This document shows positions 1-64,000 of a stretch of DNA of 64,000 bases, piece by piece. How positions within the stretch are numbered: the stretch's first letter is position 1; each line of letters opens with the position of its first letter. A model generated the notes under the pieces. The model had not been told where the DNA came from. It saw nothing but the letters and a program-made list of their open reading frames with translations, and did no database searches. Made by a program: the position numbers and the translations under genes. The stretch comes from Trichosphaerium sp. ATCC 40318 (Eukaryota > Protista > Tubulinea). The stretch covers positions 233 through 64,232 of the forward strand of contig JALMLS010000360.1 of the NCBI GenBank assembly GCA_038496445.1. Direction: 5' to 3'.

Positions 1-1910
1 AAGGATTACATTTCTTTCGTTTAATCCATTTTTTATCACTTTCAGTGTCCCAATAAAGCTATCGTCACCTGTCTCTAGACGGATTGTTGTCAATTGGTCG
101 TTCTTTTGAACAAATCATTCTAATCCACAAAAACCTTTTTCACATCTTTCCTTTTGGCCGCAGGTGCTCAATAAATTCGTGGTGTACGTATGCACAGTTA
201 TAGCGTATTTGATAATTTTGGTATCGAAATACAGAGGTTTCTTTTTCAATGAAGTTGATGAACATAATATTTACATGAAAATGTCAAAAAACTCACTCTT
301 GCTTGGGTACTTTATGCCATCAGATAGCCACAAGGTTGATGTAGTTATTTTTTACCACTATAGGAGTTTTAGAGACAGAACTTGTTTTCGAATGGAGATA
401 CTTCAGGATTTACCCAAAAACAGGTTCATTGAAACTGTGTCACTACACTCCGTCAACTATGCTATAATTTACACTGTGTAATACCACACATATTGACTAT
501 CATATGAAAAGTGTGGGATGGTCAATTAGCTCTTGAGGTATTTAATTCCAAAAATCACTTTATTGTCCACTAGTACAGAATATTGGAATTTATCAATTAC
601 ACAAGGCTGACAAGCTTAAAACTAATCTCAATTCATGACAAATAGCATTAGTGACACTTTCTGTAATTTAAACACTTGTCAAAGCTTGTGTAATTGTTAA
701 TTTGGGGAACTCGCTTTTTTTTCATTCAGTACCCTGAAAACTAACGTTTTCAGCGTTTTCCGTGCGATAAACGTCATTTGCAGGTACTTTATAGAAACGC
801 CCTCGTATTTTGGTAGCATACGCTTGTTTTTGCCAATACCCGTGAATTGCATTTCAAGCACCTTATATGGTGACACAACTCTTGAATCATCTGTTTGCTG
901 CATTGAAGCTCAGTTGGTGCTTTTTTAGTTAAGCCAAACACAAACCACCAAAAAAAACTCGTAAAATAGTAAATAATTTATTTTACACTTAGATCTTAAC
1001 AATGGAGCCAGCCATTCTAGGAGTACCTTCACATACGCAAAATCATTAATATGAGAGGTGTGAACTGCATACAAAAATCGTCCCTAGAACTGCAACAACG
1101 CATGTATGCACTTGGCGCTGCAATAACACCTTGAAAAGTGTACAATAAACTTGCTGGTACGGTAAAGACAAGAGATAAAGAGATTGAAGAAGAAAAAAAA
1201 CTACAGCCCGAAGAAAAGAACAGGGCGGCACCCAGCAAAATACAATGAAGGCAACAGAAGGGATTCATTCATTGCAAATATATATAACGGGTCGCCCTTG
1301 AGACTAAAGAAACCAACAGAGCACTGGGATAGAGCAGACCCAACAGCACCAACATCAACTTACTACCCAAATTATGAATCACAGGGCGCTGATTTCCCAT
1401 GCTGCTCGAGGTGGTACTCTCAATCCCAAAGATAGACAAAACAGAACTTGAGGACATAGATCAGTACGTTGGCAGTGATCACAGTTCAGATAGTGACTTC
1501 CAGCAATACGATGAGGCAATAAACGACGACAGTTTTTGTTACCTACGTTCTTTATTTACTGCCGGCAAAATAGCCGAAAGTATATACAATACCAAGCCGG
1601 CTCTCAGAATAGGACGGCAAAAAAAAAATGCCTTCAGCGTTATGTGAAATAAAAAATTATCAATAGCAAAAACTATCGATAATCTGAGCCAGTTCCGTAA
1701 ACTTAACTTTTCTTTGCATTTTTTATTTCAACAATTATTTCAATATGTATGTCAGGCAATCGCCTTCTTGAAACGATTCAGCTAATTAAAAAAAACCACA
1801 AAACCAGAACCGCAACACAAATTACAATAACGTTTCACTGAAAAATCTCATGTGTCAAGTAACACCGACTTAATACTGATTTGTGATAACCTCAAGAGTG
1901 ACAACACGTC

Positions 1911-4900
1911 ATGACAGAATCACAAAGTGACGCCAATACCAATATTGATGTTGTTGATGACTATGAAAAGGCAGCTTTAATTTATGCAGGTAACATGATA
2001 TGATGAGATACAACATGTACATACCTTACTCTACTATTTAGCATACAAAGGATACAATGAAGTTGTATCAATGTTAATTAATGCCAACGCCAATATTGAT
2101 GCTGTTGGTGAATATGGAAAGACAGCTTTAATGATTGCAGGTAACATGATATGATGAGATATAACATGTACATACCTTACTCTACTATTTAGCACAAAAA
2201 GGACACAATGAAGTTGTATCAACATTACTCAACGCCAATGCCAATATTCATGCTGTTGATAGAGATGGAAATACAGCTTTAATTTATGCAGGTAACATGA
2301 TATGATGAGATATAACATGTACATACCTTACTCTACTATTTAGCACAAGAAGGACACAATGAAGTTGTATCAACATTACTCAACGCCAATGCCAATATTG
2401 ATGTTGTTGATAAAAATGAAAATACAGCTTTAATTTATGCAGGTAACATGATATGATGAGATATAACATGTACATACCTTACTCTACTATTTAGCACAAG
2501 AAGAACACAATGAAGTTGTATCAACATTACTCAACGCCAATGCCAATATTGATGCTGTTGATAAATATGGAAATACAGCTTTAATGATTGCAGGTAACAT
2601 GATATGATGAGATACAACATGTACATACCTTACTCTACTATTTAGCACACAGCGGGTACAATGAAGTTGTATCAACATTACTCAACGCCAATGCCAATAT
2701 TGATGCTGTTGATAAATATGGAAATACAGCTTTAATTTATGCAGGTAACATGATATGATGAGATATAACATGTACATACCTTACTCTACTATTTAGCAAA
2801 AAAAGAACACAACAAAGTTGTATCAACATTACTCAACGCCAATGCCAATATTGATGTTGTTGATAAATATGGAAATACAGCTTTAATTTATGCAGGTAAC
2901 ATGATATGATGAGATATAACATGTACATACCTTACTCTACTATTTAGCAAAAAAAGAACACAATGAAGTTGTATCAACATTACTCAACGCCAATGCCAAT
3001 ATTGATGCTGGTGATAAAGATGGAAAGACAGCTTTAATTTATGCAGGTAACATGATATGATGAGATACAACATGTACATACCTCACTCTACTATTTAGCA
3101 CAAGAACGACACAATGAAGTTGTATCAATGTTAATTAATGCCAACACCAATATTGATGCTGTTGATAAATATGGAAAGACAGCTTTAATTTATGCAGGTA
3201 ACATGATATGATGAGATACAACATGTACATACCTTACTCTACTATTTAGCATACAAAGGATACAATGAAGTTGTATCAATGTTAATTAATGCCAACGCCA
3301 ATATTGATGCTGTTGATAAATATGGAAATACAGCTTTAATGATTGCAGGTAACATGATATGATGAGATATAACATGTACATACCTTACTCTACTATTTAG
3401 CACAAGAAGGACATAATGAAGTTGTATCAACATTACTCAATGTCAATGCCAATATTCATGCTGTTGATAAAGATGGAAACACAGTTTTACATTTTTCAGG
3501 TTACATCAAAAGAAATACTACAAGTTTAGCTTATGTTACTATTTAGCACAAAGAGGAAATAATGAAATTATACCAATATTACTTAAAGCACATTTAAATA
3601 AGAACGCTGGTGATGAAAATAGAAACAATGTTGATTTAGGTACTGTTGCAATTTCACACTTGTAACCCTATTTGTTTGAAACGAACAATAGTTAACAGTT
3701 GGGTTTTAGTTATATCACCAGATAAGAAAAAGTGGCAAGATTTTCTTTTATTGTTATTTAAACAAGTGATATCAAATGCTCCAGCATCTGTTGAAGCGTT
3801 TGTAACTTTTTTAAAATACTGTCCAAGTGGTAAACAATGCCATGCACTGTGGAAATCTTGTTCATCCTTTATGTCCTCCACAAACAGTGACAGATTGGAA
3901 ATGCAAATGACACAATACAACAAAGCATACTTCGAGCAGTGGAAACAAGATCTTACACATCCTAAAAAATGGCTTCGGTACTTGGTATGCTACTTTTGAA
4001 ATGCTTTACTTGTTTTAATTATTACAACCTTCAGCCAACGCGTTCTTATTTTAAACTGGCAATGGAAAAGGGCATTTGTTATTTAATTTGTTCTGTGTGC
4101 AATCCCAAAGTTGCTTTGTCTGCAGTACGAATCCACAAACCACATGTAAACTTTATAACTGTTTGCTTTTTACTAGAACTTCTGGAAACAAGATGGAGAA
4201 TTAATGCGAGGCATCTTGTTTGATATGCCCAATGATGCCTGGAGCAACACCGATCAAATTGACTACTTTGAAGATATCACTACAGGTATCAAGGTCACTG
4301 TTTTGCTGCAAAAACTAAAGTACCACAAAGGAATTAAGGCTGTAAACACGCGGGAGTTAAATCGGAGGTTGCATTTTGCAAATAATTGGGACAGATCTAA
4401 CAGCACGTGCGTTCAAACTTATTACCATTTAGGTGGTTTTTTCAGTTTATTTTAAAAAGGGGCATTGATTTAAAGGCGACTGACTACAGGACACTGAATC
4501 TGCTTGATACAACTGACAAAGTGGCTGTAAGAGAATTCAACATCCTCAAACAACAGATGTCCAAAATGCACGGCTATGACCAATACGATATTGTTGAAGC
4601 GACTCTTGTTTACAATGATATCTTGAATGACAACTTTGGACAATTCAACAACATACTACAACACAGACATCAGTACTCTATTATAATTACCCTGTTTTGA
4701 TGTGTCTAAGTATGTACTTGTAGAGGACTTCCCAACTTGTTTAAAAAACAAAATTGGAAAAATGGCATACATAAAAAGTACAAAGAGAGTGTTTACAAAC
4801 AACACAATTCCACACCAATGCAAAAATATTCAAGTACCAATAACGAGGACGCTTCAAAAGAAGAGGTAATGTTTGTTAAAAAAAGCTATTTGTACTAACC

Positions 4901-6276
4901 TACGTTTAGTCACCAGTGATATTGATGGCTCATGGTACAAGTGAAGAAGCAGCTTACAATATTGTAAAAGCTGGTTTTGGAACTGTGAGTGCTTTAGATG
5001 CTGGTTACTATGGTCAAGGGATATACTTCACAGTACGCGATAATAATGTAACACTATATTCATTTCTTTCACAACAGCGGAGTATAAAATATGCGTGTTC
5101 TTATGATAAGGGAGGAAAGAAAGAGAAAACACTTATTTTGAGTCTTGTCACTCCTGGCAATGTATATCCTGTAAGTATCAATTTTATTGTCGTATCTAAT
5201 TTGCAAAAAGGTACACCCAAAAGACAAGTTAAGAGGACAGCCAATAAAACCAGGCTACCAAAGTCATTTTGCATTGGTAGATAGCTTAGGTAGAGTTCTC
5301 AAAGAAAATAAACTTGCCAACGCGGTATACGATGAGCTTGTTGTTGCACAAGGTACAGGAGCAACTACCAAAAAATTGTATTAACTTGATTTTGCAATCA
5401 GATTCTCAAGCTGTTGCTCGTTACATCATCAAAGTGAAAGATAATCAAATCAAAAAACGAATGAAAACAAAAAAACCCAAGAAAGGTGGTAAAAAGACAA
5501 AGAAACAAAACAAAGAAGAAAATGAAGGTTCAGATGATGATCTCTCTGACTCTGATGATGATAATTTTATTTCTAACCGGTAAGACATCATCCTTTTATT
5601 TAACCTCATATTGTTGCACAGAAAACTATGGGCTGCCCATGTGGACTCAACTGATGACCAGCAATCAACTAGCAATGATGTATATCTCGACATAGAATTA
5701 CAAAAAGCAAACCAGGAGATGAACAAACTAAAGAAGAGCAATGCGAATATGAAGGAACTTCTTGAGAATTTACAGCAAACCAAAACAAACCAACAACATT
5801 ATAATGCAAAGTTAGAGCAAGACAAATCAATCAAGCAACGACGCATCATCAAGTTGACAGAAACCGTCAATAATCTAAAGCAAGACAATAAAGTCAAAAT
5901 AGCAGAAAACAATGCCAACCTAAAGCGAGACAATGTCAGCCTAACAGAAAGTGTCAATAACCTACAGCAAGACAACTCAACCAAGCAACAACACATCACC
6001 AACCTAACAGAAAGTGTCAACAACCTACAGCAAGACAATGTCAAGTTGATAGAAAGTGTTAATGACCTGAAGGAAGACAACGTCAAATTAACAGAAACCA
6101 ATGCCATCATTAAAGAAAGTGTCAACAACCTGAAGAAAGATAACGTCAACGTATCCAAAAGCAACGCCAACCTGGAGCAAGATAACGTCAACATAGAAAA
6201 AAGCTTAAATAGCCTACAAGAGAGAAACGCCATTCTACTTGCCAAAATAGCCCAACTTGAAAATACAAACAAGTAG
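1911..6276 (+). CDS. Ankyrin-repeat / PARP-type ADP-ribosyltransferase / coiled-coil protein (copy A), multi-exon, reading frame intact
   Basis: ATG at 1911 (MTESQSDANTNIDVVDDYEKAALIYA). Ten 99-nt ankyrin exons plus a capping exon, then a central helical region. PARP catalytic motifs: LMAHGTS, GYYGQGIYFT, IKYACSY, VYDELVV, ARYII. C-terminal coiled coil (ORF 5611-6276). I followed each GT-AG junction by hand and the frame stays open to TAG at 6276. Confidence 0.9.
1990..3499 (+). repeat. Tandem array of ten 151-bp units (52-nt intron + 99-nt ankyrin exon)
   Basis: Intron GTAACATGATATGATGAGATAYAACATGTACATACCTTACTCTACTATTTAG starts at 1990, 2141, 2292, 2443, 2594, 2745, 2896, 3047, 3198 and 3349. 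Exons run 2042-2140 through 3401-3499. Confidence 0.97.
5845..6210 (+). repeat. Imperfect intragenic repeats (LTESVNNLQQDN-like, 14/21-aa spacing) in the coiled-coil tail of copy A
   Basis: ACAGAAAGTGTCAA(T/C)AACCT...CAAGACAA recurs. Heptad-compatible spacing in ORF 5611-6276. Confidence 0.8.
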
Positions 6277-6550
6277 CTGTTACAATTAATTGGAGATTAT
6301 GGTGGTACTTAGGTCGTTTGAGGTACAGAACACCTATAGCACTATCTCTCCTACATATTTTCGACACGCACGTTAGAGCTCTACAGTCAACAGCGATAGT
6401 TAGTTTTTGTATGCCAATATTAATACAAATGCTTGTCATAAATAAATAGTTTTTGTCCATTCAAGACGTGTTAATTTTTCCATACATCGATATAGAGATG
6501 AATTCAAGGTTCCTAAAAAAAATTTCGTAATAGTAGTTTACACCCTGTAG

Positions 6551-6914
6551 TAACGCCCTTCCGTTATGAATGAATAATTTGAATATTCAAATACAGCCTA
6601 CATTCACAAATATTCACGACTAAAAAAATTCATTCATTATACATGCACACAGTAAAAGGCCGAAAATTGTGCAATTTGATGGCTGATTTTGACTGGATTT
6701 GTGGGTTTTGGTGTTCTGTTGACTATTCCGATTCGGTTTTCAAATGCAACTTGTTGAATCTATCCATGGAACATCGTTAGGTGCTACAAACCAAAAGCTC
6801 CTCAACATCCTGACTCACCAAACGCCCATGAATATTCATGAATGAATATTAATGAATATGGCTTACGGGACAATGAATATGAATATTGCTTGTATTCATA
6901 ACGGAAGGGCGTTA
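6551..6914. mobile_element. Non-autonomous hAT-like MITE (364 bp)
   Basis: Perfect 21-bp TIR TAACGCCCTTCCGTTATGAAT. 8-bp TSD CCCTGTAG at 6543-6550 and 6915-6922. Terminus fits the hAT (T/C)A(A/G)NG consensus. Multiple subterminal GAATATTC-like motifs. Confidence 0.9.
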
Positions 6915-7059
6915 CCCTGTAGTGACACTTATAAAACTTGTATGGATTATGGTAGGATATTTTGGGATAACTATCCTGTCTATTGGCTTACTTTGTTGCT
7001 TTCGATGAATTGGTTGCTATGAGGACATTTTTAGAGCCAATATACGGTGGTGTTGCATA

Positions 7060-7355
7060 AGCTTTCGTCAATGACGGATGACTAAGTTAACGCTCCATTT
7101 AGATTTATTACTGATGATAACGGTATCACGTGGGCAGTTGCAGGTGCTTGGATCTTCTTTTTCCAGATGGTAGCAAACAGCATGTACTTTTTTTTGTAGT
7201 TTTAGATTAGATATACATTTGCAAGTCCCGCTGCGATTGTAGGAAAAATTAATGGTATTTCATTCTGTCTTGGTGCTATATTAAAACTTTGGCGCCTTCT
7301 GTAATGGGATCTATATTTGAATGGAGCCAAACAAATGGTTTTGGTTTTCGCTTGA
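7060..7355 (+). pseudogene. Degraded MFS transporter (ZIFL/MFS_1-like) C-terminal fragment
   Basis: With one frameshift reads QVPAAIVGKINGISFCLGAIL-TLAPSVMGSIFEWSQTNGFGF, resembling the last helices of ZIFL-type MFS proteins. Confidence 0.45.
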
Positions 7356-7369
7356 AAAAACGCGTCTTG

Positions 7370-7661
7370 ACGAAACACGTGCGTTTATCTCGCGGTAGAA
7401 AATACAGAAAAAAATAGGAATTGTAACATTTATGCAAACACAGTCAAGTTCAGTTCTGATTTTTTCCACAACAGATCTACATGTCAATACGCGTATTTTG
7501 TATTTTGAAACTGACACAAGATTTGTAAACATTCCTCGTTTTTGGCTCAAAAAAACCACAAAGAAGTCCTCATATCTGGTTTGAAAAATCGATTTTTGAT
7601 CTGATTCTTTACACACTAATGCGACATGTATATGTGCGTATAAAACTACAATAAAAATATT
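7370..7661 (+). repeat. Dispersed ~290-bp repeat, copy 1
   Basis: Near-identical direct copy at 16065-16355 (ACGAAACACGTGCGTTTATCTCGCGGTAG...CAATAAAAATATT). Confidence 0.9.
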
Positions 7662-8699
7662 GTCCAAAACACATTCAAAAACAGCAGAATGAACAAATTT
7701 TTGACTTACAAACATAATGTTAGCGTATTACAAGGAGCCTCATATTGTACGTACCCAAGCAACACTGGGAAGAAAACCGAAAAATGTTTCTTTTTACCAT
7801 TAGTGTAAGGCACGTAGCGCTGTTGGTTAGTCAACACTTTCGGTTTGGATTAAATGTTAACTCTAGGCGAATGAAGCAAATAACCAAAGCGAAGGGTACA
7901 AGGGTTGCTATTGCTACGTGAACATGTCATCACCAGTGTATACTACTCATTAAGGTTTAGACAATGAATTGTTGGAAGCGTGGTTGCTATAAAGATCATA
8001 GGCACAAGTCATGTCAAAAAAAAAGTTGTTGCAAAAATACTGATGTGTAGTGGTTGTTAGCGCTCAATACTAGTAACGCAATATATTGGGTATCCGCCGT
8101 GGAAGGCAATGAAAAGACTGCATGTCCGCTTGATCAATTACAAAGTAACCACAAAGAAACAAGACATTACCAAACCTCAACAAAAAAATAGGAACAAAGG
8201 GGTGACGCCTATGATACGATGTAGGGTAAAAGCGTTCTTTCCATCAATAACAACTGCAGACTCAATTTTTTTCTATACAACGCCTTGTAGGCACTCTGTT
8301 GATCTTCTACGTCGTAGACAAAATAACAGAAAAAAAAGTGTTGTAGACATGTTCTTTGGAGTAGATAGCGCATCGTGGTGCGTAAGGAGCCCGTCGGCCG
8401 TTTTTATGCCGCAGTGTTAGTTCTGTTAACCTCAAAACACAAAAATTTAAATAGACATAGCCTACTCTGATAATCTAAAGTGTTACAACGAAACCAGTGG
8501 AAGATAGAAAATACAAGACAAAAAAAATCTATCTCGACATGTGATCAAACAAAAACAAATGGTTACCACGTTCTGCCTGGCGTAAAAACCTCAGCAAATT
8601 CGTTGTGTTGTTCCCACTTCTCGTTATGATAATGTTATAATAATACCGCGTTGGCTGTCGGGTTAAAAAATAGTCCGCGAAAACAAAGCGTTCTACATT

Positions 8700-11600
8700 A
8701 CTACAAACTACCAAGAAAATAGGTATTGCCATCCAAAGGGTTTTTCTTTGTTTTCACAACTGTATTTTGAAAAACCGGTTCGCACTTGTTTCGCTCTGTC
8801 TCTGTACGCTTTTTTGATGATTCCTGAGCGACATCTCGTCAAATCACTTGCTAGCTTCACAATTAACGCTGTACTACTGAAATCTTAGCTACCTCGCTAT
8901 GGAGTTATACTTACACAGTGTTACATAACGCTAGCGACTCAAAACCATACTTGTTATTTTTTCGTTTCTGTCATTTCAATGTGAAGCATTTATACCAACT
9001 CTCCTACAAGGTCACTGAGGATTACTGCTGTCATGTTACCAATGTACTTTGAACATCATGTATTGCAACGATTTCTTTATTATAGAGTTTAGCAATGACT
9101 TCAGTACTAGCACTTTCTAAGGGAAACGCTTCAACCCAAAGTGTAAAGTAATCTGAGAATAAAATGATATATCTGTTTTACCATGCCCGCGGTTGGAAAC
9201 GTTCCAGCAAAATCTACTGCTAAATGGAGCATTAGATCTCATTCGTTCAATCGTGGATGTTCGTCTTGTTTTCTTGGCTTGGCATTTAGGACATTCGTGG
9301 ATCTAATTATTAGTGTCAGTATAGTATCTTGCAATAATATCTAATTCTGGGTTTGTAAAACATCTTGTCAAAGCCTAAGTGTCTTGGTAGTGCATCAGCG
9401 TTACTGTGAACATGTCCTGGTCGATATTGTACTTCAAAATCCAGTTCTTGAAGTTTCATTATCACTCTAGCCAATCGATACAGTTGGGTTTTTAATGTTA
9501 AGTAAACAGTCACATTCTGTGACAGAGTAATTCTTTTCATCCGGTTGCACGAGGCACGCAATCTGTTCATCACCATCTATTATCTGTGTAACTACACCAA
9601 TGCTAATGCATCTGTGAAAAGAGTAAATCTGTGCGGATGCCATAGTAGCTTAGCGTACCCTTTTTATAAATCGTCTGTAGTAACCAGTTTTTCGTAGACA
9701 ACATAAGTCTGAAAAGTCTTTGGGAGTCGAGATGTTAGAAATAGCACTGATCTTTGCTGGATCAGGCGCTATGTGCACTGTCAATTTGGTATGGCCATAA
9801 TAGTGTATCAGGAGCGTTAGTAAGTCTAAACAGCTTACCTTTGTATTCAAATAGACCTTACTTCGTTGTAAAGGCAGTCTTCTCTTTATCTTCATCTGCC
9901 ATAAGGATTTGCCAATAACCAGATGTCTAGTCGACTGAGATAGATAACTTAGCGTCTCCAATACAATCCAAGGTGTCATCTTAGCGTGATGGGATAGTTA
10001 CCCCTTTTTGTTATTTTGTTTAATCTACGAATATCTTTTCCATCTTTCTTTGGTACTAACACAACAGATGCAGCCCATTCGGGTTGGGAATGAAATAACG
10101 CTATAGTTCAACATGTCGTTAATATGCTTTTTATTCTCATTAGAAGCTTTATAGCTCTTTCTGTAGAGCTGACAGGAGCGTTAGTACCTGTCAATACGAT
10201 GGCGAATTCTAGTATTGACAGTGTTGGAAGTGTCAGGTTTACTAAACAAATGTTGATTCGATTAAATGAGCTTCAACAACTGCGCTCTTTGATCAATACT
10301 AATATTGGACCAATAACATTGTGTCCTTTAGAGAAACGAGATGAGGATAAGACAAAAGTTTTTTATTTATTTTTCTGTCGGGATTGTCTTCAAATAAATC
10401 GATGGCAGTATTGATGTTGCTCATAAATTCATCGTCTCAGTCAAATGACTGCATTAAATCGTGCTAGGTAAACACAGTTGCAGAAAGAGTATCGATGCGA
10501 GGGTTAAGTACGCAACCCTGGTTGATAAGAACAGGCGCTGTATCAACTTGAATACAGTACGAGTTGTTGGCACAGAAGTTAGGCATAATAGTATTCCAAC
10601 AAGGCCTAGACACGCTTGCCAAGGCGACATTCATGACAGTTTGTAGTGCCAGTGAGTCATCGTTGATAGGAGTGAAGCTGTTCTCAAACTAGTGAAGCAT
10701 GGCGCTGAGAGATCTGTTGACATCAGCACAACAGTCAAAGAGATGACGCATTGTAGCAACAATATTACTGTACATGTTCATGCTCGTGGGAGGCAATGTG
10801 AAGGAGCTTGTGATTAATCCAAAAGTCTAGTTAGGGAGGAACGGCATAGGCGCGTCCGAGCCAACAGGAGAAGAGACTTTGGGAAATGGTTGTAGCTCTG
10901 CATCCCACGGCTTGATAGAGCTTCCATTTAGACGTTTTCGCCATCAGAGTCAGTGTCCATGTCATCATTGGCAACGTTTGGACATGGATCAGGTACAGTG
11001 TCACCATTCGCAATGCAACCAGTACTAGGAGAAGAGTTAGAATAGGCCGGTGCAGTAGTGCCGGGTGTCAAATGTATTGACACTCGAAAAATGTGTATTT
11101 TTGTTTGAATAAAAAGTATTTTGTTTGTCGAGAAAATCGAGAAGAGTTACTGTAGCGTTGATCACTACGCGTAGGGTTTTAATTTTTGGTAAAACGGCAT
11201 TGATTAAAGTTCTTGCACCGAAAATTATTGCCAACGTTGCAGTTTTGATTGTCATGCCGTTGATAGCGTCGTTAGGCGCTATCGGCTGGTTTGTTGGCTA
11301 GGAGTCGCCAATATTTTCCAAAACGTCATGAGAGAGTTGTTGATATTAGACGTCACCATGACAACGAGAATGACAGTTTGAACAACTGCTTTTTACTGTT
11401 TCTCTCTTCCGGAGGCTTCAACCGATCAAATCGTGCAATTAATGCTATCTACACCTCCAAAGACGGTCAAGTTGAAAAATCTGATTTCAGCTTGTTATTG
11501 ACCAGCCCTCTACTCGTGAGAGTACTGCTCATACGCATTTCTACGCGTACAGAAACGTTATATAGCACTTTAAACAAAAACTATGCTGTTATAGTATTTA
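8700..11600 (-). mobile_element. Degenerate Ty3/Gypsy LTR-retrotransposon (RT-RNaseH-integrase; gag/protease region tentative)
   Basis: RT: SGYWQILMADEDKEKTAFTTK*GLFEY...LTNAP (~9800-9930). RNase H end: LARVIMKLQELDFEVQYRPGHVHSNADAL. Integrase: CPKCQ then LAVDFAG..RYIILFSDYFTLWVEAFPL. Order RT-RH-INT, with many stops and frameshifts. No LTRs recognised, so the ends are approximate. Confidence 0.85.
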
Positions 11601-12719
11601 ACTCTTCTATTTCAGTCCCGAAACGATCAAGCAGTGCTCGAAATACTACGATCGCCACAATAAAGCACAAAAATGAAGGACAGACACATTTTGAGACTTA
11701 AACTGAAAACCAGCGATAGCATGCAATTACCAAAGGTCTACTTTTCCGCTTGCGTTAAACATTGCATGAGCGATATGCGTTTTTCCCGGTTCTAATGAGA
11801 GGGCCTGTAACAATTTGACTTGTGCTTACGAAAAGTGATACGGAACGCAAAATGCAGCTCGCTTGTAAATATTACAGAGTTTTTTGCCGAACATAGCTTG
11901 TAAGGGCGAATACACTTTGAACAACTATTTATGGTTCCCAATAACGCTCAATACAACCTCAGTACTGTGTATGTGTACACCTTGAGCGTTGCAACCTCAA
12001 AACAAAACACAAAACAAACAAGGGTTTGAGCGAGAGCCTTAAAGAAGGATCACTCGGTGCTTTGTCTAGATACTACGCTACCGAAAAAACATCAGAAAAG
12101 AGGTTGCACAAGAAATTAAATTAAGGTTACCTATGTTGTATCGACGCCAGGTAGGGTATTGAGAGTACGGCGATGGAGAAAAGACTAAAAACCACAACGG
12201 AGCTGCACGAGGTAACAGTAAACCCTTATCACCTACGAATGGGATACCTCTACAATAAAAGCCAAACAGAGTTCAAGCTAATACTCCTATGTTGTTGCAG
12301 CTTTAAGTCTTCCTCCACAAGAAAAAAAGTCATGACTTTTCTTTAACGGTAGTTTTTTTTTTGGTTGACTTTCTTTCATCTGCCCTGAAATTCATGGATG
12401 TCCATATAATGGCAAACTACACTTAACTATAAACCACAAAATAAAAGTTGGAGGCACCAACCAAGATGAGCATGAAACGTTCAAATCGTTTGGTGAGGTT
12501 AACATACGTAAATGCTTAAAACGGAAATTACAAAGCTTGGCGATCTTCTTAGATGAGCACAAACCGCATATCTTTTTCGTTACTCAACCTGGATTCGTGA
12601 ACAACCGAGAAAGGCAAAGTCAAACATTACAATAGAATGATACCACACTATGAATTCCATTTATTCGGCTATTCAGCATGCTGAACTAACAAGCACTCAT
12701 CTGAAAATAAAAAAATTGT

Positions 12720-14250
12720 AAATGCATGTTGTTTATCATGCCATTACTTTTGTACTTCATCGAACTACAAAAGGTTTTCTTTTCCAAGTGATACAGCATG
12801 GTCAAACGCCACTCAATCGCATCGTTTATATCGCAGCTTGATGGCAAGGGTATACAAAGAAACGCATCTACATGGAACCTTCGTAAAGGACCTCACAGCC
12901 TTTTTTTGTAGTGCTTCCTACAACTTAAAGTGATATTGCCGCTACCCTTAATTTCGCTTCTAAGCATGTTATTCGCATATCAGTAAAGAGTGCTGGTCAC
13001 CACCAAGATATAAGGTGCGCTAGTACTCGTATCAATCTCTTTCTCCTAACAATGATTTAGGAACACTGTCGATGATGCCATTATGCTCAAATGAAGTTCT
13101 TTTCCCAAAGAACGTTAGACAAAGAAAACGTGCTTTTGACAGTTGGTCCACGAGTCAGAGTTGGGAGATACATCACTGGCTACTCACTGAAAGTCAAACA
13201 ATTGCTGCTGCAAGCGGAGGTGATCCATTTGGTCCGGCTGGTTGGGCAATGGGCGGTGGGCACGGTCGACTTACTAGAATGATAGGCGTTGACTTATTCA
13301 CAAAAGTTGATTTGGTACTCACAAACGGCACTTTTATCACAGTTCCATCCACTAGCACTATAAAATCTTTGGAGCTATACGAAGTTCTGCTGGACACCAT
13401 TATGGAAGTAAAACAGCGCTAACATTCAATGTATTCCCAGATCCACGGCATGTTTCAGAGTTCTAAAGTGCTTTTGCTATCATTGATAAAATCGCAAATG
13501 ACTTCCAACTTTGTCTTTCTCATGCTCCAAATTTCACTGATGTGTACTTCATTACTGGATATTCCTTTGATAGAGATTTTACGTATGCTCTTATCGCCGT
13601 GTATTGTATTGGTGTTCTATCTCATGCTCAGGCGCACTTACCGCGTACTGAAATTCAAGGATGTAAAGTTTATCCCAGTGCAATTATTCAAACTTACAAC
13701 TCTTACGTGCGTACTTGGAAGGAAATAACAATACCAGTGACGTTGGAGGATCAAGTGTACTTGATATCTACTGCTCTAGACTTAAAAAACTAGGTCAACT
13801 TACCATAATGGATGAAAGACTTTGTGCCTAGCCAATGGCCAAATACTAAATTGGTTGTTCTGGAAACGGCATTCTTGGTGGTTTCAGCCAACATGGATCC
13901 GTACTGTACTTGCTCATGCAATGCGTAACGCATTGATGCCATTGACTTGCTATGTGAGTTGGGATGATCGAATGGCGTTCCCACACCAGAATTGGTCTCA
14001 CAAATTTGTGAATGGGCTGACGCTGTATTGAAGCCAACAGGCTTTGATCAATGGGTTTACTGGAATGAACCTCAACATAACTTCGAATCAACACAATCGC
14101 GGCAAGAGAGCTACTATGGATCTATTGATATGTGCAATGAACTATTACAAGTGAAGAGTATGCATGATCCGAATTATGTTCGTGTGTTTTCACTGTGTTG
14201 GTTGGGAAAAAGTGGCAAATGTAGATCCAGCCACTTGTCAGATGATTGCT
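12720..14250 (+). pseudogene. FAD-linked oxidoreductase (FAD_binding_4 / berberine-bridge-enzyme-like) pseudogene
   Basis: RISVKSAGHH, GPAGWAMGGGHGRLTR..GVD....VDLVLTNG and C-terminal YWNEP...YYGS..ELLQVKSMHDPN motifs lie in different frames. Confidence 0.75.
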
Positions 14251-14399
14251 CTTGTTCAAAACAATTATCTACAGGCGCATGCGCTCACAAAGACATGTGA
14301 CTATCTTAAAATAACACTTATGCAATGTCCGTCTAATTAAGTTCAGAAATAAAAACTACTTCATTATTTACGCAATGATCACAAGACAAAATTGACGAA

Positions 14400-15700
14400 G
14401 AGACAGCAACAACGCTTTAATCTCCTCAACGATATAAAACTAAATTCCAAATGGAAGAGATGTATTTACGTACACAGAGATAAACAGTGTACCCTATTTC
14501 AGAACAAGCAAACCAAGCAATTAAATCTTATATAGCGTTCCCAAATAAACCTCACACTGACCTAGGTTTATACAGCCCTAACGACCGTAGCAAACAACCA
14601 GCATTGATTAACGAGACATGAATCTTTAAAGACAAGCAATTTAAAAAACAATTCCAAACTAGCAGATACTAAAATACCTTACATTAAAACCAGAGGATAC
14701 GAGAGGAGAGACTGTGCCCATATGTATTAACATGGAGAAACCACGGGTTTGCTACAACATAACTAGATGTTAGCTCATATATGACATACAAAGAAAAGAG
14801 AATAACGAAAGGCTTGCAGTAAAGATTTACAAAACTACTTTTTTATCATGTATCTATATACCGTTCATTTTATTCATCAATCCATTATTTGAAGAACTAC
14901 AACACTCCAAATGTGGCTACGTAATAGGTTGTACATAATGTCTGTATTAGCGTATGCTAATGATGTCAAATTGTGCTGAAAACTACGATAAATAACATGA
15001 TTAAACTATTTGACATTGTCAAAACGTTTGCCAAATTCTGTTAACAAATCTACCAAGTTGGAAGCAATTTTAGAGTGCCAGCCAAAATTGTTGTCCATGT
15101 AATCAACCAACTACTCCTAGCCAAGCAACATTTGTCTTGTCATCAATTGCCATACCATGAAAAACAGTGGACAAATGGAAGGGTCAATTCTAAAACATAC
15201 AGAAAATTGTAAGTCCATCGAAGACTAAAGGTCATAGACGGTATAGTCACAAAGTTGGAGCTAAACCATATCTGTATTAAATATTTGCAAACTGGTCGAG
15301 TGGCAATACTATACAATGTCCTTAACTATGATACAAACTCACTCATGCTTGCGACCAAAGAAGATAGACTGCGTAATGCAGAAATCTTCAATACCCAAGT
15401 AATACAAAGCGCGATATCAAACTAACCGCAGTAGTAGGTTGTGGATCACAAACAATGGCAATTTTTGAATACCTGGGCAGACATAAATAGCTGCAACAAA
15501 ACATTATTTAAACACCATATAGTGTCCAGATGAGAACAGAAGATAGATAGATACACCGTGCTTGAATTAAGATCTAATCGAATAAACTAAACAAGCAAAC
15601 TCTAGGATATGTAACAAAATCAAGTTCATTAAATATTCTGCTGTGTCTCGAGTAATAACAATATTGGTTCTTCAATTGTATCTAGTGAGTCACAAAGTCG
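14400..15700 (+). mobile_element. Highly degenerate non-LTR (LINE-like) reverse-transcriptase relic
   Basis: SVLAYANDVKL (degenerate YADD, TAT at 14953), preceded by ITKGLQ and PFILFINPL (GxxQG..LSPLLF-like) and followed by KTVDKWKG. Boundaries approximate. Confidence 0.55.
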
Positions 15701-16064
15701 ACGTAGTTTAATAGGATAAGTTTATTTATGTATTCACCATCTTATTTTCCACTAGAGAAATTAAAGAAGAGCATGGCTGAACTTCGAAATTTTTTGTTGC
15801 TCAGGCCTATAAGAATTTCGTACATGACTTACTGCATAAACTTAAGCGCGATTTTTTTCCACAATACACTAAGATATCGGTTTGAGTCTTTTTACTTGCT
15901 GAAATGAACGCGACATTGTAGTTCGTTTTTGGCACAAAAAAACCAGAAAAGAAGTCATAATTTCTGGCTTACCAATCCAACTTCGACTCTGATTCTTTAC
16001 ACACAAATCCAATATGTATGTGCACATATAAACATACCAAAAATTTGTTTGTCGCTCAAGTTTT

Positions 16065-16355
16065 ACGAAACACGTGCGTTTATCTCGCGGTAGAAAATAC
16101 AGAAAAAAATAGGAATTGTAACATTTATGGCAAACACGATCAAGTTCAGTTCTGATTTTTTCCACAACAGATCTACATGTCAATACGCGTATTTTGTATT
16201 TTGAAACTGACAAGATTTGTAAACATTCCTCGTTTTTGGCTCAAAAAAGCCATAAAGAAGTCCTCATATCTGGCTTGAAAAATCGATTTTTGATCTGATT
16301 CTTTACACACTAATGCGACATGTATATGTGCGTATAAAACCACAATAAAAATATT
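16065..16355 (+). repeat. Dispersed ~290-bp repeat, copy 2, preceded by a diverged partial unit (~15850-16050)
   Basis: Matches 7370-7661. The upstream unit shares GATTTTTTCCACAA, CGTTTTTGGC.CAAAAAAACC and CTGATTCTTTACACAC. Confidence 0.88.
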
Positions 16356-18369
16356 TTCTCCGCTTGGCTTTCATTGAAACGCCTTTAAAAAAAAAAAGTG
16401 GTAAGCCAACTTTCACTGATGCCTTACACCGACCCAACATGTTGGTACGTATGTAATGGGTTAAAAAAAGTGTCTTCCTTGACACTAACACAAGAAGCTA
16501 AGCAAGAAACGATCTGAGAATTGTCAATATACGAATGAAGTGTGCGACGTTAATAGACTCCTCTAAACGATTGTTCTAGGTACTTTGTGGCAAAACTCTG
16601 TTATGTTCTGAGGTCATGTTGGCGCTGCTAATTTGTTTAATTAATAACACGACGTTGGTTTTTGCTAACATGAATATATTGCTATATTTCTATCGAATGG
16701 CATTAAAAAAGTATAACCTACCAAAGAAGTTTCGCTTGCGCAAGCCCACGTACTTCGCGTGTGTGCTTTTATTGCTAGAATAAAGTCTATAGCTCATGTG
16801 GCGAAAAGGTATGAACAGTATAGTGGTCTCGTTATAATAATGACATTTCTGTTCTCGTTACAATTCTGGTGTTGTGTGCAAGGTATTTCGCTATTATTTG
16901 GTTAAATAGTTGAAAAACCTTTTCGAACGTTTGCAACTTCGGTAATAATGCTGCTTCCACCTAAATCGTAAGCCCAGCGCATTGAACACTACAAGCACAC
17001 GTTCGTTGATGGAATCAATAATCACGTTAGTTGATCACGTGAAAGTTAACTTTATGTTTACAAATGATAATTTTGTTTTGTTGCAATCACCTAGCAACAT
17101 ACTTTATGTTAAAAAATAATAAAGCCGTTACTACGTTCTATATGACCTTTCTACAGTATCAATAGCACTGAGTTTAGAAGCATTTTTTCACAATGCACTA
17201 CTTCTACATACTTTTTTTGTCTCCGTTGCTTACAACGCCTCATTCTAAGACAGACGTACATACAATGTCTGTCAGGCTTACATCGTAGTTTCAAAGTGAG
17301 TAAGACACCAAGGACACCGCCCACTAGGCGGAGTGTAATTGTGAGGTTTGCTATTTCAAGATATACAGAAGTCTTCTCATCCTCATTTGCTACTTTCCCT
17401 TCCAAGTCTTAGGATGACTCAAAGACTCGTCATCAACTGTACTATCACATATGATTAATATCAGTATGTTACTTTGATAACTGTTATAGTTTCTAAAGAG
17501 AAAGTAATGAGGATAGCTGAAGGAATATGAAATTTTGAATGCTAAAGCGACTGGAGTCAGTCATGACTTCTTTTACATTCTTAAATTTTGTGCATGATCA
17601 ACACATAGAGCAAAGCTACCTCAGCCCGTTTTTAAATGAATGTTAGTTTATTGAATCCATTCCATACGACTCAAACGGTCCTTATAAATGTGAGGTTAAC
17701 TAGCACAACCAATGTATCAATATTCAGAACAACTTGAACAATAAATTATTATCATGATTTAGTCTGTATGCTTCTAACTATCACTCATACTCATTATTTA
17801 ACAGCAGAAAAGCAACAAAATGAACAGGAAAAGTAAGAAGATGACTAAGAAGATGACTAAGGCAGACAAAGCTAGTTTGCTAAAGACGATCAATGGAAAA
17901 TGCACATGGTCAGTTTGGTTTGCAGAGTTTAGGGCTCCTCAATATAATAGCTTGTTATCACCAACTTAGATAACAACGTCACTATCAAAACATATCGGAA
18001 GAACAAAAGCGCCAGCACCCTCGAAACTTCCGCATTGGCAACGGTAGAACCCATGCGGGCGACATGCTGATTCCAAATATAATGGACAAAGGCAGAATTG
18101 CTTGACTTGCACTAACGCCCAGCGAGCTAAATATATTTTTTAAGGGATAATGAACCTCTCAATGAAAATGGGGTTACTGCAGCTGTCAGAAGAGGTGGTT
18201 ATAAGCCATACACAACCGAGGAAACAAAAACCAGAGCCAAAACCAAAGACAGCCATTTTATTTCCGCTGTACTTGCCGTTGTGACTACTCAGCAGAAGCT
18301 TATTCAAGAATACAGGGTAATGGAGCCAGAAGACAAGGAAACAAAGACTCAGACTACATCACTTCTTTT

Positions 18370-18940
18370 TAGAGATACCTTGTCCAACAACAACCTTGTC
18401 GTATACTGCATTGGTGACTTTATCTTCAGTGACAGCTCTACCCTTATGATCAATGTAATGACTTCGGTAGCCTTGTTTTATAGGCCTTCCTATTAAATCC
18501 TCCGTTGGTTTTACGTGTGTAATCATTAATACATAATACACAATTCTTGTTTGTGTACAGGGTATATGTTGCCAGGAGTAATGCCTCAAAATAACCGGTT
18601 TTTTCTTTTTGTCCTCTAGTATCGTATGCATTTTCGAGATCTTCTGATGGTCACTTTGTCATTTGTATCAAGGAGATTCAGTGTTCTGTTGTCCCTTTTT
18701 TGTAAAATAAATAAACTACAACCAATTGTTGCTTTGAACGCACGTAGATCTATTACTTGCTCAAACTACATGAGAAAAACGTCTTGGCTCCTTTTTTTGT
18801 ATGGTGAAAGTAACAACATTAATTTCCTTTCAACAGTGCTTTCAGGTAAAATTGCAATGGTGCCTGAAAAAGTGTTCTATCAACAGCATTGATATTGACA
18901 ATGGCATTGATTACATTGATATAATCTCATTGTGTAGAGA
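18370..18940 (-). pseudogene. Internally deleted ankyrin-PARP family relic (copy C)
   Basis: In order: a frameshifted ankyrin exon (CACAATGAGATTATATCAATG-TAATCAATGCC...GCTGTTGATAGA), RTLNLLDTNDKV, TPGNIYP, GRPIKQGYRSHY..DHKGR...NAVYDKVVVGQ. The HGT/GIYF exon is missing and the catalytic E is replaced by K. Confidence 0.85.
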
Positions 18941-19645
18941 CGCCCATTATTGTCGCTAGTAATTATATTACGCCAACTGAAAGCAAGGGATTCTGTGATA
19001 TGTTTCCTAAAGGCTACAGCAGTAATTACAGCTCTGACGACGAAGGAGCAACTGGAAAGGGCGTTGACCATTTTTAAGAACTAAGAGAAAGCACATGGCT
19101 TTAAACCACGTGTTGATAGCGCTAAAAAGAAATATGCTTTATGCGCTAATAACGATTATGCATTCTTGACTCGTGACGAAGAGAATTGCGGAGACAAGAT
19201 TGCCGACTTTACTTTTGGCCATCGATCTATTTACAGCAATCATGAGCGTCAAACCAAGTCTTACGCTTAATATCGGTAAAGTAAACAGGCTCACAAATAT
19301 GTTCATAGTTGTTGGTGGTAGAACAGAGCACGGAGAAGCCTTAAAAAAATATATCTTTTATTCCTCACTTTTTTTTTTTTGAGGAATTTAAAGTTCACGC
19401 TACAGTAAAAGAACTCCATGTAGCTATCATAAGAAATACATGTAACATGTGATTTTTCAATAACGTCATAGCAATAACCATCCGCAATTACAATGTCATG
19501 AATACTCAGACTTGTTAGTGTTGTTCGGTTTGCGTGAAAAAAAATCCCGAGCCTGCTAGTTTAGTCGATAGATGTTGATTTAAAGTTGTTTATTAACAGT
19601 ATTTACATAACATGCAAGTCAATTTAAAAGAAATGAGATGTGCGT

Positions 19646-20638
19646 TCATACTTTTGCCAGCATTGGTTTGAATTTCTTGAGTGCTGGGTCATCTTTACTG
19701 ACCAAACCCTTCTTTGCTTTACGAACTTGTTCAACAACTTTATCAAACTTTTTCATTTCAGGTACTTCAAATACACCATCTCCATTGATCTTGTTATTTG
19801 GCATCTTCTTGTATCGTTGTGCTTGTTTTGTTTCTTTACCCCAACCACATGCCCAAAGTGCATCAGGCTCAACAAGCGGATGAATAGAACCTTTGGAATC
19901 CAAGTAGAATCCACTTTTAAACCCTTGAGATCCTGTTTTGTTGATCACTTTGTGAGCGCCCTTCAATACCTCAAGTACAGCTGCAAGTGTTGCATTGGCT
20001 TTGGCATACCTGTCATAACGTAAAATGTTCTTTTGCTGATTGGATGATTACCTAGGCGAGAGGGTGAGTCATACATCACAAAAAGTAACAAAGCAAAGCA
20101 AATAGTAGCGTACCTAAACCAGATTTTATTTTTTCTTCAATCCAAGCAGTGCGAACTGCTTTTGAATCTTATCGTATGGTGTCCACCATGTCTTCATTGA
20201 GCAAGAATCACTGATGTGAGCACAATAATTTGTACCATTTGGATTTGGGCTGATGATACCGACACAAGGACCCAAGCCAGCACACCACACGGTTTTGCTA
20301 TAATAAACTGTTAGACTATACAGTACTAAATATGAAAACATACGCAATAACCCCTCCGACACCTCCTCCAACAGTTGCAGGTTTTACTGTTGGCTTCTTA
20401 GTACTATGATGAAGAGTGTCAGTAATGATTGGATTTTGCTTGCAGATCAATCGACGTACACTTTCTCTCCATGAGCTTTCTTTTGAAGCATTTCTTGTTT
20501 ACGTTTTTTAGCTTCTTCTCTCATTCTAAGTTGTTTCTCTGTTGGTTTTGGTTTTGCTGGTTTCTTCTTTTGAGTAACACGTTTCGTTGTCTTGCTTTTG
20601 TTAGTAGTCGTTGTAGTTGATCTTTGTTTGTTTGACAT
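19646..20638 (-). CDS. Basic N-terminus + CheD/CNF1-like cysteine deamidase-like protein; multi-exon, possibly frameshifted
   Basis: ATG 20638 (MSNKQRS...). Spliced exons give TVGGGVGGVIAKTVWCAGLGPCVGIISPNPNGTNYCAHISD (Cys...His spacing 16). Last exon is ORF 19646-19966. The frame around 19990-20170 cannot be closed without 1-2 indels. Confidence 0.45.
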
Positions 20639-21219
20639 TATGAGTGTTGTAAGATGTTGTGTTTTGATGTTGGTTGTTGTTATTTTTGATATTCTCGGCA
20701 CAATGAAATAAGTCGACGTGATTGAAAATTCAGTTTTTTCTTCTCTCACGATGAACTCTTATTTCACGGATAAATCGCCGTGGAACTTAATTTCACGTTG
20801 ATAATTAATGCCATAATACAAAGTAACAAAAGAGCGAAGAATATCCGTTTTACACTGTTCTTCAACTGATTTTTCTTTTTCTCGTTAGGATCCTCTCAAA
20901 AAGGGAAACCGATGTAAGTACAATACAATCATACTTACAACAACGAGCCAAAAGGGTTTTTAAGTGAATTTACCGCGCGAGATTCATCGAGAAAAATACG
21001 GAAAAAAACGGTACATTCTTCATGCGAAATGCGTTATTACAATTAGTTGAGCGAAAAGTTGTAAAAAGGAGAAAGACGCAACCACGATTTGATCACGTGA
21101 TCCAGAGGTAAGCCCAAAAAAAAAAAAGTACAAATCCAAAATTGTCGTTTTTTATATTTACATTACATACATCATCGTTTGGATGTAGCGTTGTTGGAAG
21201 AAAATAAAAAAAAATAAAG

Positions 21220-22289
21220 TTATTTCTTGCTGGTACCAAAACCAGTTGGTAATCCCATCATTGCAAGCTCTTCATCTTCTTTTTCTTGCTCTGGATCCTT
21301 CTTCTTGCTCTAAACAAAACAACGCGTCAGTAAAAAGACGCAAAAAGAAAGAAAAAATGGGAAAAAAAAAACCAAAAAAAATTGCCAACAACTCGACACA
21401 ACTTGACGCTTATGCGTCAAAATTATTTTTTAACGCAATGAGTAATATCAGTGTCACCATACAGTTTAAAAAAAAGGAGAAACAAAGCACTAGAAAGGAA
21501 AAGAAATTTCAACACAAAAAAAATAAAAAAAACATTTTTTGTTTACCTCCTCTTCTGCTATTTTCTTCTCCAACTCCTTTCTACGTATAATCTCTTGACG
21601 TCTTTCCTTTCTAGCACGCTTTTTACGCTCCTCTTCTTCTTCAAGTTGTTGAATCCTATCATCAAAACTGTACTTTGAAATCTCGTCCACCTTACGTTTA
21701 TGCTGGCGTAGCCTGTTTTTAACGTCGCTCAAGGTAGATCGCTTCGTTTTGAGGGACATACCCATGCGTCTTTGATCTAAGAAACAGCGTCAACTATTGC
21801 AGCAGTAATAGAAGCGCGACAACGCTTTATTCAATCGAATTGATTTTGCAACTTCTTTTGTACGTACGTTTTCTTCCATTCAAATGGTCCAAGTAACTCA
21901 TTGAATCTTTGATAACGCAATTACATGCTTCACAAAAAAAACCGCTCTAGATAATGTCAAAAAAAGCTTGTTATTTGTGTATTACATACTGCTTCATCTC
22001 CTGTGGCCGCACCGCTTGCAGAAACAACTCTTGTTCGTCCCAAATCTTTTACAAGGTCCACATCGCCTTCACGCGCCACCAGCGGCTTTAAATCAACGGC
22101 GCTAACTAGTACAAAACATTTAATTACTTGGAGTTTGTATAATTCCGTACTATCAACAGTAACAATGTTTTCATTCTCCTCCCTATCCCTCGCCTTCTTT
22201 CTGTACTCATCTAAATCCCACGTTCTACGCTTTGGCTCCTATCAATAATTTAAGACTGAATTAGCGCATTCGCCACAATGTACCGTCAT
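21220..22289 (-). CDS. ZMAT2: Zinc finger matrin-type protein 2 (Snu23), spliceosomal B-complex protein
   Basis: MTEPKRRTWDLDEY; GFFCEACNCVIKDSMSYLDHLNGRK; QRRMGMSLKTKRSTLSDVKNRL; C-terminal AMMGLPTGFGTSKK*. Confidence 0.92.
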
Positions 22290-23544
22290 GTTACGAGATT
22301 ACTTTGGCTTTGACAAAGTTACAGAAACAAAAAAAAGCTGAGGTCAAGACTTGTCTAACAAACTTGAACGAAGTCTTTGACAACGGCAAGTAGTTGTTGG
22401 TTTTATATCAGTACTGCTAACAAAGTCTGCTACGTAGTCACCAAAACTTGTAACTGAGCAATCTTCACTTCACATTTATTGCTGCTGATCCAGTCGCAAC
22501 TAATAATTCTTGTGCAAGAATAATTGAGCTTTGTAAAGGTGCAGTACACAAGTTGATCACGTGAACTTGGAGATAAAACGTTGTACATTCAGACGTCTGT
22601 TTTAGGGTTTCTGAGATTGCATTTAAAATTATATTTTCGGTTCTGTTTGCTCGTTTTGTAGTAAACTAAATGATATGGCCTACCAACGCTCTCAAAACAC
22701 TCCGTTAAATTTTATTACAGTGTAAAATGGACACCAAGAATAGAAATTAAAAGCGCAAAGACAAAAAAGGTTTTGTTCAATGGAGAGAGCTTGGTTTGTG
22801 CATTCCCTTGCAATTCGGCGAAAGAACATTTAAAAATAAACAGTTGTTTCTTTCAGAAAATGTCTGTATAGTCCTATGACGTATTGTTTGGAAGGAGTGT
22901 AACAGTGCACATGTTTTTGGATAACAATAAACAAAAATAAACGTTAGCGAACTGTTTATTTTGTCGTTAGTCCAACAATACTCCTATCGTACTTATAAAT
23001 TGGTTGGAGAATGAGTTCGCCAGTTATTTGTTAAATGGAACACAGTAGTCCGCGTTTACTACTAAAACACTGGCAAACCCCTTCAACGAAGTGGTATAGG
23101 CGATTACACCATAAACTTAAAGTAGAATCCACTTTTAACGGAAGGGATTACAAGTTTGCTGCTAAACAGCCGTGTATGCAGTCAAAATACATTTTTAAAC
23201 GTTTAGTTTTTCGGTGGCTCCGACTTTCGCCTTCAAATTTCAACTCTTTTTTTACCACAAAGTGAATACAACTCAAGTGTTCACTCTCTGTTTATAAACA
23301 CAACTGTAGTAACACAACAACAAACCTAAAGGTATGCAATAGTGCTGATCTCGTTTTGTCCGATTTCATGGGAGCGTTTTCTCTTGCAAAATAAGCCGCA
23401 AAGTGGTAAAGCACTGTGCTTATTACTTTCGCCTCTGTCGGGAGTTTTTAGGAGCTTTCGACCAGATGTTTTTTTCTTCTGTCGCTTTTTGCTCTTTCGC
23501 CACTGTCGGAGCCTGTCATTAACCTACTGACCTAGACCGCAAGC

Positions 23545-24912
23545 ATGGGTGACGACGGCGACAAAGTTAAAAAGCTTACGAAGGAAATAGAGTCCCTCAA
23601 AAACCAGATAGAGAAAAACCGCACTGAAAAGAACGACACAGATCGTACGTTTTTTAAAATACCACAAACGCATTTTTGTGCAGTCTTTGCCTTTTACCCG
23701 TTTTTTAATACGTTTGGACCCAATGTTGCCTCTTTAAACTAACCCGACATAGTAAAGCAATATGTTGCCAATGAGAGCATCAACTTGCCTAGTGGGGACA
23801 AACTAAAAGCGCGCCGTACATTGAAGGGCCATCTTGCAAAGATTTACTCTATGCAGTGGTCTACCGATAATATTCATCTTGTTTCGGCTTCACAAGATGC
23901 CAAGCTTCTTGTTTGGGATGCGCTTACCACCAACAAACTCCACTGTATTCCTGTACACACCTCATGGATTATGACTTGCGCATACGCTCCTTCTGGCAGT
24001 TTTGTTGCCTGCGGTGGTTTAGATAACCTCTGCTCTATCTATAACCTCAGATCACGCGATATTCCTATTCGTGCCTGTCGTCAATTGTCCGCACACACTG
24101 GTTACCTCAGTTGCTGTCGATTCCTCGATGATAAACAAATCATTACAAGTTCTGGTGATGCTACTTGCATCTTGTGGGATATTGAAGCCGGCTCTAAGAT
24201 TAAGGAGTTCTCCGACCACTCTGGAGATGTTATGAGGTATGCGCGCTGCCATACACAATAATTTAACTCTGTTTTATTTTAAATCTTTTTTTGTGAACAA
24301 AACTGTTTTTATATGGGTATTTTACGGACTCACATAACCTTTAGCGTTTCTATTTCCCCTAATCAGAAATATTTCATTTCTGGTTCTATTGACGCCACAG
24401 CCAAACTTTGGGATTTACGTTCCGGCAAATGCACCCAAACATTCAAGGGACACGAGAGTGATATCAACACTGTCCAGTACGTTTTTTTTTCGTAAATTGC
24501 AAAAACGTTTTGGTTTAATAAATACCTAACTTTCTTTTTTTAGATACTTCCCAACCGGCTATACCTTTGCCACTGGATCTGATGACTCCACCTGCCGATT
24601 GTTCGATATCCGTGCTGACCGCGAGCTCATGACTTACTCACACGACAGCATTCTTTGCGGTATCACATCTATTGATTTCTCACTCTCCGGCCGTTACTTA
24701 TTTGCTGGTTACGATGACTTTAACTGCAACATGTGGGACACCCTCACAGGTGAGAGAGTACACACTCTTGAAGGTCACGATAACCGCGTTTCGTGCCTCG
24801 GTGTTTCTCCTGACGGTATGGCTCTCTGCACAGGTTCTTGGGATCATCTTCTCGTACGTTACGACTAAACATTTCAGTTACTAATTTTTTTCCGTAGCGA
24901 GTTTGGGCATAA
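23545..24912 (+). CDS. GNB: Heterotrimeric G-protein beta subunit (WD40)
   Basis: N-terminal coiled coil, [65 protein letters not shown]. Four coding introns. Confidence 0.97.
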
Positions 24913-25148
24913 ATAGATAGTTAGGCGCGAGAGACCTTGAACTGTAAAAAAAACTGCTCTTACAAAACCATGTGTACCATAAGTTGAACCAATAAATCAG
25001 CATTACCGTTGAAAAGTCTTGTTTGTTTTTTCGCTAAGTAAGTGGTTGTTTGTGGAATTAAATTAAGTTGAGGGTAGAAGGAAAAAGGCAAAGCCAACAC
25101 CTATGTTGTTTATATTTAATTAAAGGGACCAAGCTTTGATTTGTAACC

Positions 25149-26714
25149 ATGGCGGACTATTGGAAATCAGTTGGCAACAAATGGTGTGATGTTTGTAAAT
25201 CATGGGTTAGAAACACCAAAGTCGTACGTTAATGCGCTATGTAAGCCGTTTCCTGCTAATTGTAATTAACAGGCCCAAGCGAAGCACGAAAAGGGTGAAA
25301 CGCATAAAGGGAACCTACGACAGAGGTTAAACGACATGATAACCAATAAAAAAACTCATAGCATGGCGCAGGACACTAGGGCTGCACAGCTTCTTAAAAT
25401 CAAAATGGTACGCGTATACGCCCCCGATTACGCTTACAGGCAACGTTTCGGGTGACATGTAACAAAAGTAAAACACCAACAACAGCTGTTTCTAAATTCG
25501 TTTTTAGGCTGGTGAAAGCGCCTATAAACACGATATGGCTGGCGGTCAAGTATACGAATCAAGGTCGACAGAACCTGGTGTTGCAACAAACCCTTACGAA
25601 GCTGCTCTGAGTACGTCATCGTTCCGTAATTACACTTCCCTTCAGTTTCTCAATCGAAGAGTATTTCTCATTTTTGAAGACGTCACTCATCTGTTTGCGT
25701 TCACTCTACGAAAGATTGCCTTCTCTTGATGTTATTCTTATGTTTTTTGTAGATCCTGATGGATTAGGTAGTCAAGACCGCTGGGCACAGAAGTATCAAC
25801 ATCTACGTAACTTTCAAGCCCAACAAGAAGCGCAACAAGCAGCGTATAAAAAACAATGGGATGAATACTATGCTCGTAATCCAAATGCTTATGGACCACA
25901 AGCAACCAGTCAACAAGCATACGCCTATCAGAATTATGGTTTGAAGAAAGCTATGCCACCACGTAAAAATCAAGCGCCGCCACCCGCTAGATCAGGTCCA
26001 CTTCCTACTGCTAACTCACAAGCACCACCGCCTCCTACTAGATCAGGTCCACCGCCTCCTGCTAGAGCTAAAGGACAGATAAAAGATCAAAGTAGAGATG
26101 ATAAAAAAGCTTCTGATTCTGCGGACAAATCTGAAGAAAAAGACTCTGAGAAGAAAGAGGATGGTGATTTAAAGGATGTTCCAGAAGGTGAAGGAGAGGC
26201 ATATTGGGCTTATGGTTATAATAACTGGACTGCTGCACCTATGCCTGGTAAATGGGAAGAAGTTCAAGAAAAGGACAGATTTAATGAGTATTGTAGACCT
26301 GCTTCTCCTGAGAAAGTACGAATGAGGCTTTTAGCTGTTTTGTAGAGTGACGTTAACGATTTTTTTAAAGAAGAAATCGGAAGCTAGGGAGCCTACAGAG
26401 GAAGAACTAGAAGCAGAGGAGCTAAAGAGGCTTAAAAAGAAGAGAAATAGACCTGATTATGAAGATAGCGATTCAGACGACTTGGAGGTAAGTAAAACGC
26501 CTTATGTTTGCGTTATTATTTGCTTTGTTGGTATGCTTGTCGCTTTAAGGGGTTAATGTTGTTTTTGTAGAGTGGTCAGCCTCGTGAAAAGAAGGTTGCA
26601 CCAACAAAGCAGTTTACAGGGAAAAAAGCAGCTTCAGTAGCACCCGTTGTTTGGAAGAAAAAAGTAAAAAAGCCTGCGAAGAAAAGAAAACGGTTTCGCC
26701 GTTCAGAATTGTAA
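25149..26714 (+). CDS. WBP4/FBP21-like U1-type (matrin) zinc-finger protein with Pro-rich and charged tail
   Basis: MADYWKSVGNKWCDVCKSWV...HEKGETHKGN matches the WBP4 N-terminus. Multi-exon, with a Lys-rich end. WW domains not evident. Confidence 0.8.
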
Positions 26715-26799
26715 TAATAAAGTAAAATAAACAAAAAAGAAGAAAACAAGAAAATCCTTACGTTTACGTGCAAGTTACAGGACCTTAAATTGTAATTCA

Positions 26800-29700
26800 G
26801 AGAATAGTACAAGTGGTAGGATTAAGGTAGAACCATTGAACAAAAGTGTATTTGTCGAAAAGTTGACGGTTTGTTGCATGCTGAAAGCGGAGTTACCATT
26901 GAAGTCACGTGTTAATTTAATTGAGCAACATAGTGATAACACGCTTTGTGAAGTATTTGAACATACATCTAGATGTATGTTGAGATAATTACAATTCCTT
27001 GTATGTTCTGGGATGCACCTTAAAGAAAAACTTTCGATAAAAATGTGAGAAACATTATTTCTTTTTATTGTTTCTCTGTATGTGCTTCGATCATTTGTTT
27101 TGCTCTTTCCATAAGATTTGGATAGTATCCATCTGTTGAAATATGTTTAATGATATGACGAGTTTCTTTAGACCATTCTAAAAGAAGTAAGTGAAAAAAC
27201 TTGTAATGTTTAAAGAAGTCAAACAAAGGTCGTTCTTTTTTTTGGTTACCATTGGTGCTTGTTTCAATAATATTCATGTACAGCGATAATGCTCTTTTAA
27301 TCTTCTTATTGTATTGTGGTGTTACCTGAAAATACTGGTGTTAAGTATAAATAAGTTGATGACTGTTTTTTTTTGCAGTTTGTGTTCTCGCGTGACTTGT
27401 CGCAATTCAACAACGTTATTATTCAGTTATTGTATTGACAAGAATGTATACACGCGAAAGGAAATATTAAGAGACAAAAGCAGAGTTAAGTGTTGCCTGA
27501 AAAGGTGCAACAATAAAAAAACGTAAAGAACTTTTTAGAAAAACCGTTACCTCGTCAATATGCTGTCGAGTCTTGATACACATCACTAAAGCAAATCCCA
27601 AATTACGAAATGCATCCTTAGATATAATTAACAAACGTAGTTAATGAAATATCATAAAGCAATAATGTATAATAAACAAGGTTACCTCATTAAATTCATT
27701 CAAAAGTTTGCAAAGCAATGTATATTTTTCAGCTGCCTTAGCAAACATTTCGTGACTCTCTATGTACTTTTTATTCTTGTATGGTGGTTCACCACACTTA
27801 AATAAAGCTTTTCCCCAACTATTCTAGATAAAACAAAAGATTAAAAACGAGCAAGTATTTGAAAGAAAAACCTAAAAAAAACTTACCAAAATTGAGGTAG
27901 ATTCTGGGGAGAGCTGGTGCGCTCTTGTGAAACGTTCTAATGCTTTACGCAAACAAGAAGTTCTATTTGTTTCAGAAGAACTAATACCGGCTTGTGATAC
28001 CTTGATAATACATCAGGATATTATTTTTTTAGACATAGGTTGTATTTTTCTTGCATGCTTCGTTGACATTTTTTTTTTGTGGATATGTTGAATCCAATTC
28101 ATCGTGCTTTGACAAAAACTGTTTTTTTTCTATTTTCACGTACATATATTGCAGCTAAATTGTGATGAACTTGAGAATCATGCTCATTAAAGTCTAGTTT
28201 TAGCACTTTTTTAAATTCAATTTTTGCTAGCGGTTAGTTAATATCAAGTCAAGAGTTTTAAGCTTAGTGTCGTTGACATACCACTCTGTAAATTCTTTAG
28301 TGCCGGTTCTATACTTTTGTTCTGAATAAGACATCGTGCATAACGAAAATGTGTATGTCCTGAATTAAATAATAAAGTGTAAAATGTCACTGTGTTCAAA
28401 GATATTCCATTTTCTGTAACTATTTTTAGAGCTTGTTGAAGCTTATTACACGCCCTCCCTAACAAGGATTGTTCTTCTCCTATTTCTGATACCATTGAAG
28501 CCCTTGAGCATAAAGCGGTGCCTAAACAAATGATGTAAATAGCCAGAAAGCCAACGACAAAAAACAGCTTGTAGTAGACATGCAAAAAAAACTTTGATAA
28601 AAGTTCGAACGCACCCCACTTCCAAAGAGCTTTCCAATCTGTTGGGTTCAAGTTAAGGCTTCTTTTATATTTTTTAGATGCTTGTACCCATAGTTTTTTT
28701 GATTTAGAGGATTTAGTGAGAGCAGCTTGTCTACTCAAACAGAACGCCCAGTTCCTTTAAACAAAAGTGAATAGAGAAGGCCTTAAAAGTTATTAAGTTT
28801 AGCATGTATCTCACCTAATTGCTCTGTAATCATCTGGTTTGATAGACAAGCATTGTTGAAACTGGTGGTTGGCCTAAGTAAATGTCAATAAGCACGTGTT
28901 GGCTAATTGAACAACTTACACGTTCATATATTTTAAAGGCTTTAATCCCAGTCATTGTTGTCGCCTTTCTTGCTAATGCCGTACCTTCTTCAAAGGAAAT
29001 TCTATGCATGTGTTTGACACGTGGTACTATACTTATTATTTGACTTGAAATAAATGATCCTGTTCTGAGAGAAGAAATGATACTTCCGGGCAATGATTTA
29101 TACTTCTCACACTTTTTCAATAAAATTCCTGTTATATCACAAAGTCGTTTGAACATCTTCGGCCTGTCTATTGAAGTACTCCATTTGAAGGAATCCTTGG
29201 TAATTTCAACCTTAGAAGTAAGCGTTTTGGAGTTTTCATCATCAATAGGAAACCTGAAGAAGAAATTATTAAGCAACAACTCCAAATCTTTTCATAGTTC
29301 AAATGCTTCGGTTTTTCCCCCACCCCTTAAATACTGTTTAATTCACAAAATAAATCCGTAGGGTGGTTATGTGGTATGGTGAAGTGGAATTGAGAGAAGA
29401 GAATTGTAAATCACGTGTTGTATTTCAAGCACAAAAAGTTGTGTATGAAGTAAATAATTCAACTGTTTTCTTCGTTTAACCATTGAGCAATTGGGAATGA
29501 TACCTTTCTAACAGTTCTGGGGCAATATGGTTGCGCCAGAATTCTTCAGAATCATGAGAGAATAAAGAATTAAAAAAATGAATAGCAACATCTACAAATG
29601 ATTTTGTAGTGACAAGTGATCCAGAGTCAATTAACTTTCTCCACCTTAAAGAAAGTTAAGTACAATTGCAATTTCCACTAACTTGTCTCACCCTCCTTCC

Positions 29701-31934
29701 AATAGATGTTTCGCAGTTCGTGCTGAAGCTTCTGTCAGAACCAGAGTCTTTAGCTTTTTGTTATGCAAATGGCAGTATAACCAAATTAGATAACGCATGT
29801 TAATCCCTCTCAAGTGCATTCTTCGAGAAAATCAGCTTCAAAAAAACTAAACAACTTAAAAATAAATTGAACTTTTCTAGTTTAACATTCGTACTCAGCA
29901 CAAAGTTCAGGTAACTCTTCACTTGAAGGTAATGCGCTATCAAAATTAGACTAAAAAATCCCGTGTTAGCGACAACACTTTAGAACTTGGACGAGGCTCA
30001 ACTTAATATTTTGATAGTCATTAAAATTAGTGTTGAGTTGCCAGTAGCGGAACCAAATCCTAAAAATAAAGTACGTACTGTAAGTGTAGTAACACTAGAT
30101 CGAGAACATTCACTTACACAATCACCAAAATCGATTATCTTAACAGCTACACCAAAAAAAGGTTAGTAACCTTGTAAGATTATTTTCTAGTAAAAAAGCA
30201 ATAAAAAGAAACTGCATTATTTTGACACATGTGACATTTATAAATTTCAAATTAAGGTAAACACAAGTACGCTTTAGCCTTGATTCCAAGTACAGTGCAA
30301 ACTCTGGAATTACTTCGTATAGCTAATTGCATAGTTAAGCAGGAAAAAATACAAAAAAAATTTGAATCTTTTTTTTGAGTTAAGAATCCCAAACGTACTA
30401 GTTTCGTAGTTGCCTCTGTTACCTTTTCTTAAAATATTTAGAATTTGTAAACTCTTAGAGTATATATACAACATTTGAATGTATAATACCTCTTTGTTAT
30501 GTTCTCCCTGAAGGTCATCTTTTCCAAAACTACTGAAGGCATCTGACGATAAAGGTACACTATTTGCTTTCACAAACTCAGGTCTAAATAACCGATACAG
30601 CTTTGCTCGCTTGAATTTTGGAAACGTTGGTGGAAACGTCCTTGCCACATCAACTAAAAAAGAGGATGTTAATGACATACCAAGCAAGTAACACTTTAAG
30701 TTTGGTTTGAAAGTGGAAAACAAGAGTAGTAGAGTTGTAGTTACGTAGGTAGAAGTTGTTGTCAGTTCCTTGGTGTCCTTCAACATCTACTGCTGTATAT
30801 AAATGGTATTGGTGCATACCATCAGTATCAGTAACACGATGTTTCTAACCTCTATGTTTTAGAAAGGCAATCGCTTCAGTTTCGTATTGGAAAACCAAAA
30901 TGTACTGGTACCTTTAGATTTAAAATTCTTGCTGCAGCCTTTATCTTTTGTTCAAATTTTGGATTATCATTGTGTATCTTTATACCAGCATTATGGCTTC
31001 CATAAATAAGACTATTTGAATGTAAAGGAATAACAGATTGTGCCAAAACACAATGTCCACGGTACCTAGTTAATAATAAGTAAACAGATAACAATGTTTT
31101 TTTGGTCTCACCGAACAAGAGCCATCAATGGCGTGAAAAGCCTAGATATCCTACAATCTGAGAAAGCCATAGCAGCTCTTATTTCATGCTAGACAATTAC
31201 GTAAGCAAGGCGACTGTGAACGCAAGGAGCAGAGCAAAACTTTTTTTTTTTTTCTCTTCTGATTTTTTTTCTTCCTTTTTACTTACTTCTGCTGCTTTTA
31301 TTGCGTATGAGTCTCCACCGTATATCTTCTCCCAATCCTTTGATAGTTTGAATAGAATACCATCATGTAAGAACTTTTCTCCACCAGCAATACCACCTAC
31401 AGGAACAGCCATGACTGTCTTTTCTTCATTGTTCAAATGCATCTCATTTATAATCTTTACACTTATTTTACTTGCTACGTTTGCGAAATCCAAAGAAAGC
31501 TGTTTTAACTTTGTTGCACGCTCTAATTCAGCCTCTACGTCACTAAAAGAGGTCTTAGTTGTGATGTTAGACATAGGACGTTAAGAAAATTATAAATAAC
31601 GATACTAACGCGCTATTTGTACGGTTTAGATTACATAAAGGCGTGTTAGGTATTAAATGGGCGCATTAAGGTTATTTAAGAAGTAAACCGACTTTTAGTC
31701 GTAATATGCGTTAATAACGTACGTAGAGCGAGAACAAGCTATTCCAGGAGAGTGTAGTAATTCTTGAAATTCTTTATTCCAATCTAGGCGCACGTTAGAT
31801 GTTTTTGCGATATTTGGCGTTATTTAACGAGTACCACGTGATGCTGTTTTTTTATGCTGTTGAATAAGATTAACAGCGTCATTTACGTTGGTTACAACAC
31901 CATAAGGGCCATATGAAGACTCACTATAATCCAT
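26800..31934 (-). CDS. Large CLU (clustered-mitochondria) domain + TPR protein, many exons; ends approximate
   Basis: DWNKEFQELL; VGGIAGGEKFLHDGILFK; HEIRAA; PLMALV.YRGHCVLAQSVIP..LIYGS.NAG; VDVARTFPP; LYRLFRPEFVK..VPLSSDAFSSF. TPR-like helices in ORF 28244-28738. Confidence 0.85.
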
Positions 31935-32491
31935 ATAAGGCCTAAGCTTTGCACTATGCTCAAAACCAAAAACGAGGTTGACAATTCATAAGGCGGGTGT
32001 CTGTTAAGTGGCGTTGCAGTAGTCTTTTCGGGTGACAAAGAAATGGTTTGCCCTTGTTAAAAGGGAAAGTAAGACAATACTATTATTTAATACAGCCGAA
32101 AAAACGAACCCCTTTTTGGCATCAAACATCAGTGCTTTTTGTGGAAAAGATGGGATACTGTGGGGGCTTGGCGCGAGCGTTGTTGCAGTTCGTGGTGAGG
32201 AGCTTTGAAACCCAAACTCCTACTCTCAGAACTAGATAATTTGGATCTTGCTATCCATCTCCTGGAGCAACCTTAGAAGTGAATGAGACCCAGTAACAAG
32301 GTCAGTTCTGTTTGAAAATGCAGTTTGTTTGGAACTCTTCTATTTATTTATTTAGAGTATTACAGTTGCAGTTACTTAAAAAATTGTATTAACCTATCAC
32401 TACGCTGCATATTTCTGTATACAAGATATAGTTATTTGTAGCTTTAACTCTGATATCTTTCCAATTATGAGAGTGTTTAGATACCATTTTA

Positions 32492-34366
32492 TTATTCATT
32501 TCTGATTGTCTCTTCTTCGGTTACATACCACTGACCTTCAGTATCGCTTGCTTCTGTAAGGTCTTCATCTATTAAAAAATTTGTCAACAAAGGATTGTTA
32601 ATAGCAAAATGGAAACAACTTTTTTACTCGTCATAGACGACTCTAATTTACGAGTTGATTATCAATAAGAATACGCTATGTACTACAAATCGCAATCTCA
32701 TGCGCTATAGGCGCGCTTTTAAGGGTAAAGAGTGTTCAAAACTAACCTGAGTCTTCCCAAAATTTATAACTTGACCATCCATTTGGAGCACTCGCCTTCC
32801 ATTCTTCATACCTGTTAAGAATCATTAGTACTGTGATAAATATTTCTTTCCGGCCCTACCCTTCAACAGCAAGTTTAACTCGTTCTATTGTCATTGGTGC
32901 GTATTTTGTAGCGACCTTAAAAAAATAAGTTAAAATCAAGCAACCTTTTTCTATTGAAAACACGTGTTCATACCCAGTTTACCATGAACTTTGGTATAGA
33001 TCCTAATTTAAAAGAGGTTAAGCAAAGGTTATATAAAAGTAAATGTGGCGAGAGGTTATTTGATTACCTTTAGGATCAGCTCTGCTGAAAAAGTATACTT
33101 CAGATCCACCGTTATCCATTTTTTTAATAACATAGCCTGTTCGATGTGATTGAGCTCTACATCAACATAAGTAACGTTTTGTATAGTATTGATATGTGAA
33201 AGGTTAATATACGAATTATATCAACATCGTACCTGATATAGTGCTTGTACTGTGGGCAATCCTTGCATTTTACAGATTGATTCATAATAATCCATATTCC
33301 TTATGAAAAAGCGTGAGTACAATATGACATGCCGGAATGATTGAAGTTATTATTCCAATGTCTTTAGAATTCTTAGTACCTTTTTCAAGGTCACGGCTCC
33401 ATCCTCGTTTTGTACAGAAATCACGATTCTTCATACCGGAGGGAGACTATAATTTATATCAATTACAATTCCAGAAAACAACTATTTTTGATTTTTTTCG
33501 AAATTGTGAACAAGTCAAAAAACCCTACTAACCTTTGCTGCGTAGTACCCAATCTCATTATTTTTATCTATTATACGGATAGGATATCCATCTAATAATG
33601 CATTATTTGATAAATTCTATTGCCGTGATCACAGTTGTACAATAAATAAAAACCACAAAGCGTTGTACCTATCATATTAGCATCCCACAAAAATCGATAC
33701 TACAGTAGTTATTAATTAATTTATAGTTATTAAATTATGCACGTTATTTGCAAGCGTAAAAAAATCTGTGCGTACCTCGTGATCATGGAGAACAGAGTAC
33801 ATCGTTTCTAGTAAACGCAACACGTGAGCATTTTTTGAAAAAAGACTAAACGGTATACATAACGATCCCAACGTACCAGGTTTAATATCTGACCATTGGG
33901 CGCGAATACGAACTTCCTTTACAGGACATCCATCTGGAACCTGTAAACGGCAAAAGGAGTTGAGCGTCATTAAACACAAAAAAAAAAACCTTTAAAAAAA
34001 TTGTGCTTTAAATGCGTTTTACACCTCACTATGCGCACGTGATTAACAAAAAAACAATACATACCTTTCTTGTCCATACCGTTATATTTCTTCTATCATA
34101 AACCATTACCCAACTGGGGTTGTTATCGATACAAAGACTATAAAAACCTTCAAATTCACGTGTTGTATAAGGTTGATGTTTTATTTCTGACGAAACGATA
34201 TCTGGTTGGTTCTTTTTATGTTGGAACCACGTGCGTCTACAGACGCATTTAGTAAGTTATTTTGTAATTTAGTAGTTAATTAATGAATTCTTGATAACGA
34301 AAAACGTAAGTAGTACCTACTAGAGAATTCTTTTGCTCTGAAACCTTCAGGTACGTTATTCGACAT
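32492..34366 (-). CDS. START-domain lipid-transfer protein (PCTP/STARD10-like)
   Basis: WVMVYDRRNITVWTRK; YSVLHDHE..WD.NMI; NNEIGYYAAK; KNRDFCTKRGW; TGYVIKK; ADPKG.IPKFMVNW; KYAP. Confidence 0.85.
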
Positions 34367-34904
34367 CTAAAGATCTTGTTTTTTTGACGTAAAAAAAAGT
34401 TCAAACTAGCGTTGACTTAGCTAGAACAATCGTTTAGAGTTGCCTATTAACGTGTATACTTCTAGTGGGTGCACAAAGACATGGTACTCACTTAGAGAAG
34501 GAAATGCGCTTCTTGGATTTAGTAGAGCCCGATGTTGTAGAATAACTTATATAATGGTCGAAAGAGCCAGTATGTAACAGTAGGATCATTATACCTAAAT
34601 CTATCGGCCAAATCGTTACAATCTGCTGTGATCAAATATAATTACGAGTGGTATTCGTATTGTGTACTTAGTAGATCTTGAGGACAGCCTGTGTCGTCCC
34701 TTCCTTTGGTAGACGTTATCATTTATATTTGAATTGTCCATATCTGTTGACACCGAACACAACGGTACCATATCCAAATGTCTGGTAATTGCCGGGTGTA
34801 CTTGGCCCATGTTGTGCACCCAGAATACTTGTTGCATGTTCTTTGTTGAAAGTTAAAGGTGTACGTACCAAGGGTGCGACGCGTTTCAGCGTTGATAAAC
34901 AGTG

Positions 34905-35150
34905 ATCTGCTGTTTGATTCTTGTAATTCTAGTTCGAGATTGTTATAAATAAAGGTGTCAGAATCAGATAGTTCATCATCAGATAGCTTGCCAGCAGAAC
35001 CATCAGTATCTGCTTGTAACTTGATTTTCTTCAGTTTGTTCATTATCGCCATTCTCTTTCTTTGTCTTTTTATCACCTTTCTTGGCTTTTGAACTTTGAC
35101 GTTTTGTAACTTTGCCGTTCTTCTTTAAATCCATCCTGTAAAGTCTTGCA
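34905..35150 (-). pseudogene. C-terminal fragment of the ankyrin-PARP family (copy D)
   Basis: CCAAGAAAGGTG(A/G)TAAAAAGACAAAGAAA matches copy A near 5477-5505 with one mismatch. SDDELSDSDTFIYN / LELELQESN match copy A SDDDLSDSDDDNFISN / LDIELQKAN. Confidence 0.7.
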
Positions 35151-35256
35151 CGTGACCAAAGATTCACTAAGATTCTTGTAACGGTAGAGATCAGTTGTAG
35201 CTTAAGACTATAATGGAGACGAAAGGATTTGTATTTTTTGGCTTCTTTATTTATTT

Positions 35257-37754
35257 TCAAACTAACAACAATGAAAGAAGTACACTGGCTATCAATGTGC
35301 CAAAGCAAAGGCTAAATGCAGATGCGCCACTCTCCGTACGCATCGCCGGTGCGCTAGTAGTAGGTAGAGTTGTAGGCATAGTGGTTGGTTGCGAAGTGAT
35401 TGGTGGGCTAGTGGTAGGTGGTGTAGTTGGAGGCATAGTGGTTGGTGGCGGTGATGGTACAACAGGTGCCAGTGTAACAGTAGCATTTTCACCCATCACT
35501 CGTGGATCAACAACACGGAAGTAAGGATCAGATGCTGAAGTGTTTCTTTGTTTTTCAGAAGCTGTAAGCTATAAGAAACAAAGAAAAGTTAAAATTTAAT
35601 CGATGACAGAACTTGGCCGAAAATCGATTTGAACAGTACACTGTTATGACGTACAATGAGCATATCGACTGAATTGACATAGTGTAGATTAGCATAATCT
35701 TGTTTTGTACCATTACTCAAAAAAGTCAACCCTTGTCTTTTGTATGTGCTATTTTTGTATAAAGTAATAACTGGTTGATAGTCAAATCCTGTGAATGTAA
35801 TATATGCCAGAGCATCAACTACACTATCTTCTGATGATGTAACATCTATTGTAAACTTTGTTATATTCTCTGTTCCGCTTATTTCACCAAGCCATATAAC
35901 TGGTCCATTGCGTGAGATCTCATTTGAGTCGCTTATTGAGATGATTTGAGCGTAAAGTGTGTACTCTGTTAGGGAGGATTGTGGTCTCTCAATCCATACC
36001 ATAACATGCTGATTCATTGCTTCATTGTAAATAGCTTTGACTGGTCCTACGTTCACTTCATCAGGGAGTGCGTAGACGACTTCAGATGAGAAATCTTCTT
36101 CCTTTACAAAAAAAATATCAGCAAACATACGTCTGCAGTTTTTTCTTACTGCGTTCAATAGAATCGCTATTATAGTATCTGGTCCTCCAAATGTAATCAA
36201 AAGAGTTTTACCATCCTTTGCGTTAGTCGAGGTAGTTTCGGTTAAACTCTCAGTAAAGGCTATGCATAAAAGAACAAAGAGGTAAGAAACCGACAGTTTG
36301 AGATTTCTTGGTTTTTTCGTACTTTGCATGATGTATGCTGGGTGTGGTGAATTAGGATCCTTCAGGGAAAACGAACTTACTACAGTGCCAGTACTATTAC
36401 TATAGAAGTATAGGTAACGTTGTGTATCTATATGAGTAAGTCAGCGAACATTGGTGACTTACATAGACTGAAACATATCGCAAAATATGCAACAGAACAA
36501 AGTTTACTTACTTTTATCGTAACTTATAGCATCAGAAACTATTCTAGAGAAACCTGTCGTATTTCCTTGTACATACTAGGATAGATAAATAAGTGTCGGG
36601 ATACAGCACGATGTTCATTTTCAGTTTTTTTGAAGAAAATACACGCGTGTAGTTGATACAAAAGTGTTCACCAACGATGTTGTACGAGTGAAAGTTTTAC
36701 GTACATGAGTTCCATTAAAGGTGTAACCACTGTAACTAGATTGTCCTCCACCGAAAGAAAGAAAAACAAGTTCATCATCGCCTGGTATAAGAGCTAGAAG
36801 TTCTCCTCCAAAGGTGTCTTCAACGCTGAAATTCGCTTTTGTCAAAACAGCTGTACAGTGATTAGTAATAATAGATGTTAATTACAGATAAAATCACTGT
36901 CAAAAGGGAAACCACCGAAACTGCTTTTTTTTTGATTGTAGAAACAACTGTTGGGGTGACACGTCACGTTGTGTTTTGAAAGTTAAAAGAATATAATATG
37001 AAATTAAGTGCAGGGAGATATTCCGAAGACTGCTAAAAAGACAACATTGGTAAAAAAAAAATCAAGAATTCGCGAATTTCGTATCGAAAAAATGTTCTGA
37101 ACATCCCCTTTGTTTTAGTTCTATTTATTCAAATTCTTACTTGTCACCCACGCGAATATACTTGTGTAAGCAAATATAAACATAAGACATCTTCTTTGGG
37201 GTGATAAGTAAGAATTTGAATGAATAGAACTAAAACAGGTTAAAAAACCAGCTCTTTAAAGTGACTGTTCTTCGATTTCAATTTTGGGGCAAACTGCTTT
37301 TTTTTTTTTTTTTGGGAATTCTTAATTGGGTGCACCCAAAACCGACGATCGGTTTCGCTTTATTCAAGATACTGAACGCGCTCTTAGTTTGTATGTCCAG
37401 TTTTAAAGTACCTTGCTCTTCTCCAATGTGTAAGGTGAAAGAAAAGATTGCTACTCCGTTTACTCTTGTTCCAAAGGTAACGCTGGCGATTGCTACCGTT
37501 TTTGTACCGTTTAGCTCAAGTGACGTCATTAGCGAACCCCATTCTTGGTTAAGAGCGACATAGTCGTCCATTGGAGATTCAAAGGCTAGTACCAGCAGTT
37601 TAGTTACAATAATGTTATACGCTCACTATCAATTAAGAACAGCTTGAAATACGCGATTTTACGCATTTATAGAGCCGTTTAACAAGTTGATTAGAGTACT
37701 CGTACCCAAAGTAAAAAGTAGAATCGATAATACCGATAATAGACGTATAACCAT
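35257..37754 (-). CDS. Putative GPI-anchored cell-surface glycoprotein with Pro/Thr-rich stalk (multi-exon; joining of 5' exons tentative)
   Basis: Signal-peptide-like MVIRLLSVLSILLFTLG at 37754. Beta-rich exons (ORFs 37278-37571, 36621-36845, 35589-36329) with NxS/T sites. PTT repeats and hydrophobic terminus SGASAFSLCFGTLIASVLLSLLLV*. Confidence 0.65.
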
Positions 37755-39067
37755 TCTTGTTGATGCTATGACAATATGTAAGATGCTTTTTGCGTAAATC
37801 TAGCTAGATCCAAAGTTGGTGACTTAACTATCCAAATATGTTCATATTACATACGTATGTATACCTCTTAATACCACGAATTCATTGGGAAATGACCACT
37901 ATATGTTGTCATGATCCTTGAGTTTTTAGGCCATCTCCCACTAAACTTATGGATATGTCTAAAACGAGAGCATCTCAAAGGCTACGTGAGTGTTATTCTA
38001 GTGTTAAATCGAGTAGGAGTGATTGTAACTTTGTCTCTTACACGCAAGCACCCTGACACAACAGTTCCAGATATCACAGTACCTGAGATTTGCATTGTAA
38101 AGGATGATGGTTTGTTTACTTCATGCTCATATTCAGTCGACATAGATATGATGATATGCATCATAATAGTCTCAGAAATCCGCGGATATTGAGAAAGCTC
38201 AAACATTCTTTGAGCTGCAGAAACAACCAGTACAAACATTAAGCTTTAACAAGTGATACAAGCATTGGATGCATGTCCCTAATAGCAGTAGTCACCTATA
38301 CAAACTAAGTCAATAATGTAGTCCATTATCACAAAAACATACCTTGTCAACACGTGACAAAAACCATTTCGTAAAAGAAAGAAAACAAAACTGTTGTTGT
38401 ATAAATTGTTGGCATTTTATCTTATATGAGTAGATAGTGTTGAACGTACATGATAGAATAGTGGGTAGAGTAGGGCTGTGGCAACGACCAGAACTCGTCA
38501 ACATACTCCTATATTGGGATGATGCCTTTCTGTTCTTGCTGTGAACAATCTATGTTGTGATCTGATCTTGTAAAGCGGATACATAGTTCGCACAGCTATT
38601 CACTGTATCAGGTGAAGCTAAGGTTGTCATTGCACAGTACTGGCCGAACACTGAGAACAAAAAGGCCTCGTCCAGGTCAATTCCACTAGCTACTGTTGCC
38701 ATCCTAGTCAGTGTAAAACTTTCACTTATCACGTGATACAAATATATAAACCTAGCTGTACGTGGGTATGTGAGATTGTTGAATGTGAAACCAAACATTG
38801 ATATTAAACTTACAGTGTTACTTGAATCGCTTACGTAACTATTGAAAAATGGTTTCATTTGTTATAACCGACTCAATTGTTTAGTATAAAAGGACACAAT
38901 AAAATGTTTTCTATCTAAGATTATCGAAGTCAACGACTCAAACAAGTGAGCTGCTACAAATTTAACTATCACATAAGATTGTTGTATGTAAAACGAAACA
39001 TTTAGCAATTCCTACCACGAGCGTTTCTATACTGTTGTTTATTGTTCTGCTCAGTAACACGATTTAG

Positions 39068-42000
39068 TTAATTCTTCCCAGTTTCAAGACGAGCTATTTT
39101 ATCCAGTACTTCAGCAAGCCTTGCTTGTAAGTTATTGTTGGTTTCTTGTAACTCAGCAATGTATTTTTTCTGATTTGCAATACTATGGGATAAGTTTCTG
39201 TTGGCTTGCTCCAGATCCTCATTACTTGGTTTTTGTTCGGCATTGAGATTATTGTTTGACTCTTCTTCATCAGGCTCTACATGAGAAGCCCATAGTTTTC
39301 TTGTATTGCCAATTAGCAAAAAGAATAGAAGTGTAATTCTTACCGGCTACTAATGAAGTTGTCGTCATCAGAATTGTATACGTCATCTGAGTCATCTGAA
39401 TTATTACCAGACACAACCTGTTCATTTGGTTTATTTATGTTTATATTCTTCTTCATGGCTCTATCGCTTTTCTTTGGCTCGATGTCTTTCCTTTTCGGTA
39501 CCACTTTGATGATGTAACGAGCAATGGTTTGATTATCTGAACTCATCATAAGTAAGAACTAAATAAATACCATTTGTTTCTTGATTGTACCTTGTGCAAC
39601 AACAAGCTCATCGTACACTGCTGTTTTTAGTTTCCCTTCTTTCAGAGGTTTACCTGAGTGGTCTACCAACGCGTAATGGCTTTGGTATCCTGGCTTTATT
39701 GGGTTCCCTCTTAAGACGTCATTTGAATGGACCTTAAGATAAAAAAGTTAACGTGGCTATATATGTTGATTACTTACAGGATATGTATTGCCAGGCGTGA
39801 CAAAACTTAGGATAAGGGTATTTTCTCCTTTTCCTGAGGCATCATATGAACAAGCGTATTTGATACTCCTCTGATATTCAAAGAAAAATGTGAGCACGTG
39901 CATAATTTAAACGGTTTTGTTTAGCGTACAGTGAAGTAAATGCCTTGACCATAGTAACCAGCATCCAAAGAGCTCACAGTCCCAAAACCAGCTGCTACAA
40001 TACTGTACGCAGCTTCTTCACTAGCTCCATGTACCATCAATATCACTGGTAACTAAAAACAAGATTGTAAGCACGATTTGAGCAGGACTACTTACATCTA
40101 CTGCTGAAGCGTCATCAGCATCAGTTGATCCATTTTGTGGAGCGAGTGCCTCATACTTTTGGTAAACAGCATCTCTGTAATCCTTATTAATATTATCTTC
40201 CTTCCATTCCTGCTTTTTAAACAAGTTTGGTAGATCCCTTTAAATAGAGGTTAGAATTACAAGGGCAATCAATACCATAATTTGTTCTTTTGGATATCGT
40301 ACTGATGTCTGTATTTCAATAGTTTGTTGGCTCTTCCAAAGGTTTCAGTCAAGATATCGTTACAAACTAGAGTTGCTTCTACAAGATTGTATTTGTTGAA
40401 ACCATGCATTGTTGACAATTCTTGTTTTAGGATGTTTAATTCTCTTACAGCTACTTTATCATTTGTATCAAGAAGGTTCAGTGTTCTGTAATGAGTCGCA
40501 TTTGATACAAACCCACTTAAAAAAAAATTACATAGTTAAAAATAAATACAACAATATTGAACGCACGTGACTTTAGATCTGTCCCAATTGTATGAGTAAT
40601 TCAGTCGTGGATTTATATCCCATCTGCGTTTGCTTTTTAATCCTTACAGTTTGTTGTAAACAAAACTAGGTACAAAACACTAACTTCCTACCTGTAGTGC
40701 ATTTGGTAGCTTCTAAATCGTCATATTGCTCTGAATTATCACCCCACATGTCTTTAGGAAGGTCGTAAAGAATACCTTTCATTAATTCTCCGTCCCCTTT
40801 CCAAAAATCCTGAGGAGAAAAAAAAAACAAGTGTTAGGAAGATATTGTTGAATGATTTTCTGGTTTGTGTGTTATTATCAGGTAACGTACTTGCGAAAAT
40901 GCAAGCTTGGGATCACATATTGTACAAATTAAATGACAAATACCTTTTACCATTGCCAGTTCAAAATAAGAACGTGTTGGCTGGGCATGTATTAGTAGGT
41001 ACTGTATATTCTTAGCATACCAATTGTTGCAGCCATGCATTAATATCTGCCGCTGTTAACTCTCCATCTCTGCTTGATTTATGTTTGCTTTTGAAGTATG
41101 AACAAGAGAGCCATAGATCACGTGATTGTTGAAAATATGGTAGGAGTTTTAAAACATTAATGAACAACTCAACAGACCCAGATTCTTGTAAGTGAATCAT
41201 GTTGATTAACAGTACTCGAAAAAAGTCTTGCCAAAGTTTTGTAGACGGCAAAATGCCGCCAGTTTCTTTTAGTAAAGTGAAGAATAATGAAGTCATTATT
41301 CCTGAATCTAAACACAAAATAAGTCCTCGGTCAATTTACAAACAAGTGACAAACACACCATGATTAAGAGTTTCTTCATCAAAGCTGATAGGTGCAATAT
41401 TCGCCATTGCTTTGAGTAGCATCACAACTGCATTCAAGCCCGCATGCGCTGTAGAAAGAAGTGAGTTACAGTCTATATTAATATCTTGTTACATCACCTG
41501 CATAAAGTAGAGGTGTCTCTCCTTTATTATTAGCTATGTCAATAGTGGCGTTTGCTTTTATTAACATAGACACAACTTTATTGTTATATTCTTTAACTAC
41601 AGCAATGTTAGTTCTTGTAGACTATTTACGACTGTCACATTACCTGCATGAAATAAAGCTGTATTTCCGTCATTATCAGCTGCGTCAACGTTTGCATTTC
41701 CTGCGATCAAGATTGACATCACCTCACAACTACTCCTAAGACTTAAACGTGCTAAAAATAAAGTGAGTTTCAAAAAAAAGTTTTGTCTATCGTGTGATAC
41801 AAAGGTACCTGCATAGATCAAAGGAGTCTCTCCCTCGTTGTTGGTGGCATCAATATTGGCATTTGCTTTTACCAGCATTGATAAAACTTTAAGGTGAGAA
41901 TAGAGGACTAAAGGAAAATATCAGTATCAGCCGCTAGTTTTTATTCTGTTGTGCCACCTGCTGTATGTAAAGCTGTATTTCCTTCTTTATCCTTTGCGTC

Positions 42001-43953
42001 GATATTTGCATTCGCTTGAATTAACATTGAAACCCTTTCTTTATATCCCTGTTGTACTACAGGCAACATAAGTTAACCGAAATTAATTGGATAAGAACTT
42101 GACATGTTACCTGATAGAATTAAGGGCGTATTTCCATATGAATCAACAACTTCAGTATTTGCTTTTGCTGCTAGCAACATTGAAATGTCAAAAACATCTT
42201 CACTATACTGCACTTAAAGGAAACGTGAGTTAGAATTTATGTGGGTTAAGCACAGTTACCTGCAAAATATAAAGCTGTTTCACCTTGTTTTGTGGCAGCG
42301 TTTACGTTTGCTTTTGCTTCAATTAACATTGCCACAGCTTCTGAGTTTTTATTACTTGCTTTATTGTAGGGTGAGTGACAGCTGTTGTACAGACTGTTGT
42401 GGTATTACCTGCGTAAAGTAAAGCTGTGTTTCCGTATTTATCAACTCCAATTTCGGTGTTTGCGCCTGCTCCGATTAGCATTGAAATGACTTTGTTGTTA
42501 CTACATTCCACTATAGGTTGTCAATCAATTGTTTTGAATGGTATTTGAAGTGACGTTACCTGCATAAAGTAAAGCTGTCTTGCCATCTTTATCAACAACA
42601 TCAACATTCGCTTTTACATTTAATAACAGTGAACAAATTTCAGTAAACTTATCACCGTTGTTCTCAGCTAAAGTAAAAAATGAGAACGTCATTTAGAATG
42701 TAGAATTTGAGGAATATTTGAGGAATATTTGAGGAATGTACGTGTACGGAATTACTACTCTACGCCCAACCACAAAGTATAAAAAGGTAAGGTTTTTTCT
42801 CGCTATACGCTGTAATGCTAGTTTTGTTGGTGGCTGTTGGTACTGTCGCGTGAGTGCAAAAGAAGATTTTTACTAATTAAATGCACTGAAGGATGCGAAA
42901 ATACTATAGGTCTTTGTGTGACTTCATAAGAGCAAGCATTTTTTTTTACAAACAAATAAAATAAGTGTAAAATACTTTTTGTAGCACGTTACCTGCATAA
43001 AGTAAAGCTGTTTTGCCATATTTTTTATCAGCAACTTCTATATTTGCGTTTACTTTTATTAACACGGAAACAATACTGGTGTTACCGTATTGAGCTAAAA
43101 GAAAGTGTGACTTGTTTAAGTTAAGAAAAACTTGTGACTTTCACCTGCACAAAGTAAAGCTGTCTCTCCTCGTTTGTTAGTAGCATCAACATTGGCCTTT
43201 GCTGCAATCAACATTGACACAATTTCTACTGTACATGGTCTGCATCCGTACACTAAGGCAATTGAGCAAGCTGCAGTTATGACACAACAATATTACCTGT
43301 ATTAAGTAAAACTGAGTTTTCGTCTTTATCAACAGCATTGACGTCAGCATCGGCTTTGATTAGTAAGGATACAGTTTCTTTTTGTTCTAAATGGCGATGT
43401 GAGTTGCACATTGTATCTGTGATATTATTACCTGCATACATCAAAGCTGTCCATCCATCTTCATCAACAGCATTAACATTTGCATTGGCTTTGATTAGTA
43501 TTGATACAACTTCATTGTGTCCATTTTGTGCTAATCAATGATGAGTTAACGTTGTATCTCACCTGATATGTTACCCGCCCACATCAAAGGTGTCAATTTG
43601 CGGTTATCAACAACATCAATATTTGCATTTGCGTTTAGTAATGCAGACACAATTAAACTGTATCCTTCTTTGGCTAACAAAATACAAAAAAATAAGTTTA
43701 CTTATTCGCAATTACGTCACGTGTGACGCTGATATTACCTGCACAATGTAAAGCTGTTTCTCCAGTTTTAATATCAAGAGTATCAATATCACTATTCGAA
43801 TCCGCCTTTAGTAAAGTTGACGAAACCATTTTAATATCCCCAGTACGCACTACAGTCAAGCCATGAGAAAGAATTAATGTATTTCCTGCTGTTACCTGCG
43901 TGGAGTAAATCTGTCGCATTATTTGGGTTTTCTTTGCCTGGTGTTTCCGCCAT
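39068..43953 (-). CDS. Ankyrin-repeat / PARP-type ADP-ribosyltransferase / short coiled-coil protein (copy B)
   Basis: ATG 43953 (MAETPGKENPNNATDLLHA). About 14 single-repeat ankyrin exons with phase-1 introns. Central region homologous to copy A. LMVHGAS, GYYGQGIYFT, IKYACSY, VYDELVV. Intron positions match copy A. Not every ankyrin junction was checked. Confidence 0.88.
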
Positions 43954-44738
43954 AACGCGTTGTCACTAGCGTAGTTGTTTTAAAATTACACCGGAAAGTA
44001 TGATGATTGTTAGTGTGTACGGTAAACAGTTTACCGTAACGCTGTTAATGGTTGGACGTAAGGATAAATATGTTAATCTCGCGGAGAGTTAATACTTGTA
44101 TTGATTTCTATTCGCGAAAAAAAATTAGCGTAAAAAAGGTATCACGTGATTTCTTCGTAGAAGTACGCATTCCAACTTTTGAGTGATAATATCTGGAGTT
44201 TCTCATGTACTGCTAAAGCGGTGAGAAATAGAGTAGAGGTTCCACCATACTCCAGAGTGAGTGTGTTAATACACGACAAGACGCTATCTAGCGTTAGGAA
44301 AACCACCGAAATGTTCGTAACGAAATAATAATATGATATATTTTGTTCGCAAGGAATTTCTACCGTACTAGATCGATAGACGGCTTTTGGGAGGGAAGCC
44401 AAAGTTTACTCGGTAACCTACGCACTGCATGATGTGTACTGTTGCAAAACATGTAAGGAGAATCTGTTTATTACATAAAGGAAGCTCATTGTTTGCTTAC
44501 ATTCAAACAATAATGCTTTCTATTGGTAACATGACAAGTTCTGGATACACCCTGTGGATAGCACACAAGAACCTGCCAATGAAGTCCTTTAAGAATAGCG
44601 AGTTATCTATATAGAATTCTGGTAATAGTAAAATATTTAAAGCTAAAAAAGCCTTTTGATTGAAATGTCCTTGACACGACTCCATTAAGTAAGTAAAGGG
44701 CAAAGTATGGGTGTTCCATTAATTGTTAAGGAAGAAAC

Positions 44739-45329
44739 CTACTTAAAGGGCAATTTATTCATTTCAAAGACCTTTACACACTTTCCATTTCGATAGAACG
44801 AATGAATATCTATAACTCCATCAGGATACCACCTTCTATAATCTCCATCTGGCTCGCCATTGACACATTCGAAAAACTCATTAACACTACCATTCGAATG
44901 CCATCTCTTAAACTCGCCTTCTCGTAAACCATTCTTGTAAGTACATTGACAAGACATGTTACCATTACGATGCCAAGAAGTATATTCTCCATCCAATTTC
45001 CCATTTTTATAGGAACAACAAGTTTTCTTGGCAATAGCATGTTCTTTATTCCATAGTTTACCGTCTCTATGCGTAACATACCATGTCTCATGCCTACCAT
45101 GTAATACACCATTTTGAAAGCACGTGCGTGACTTTAAAACTCGATAATACGAGAATTTAAGGAAAACACCATTCTTTTCTAGTATATAGTCATATCTTGA
45201 TGTTGTTGCTGTTTGGTGGTTTAATAACGGCCATTTTAGGTATACTTCCGTGTCTAGTGAGATTATCATGTGCTGAAGCTCTAAAGGTATTGCCAAAATG
45301 ATACTTTCACGTGAGTTCTTTAGTCCCAT
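44739..45329 (-). CDS. Intronless F-box-like + MORN-variant (MORN_2/YwqK-like) repeat protein
   Basis: N-terminal ILAIPLELQHMII (F-box-like LPxE motif). 24-aa repeats YKNGKLDGEYTSWHRNG / YKNGLREGEFKRWHSNG. Confidence 0.8.
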   Translation of the reverse strand: MGLKNSRESIILAIPLELQHMIISLDTEVYLKWPLLNHQTATTSRYDYILEKNGVFLKFSYYRVLKSRTCFQNGVLHGRHETWYVTHRDGKLWNKEHAIAKKTCCSYKNGKLDGEYTSWHRNGNMSCQCTYKNGLREGEFKRWHSNGSVNEFFECVNGEPDGDYRRWYPDGVIDIHSFYRNGKCVKVFEMNKLPFK

Positions 45330-45616
45330 TACAACTCAAATATTGCACATCCCAAGTCACTTAAACTAGCATCGGGCTTAAGATATTAAAGGTAATGAGT
45401 TTCCTTTCCATTGACATGGTAGCCGACACGAATGTGGTTCTCAGATATCATCTCGGTGCGTATTGTAAGTTTTTTTTACAGTTCTACGTTCAATAGCACA
45501 TGAGATACTAATTCTATTTACAATTGCCCAAGATCTCAGTGTCAAGGATGAAAAACCCATGCAAAGTAATCAATGTCTAATAAAGTGTTTATTCTGACAA
45601 GATTGTTTAATACTTT

Positions 45617-48600
45617 CTAGTTTCTTGGAATAGTGTATCCCTCTGGTTTTACAATAGCAACCCAATCTTGGGAGTTTGGTGCAGTAATCCTAGAGCTACT
45701 TACTCTTCTTGGAGCTCTGTATTGTCCAGTTCTTGGATCAAAGAATATTGCCTCCCATCTACCTGAACCGAGCTCTGCTCCTACGTTCAAGGTACCACCT
45801 GTAGGTAATGATACCACGAAAAATCTAGAGTGCTTAAAGCAATAACCATTACCCAAGTTGCTTGCACAAGGTCTCATACTGACAAAAGGTATTCTAAACA
45901 AAGTTGAACTAAACTGTTACAATAATAAAGAATGCCTTACCGTTGCATAAAATCGATAGCATGTTTTGTCCAGCCCCAAACAGAGTTACGAGATCTGAAA
46001 TCTTCTAAGTTGAGATCGTTATGAGCTTGTTGGTATCCAAAATACCATTCACAGCCGGCACCACCTAAAAGAAAGTCAAAGATATCTCCTTCCATTTCTT
46101 TGACTTCTTACCTTGTAAGAGCGATCCCCAAAGAACTTTTGTTCTAACTTCAATATGATTTGCGTTTGGTGGGTCAGGGCGGACACCAGTCTGGGCAGGT
46201 CCTATCTCATCAGAAGTGAGAATCCATTTAGGTCCTCTGCTTTCCTGCGAATGCTTGTTAGCGTGGAAGTATGGCGCCAATGGCATACTGTAGCTTGCCA
46301 CCACTTTTTTACTTCGGCAGCAACATTATCTATCCTAGTTTGAATAGAAGCTCCAAGGAAGTTTGATTTACCAACAAGAGGGCGATAGACTTTCTCCTAA
46401 AGAAAAAAGAAAAATATGAGAACGATTTTAAAATTTCGAGAAAAAACCAAATAACTGCCGTCTAGACATACGTGATCGGATCCGTATGTATGGACAACTA
46501 TCAAGTGCTTATAAGCATCCAATCTATCGATATAATCTGTAAATTGAGAACGTTGAGAGTCAGTATTAGTGTTTTCTTCACCAAGATTCCACGTGATTGC
46601 AAGATGGTATCCAAAACGAGCAACAAGTTCTCTGTAGTATACTTTTCTTTGTCTTCCCAAAGCACCTCCATCAAGTTGTTGATCATTTTCAGTTTCCTGA
46701 GTAACAATATGGAGCATAACACCTGTTGCGGAAATGATAAGAACCACGGCAGGAGAGTAGTAGTAGAAACATACCTTTAGTGTCCATATGCGTAAATACA
46801 ACATCCCATTGCGCCAATTTACTCACATCAAACTTGAAACGTTCATTTTTGTTGATCCAAGGGTACACATCCTTACCTTTAGAAACAAGGTAAGTACTCA
46901 CATCATTTCACAAAAAAGCATTATACCATCTCCCAAAGGAGCATTCATAGTCAAGAAATAGATAGAGTTCATTCCCTTTGAAGCAAGATAGTTCACAGCA
47001 CCGATAATATTCTTTCCCTTGTTTCCTTTGAATACAGGATCTCCAGATCTCCAATCACGTGCGTGTGGATTGTAACGATGAGTACTAGGCGTATTATCAA
47101 ACTCATAGTATGCTAAGACCCAAGTTAGAAGAAGTTGAGACACGAACAACACAGAATATCGTACCCAAGAAGTTTTCGGGAGAATCAGCACCTCCCTTGA
47201 TGAAGTAGTCTTTTGTTCTTGAGTATTGCATGTAGTGTTCGCCTACGTATTCTAGAATACCGTTGTTCCTACAACGCTGATGAGAAGGGATTATTCTCAT
47301 TGTTAACAGTGCAACACTACCTCTTATCACCACCTATGCCACCAATATTGAACGTTCCAGAAGCACCATTAAAAGAAGTTACTTGCCCAGCTGTAGATGA
47401 GAGCGACTTTGCTACGTCGTTACCAGTACGAAAAGAAGCTGTGACTGAGTAGGTTCCTAAAGAGGAATCAACATGTGCCTTCTCTATAGCAAGAACCAGA
47501 GCGCACCTGTGAATGGAGGTGTAAAAATACAGCGCCATTTGTTGCCGGAAGTGGCTGAGGTTTCAGCAGCGTTACCATCAGCAGCAAAGAAACCAGGAAT
47601 AGTCCACGAACCGCCACCACGTCTAAATACGCAATTAAGCCTGAAATTTGTGAAAGTGGCTGCGTCAGTCTCTCTTCTTTGTGGTCCAGTAAACGTTACC
47701 TAAAATAACAAATGAGACTAAGTGTAAGGGCAAGATGGGCTCTAATGTTCGTACATAGACTGGATGAAAGCGATGTCCATCTGTTATAATTGTAGGTGCA
47801 GTTCTCATTGGTCATGGGGGTGCAGGAGTGGATCCACCGTTTCTTGTAATTTCAAACCAGTTGAAGTTTAAGCTATTAACGTTGAACTTGATTCGAATGA
47901 TATGTTTGCCAGCAGATACTGATCCAATATCAGCTCCGTATGTACGCCAAACTTGATGGCCTGTAAAGAAGTTGTAAGAACACTAGTTGTAATGTCAAGC
48001 AAAGAAAGCGTACCTCCAGTAGCAGTAAATGAGATTGTGGCTTTTTTGCTGCCGTCAATAAGAACGTCGAAAGACTTTCTTGCACTACCACTTGCTGCAA
48101 CACGTGCGTTGATTCTAAATGAACCCGTCGATATAAAGTATTCGCCAGAAGTTACCCAACCAACATTACAACCACCGCCAGAATCAGTGGTTCTTTGCAA
48201 GTCAACTCTGTTTGTACCACCTTGATCAGCTCCGCATGATTCACCGCCTTACAAAATTAATAAGTTACAGGCTTGTTACAGTACCTGAATTGCCAGCGGA
48301 AGAATCCAAGAATCTGTTGAATTTTTCAGCTTGCGTTTTACCAGGTGCAGATCCAGCAACAGTATTGACAACTAAAACACAGTAAGGTTTGCTAGTTGTT
48401 GAAAAGAAAAAAAAGAAGTAGAAATATTGTACTTTTAAAGTTTCTGTTAAACGTAGAAGACGCTCTTCCTGTTGCACCTGCTCCAGAGTGTGCTTTTACT
48501 GCAAGAGTATGGCTTCCGTATAAATTACTAGAAGGCCATTCGTTAGGGATAGGTCCATCGTCACCATGTAAATAGAAAGGGGCAATATTTTCTATTGCGT

Positions 48601-48883
48601 TTATGCTTCCATCAAGAAGAAAAGATACAGAAGCACCAGATGCTTCGGCTCTTACTGCAAGCTTTCTACCATAGATAAAAGTGCTATAGATATCACCATT
48701 TTGGATAGTTTTAAGAGTATTGCCAGAACTAGCGGATACCAAGCGTAAATTGTTTACCGATTGTGTGTACACCTAAAAATAAAAGTCACGTTTTGTTATC
48801 ACGTGATAAAAAGAACTTTAAAAAAATGTCCAATGTACCTGTGCGCATATTGATAATGCGACAAGGATCAGTATAAGCTTCAT
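45617..48883 (-). CDS. Secreted CBM6 + DUF5060 + glycoside-hydrolase-like barrel protein of bacterial type, multi-exon
   Basis: Signal [18 protein letters not shown]6-like [46 protein letters not shown]5060-like [28 protein letters not shown]. Core motifs [41 protein letters not shown]. Confidence 0.82.
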
Positions 48884-48900
48884 GTTGGTGTTGCTTTCAG

Positions 48901-49149
48901 GGGGCTATAGTTTTTCCGAATTTTCCGAAAACAAAAATTCGAATTCGTAGAAAGATGCATAGCTAGGGCAGTCCACTAAACTAGAAAGCCTGGTTCACTT
49001 ACGGTCGGGTCCTCGCTGTGCTCGGAACTAGAACCCGACCTTCGCTCACATATAGTGATCCATTGGTGGGTATAGGCATTCGGTTTTTGTATCGAATTCT
49101 ATTTTTTCGAATTTTTTCTTTCGAAAAATTCGGAAAAAACGTGGGTCCG
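48901..49149. mobile_element. MITE-like element, copy 1 (~250 bp), 8-bp TSD
   Basis: Subterminal inverted repeats GTTTTTCCGAATTTTCCGAAA / TTTCGAAAAATTCGGAAAAAAC. GCTTTCAG duplicated at 48893-48900 and 49150-49157. Near-identical inverted copy at 59598-59855. Confidence 0.85.
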
Positions 49150-51140
49150 GCTTTCAGCTGTTGATGTTTTGCTTGTGTTGAGCTTATGAAAATGATTTAA
49201 ACATAGTTCACAATTAAGCACAAATATGGCGAACAAATACTGTTGGCTTTTAAACTGTGTTCTGGTATTCGGGGAAGATAGCGCCATGGTTATAAAGTAT
49301 ATTGACGGAGATATAAAGCAAAAAGTGCTGGGTTGTTGTGCAAAAACTAATCCGATATTTTAATCCTCCTTTTTGCCAGTGTACTAACAATGTAGGTGCT
49401 TGTATTCGTTTACTAGTGTACTAGCGGTGAGATAGCGGGTAAAACTAAGTTGTGCACAATGAGTTTTATTTTAGATTTCTGACAACAAGTTTTGCCAAAG
49501 GAGTTTTACAATGCTCTAAAGCCAAAAAAGTAAACAAGCTTTATGTGATTTGTACTTCTCAGGGCCTACCTTATTCGGTTACAACTAAACACTGTACCCC
49601 TTGAGTACGATTACACGAGACCCAAGCAAAAGTCCTTGGCGCTAAGTACTAACGAAGAAATATATGAAGAAATAAAAATTCGCCAACAATTAACATCGTG
49701 CTCGGGATAAATTGCCCGAGTATTGTCGCAAACCATTAGCTGGAGTATTTTTGTAATTGTTAACATTAGATCTAAAACAGTAGTCGCTCGTAAAAGCATT
49801 TACTTAGCAAGGCACACATAGCACGTGATTGCAAAAATCGGTTTAAACTGCTTTTTCTTTAAGAACACAGAGCGTCCTGTAGCTAGTGGTCAATGTGAGC
49901 ACGTGCTGGTAAACGTTTCTTTTTCGCTAGCGGATTAAAAACCCAAATATTGTACCTTGGCGTGTATGAACGTGATAGAAGGTGAAGCACGAAGTTTACT
50001 ACACATCGAAAATCAGGAACCAGAGCTGGTAATAAATAATACGGTAAATGCGGTGCAAGGTTACCCCGGTTCAGTTATCTACGACGTGCTAAAGTACGTA
50101 AGCTTGCAGTGTAAAATAAGAGCAAATACACTCATTTTAACAGTAGTGGATGGTAAGACATCAATTTCTTTTATCGTCTATTCAAATTTTGAAGAGAACT
50201 GATCTTTACAAACGTACGTGCAGGATCCGTGTTAGTTACCAGTATTACGTATTTCCGATAAGTGCAACAAAGGTCAAAATACAGCTTGTCTAAATAACAA
50301 AGTATAGCATTCAAAGAGCAAAATGTACCTAAGTGCCATTCTATCACGTAAGGTGACAAACTCAGTGAACACTTGAACAAAAAAAGATCCAGACTCCGAA
50401 GAGCATACGGTGCATTGACCACTATGCAATTAGACCAAATGACTAGACCGAAGTCTAGCCTGGAATCGTACTAAGGCTCTGGCAAAGCGAGCAGATACTA
50501 CTGCATCTATCGCTCAACACAAATTTTAAACGGGTAGTTGTCAATAAAAAATAACTTGGGAAAGCTCCTATTTGGCGGAAAGTGAAGTTAACAGCGCAAC
50601 AGTGAGTTAACGACATATAAGTAAACTGAACTTTTGATGCTTTGATGAGTTTTCAAAATGACTTCGACAACGCACAAAAAGGTGCCAAGACTATCGCTTA
50701 TTCGCTCACTTACCTCCGCAATTACGTCTATATAGCATGCGGGTTAAATTTGTCTTTTGCGTTAATCTCTTCATACGACACTTTCGATTGTTGTTACTGG
50801 ACTTCACCTGTTGTGTTGCCTAAATATTATGTCGTCTGTAACCAAAATACTTTAAATGGCAATAAACCAGCTTTAATTTGCATAATTTATTATACCTACG
50901 CCATTATACTACTCTAGCCAATATCTGTGGAGGTACTGGCCGAAAAATTAAGATTCTTGTTCTCTAATACATGTACATACGATATACGCACTAAAATACT
51001 CATTTCAAACCTTTAGAGACTTACTGGTTAATCGTACAACAAAATACACGTAAAGGTACTTGTTGCGCTCGCTCGACCACAAAGAGTGGCTTTGGGTGTT
51101 TTGAGGTGCTTTGTGTATCTGCCAGCCGTCAACACAATTC

Positions 51141-54100
51141 ATGGTAAATGTGAGTGAGTAACGACTAAATATCTATAAGCTAAACGCCAAGGCTGGTATT
51201 GTAAGCGATTGTGACGAAACAAATATCATTTTTGTACCTAGCCATCAGAAGCCGTCGCCATGGTGCTTAAAAACGCAAAAGTATTCGTGTGCGGATAAAC
51301 AGGAGCCACAAATGGCACTTTAACATGTCGCGTCATGTATTAAAATGTTTTTAGTTTTGTTTCTGGTCTGATGGGTTTATACGCACTCAGCGGCCTAAAA
51401 AATGCGCAAGAGCGTGTAAAACAAGGTTTAGAAGGTAATGGGATAACCCACGTTTCTACCACCTGACAAACTGTTCATAACAATACGTTTTTAGGCGTCA
51501 TCGTTGCGCTTATTGTTTGGCTGGTTAGTATTGCTTCAACCAAAAATGCTTCATCAAACACAAAATTTCGAACTTTGTTCACCTTCATGGTGCTTGTGCG
51601 TATTTGGTTTTGGCGTTACTCCAAGAATCTTGCCTTTATGCATTCTACATTTAGTATTGGGTTTGTTATTGTACGCTCTTTCATAAAAGTCGTTTAAAAC
51701 GCCCGCTAATAATACAATAATAGATTTCAGCGCTTATTGGATGCCTTGGAGTAGTTGGTTCAGTAACTATTGCCCGTCCTAAAACAAAAAACGTTTGGCA
51801 TTATCAGGCATTTCTAATGGTACAATACATTTAAAACGACATGTCAATAACGATTTTTATAACGACTAAAAAAAGAAAATTCGCCAAAAATCTGTTAGCG
51901 AATTGTAAAACGTGAATTTTATTTTACCTTTACGTACCGCGCATCTAATAACAATATTATATACATGCGGCCAGGTAGTAGTACATCACGAAAAAACTGA
52001 ACGCTTTTTACTTTTTTATTTGAAATAATCAAAACACATTCTTCTTGTGAACCGTAGCGGCCTTGATATTATTAACGTAAAATCTGTTTTGAACTTTGCT
52101 AAACGGGTTATTTTTACGTATTTTTTTTTGAATGAAATTAAAAGTAAAACGTGTCAACACTGTCCTTGTGGCTCAAAAACCGTTTTTTTACAAGAATTTA
52201 TTTTTTATGTACTACGTTGATTTATTTTATTTATTGGGTGTTTTTTTGTAGACTGTAGCTGTTGCGTTGTTATTAGGGCCAACGCATGCAAGCCTTGAAA
52301 ATATGGGGCTTAGCGCAAGTTGGTTGATATCTCCAGAATTCTATGTTATAGCTACGCATGCTACTGCGATAGCGTTTGCAATGTTACATTGGCACGTAGA
52401 TGGTAGTATTTTTTTGGGTATATCACTCTTTAGTATGGCTTTTTTCGAGGCTGTGCAGCTATTAGCTATGGTGGAAGTACCATTAGACACAATGTATATA
52501 TTTGTAGTATTGGCGAAAGTATTATCACTTCTGTGCACATTGAGCTCTTCAATGGAAACTAGCGTTAAGCCACGTGAACTTACAAGAGGAGGACTTAAAG
52601 CACCGTCTTCTCCACTTAGACCAAGACCTACTTTGGGTGAAATAAGAAAAACACAAGGAGTGTACTCGAAAAGTTATGTGCTTCCTAAACGACCAAGAAC
52701 AGGGAGACCACATCACCACTCGCCACTTGATGACTTTGATAATGATAGTGCAGGATATCATCAATCAGATTTACTGGAGGTTGTGGGTAGACACGTGAGA
52801 AACGAACTGGCACCGGCTTCTATGCTTGCGGAGGTAATTTATTTTGAATTATTTTATTCCTAACTTGTTGAGTTGTTCACACCTCCTTTTGCTTATTTTA
52901 CTTTAAGTTTTTCCAATCTGGCACAGCTTCATTAGCTTCTATAACAGAACAAATACCTCAATTGAAGAAGTCTATTGATAATACGCTTAAAATTGTTACA
53001 ACTTCAGTTGACTTTATTCGATTTTCTAAGATGACCAAAAGCGATATTCAAACTCCCTTCAGCATTGTTGCTGTACTTGAAAAAGTCATAGAGGGTAAAA
53101 TAGATAAGAAGAATATTGATTTATTCTATACAATTGATAATGACGTACCTACAACATTACTTGGAAGTGCTAGTCATACAACTTACATTCTATCTCAACT
53201 TATTGATAATGCATTAACATTCACACATCACGGAAAAGTATGGATTAGAGTTAAAATGAGAGACAGTAGTTTTGTAGAGTTTCATGTACGTGATACTGGA
53301 ACTGGTATTAATAAGGCACATCACGATCAGATATTTCATCAGTTCTTTACGACAAGGGAGCCTGGATGCGGTATAGTTTTTTCTTGGTCAATTTTCCTAT
53401 TTTTTTCTTACTTACACTGATAGGTGTTGGTCTTGGTTTGGCTACTTGTAGATCAGTTTCTCGTCTTTTTAAGAATGGTTCAGTAGCACTATTAAAGTCT
53501 ACGCATACTCTCGCTCAAGAAAATACAGACAGCAAGCTTGGATCTCATTTTTGCTTTTCGTAAGTTTATTTTCAAAACACTTATATCTAATTAATAACAC
53601 CTATTTTTAGCGCTCAGTATACTTTTAAATCTCCAGTAGAGACTTTTGCCGATTGTGCACAATGGAATTCTTTACCAAGTTTACGCGTGTTGGTTGTTCA
53701 GAGGTGTGAAGAACTAGGCCAGGAGCTTTGCAATGTTTTGAAACAACTTGGCGCTGCCGAAGCTAATTTTGAAAGTAACCCTGAGTCAGCATATAAACAA
53801 CTTGTGGTACGTCATGAAAAATACTGTCCTACAAAGTAAAGTTAATTTTTTCGAGCTAATTAAATTTAGAATGGTTGTGGTGAAGAAGGCGCTCCTTATA
53901 CTCATCTATTGCTTGACATGTTATTAGAAAGTGATGCGTACGTTTGTTCTAAAATTCAAGAACCTTAATGACTTATTATTACCATCACTCTGACCTACGT
54001 TTGTCTACTACAGCTGAAAACACGGCCTCTATTCTATTTACTTTAGACTAATAATTTTTTTTTAGTAAAAATGTTGTGAATGGTGCAGCGTATGCACGTC

Positions 54101-57100
54101 GTGTTAAGCTCAATCCAAAATTGAAAAATATAAAGATTGTTTTAACTCCGAATCCAAAGGATGTACCTTCTATGCAACCAGAGCATGTAGATGTTATAGC
54201 AGCAAAACCTATTTCTAGAGATAAATTGAGCTCTTTGATTGGTAAAAAGAAGAATAGCGCTCTAATCGATGGTACGTTTCTTATTCTTATTTTTTTCCGA
54301 GAAAATTTATTTATTCGTTTTCAACTGGTATTTCGCAGTTTTTATGACAATTCATCGTATCATATCTCCGGCTATATTAGCGTCATGAGGAAAAAATAAC
54401 ATAAGATGAATCGTTATGTTCAAAAGCGAATGAAGGGTTTTTGTTCACCTGTTATTGAACTTTTGCAGTTTTTCATTGCAAGCAATTATTTATTGTGCTA
54501 CTGTTTTTTTATGGTATTGATTTAATTCATTTGCTTAGGCTCTATCAAATCACAAATGTCTTTATCAGTACTTGTTGCTGAAGATAGTCCAACAAATATT
54601 ATTGGTGCGTAACTTTGTAACAACAGTGAAAGCATTTTGGTTTTCTCTTTTTTTTCTTTTGGCTTTAAAGTTATGTACTTACAAGCAATTAGTACTCACA
54701 AAGACGTTGACCAATATGGGTCATCAGTACGTTTTATAATAATATATCAAAAGTAACATACTCTGTAGATCCCATTGTGTGAAGGACGGTAAAGAAGTTC
54801 TTGATGAATATAAAAAAAATCACTCAAAATATCATATTGTTCTTATGGATTGCCTCATGCCTGTGATGGATGGATGGGAAGCTACTCAAAAGATAAGAGA
54901 ATGGGAGAAAAGTCAAGGATTAGAACATAAGCCAATAGTCGCATTATCAGCTGCTTCTGATCCTGAAGACATTGAAAGAGCTAATGAAGTTGGTATGGAC
55001 CATTTTCTTATAAAGCCAGCAAAAAAACTTGAGCTGGAGAACTTATTCGCAACTGTTATTGGAAACTATAAAGAAAAGAAAGATGCAGATGTATCTGTAA
55101 AAGAAGGCCCTCTATGTAAAGTTCTATGGGCTGATTCTAATACTGTCAGGTAGCGATCTTTTATCATAAGTTGTTTTATGAAAAATAGTTCCCTTTGTTC
55201 CTTTCAAACGTCTTTACTTCTCTTATCTGATATCAAATATTTGCGTGCTAAATACTTCTTTTTAATAGCTTTAAATTGGTGTCAATGATGTTACCTAACT
55301 TTGAGTTTGATTATGCAGAATCTGGAACAGAAGTAAGTTGTTTACAGATATCTTACAGTGCAGTTTCTAACCTTTTATAGTTGGTGAATACAGTAAAAGC
55401 ACGATACAACCATTATGATGTCATTGTTATCGTAAGAACTCTCCTATGTTTAATTGTGTTGCCAAAAACTCTAAAACCAGTGACATGGCTTGTCATGCAT
55501 CCTTTCGTTTTTTTTTCAAAATGGAAAATTACGCCTTTCAGTATTGGTTTCTCGTTCATATTCCATCCCGCTTTGCTATGCTTGTTGACCTCAATATGGC
55601 CCCTTCTAACATTTTTTAAAGGCAGAACATATTGCTACTATGACAGGACGTCGATGTCTTGTAGACATTCGTCGCTATGAAAAAGATGAAGGCATGCAAT
55701 TCCAAAAGCCTGTCATTGGCTTTGCTACATCGACACACAATGCTGAAATGTGGTACCGATCTGGATGTAAATGTGTCATGGTTAAACCTATTGATTTGCC
55801 TCAACTAAAGACACACCTCGAGAGTCATATCCACGTATGTCGGACTTGTTTCCCGTCATCAAACCCAAACTTAAGAAAAGTATTTTTTGGTCTTAGCGTT
55901 TCTCTTCTTTCACGTTTCTTATGATGTTATTTGCTCATATTTTATACTAGGGAGGCGCTAAACTACCTACCGATAATGTCGTTGTGAGGAGAGTTTATGG
56001 TTTGAAGGTATTAGTGTTAAGCAATGATGCTGAGTTGGCGAACAAGTTATATCAGGATGTTGTTGATAGAGGACATGAATGTATTATTAGCCGTATAAGA
56101 AAACCAAAAGAGCTCACATACGTCAGTAAAGGGTCTTGTCATAGTGATAGAGACTTAGTACTTTATCATATAAACTTGGACATGAAAGATATTGAGCTTG
56201 CTTCACCAACTGTACGCCAAAACCCAAGTTTCTCTTTTTTCTTCATTAGAAATTCCACGTGTTTAAATTTTTTTTTCGCGCGTAGAGTCCTTGACTGTCT
56301 TTGTATTCTATAACTCATACTGTGTCTCTTTAGGCAAGACCTATTATAGCTCTATCTTCGAATCCAAGCAAGGAAGAAGAGGAAGCTGCCATTAAACTTG
56401 GGTTTGCTGAGTATGCTGCTATGCCTATTACAAACCAAAAGCTTGAGACTATTCTTCATGAAGTTGAACGTAAACGTGTGCATTCTGTTAATGAGACGCA
56501 TTTTAAACAACCAAGGAACCTATATAAACTTGAGCGTGAGTTCGAGAGTCTAAGACAACTGTTCAGGTACAATATTATCAGTTTTTTACTGTGCTCTTTT
56601 TTTTTTTTGCCATGCCTCACACCTGTGTTTAGTAAATTCATTCCAATGGAGTATCAGCAACTTATTGCTCCAAGAGGTCTTGATTGTGTTAAGCTAGGAG
56701 ATTATAGGTTCGTTTTAGTTCAAAAAATGAATGTTGAACCGTTTGTTTCTTCTTTTTTTTCTCTTTTTTTTTCGAGTTTGTGGAGCTCTACCTATCGCCT
56801 AACGTATAGTTTTGCAATGCAATACAGCAGAAATAACTTGATTTTGATCAGAGATAGGGTTTATACTAATTGTTCGGTTAGGAGACATCGTATTACTGTA
56901 TTGTTCAGTGATATTCGAGATTTTACAACTATGACAGAAGATATGGATCCTAAAGATGTTATTGAATGGATTAATAATTACAACGCCTTTGCTATAGCAC
57001 CTATTTATCAGTATGGTGGATTTATAGATAAATTCATTGGAGACTCAATAATGGGTATGTACCAACAAAGTCAAACAGTGTCAACAACAAAAAGTTGGAG

Positions 57101-58108
57101 CATAATTTTTTTTTTTCCTTTGCATGCTTACTAACACTCTGCTCTTAGGTGTGTTTGCTAGTGATACAAGAACACAGCAAGAACGGTACAGTGACATTTT
57201 TTATTGTTTTGTTTGTTCAAGTGCATTGGCTGAGACTGTTTAGCGCCTTGTCTGCTGTTAGATGTGCCGTCAAAATGATTGAAAACCTGAATAAAATGTC
57301 TGCATCTTTACCTACTCTTAAAAGCGAGACTGGTATTGGTGTAAACACCGGAGATGTTATTATTGGTCTTATCGGTACTGATACACGTATGGAGACTACT
57401 GCACTTGGAGATGCTGTAAATCTTGCATCGCGAACTGAGTCGCTTTGCAAAAAGTAAGTTATCTTCATTTTTTTTTTGGTTTGTAAAAGGCTTACAGCTC
57501 CTCATAACCTGGTTTGTAATTTTCTTGTAGATACAAAGCAAGGATTCTCATTACAGAGAGTACAAAGGCTGATATGGGTGGAAACGCAAATGACTTTGAT
57601 CTACGTCTTGTAGACTATGTTTTTGTAAAAGGTAAAAAAAAGCCTTGTAAGATATACGAAGTAATGGATGCTGATCCGTACGTAACCACCCCCAAGCTTA
57701 CTCAAAATAATTCGAAAGCTATAAATACATGTACTAAAACCTACACAGACCTGAAATTAAAGAAAAGAAGCTAGCTATACTCACCAATTTTAACCAAGGT
57801 GTCGAAAGTTATAAAAACTCACAGTTGGCGAAAGCCAAATCTTGGTTTGAAGTACGTCAATCATACAATGACTCCAGCAAATGCCTTTTTTGAATGTCAT
57901 ATCTTTGTACTTAAAAACAACCACGTGTTTTTCACGTGTTTTTTAATGTCTTGTCGCCAATGCTAATTTTTTTCTTTTTTTTTTTTTGTAGAAATGTCTT
58001 GAAGTCTACCCTGAAGATGAGCCTACAAAAATACTTCTTGAACGTGTTGTTAAAGGTCTAGAAGATCCAACTAATTTCAAATCTGTTACAGCTTTGAATT
58101 CGAAATAA
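51141..58108 (+). CDS. Membrane hybrid histidine-kinase-like / multi-receiver / class III adenylyl cyclase (AcrA/ACB-like); start tentative
   Basis: N-terminal TM exons. HATPase ILSQLIDNALTFT..VRDTGTGI..IFHQFF..GVGLGLATC. Canonical receiver VLVAEDS..VLMDCLMPVMDGWEA..FLIKP plus three degenerate receivers. Cyclase VLFSDIRDFT, DKFIGDSIM, GIGVNTG, TALGDAVNLASRTE, VKGK. The K/T specificity pair indicates ATP. Confidence 0.88.
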
Positions 58109-58351
58109 TAATACAAAATGACAGAAGAATCAAGCTATTATACCATGTACTTTAAATGTAATCCAATAAAACAAAAAAAAAATAGCTAATTAAAGAAAAA
58201 ACACATTAATTAAACAGTACAACAACATTATCTTAACTAACTAACCTAACCCAATCAAATATATTTTTGACGAAATACAGCAGACTTATCTCAATCTGAG
58301 AACCTAATAGTAGGCGAAAATAATACAGAGTAGACAGGGTAAATTTGGAGC

Positions 58352-59251
58352 TTATTTCTCACAAACAACTTTCAAAGGTGACTTTAACAGTCGGTTACCA
58401 TCAATCCACATACACTCTTCCTTAAAAAATCCATTCCTATGCCATAGTCTAGTCTTGCCATGCCGTTTACCATCAGCCCACATGCTGCGTTCCTTAAGTT
58501 GTCCGTTATAATACCATTTCATTCTTTTACCAAACAGTTTACCATCAACTAAAAAGCATTGTTTCAAAAGTTGTCCACTCTCAAGCCAATATTTGAGTTT
58601 GCCATGTCGTTTACCATCAATCCACATACACTGCTCCTTAAGTTGTCCATTTTCATGCCATGATTTACACTCACCATGTTTGTTATCATCAATCCACATA
58701 CACTGGTCCTTAAGTTGTCCGCTTGCATACCATGTCTTACTCTCACCATGTAGTTTATTATCAATCCACATGCCCTGCTCTTCAAGTTGACCATTTTTAT
58801 ACCATCCCCTAGATTCACCATGCTGTTTATCATTAGAAAATGTCCACTGTTCCTTAAGTTGTCCGCTTGCATACCATGTCTTACTCTCACCATGTAGTTT
58901 ATTATCAATCCACATGCCCTGCTCTTCAAGTTGCCCATTTTTATACCATCCCCTAGATTCACCATGCTGTTTATCATTAGAAAATGTCCACTGTTCCTTA
59001 AGTTGTCCGTTCTCATACCATCCCTTAGCTTCTCCATGCTTTTTACCATCAACCCACATCCACTGTTGCTTAATTGTTCCACTTTTATACCACTGTATCC
59101 ATGGTCCTTTCTTTTTTAATGCCTCATTAAAATGTGTATTGATTGCTGCTCTTTTTGATAGTGTATGAAACTTTGTAAATGCTTCCATGTTGAAAGTACA
59201 AATATACTGTTGAAGTTCACGTGGGATATCTAATAAACTCACTGAGTCCAA
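58352..59251 (-). CDS. Intronless F-box-like + MORN-variant (MORN_2/YwqK-like) repeat protein, about 10 repeats
   Basis: LLDIPRELQQYI motif, then 24-aa GQLKEQxMWIDGKxHGExKxWYxN repeats. The ORF starts at TTG; the first ATG lies after the F-box-like motif. Confidence 0.78.
   Translation of the reverse strand: MDSVSLLDIPRELQQYICTFNMEAFTKFHTLSKRAAINTHFNEALKKKGPWIQWYKSGTIKQQWMWVDGKKHGEAKGWYENGQLKEQWTFSNDKQHGESRGWYKNGQLEEQGMWIDNKLHGESKTWYASGQLKEQWTFSNDKQHGESRGWYKNGQLEEQGMWIDNKLHGESKTWYASGQLKDQCMWIDDNKHGECKSWHENGQLKEQCMWIDGKRHGKLKYWLESGQLLKQCFLVDGKLFGKRMKWYYNGQLKERSMWADGKRHGKTRLWHRNGFFKEECMWIDGNRLLKSPLKVVCEK
58707..58994. repeat. Near-perfect 144-bp tandem duplication (2 x two MORN-variant repeats)
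   Basis: 58707-58850 vs 58851-58994 differ at one base that I could see (TTGACC/TTGCCC). A 48-aa block is duplicated in frame. Confidence 0.92.
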
Positions 59252-59597
59252 TTTACAGTCTACATTTTTATGCTTTGCACTAGACTATAAAAAATTAGCG
59301 TGATTACGTATAATCATGAACGAAAGGTTGCTCTGTGCGCTACAAGAAGATTGTTACAGAATTCGAAGAAAAAGCTCAAAAAAAACTCCCCAAAATGAGA
59401 AGGTTGTCACGAATTTACCCTTACTGGCTAATTACAATAGCATGTAGTGGTTTTGCGTGTGTTTTACGTACCATATGTACTTAAATTACTAATCACAGTT
59501 AAAAAACGTTTGTGAAGTATATACAGTATGTTTCGCAAGGAGGAGAAGCTGTATATTGTAATTTAAAATATGTTTATGATTAAGCCAAGCTTGCTTA

Positions 59598-59855
59598 CGG
59601 ACCCACGTTTTTTCCGAATTTTTCCGAAAGAAAAAATTCGAAAAAATAGAATTCGATACAAAAACCGAATGCCTATACCCACCAATGGATCACTATATGT
59701 GAGCGAAGGTCGGGTTCTAGTTCCAAGCACAGCGAGGACCCGACCGTAAGTGAACCAGGCGCTTTCTAGTTTAGTGGACTGCCCTAGCTATGCATCTTTC
59801 TACGAATTCTATTTTTTCGAATTTTGGTTTTCGGAAAATTCGGAAAAAAACTATA
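59598..59855. mobile_element. MITE-like element, copy 2 (inverted relative to copy 1)
   Basis: Reverse complement of 48906-49149 with small indels. No clean TSD visible. Confidence 0.85.
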
Positions 59856-60464
59856 TCAGTTGTATACACTGTCCTATGTACTAGGAGTTAGTCATGGTAT
59901 TATTCCGGGTTGCAAAATATGGAAATGAAATCGTGTTTTTTGTTTATGAGTTTACAACTTGTTGGCTCCCAGGTTGGTGTCAAGATTAGTATATTGGCAC
60001 ATTACTATAGAAAGTTCTTAATCAGTATAGAATATGGTAGCATTGCGCTTATATTGCAAATGTATATGCATACAGCGTGTTGCAGTTTCAAAAGCGGAAG
60101 CCATAAATACAAAACATTCCATTTTATGCTGTAGACCTGTAAACAATCTATACTCCAATCTATGCTGTAAAGAGGATACCTATCAGTTCTCACAACAGTA
60201 CAACCTGTAATGTGAAGCTATGATTTTTCGTATTGAACAGTAATGGTGGCCGATGCGAGGAGCAAGGGGAACTCATTAAACATTAAAAAAAAAAAAAACC
60301 ACTATCGCTAATCCAGCATGTTCAATTCCACTACTGCGAGAAGGATTCTTAAGATTCCCCTTAAGTTTAATCAAATGTTTATTTGATATTACGTAGCTAC
60401 ATGACACTGATAAGTGTCGTGCTACGAATGTAAGACAGCGCTCTCAGTGTAATTGTTATTGGCT

Positions 60465-60944
60465 ACATTTCTAAGCCGTGAACCTTAAGCTGGTGTAGTT
60501 TAGCGTCATACTGTTGCTGTGTTAAGAAACCAGCCTGAAAGTCTCCCCTGTAGGCATATTGTGAGCTATAGTTTTAAGGAGCGTAACAAACAGAAAGGCC
60601 ATTGTAATTAGTTGTATATACGCGTAGAACAATCTTTACGGCGATTTAACGAAAGATAAAACGGATTGCCTGTTGCTTCGTTTAAAACGTACTGTACGCG
60701 ATGGAATTGTTGTAAGAGCGCTAGTTGATTCGATTCAACGGCTTTTTGGTCAGTTTGACGCTTTTCAGTTGTACCTAAGTGAAATTGCGTTACACTACAT
60801 GTAATCGCCGATTCACATACCATCACGACCTGCTAGCGCATCGTAGTACTCATTCTTTTTACGCGCTTCAGCTGCTTTCTTTGCTTGCTGTTGCTTTAAC
60901 CAATCATCAGCAGGGTTAGCATCTGACTCTCTAGAAACGCTCAT
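60465..60944 (-). CDS. Small multi-exon helical protein, possible SHOCT-like C-terminus
   Basis: MSVSRESDANPADDWLKQQQAKKAAEARKKNEYYDALAGRD / TTEKRQTDQKAVESNQLALLQQFHR / GDFQAGFLTQQQYDAKLHQLKVHGLEM*. Last junction not resolved. Confidence 0.45.
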
Positions 60945-61111
60945 CTTGTTTTAGCTCTGAAATTCTAAAAACATTTAAGTCGTGCTAGAAACAAAGTCAG
61001 CATTGAAGTGGCCTGGCGTTAGCGCTAATTTGTCCAAAGAAATCTGACTAGTATTGACTGCGTGACAACACGGTAGTTATTCTCAGGTACAAATCATTTA
61101 CCGAATAGCGA

Positions 61112-62576
61112 ATGGATGATACACGCACGTGCGAGAACATAAAACAGAAACCTGTAAAAAATAAGTACAGTACTACTTTTAAATTATTCTGGTACGTCAT
61201 TATATCGCTTTCATACGCGTAAACTAATCTATACGAACAGCCTCTTGGTTGTTTTAAGTCTTTTATACCTTATCATATCACTTCCTTCAACAGCAAGATC
61301 ATTACGCACATACAAATTCTACGAGGCTGAAAAACAACCTATTGACGTCAAAAAACCCCCAACGCCTTCTATAGACTATTGCCCACCTTTCCTAAATGAC
61401 TCTACTCTAAAAAGGGCTAAACTTGTATCTCAGGAACCAGATTTAAGTATTGATATTACTGACGCTTTAAACACGTGGGTAGAAAAATATCATTTGCCTG
61501 CCATTAAGAATCCTTCATTACCTTCATCAAAATTCTTATTGTATAGTAATACACATGCTGGATTTGGTAATAACTTCGAGGCTTTTGTAAGCGCGTTTAC
61601 CGTTGCTGTTCTTACACAGCGTGCTTTTATTATCAAACCTTATGATCAAGCACAGTTTTTTATTGAAGTATGTACTTATATTCAAGGTGAGTTTTTCTCG
61701 TCTAACCTCGAAGGTGTTGATTATGATCGAGATTATAAAGCTACAGCTGGTTTTCTTAATAACACATATGTTACATATCTGCCTTTCACGCAGATAGATT
61801 GGCACTGGGTATACTACTGTAACAACGCTGAAGTTGATTTGCTTTCAAAAAAAGTGATTGGAATGTCAGGAAATCAGTATATTCTACAGGGCATTCTTGC
61901 ACAGCCAACAATGAGAAAAATATTCTATGACACGTTTGGAACGCATAAAGATGTGTTCCATCAAATAACAAAAAAGATGTTGGTACCTGTACCTTGGATA
62001 CAAAAAGACATTGAAGAATTCAAACAAGAATATTTTGAGAAAAATTATGTTATAGGGATTCATTTCAGAACAAAAGAACGTGAGATACCAGAAGGATATG
62101 AAAAAAGATTTCATAAAGTTGCAAGAGATATTACAGAAAAGATAGAGGATTCTCTTCCTAAAGGAATGAGAGTAAAGTGGTTTTTAGCTTCAGACTCAAA
62201 TAAACTAAAACAAAAATGGGAAGAAAGATATCCTGATCATGCCATTACCTTTAGAAAGGAATACAAACAAAAACATGGAGGCACGTGTTTGCTATGTACA
62301 TGGCGCGTTCTAACCTTTTTATAAGGTTGTGCTGGAGCCATTGTAGATCTTTACTTACTATCTAGTTCAGATACACTTTTACTAACTCTTTGGAGCACAT
62401 TTGGTTATGCAGCACAAGGGATGGCCGGTAAAATACCTTTTGTTATGTGGGATAAATGTCATAGATGGTATAGTGCTTATCCTTGTTACCATGAATGTTT
62501 TAATGGATACGACCATGCTGATGGACCTTGCAAAGAGAGATATAATGTCAACGAAATGTGTTTACCTTGTAGATAA
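61112..62576 (+). CDS. Type II membrane fucosyltransferase (GT37/NodZ-like, GT-B fold)
   Basis: Short N-tail + TM, HAGFGNNF..FVSAF..AVLTQRAF, VIGIHFRT, WFLASDS, AIVDLYLLSSSD.LLLT.WSTFGYAA. Introns at 61192-61240 and probably 62281-62325. Confidence 0.85.
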
Positions 62577-62782
62577 AGTACTCTTCAGTACTATAAGAAA
62601 ATTATTTAAATAAATCGTATTGAGGTTATCATCGGTTTCGATTTTGTTTCTTTGGTGGAAGTTTACAAAAAGAAATACCAAGTATCTTTTTGCTTATACG
62701 TTCTTACTCTATAAGTATTACTTTCTGATTTCTAGCTTGCACAGCGTTAACATTTTCAGAATCTATCACGTGATTTTACAGG

Positions 62783-64000
62783 ATGGTGCTGACCAACGTC
62801 CCTAAGAAAACTCATAATTTTATGCTCTTGTACAAACTTTTCTTTTCAGCAATCATTTACTTTGCAGTTCTCTGTGGGCGTAAGGTATTCATTACAAAAG
62901 TTCTTAGCCCAAATAAAAATGTCCCAGTTTTAAATGAAAGTCAACGTGCTAATATCGAGTTGAAGCCCATCGGTATGTGTAAAAAGATTGAGGTATTTAT
63001 GGTTACCTGTACTCATCTGTTAATTAATTTTTTATTCTATCTACAACGCCAACTTAGATTTTAACAATCACACTTTACAGTAGGGGTACGAACGTTGTCT
63101 ACTAAACCTATTAAACTTATGTGTTAATTAAAAACTGTAACGATTTTTTTAAAGCTCTAATTTTATCTTTACGACGCGTGACACGTGTTTTTATTCTATT
63201 GGTATTCAATTCTAGCCTAATTTTGTTCTAGTTTTGCAAATAGGTAGGTGCACCCATCGAAGTATCTTTAACGCAACGCACAAGACACCAACTTTATTTT
63301 TGTCAACAGTCGCTAGTACAATAATTTCTTGTTTTAGTGGATGGATTCTTACTGCCTTGTTATTTATCCTTTTAACAAGTGTATCGTCAGTCAATTTTTA
63401 GTTTCCTTGACATCTAATGATAACGGAGCTTGGATCTGTTTACTTCCGTTCTGACCGGTCATCTTATTATTTGTCAGGCAGCTACACCTATTCAAGGTAT
63501 GTCTAAAAAACTGTTAACCAAAAGTCTTTTTACTTAAGGCTATTGTAGCTGATGCTGAGTTTGTTTTAAAGTCGAAAGCTCATTTATTGGTACTAGTTTT
63601 TTAACTACAAGTTGTGTTCTTATGTCACAACCTTCTTGCCTTTTGTATTTTTAGTTGAACGAACGTCTAAAGTTCGAAAATGGTTTTCAAACTATTCGGA
63701 TCAATTGGTTTACCCTTACCGGGTAAACTAGGTTTTACCGTTTTCAGGATCAGAACAACGGATCCTTACTTTTTAGGTGAACCGTCATGTTAATTCGTTT
63801 ATAAAGCAAAACAACCTCTTTTTCGATCTTTTTAGTGTGGACGCATTATTAGCCATCAGATGAATGTCTTATATTTTATTGTAGGCTATCGAGTTTGGTT
63901 TAAATCCTAACAACACGCCCCACAGAAAGCGCAACATAAATAGTTTGCTCTATGATATTTTTTCATGAAACTGAAAAAATATCAAACACGTGTCAGTGAA
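62783..64000 (+). pseudogene. Possible degraded type II membrane glycosyltransferase (GT34-like)
   Basis: N-terminal TM, WMDS, and ND.NG / GSVYFRS..S.YF fragments across frames, with in-frame stops. Weak. Confidence 0.25.

Follow-up and report, generated by a model that had tools for sequence, protein, structure and literature searches.

Two described systems lie close to the locus reported here, and the claim of the preliminary description that no comparable architecture is known was too strong in view of them. The ankyrin repeats of fungal NLR proteins show high internal conservation, for which the criterion is repeats of at least 85% amino-acid identity over at least 100 residues, and positive selection acts on their concave face (PMC4986451). 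The ROCO-LRR and NB-ARC-TPR genes of Ectocarpus have a separate exon for each repeat (Zambounis et al. 2012, PMC3341825; also PMC11378527) and have been put forward as rapidly evolving receptors in a protist lineage (PMC3341825). PARP enzymes are inferred to have gained ankyrin repeats independently at least twice (PMC2964712). The window analysed in the current study, meaning the whole 64-kb stretch of DNA, contains a gene, here called gene 1, which appears from its sequence to be intact and to belong to a marine microbial eukaryote, and whose predicted product is a PARP-type ADP-ribosyltransferase with an N-terminal ankyrin arm.

The gene model of gene 1 comprises 22 exons that encode 1100 amino acids in an intact frame, separated by 21 GT-AG introns, all of 40-70 nt (Table 1). 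The domain order is ankyrin repeats, helical linker, PARP catalytic domain and coiled coil. Relative to the array consensus, the last 61 nt of exon 0 carry 8 differences, and the MTE.QS start of this exon is common to the paralog transcript protein P0035. At the other edge of the array, intron 10 matches the consensus of the array introns at 35 of 52 positions and exon 11 departs from the exon consensus of the array at 32 of its 93 sites. The borders of the four exons that follow were guided by the paralog transcript protein P0001. The penultimate exon encodes a lysine-rich and then an acidic stretch, and the last exon a coiled coil of about 215 amino acids with 14-residue repeats, which gives only weak Pfam coiled-coil matches and within which Tandem Repeats Finder detects a period-42 repeat at 6005-6097. 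A protein search with this C-terminal exon returned zero matches.

Table 1. Features of gene 1 and of its relatives in the window (positions are those of the window).
Feature	Position	Strand	Description
Gene 1	1911-6276	+	Whole gene model
Exon 0	1911..1989	+	Start codon, MTESQS, then truncated, diverged first ankyrin half-repeat leading into the array
Array	1990..3499	+	Ten 151-bp units, each a 52-nt phase-1 intron followed by a 99-nt ankyrin exon
Array intron starts	1990, 2141, 2292, 2443, 2594, 2745, 2896, 3047, 3198, 3349	+	
Array exons	first 2042-2140, last 3401-3499	+	
Intron 10	3500..3546	+	47 nt, GT-AG, at the 3' edge of the array; related to the array intron but diverged
Exon 11	3547..3639	+	Degenerate last ankyrin-like repeat (C-terminal cap)
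Linker and N-terminal part of PARP domain	3710..4672	+	Exons 3710-3984, 4035-4124, 4177-4406, 4460-4672
PARP catalytic core	4724..5352	+	Exons 4724-4865, 4910-5032, 5078-5170, 5211-5352
Triad codons	4931-4933, 5024-5026, 5334-5336	+	His712, Tyr743 and Glu818, respectively
C-terminal tail	5402..6276	+	Exons 5402-5579 and 5622-6276 (the latter up to the stop codon)
Gene 2 (paralog)	39066..43953	-	16 one-repeat ankyrin exons, then linker, PARP domain and coiled coil as in gene 1
Third family member	18380..18629	-	Isolated fragment, last two PARP-domain exons only; found by tblastn

The ten 151-bp exon-intron units of the preliminary description were confirmed by two approaches. Tandem Repeats Finder reports a single array at 1930-3506 with a period of 151, 10.4 copies, 91% matches, no indels and a score of 2536, and the 52-nt intron, searched with at most one mismatch, occurs in exactly ten copies in the window, all of them in the array, where dinucleotide shuffles expect 0. 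The array introns run from GT to AG and all junctions are phase 1, so every array exon is frame-neutral. The units are 33 codons long and single array exons reach the Pfam gathering scores for ankyrin repeats (PF00023, 21.6 and 23.5 bits with a cut-off of 21.1; PF13637, 24.5 bits with a cut-off of 22.7), which places them in the ankyrin-repeat family. Introns and exons of the same units differ sharply in their variability. Only 2 of the 52 intron positions vary, as had been claimed (position 22, with C in four copies and T in six, and position 38, in one copy), against 36 of the 99 exon positions (Fisher p = 3e-6); nucleotide identity between units is 98.6% for introns and 87.5% for exons. Among the introns there are two classes of identical sequence, one of six copies and one of three, which together cover nine of the ten, whereas no two exons are alike, their pairwise differences ranging from 3 to 22 nt. 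The variants that had been listed for the exon start (YKGY, QKGH, QEGH, QEEH, HSGY, KKEH, QERH), the beta-turn (GEYGK, DRDGN, DKNEN, DKYGN, DKDGK) and the exon end (MI, IY, HF) are all present, and residues T6, L8, A12, N17, V19, V20, S21, L23, N25, N27, N29 and I30 are fixed in all ten units. The most diverged sequences are the edge units 1, 9 and 10 together with the flanking exons 0 and 11, as expected if unequal exchange homogenises the interior. Adjacent units are about as different from each other as non-adjacent ones (11.1 versus 12.7 differences), and an effect of adjacency was rejected.

The pattern of exon variation is less simple than the contrast with the introns suggests. The divergence between intron and exon diversity that was anticipated for the aligned units was borne out (pairwise diversity 0.014 versus 0.125), but synonymous sites proved to be diverged as well. 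Across the array exons synonymous diversity is 0.114 and nonsynonymous diversity 0.129, giving an overall dN/dS of about 1.15, which is not clearly above 1. The ratio clearly exceeds 1 only at six binding codons (pN 0.24 versus pS 0.11). The sample consists of one array whose ten units are related by recombination, and codon-model tests are therefore weak. Synonymous exon sites are about eight times more diverged than the array introns, so the invariance of the introns is not readable as a low neutral rate set beside a high amino-acid rate. Synonymous diversity about equal to nonsynonymous diversity requires hitch-hiking with neighbours under selection, old block alleles or import from paralogs, all of them candidate causes; MLI versus TLL, with six differences in 18 nt, are candidate old block alleles. 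A homogenised 52-nt intron between spared hypervariable codons that lie 3-10 nt away on either side needs, in turn, very short tracts or strong selection. The preliminary description had equated the variable sites with the positions randomised in DARPins, which Binz and colleagues are said to have placed in 2003 at repeat positions 2, 3, 5, 13, 14 and 33. As an enrichment this stands, since amino-acid diversity is 0.50 at the DARPin positions versus 0.20 elsewhere (permutation p = 0.0026), but roughly one polymorphic codon in three falls beyond this set (positions 9, 10, 15, 16, 22, 24, 31 and 32). On our placement of the canonical repeat, 11 of the 13 non-singleton polymorphic array codons presumably fall in the hairpin/loop, the inner helix or the helix turn. 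In the four-gamete test, 59 of 120 site pairs show four gametes, with an Rm of at least 5 within 151 bp. The repeats are thus recombinant mosaics, as predicted by concerted evolution, and the earlier proposal of such a process is supported.

Templated hypermutation targeted at adenine, of the diversity-generating retroelement type, was considered and rejected, as variable sites are not confined to A. The consensus base at the variable exon sites is C at 10, A at 11, G at 7 and T at 8, the base composition of the exons being C 17, A 39, G 16 and T 27, and the variants comprise 23 transitions and 16 transversions.

An ADP-ribosyltransferase had been named as the output domain of the gene, and our results agree with this assignment. 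Exon 4910-5032 (41 amino acids) alone matches PF00644 at E = 0.0015 and 18.5 bits, which is under the cut-off of 26.7 because it is only a fragment; P0001 scores 30.9 bits, above the gathering threshold, and three core exons of gene 1 are 88, 87 and 68% identical to it. A profile of the family searched against the PDB matches PARP12, PARP10, PARP15, ZAP and PARP4 chains (E = 2e-8 to 7e-4), and the structure predicted for P0001 with AlphaFold2 is matched by those of tankyrase and PARP12 (E ~4e-9, TM 0.6-0.72). On the strength of these profile and model matches, the predicted gene 1 product has a PARP catalytic domain of the PF00644 family. In the alignment to PARP12, His712 (AHGTS) falls in the HGT motif and Tyr743 (GIYFT) in the G.G.YF motif, and Glu818 stands immediately before an LVV strand which the profile aligns to the FVIF strand of PARP12; we take this residue to be equivalent to the catalytic Glu of PARP1. 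His, Tyr and Glu hence occupy the positions of the H-Y-E triad in the predicted protein, and catalysis is predicted. Compared with the paralog L001, the effector half of gene 1 is under purifying selection, with an omega of 0.28 in the PARP domain and 0.44 in the linker. The linker pieces match no significant Pfam family, and the AlphaFold2 model of the linker is helical at low confidence (pLDDT 35-55). A protein search with the linker exon found only the paralog P0001 and an unrelated repeat protein, a search of the ESM Atlas with residues 1-230 of P0001 returned nothing, and a single-sequence search of PDB sequences with its residues 180-440 (mostly PARP domain) was empty.

Gene 2, which lies in the same window, is an older paralog of gene 1. 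Its introns occupy the same phase-1 position and are 38-57 nt long (one of 325 nt), but they are unrelated in sequence, and its exons are diverged. The gene 2 intron closest to the array intron matches it at 35-36 of 52 nt, while the exon beside it retains 85% identity with the array consensus. On a longer time scale introns thus change more quickly than exons, so that the array intron is under no intrinsic constraint. That gene 2 has the exon layout of the array, with a single repeat on each exon, but diverged introns speaks against a function of the intron and favours a recent homogenisation of the array. Transcript contig L002 comes from JGI sample 3300016894, which also bears an 'mmetsp' source tag. 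Over about 1350 nt it aligns to the exons of gene 2 with 19 mismatches and breaks off exactly at the predicted introns, which indicates that gene 2 is expressed and spliced; transcripts L001, L002 and L003 extend this to the family. The third family member is 51-68% identical to gene 1 and P0001, and the ankyrin part of L001, used as a protein query, recovered generic ankyrin proteins and one further paralog, P0035. A gene 1 transcript was not found, an exact 42-mer present in six units having no match in the metagenome contigs, and a protein-guided scan of metagenome contigs with the linker exon of gene 1 revealed no relative. A look-up of sequencing runs for positions 1700-6300 of the window listed none.

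We propose a series of linked steps to explain these observations and consider the account, taken as a whole, to be fairly probable: a young array arose by unequal crossing-over and evolves in concert, and its exon differences are kept by selection or by exchange restricted to exons. In the ancestral arm each ankyrin repeat would already have been on its own exon. One exon-plus-intron unit would then have been amplified by unequal crossing-over into a young tandem array, the copies of which may still exchange sequence. The introns would be neutral passengers that are near-identical through concerted evolution, and the exons would have become or stayed different, mostly at beta-hairpin, inner-helix and helix-turn residues of the ligand-binding face, with the differences lasting because selection for varied binding surfaces would oppose homogenisation. 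Possibly, short patches have in addition been swapped with diverged paralogous ankyrin exons, which are homologous within exons only. The outcome would be a heritable, germline-level diversification of the recognition arm that brings the ADP-ribosylating domain to its targets, as opposed to a somatic or splicing-based repertoire. The contrast between introns and exons thus appears to mark a fast-evolving recognition module, and falls short of proof for a programmed diversity generator. A sensor or immune role, NAD+ consumption, somatic reshuffling and combinatorial splicing draw no support from the present observations. If this account is true, the introns provide a built-in neutral yardstick beside each exon, by which homogenisation and diversifying selection are directly measurable. 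A more far-reaching version, in which the units are a heritable cassette system common to the gene family and the identical introns serve as recombination joints for the in-frame exchange of ankyrin half-repeats within and between loci, so that renewable arms aim ADP-ribosylation at parasites or viruses and define a NOD-less class of innate-immune receptor-effectors, is one that we regard as improbable.

Among the other explanations, the absence of any selection for diversity deserves the most attention, although we judge it unlikely. The arm would here be a young duplicate under relaxed constraint, its exons receiving patches by ectopic gene conversion from paralogs. As the ankyrin exons of paralogs share homology in exon sequence only, the introns could exchange only with their identical sisters and would stay uniform. 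An overall dN/dS near 1, with synonymous diversity as high as nonsynonymous, is in line with this, as is the finding that nearly all synonymous changes lie in multi-nucleotide clusters beside replacements or in an edge unit. Several variant 11-mers (YKG, SMLI, NIDVVD, VDKDG, KTAL) also recur at the homologous place in the repeats of gene 2 or L001, but variants of 1-3 nt are expected to be shared by chance fairly often with at least 20 paralogous exons. No transcript of gene 1 was seen in a transcriptome that contains three paralogs; the frame, on the other hand, is open across all 22 exons, and the clustering of diversity at binding-face positions (p = 0.0026) around a scaffold fixed in 10 of 10 units speaks against relaxed constraint. 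Should the variation nevertheless be neutral, the locus would be a clean natural example of homology-dependent exchange that decouples intron from exon evolution within 150 bp.

The remaining explanations concern the introns and the units themselves. Ten 99-nt exons of phase 1-1 with identical splice sites mean that any subset of exons stays in frame, which would suit a programmed repertoire, with many arms made from one gene by exon skipping or recombination, through splicing or somatically. Paralog transcripts L001 and L003, however, carry their ankyrin exons contiguously, and all the introns of gene 1 are short. Where the introns of a genome are short, splice sites are recognised as pairs that span the intron (intron definition), so exon skipping is disfavoured and we consider such a repertoire very unlikely. 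We give still less credence to the idea that purifying selection holds constant an intron with a function of its own, in splicing control, as a small RNA or as a recombination signal, while the exons drift. It would account for 50 invariant positions out of 52 with hypervariable codons 3-10 nt away, but the array intron folds no better than its shuffles (z = -0.49), an Rfam search with it gave zero matches at E <= 1, the homologous introns of gene 2 have diverged in both sequence and length, and no copy occurs beyond the array within the window. Equally unlikely, in our judgement, is that the number and order of units reflect an assembly artefact, or that a mobile 'introner' burst into an older intronless array. 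Repeats of 151 bp with identical 52-nt cores are indeed difficult for short reads, but the exon sequence of each unit is unique and the spliced frame is open. As for an introner, in each of the 16 repeats of gene 2 an intron sits at the phase-1 position of the array introns, and one of these gene 2 introns resembles the array intron, which makes the position ancestral and not newly inserted, and the array intron is absent elsewhere in the 64 kb.

The account of a young array evolving in concert brings gene 1 close to the fungal NLR genes (NACHT/NB-ARC; Podospora het-e/het-d/nwd; Dyrka et al. 2014, PMC4986451), in which a repeat arm is likewise joined to an effector domain. The array shows two features of repeats under concerted evolution in the sense of that study, namely repeat exchange and variable sites on the binding face. 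The mean pairwise amino-acid identity between its repeats is about 75%, calculated from per-codon diversities, and is thus below the 85% that defines high internal conservation (PMC4986451). The fungal repeats (PMC4986451) have no intron per repeat, whereas each array unit of gene 1 has one, and they lie C-terminal to a NOD domain, whereas gene 1 has no NOD and its effector is a C-terminal PARP domain. No Pfam match to NACHT or NB-ARC was found in the gene 1 exon pieces, P0001 or P0003, which leaves the gene outside the NLR/STAND class. With the Ectocarpus genes (PMC3341825), gene 1 shares the placement of one repeat on each frame-neutral exon of fixed length (its paralog has 16 one-repeat exons), and the duplicated and shuffled Ectocarpus exons with variable residues on the binding surface are a further likeness. 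The Ectocarpus genes (PMC3341825) have LRR (72 nt) or TPR (126 nt) repeats with ROC-COR or NB-ARC partner domains, in contrast to ankyrin repeats and PARP in gene 1. Their introns contain inactivated or inverted exon copies, and the passages that describe them do not mention near-identical short introns; in gene 1 we found no exon remnants in the 52-nt array introns and no opposite-strand ankyrin matches.

On the enzyme side, tankyrases (PARP5a/b) and the clade 1A ankyrin-PARPs of Dictyostelium and ciliates (Citarelli et al. 2010, PMC2964712) have ankyrin repeats N-terminal to an H-Y-E PARP domain, as gene 1 does. The predicted fold of the catalytic domain of the family matches tankyrase structures, though a fold search cannot separate clades, and the sequence profile against the PDB ranks PARP12, PARP10, PARP15 and ZAP first, with tankyrase among 0 of 18 matches. 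Pfam detected no SAM, WGR or PRD domain in the linker pieces of gene 1 or in full-length P0001. Membership of the tankyrases (PARP clade 4) was rejected, given the lack of a SAM domain and the preference of the profile for PARP12, PARP10 and PARP15. Tankyrase repeats are moreover conserved ARC units, unlike the young near-identical array of gene 1. As PARPs appear to have gained ankyrin repeats more than once, gene 1 may represent a further gain, and the ankyrin-PARP fusion in its family is likely to be an independent event. Vertebrate PARPs in host-virus conflict (Daugherty et al. 2014, PMC4038475) resemble gene 1 in that the non-catalytic, target-recognising parts evolve fast, and its catalytic domain resembles in sequence their PARP12, ZAP, PARP10 and PARP15 group. 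Those proteins (PMC4038475) carry macro, zinc-finger or WWE domains in place of an ankyrin array, and the evidence for them comes from orthologue comparisons, whereas gene 1 has no known link to infection. DARPins share with the array a fixed scaffold with variable positions, and five of the six DARPin positions are polymorphic in gene 1; DARPins are engineered, however, and the array varies also at the eight further positions given above and hardly at position 33. If selection does maintain the exon differences, its family would represent a third independent case in which concerted evolution diversifies repeat-based receptors, following the fungal NLR and the brown-algal LRR/TPR genes, and the first with its own intron in the repeated unit and a PARP enzyme as output.

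The units of the gene 1 ankyrin array, each a 52-nt intron followed by a 99-nt exon, were delimited at their GT..AG borders, and the ten near-invariant introns and variable exons reported in the preliminary description were borne out, as was every peptide variant that it quoted, each being found in the array exons. Only two intron positions vary, namely 22, where four copies have C and six have T, and 38, where one copy departs from the rest, as against 36 of 99 exon positions (Fisher p = 3e-6), and pairwise diversity among the ten units is 0.125 in the exons and 0.014 in the introns. Six introns form one identical set and three a second, and every pair of exons differs at 3 to 22 nt; divergence is greatest in the units at the array edges and in the exons that flank the array. 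The intron occurs ten times in the window at ≤1 mismatch, always in the array, and shuffled sequence gives no occurrence. One 18-nt exon block has two forms (MLI and TLL) differing at six positions. Every exon that follows an intron with C at position 22 carries either the MLI block or a tyrosine at codon 5, which indicates that intron type is linked to the 5' part of the exon downstream. All four gametes are present at 59 of 120 informative site pairs, requiring at least five exchanges within 151 bp; the units are mosaics.

Across all unit pairs, pS is 0.114 and pN 0.129 (Nei-Gojobori), giving a dN/dS of about 1.15; with the ten recombining units of a single array as the sample, this and the other selection statistics are indicative only. 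At the six DARPin-randomised positions (2, 3, 5, 13, 14 and 33), assigned to the binding face by canonical ankyrin numbering rather than by a structure model of the gene 1 protein, pN reaches 0.24 against 0.10 at the other 27 codons, and amino-acid diversity 0.50 against 0.20 elsewhere (permutation p = 0.0026). Structural scaffold residues are invariant across all units. Placed on the canonical repeat, the 13 non-singleton polymorphic codons presumably fall in the hairpin/loop (five: 31, 32, 2, 3, 5), the inner helix or its following turn (six: 9, 10, 13-16) and the outer helix (two: 22, 24). Adenine-biased variation was rejected, the variable sites showing no adenine bias. The enrichment at DARPin positions partly bears out the earlier placing of the variable residues at these ankyrin surface positions. 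Synonymous sites also lie far above the introns in divergence, with about 7 of 22 segregating as opposed to 2 of 52 in the introns (p = 0.002; p = 0.04 without the MLI/TLL block). Because synonymous sites are so much more diverged, the invariant introns cannot simply serve as a neutral rate that makes amino-acid change look tenfold accelerated. Nearly every synonymous difference either belongs to a cluster of several nucleotides next to a replacement or is found in the edge unit. Several variant words of the array exons recur at the homologous place in paralog repeats, part of this sharing being expected by chance given so many paralogous exons.

Gene 2, the ankyrin-PARP paralog in the window, carries 16 ankyrin repeats, each on its own exon, with introns at the same phase-1 position as in the array, where they interrupt the inner-helix Ala-Ala. 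The identity of its ankyrin exons to the array consensus reaches only 64-85%, and its ankyrin introns, which measure 38-57 nt except for one of 325 nt, are mutually unrelated in sequence; the longest may be an insertion. This shared layout, with exons and introns both diverged, indicates that the one-repeat-per-exon design is ancestral in the family and that the gene 1 array is probably a recent amplification of one ancestral exon-intron unit. The fourth ankyrin exon of gene 2 is 85% identical to the consensus, whereas the introns adjoining it share only 35-36 of 52 positions with the array intron, the upper edge of shuffled controls, which argues that in this family introns diverge faster than exons in the long term, the usual pattern. 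Three family transcript contigs come from JGI sample 3300016894, one protein of which has an MMETSP tag. One (L002) is the spliced gene 2 transcript: over about 1350 nt it has 19 mismatches to gene 2, and its alignment breaks where introns are predicted; L001 and L003 represent two more paralogs with their ankyrin exons joined. These matches identify the organism as a marine microbial eukaryote kept in culture, or as very closely related to such a species. The intron retained in L001 interrupts the open frame, and this contig represents a transcript that was either incompletely spliced or scaffolded. A search for reads, a transcript or a second strain for gene 1 found none, the family transcripts being those of paralogs.

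Gene 1 is complete, its introns are all GT-AG, and two middle exon borders were set by P0001, the transcript protein of a paralog. The product begins with six residues and a truncated repeat, continues with an ankyrin arm in which the ten array repeats are followed by a degenerate one, and then has a linker of ~200 residues that is helical in a low-confidence model and gave no match in a Pfam search. After the linker come, in order, a PARP catalytic domain, a lysine-rich stretch, an acidic stretch and a coiled coil of ~215 residues. We assign the PARP domain because a 41-residue exon of gene 1 alone weakly matches PF00644, P0001 lies above the Pfam threshold for the PARP catalytic domain and shares 88, 87 and 68% identity with gene 1 in the three core PARP exons, the family profile matches PARP12, PARP10, PARP15, ZAP and PARP4 among solved structures, and the predicted fold of the family domain resembles tankyrase and PARP12 (E about 4e-9). 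The ADP-ribosyltransferase end proposed earlier is therefore retained as a PARP catalytic domain predicted from sequence and fold, with triad positions His712, Tyr743 and Glu818, the last a putative assignment from strand alignment and from what is known of PARP1. No SAM, WGR, PRD or NOD domain was detected by Pfam in the gene 1 exon pieces or P0001, so the product qualifies neither as a tankyrase nor as an NLR. Against paralog L001, omega is 0.28 in the PARP domain and 0.44 in the linker, indicating purifying selection on the effector half, which is consistent with a working enzyme that bears a fast-changing targeting arm.

Coordinates of the array, the two ankyrin-PARP genes and other features (window positions unless stated)
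Feature	Position	Strand	Details
Gene 1	1911-6276	+	22 exons, 1100 aa
Tandem array	1930-3506		Single array; period 151, 10.4 copies, 91% matches, no indels (Tandem Repeats Finder)
Array introns	starts 1990 to 3349		Ten, spaced 151 nt
Intron position 22 C variant	2042-3348		Units 1, 5, 8, 9
Coiled-coil tail repeats, gene 1	5996-6097	+	42-nt (14-residue) repeats of type LTESVNNLQQDN
Isolated PARP fragment	18380-18629	-	Last two exons of family-type PARP domain only; 51-68% identical to gene 1 and P0001; in all likelihood what is left of a gene, or else a much-diverged third copy
WD40 exon	23785-24258	+	G-protein beta subunit propeller (PF25391, E = 5e-74); possible conserved marker for placing the organism
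Gene 2	39066-43953	-	
Long intron, gene 2	42668-42992	-	325 nt; other ankyrin introns about 45 nt
Tandem repeat in long intron	42705-42737		Exact 11-bp x3
MORN_2-rich ORF	44742-45329	-	Pfam E = 4e-11
Cyclase-like ORF	56421-57131	+	Weak match, adenylate/guanylate cyclase catalytic domain (E = 2e-4)
MORN_2-rich ORF	58352-59251	-	Pfam E = 4e-39; second internally repetitive gene of window
Tandem array overlapping this ORF	58568-59092		72/144/216 bp
Fucosyltransferase-like ORF	61245-62321	+	Weak match, NodZ type (E = 7e-6)
Retained intron, L001	700-804 of contig		Between last ankyrin-like exon and linker exon; includes run of N

The array intron gave no significant structure on folding and no Rfam match; since it also has no other copy in the window and its gene 2 relatives are diverged, it appears not to be special in itself, and a function of its own is highly improbable. 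Equally improbable are a burst of introners, since gene 2 has an intron at this position in every repeat, and an artefact of assembly, since each unit has an exon sequence of its own. The uniformity of the array intron probably reflects recent common descent and ongoing homogenisation through unequal crossing-over and conversion among units. The exons escape this homogenisation, and we consider it fairly probable that selection for differing binding surfaces opposes it, closely linked synonymous sites hitching along with the selected differences. As the main alternative, array exons under relaxed constraint may take up short patches from diverged paralogous ankyrin exons by neutral exchange, as many such exons share homology with them whereas the introns do not; we regard this as rather unlikely, and it is compatible with selection for differing surfaces. 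In principle, splicing or somatic change could generate a repertoire, since each array exon is frame-neutral and splice sites are identical throughout, but the ankyrin exons are contiguous in the paralog transcripts and the introns of gene 1 are all 40-70 nt, a length that favours splice-site pairing across the intron over exon skipping, and we judge such a repertoire improbable.

Related systems are known. Fungal NLRs, in which ANK, TPR or WD repeats are highly conserved internally, are shuffled and have concave-face sites under positive selection (PMC4986451), resemble gene 1 in evolutionary regime, but are without an intron per repeat and have a NOD domain and other effectors. The ROCO-LRR and NB-ARC-TPR genes of Ectocarpus have shuffled, frame-neutral exons that each encode one repeat, and the introns there contain dead or inverted exon copies (PMC3341825). 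Ankyrin repeats have been acquired by PARPs on at least two independent occasions (PMC2964712), and vertebrate PARPs evolve fast in host-virus conflict (PMC4038475). What is new in gene 1 is the combination, in a protist, of an exon-plus-intron unit, near-invariant introns, ankyrin repeats and a predicted PARP output.
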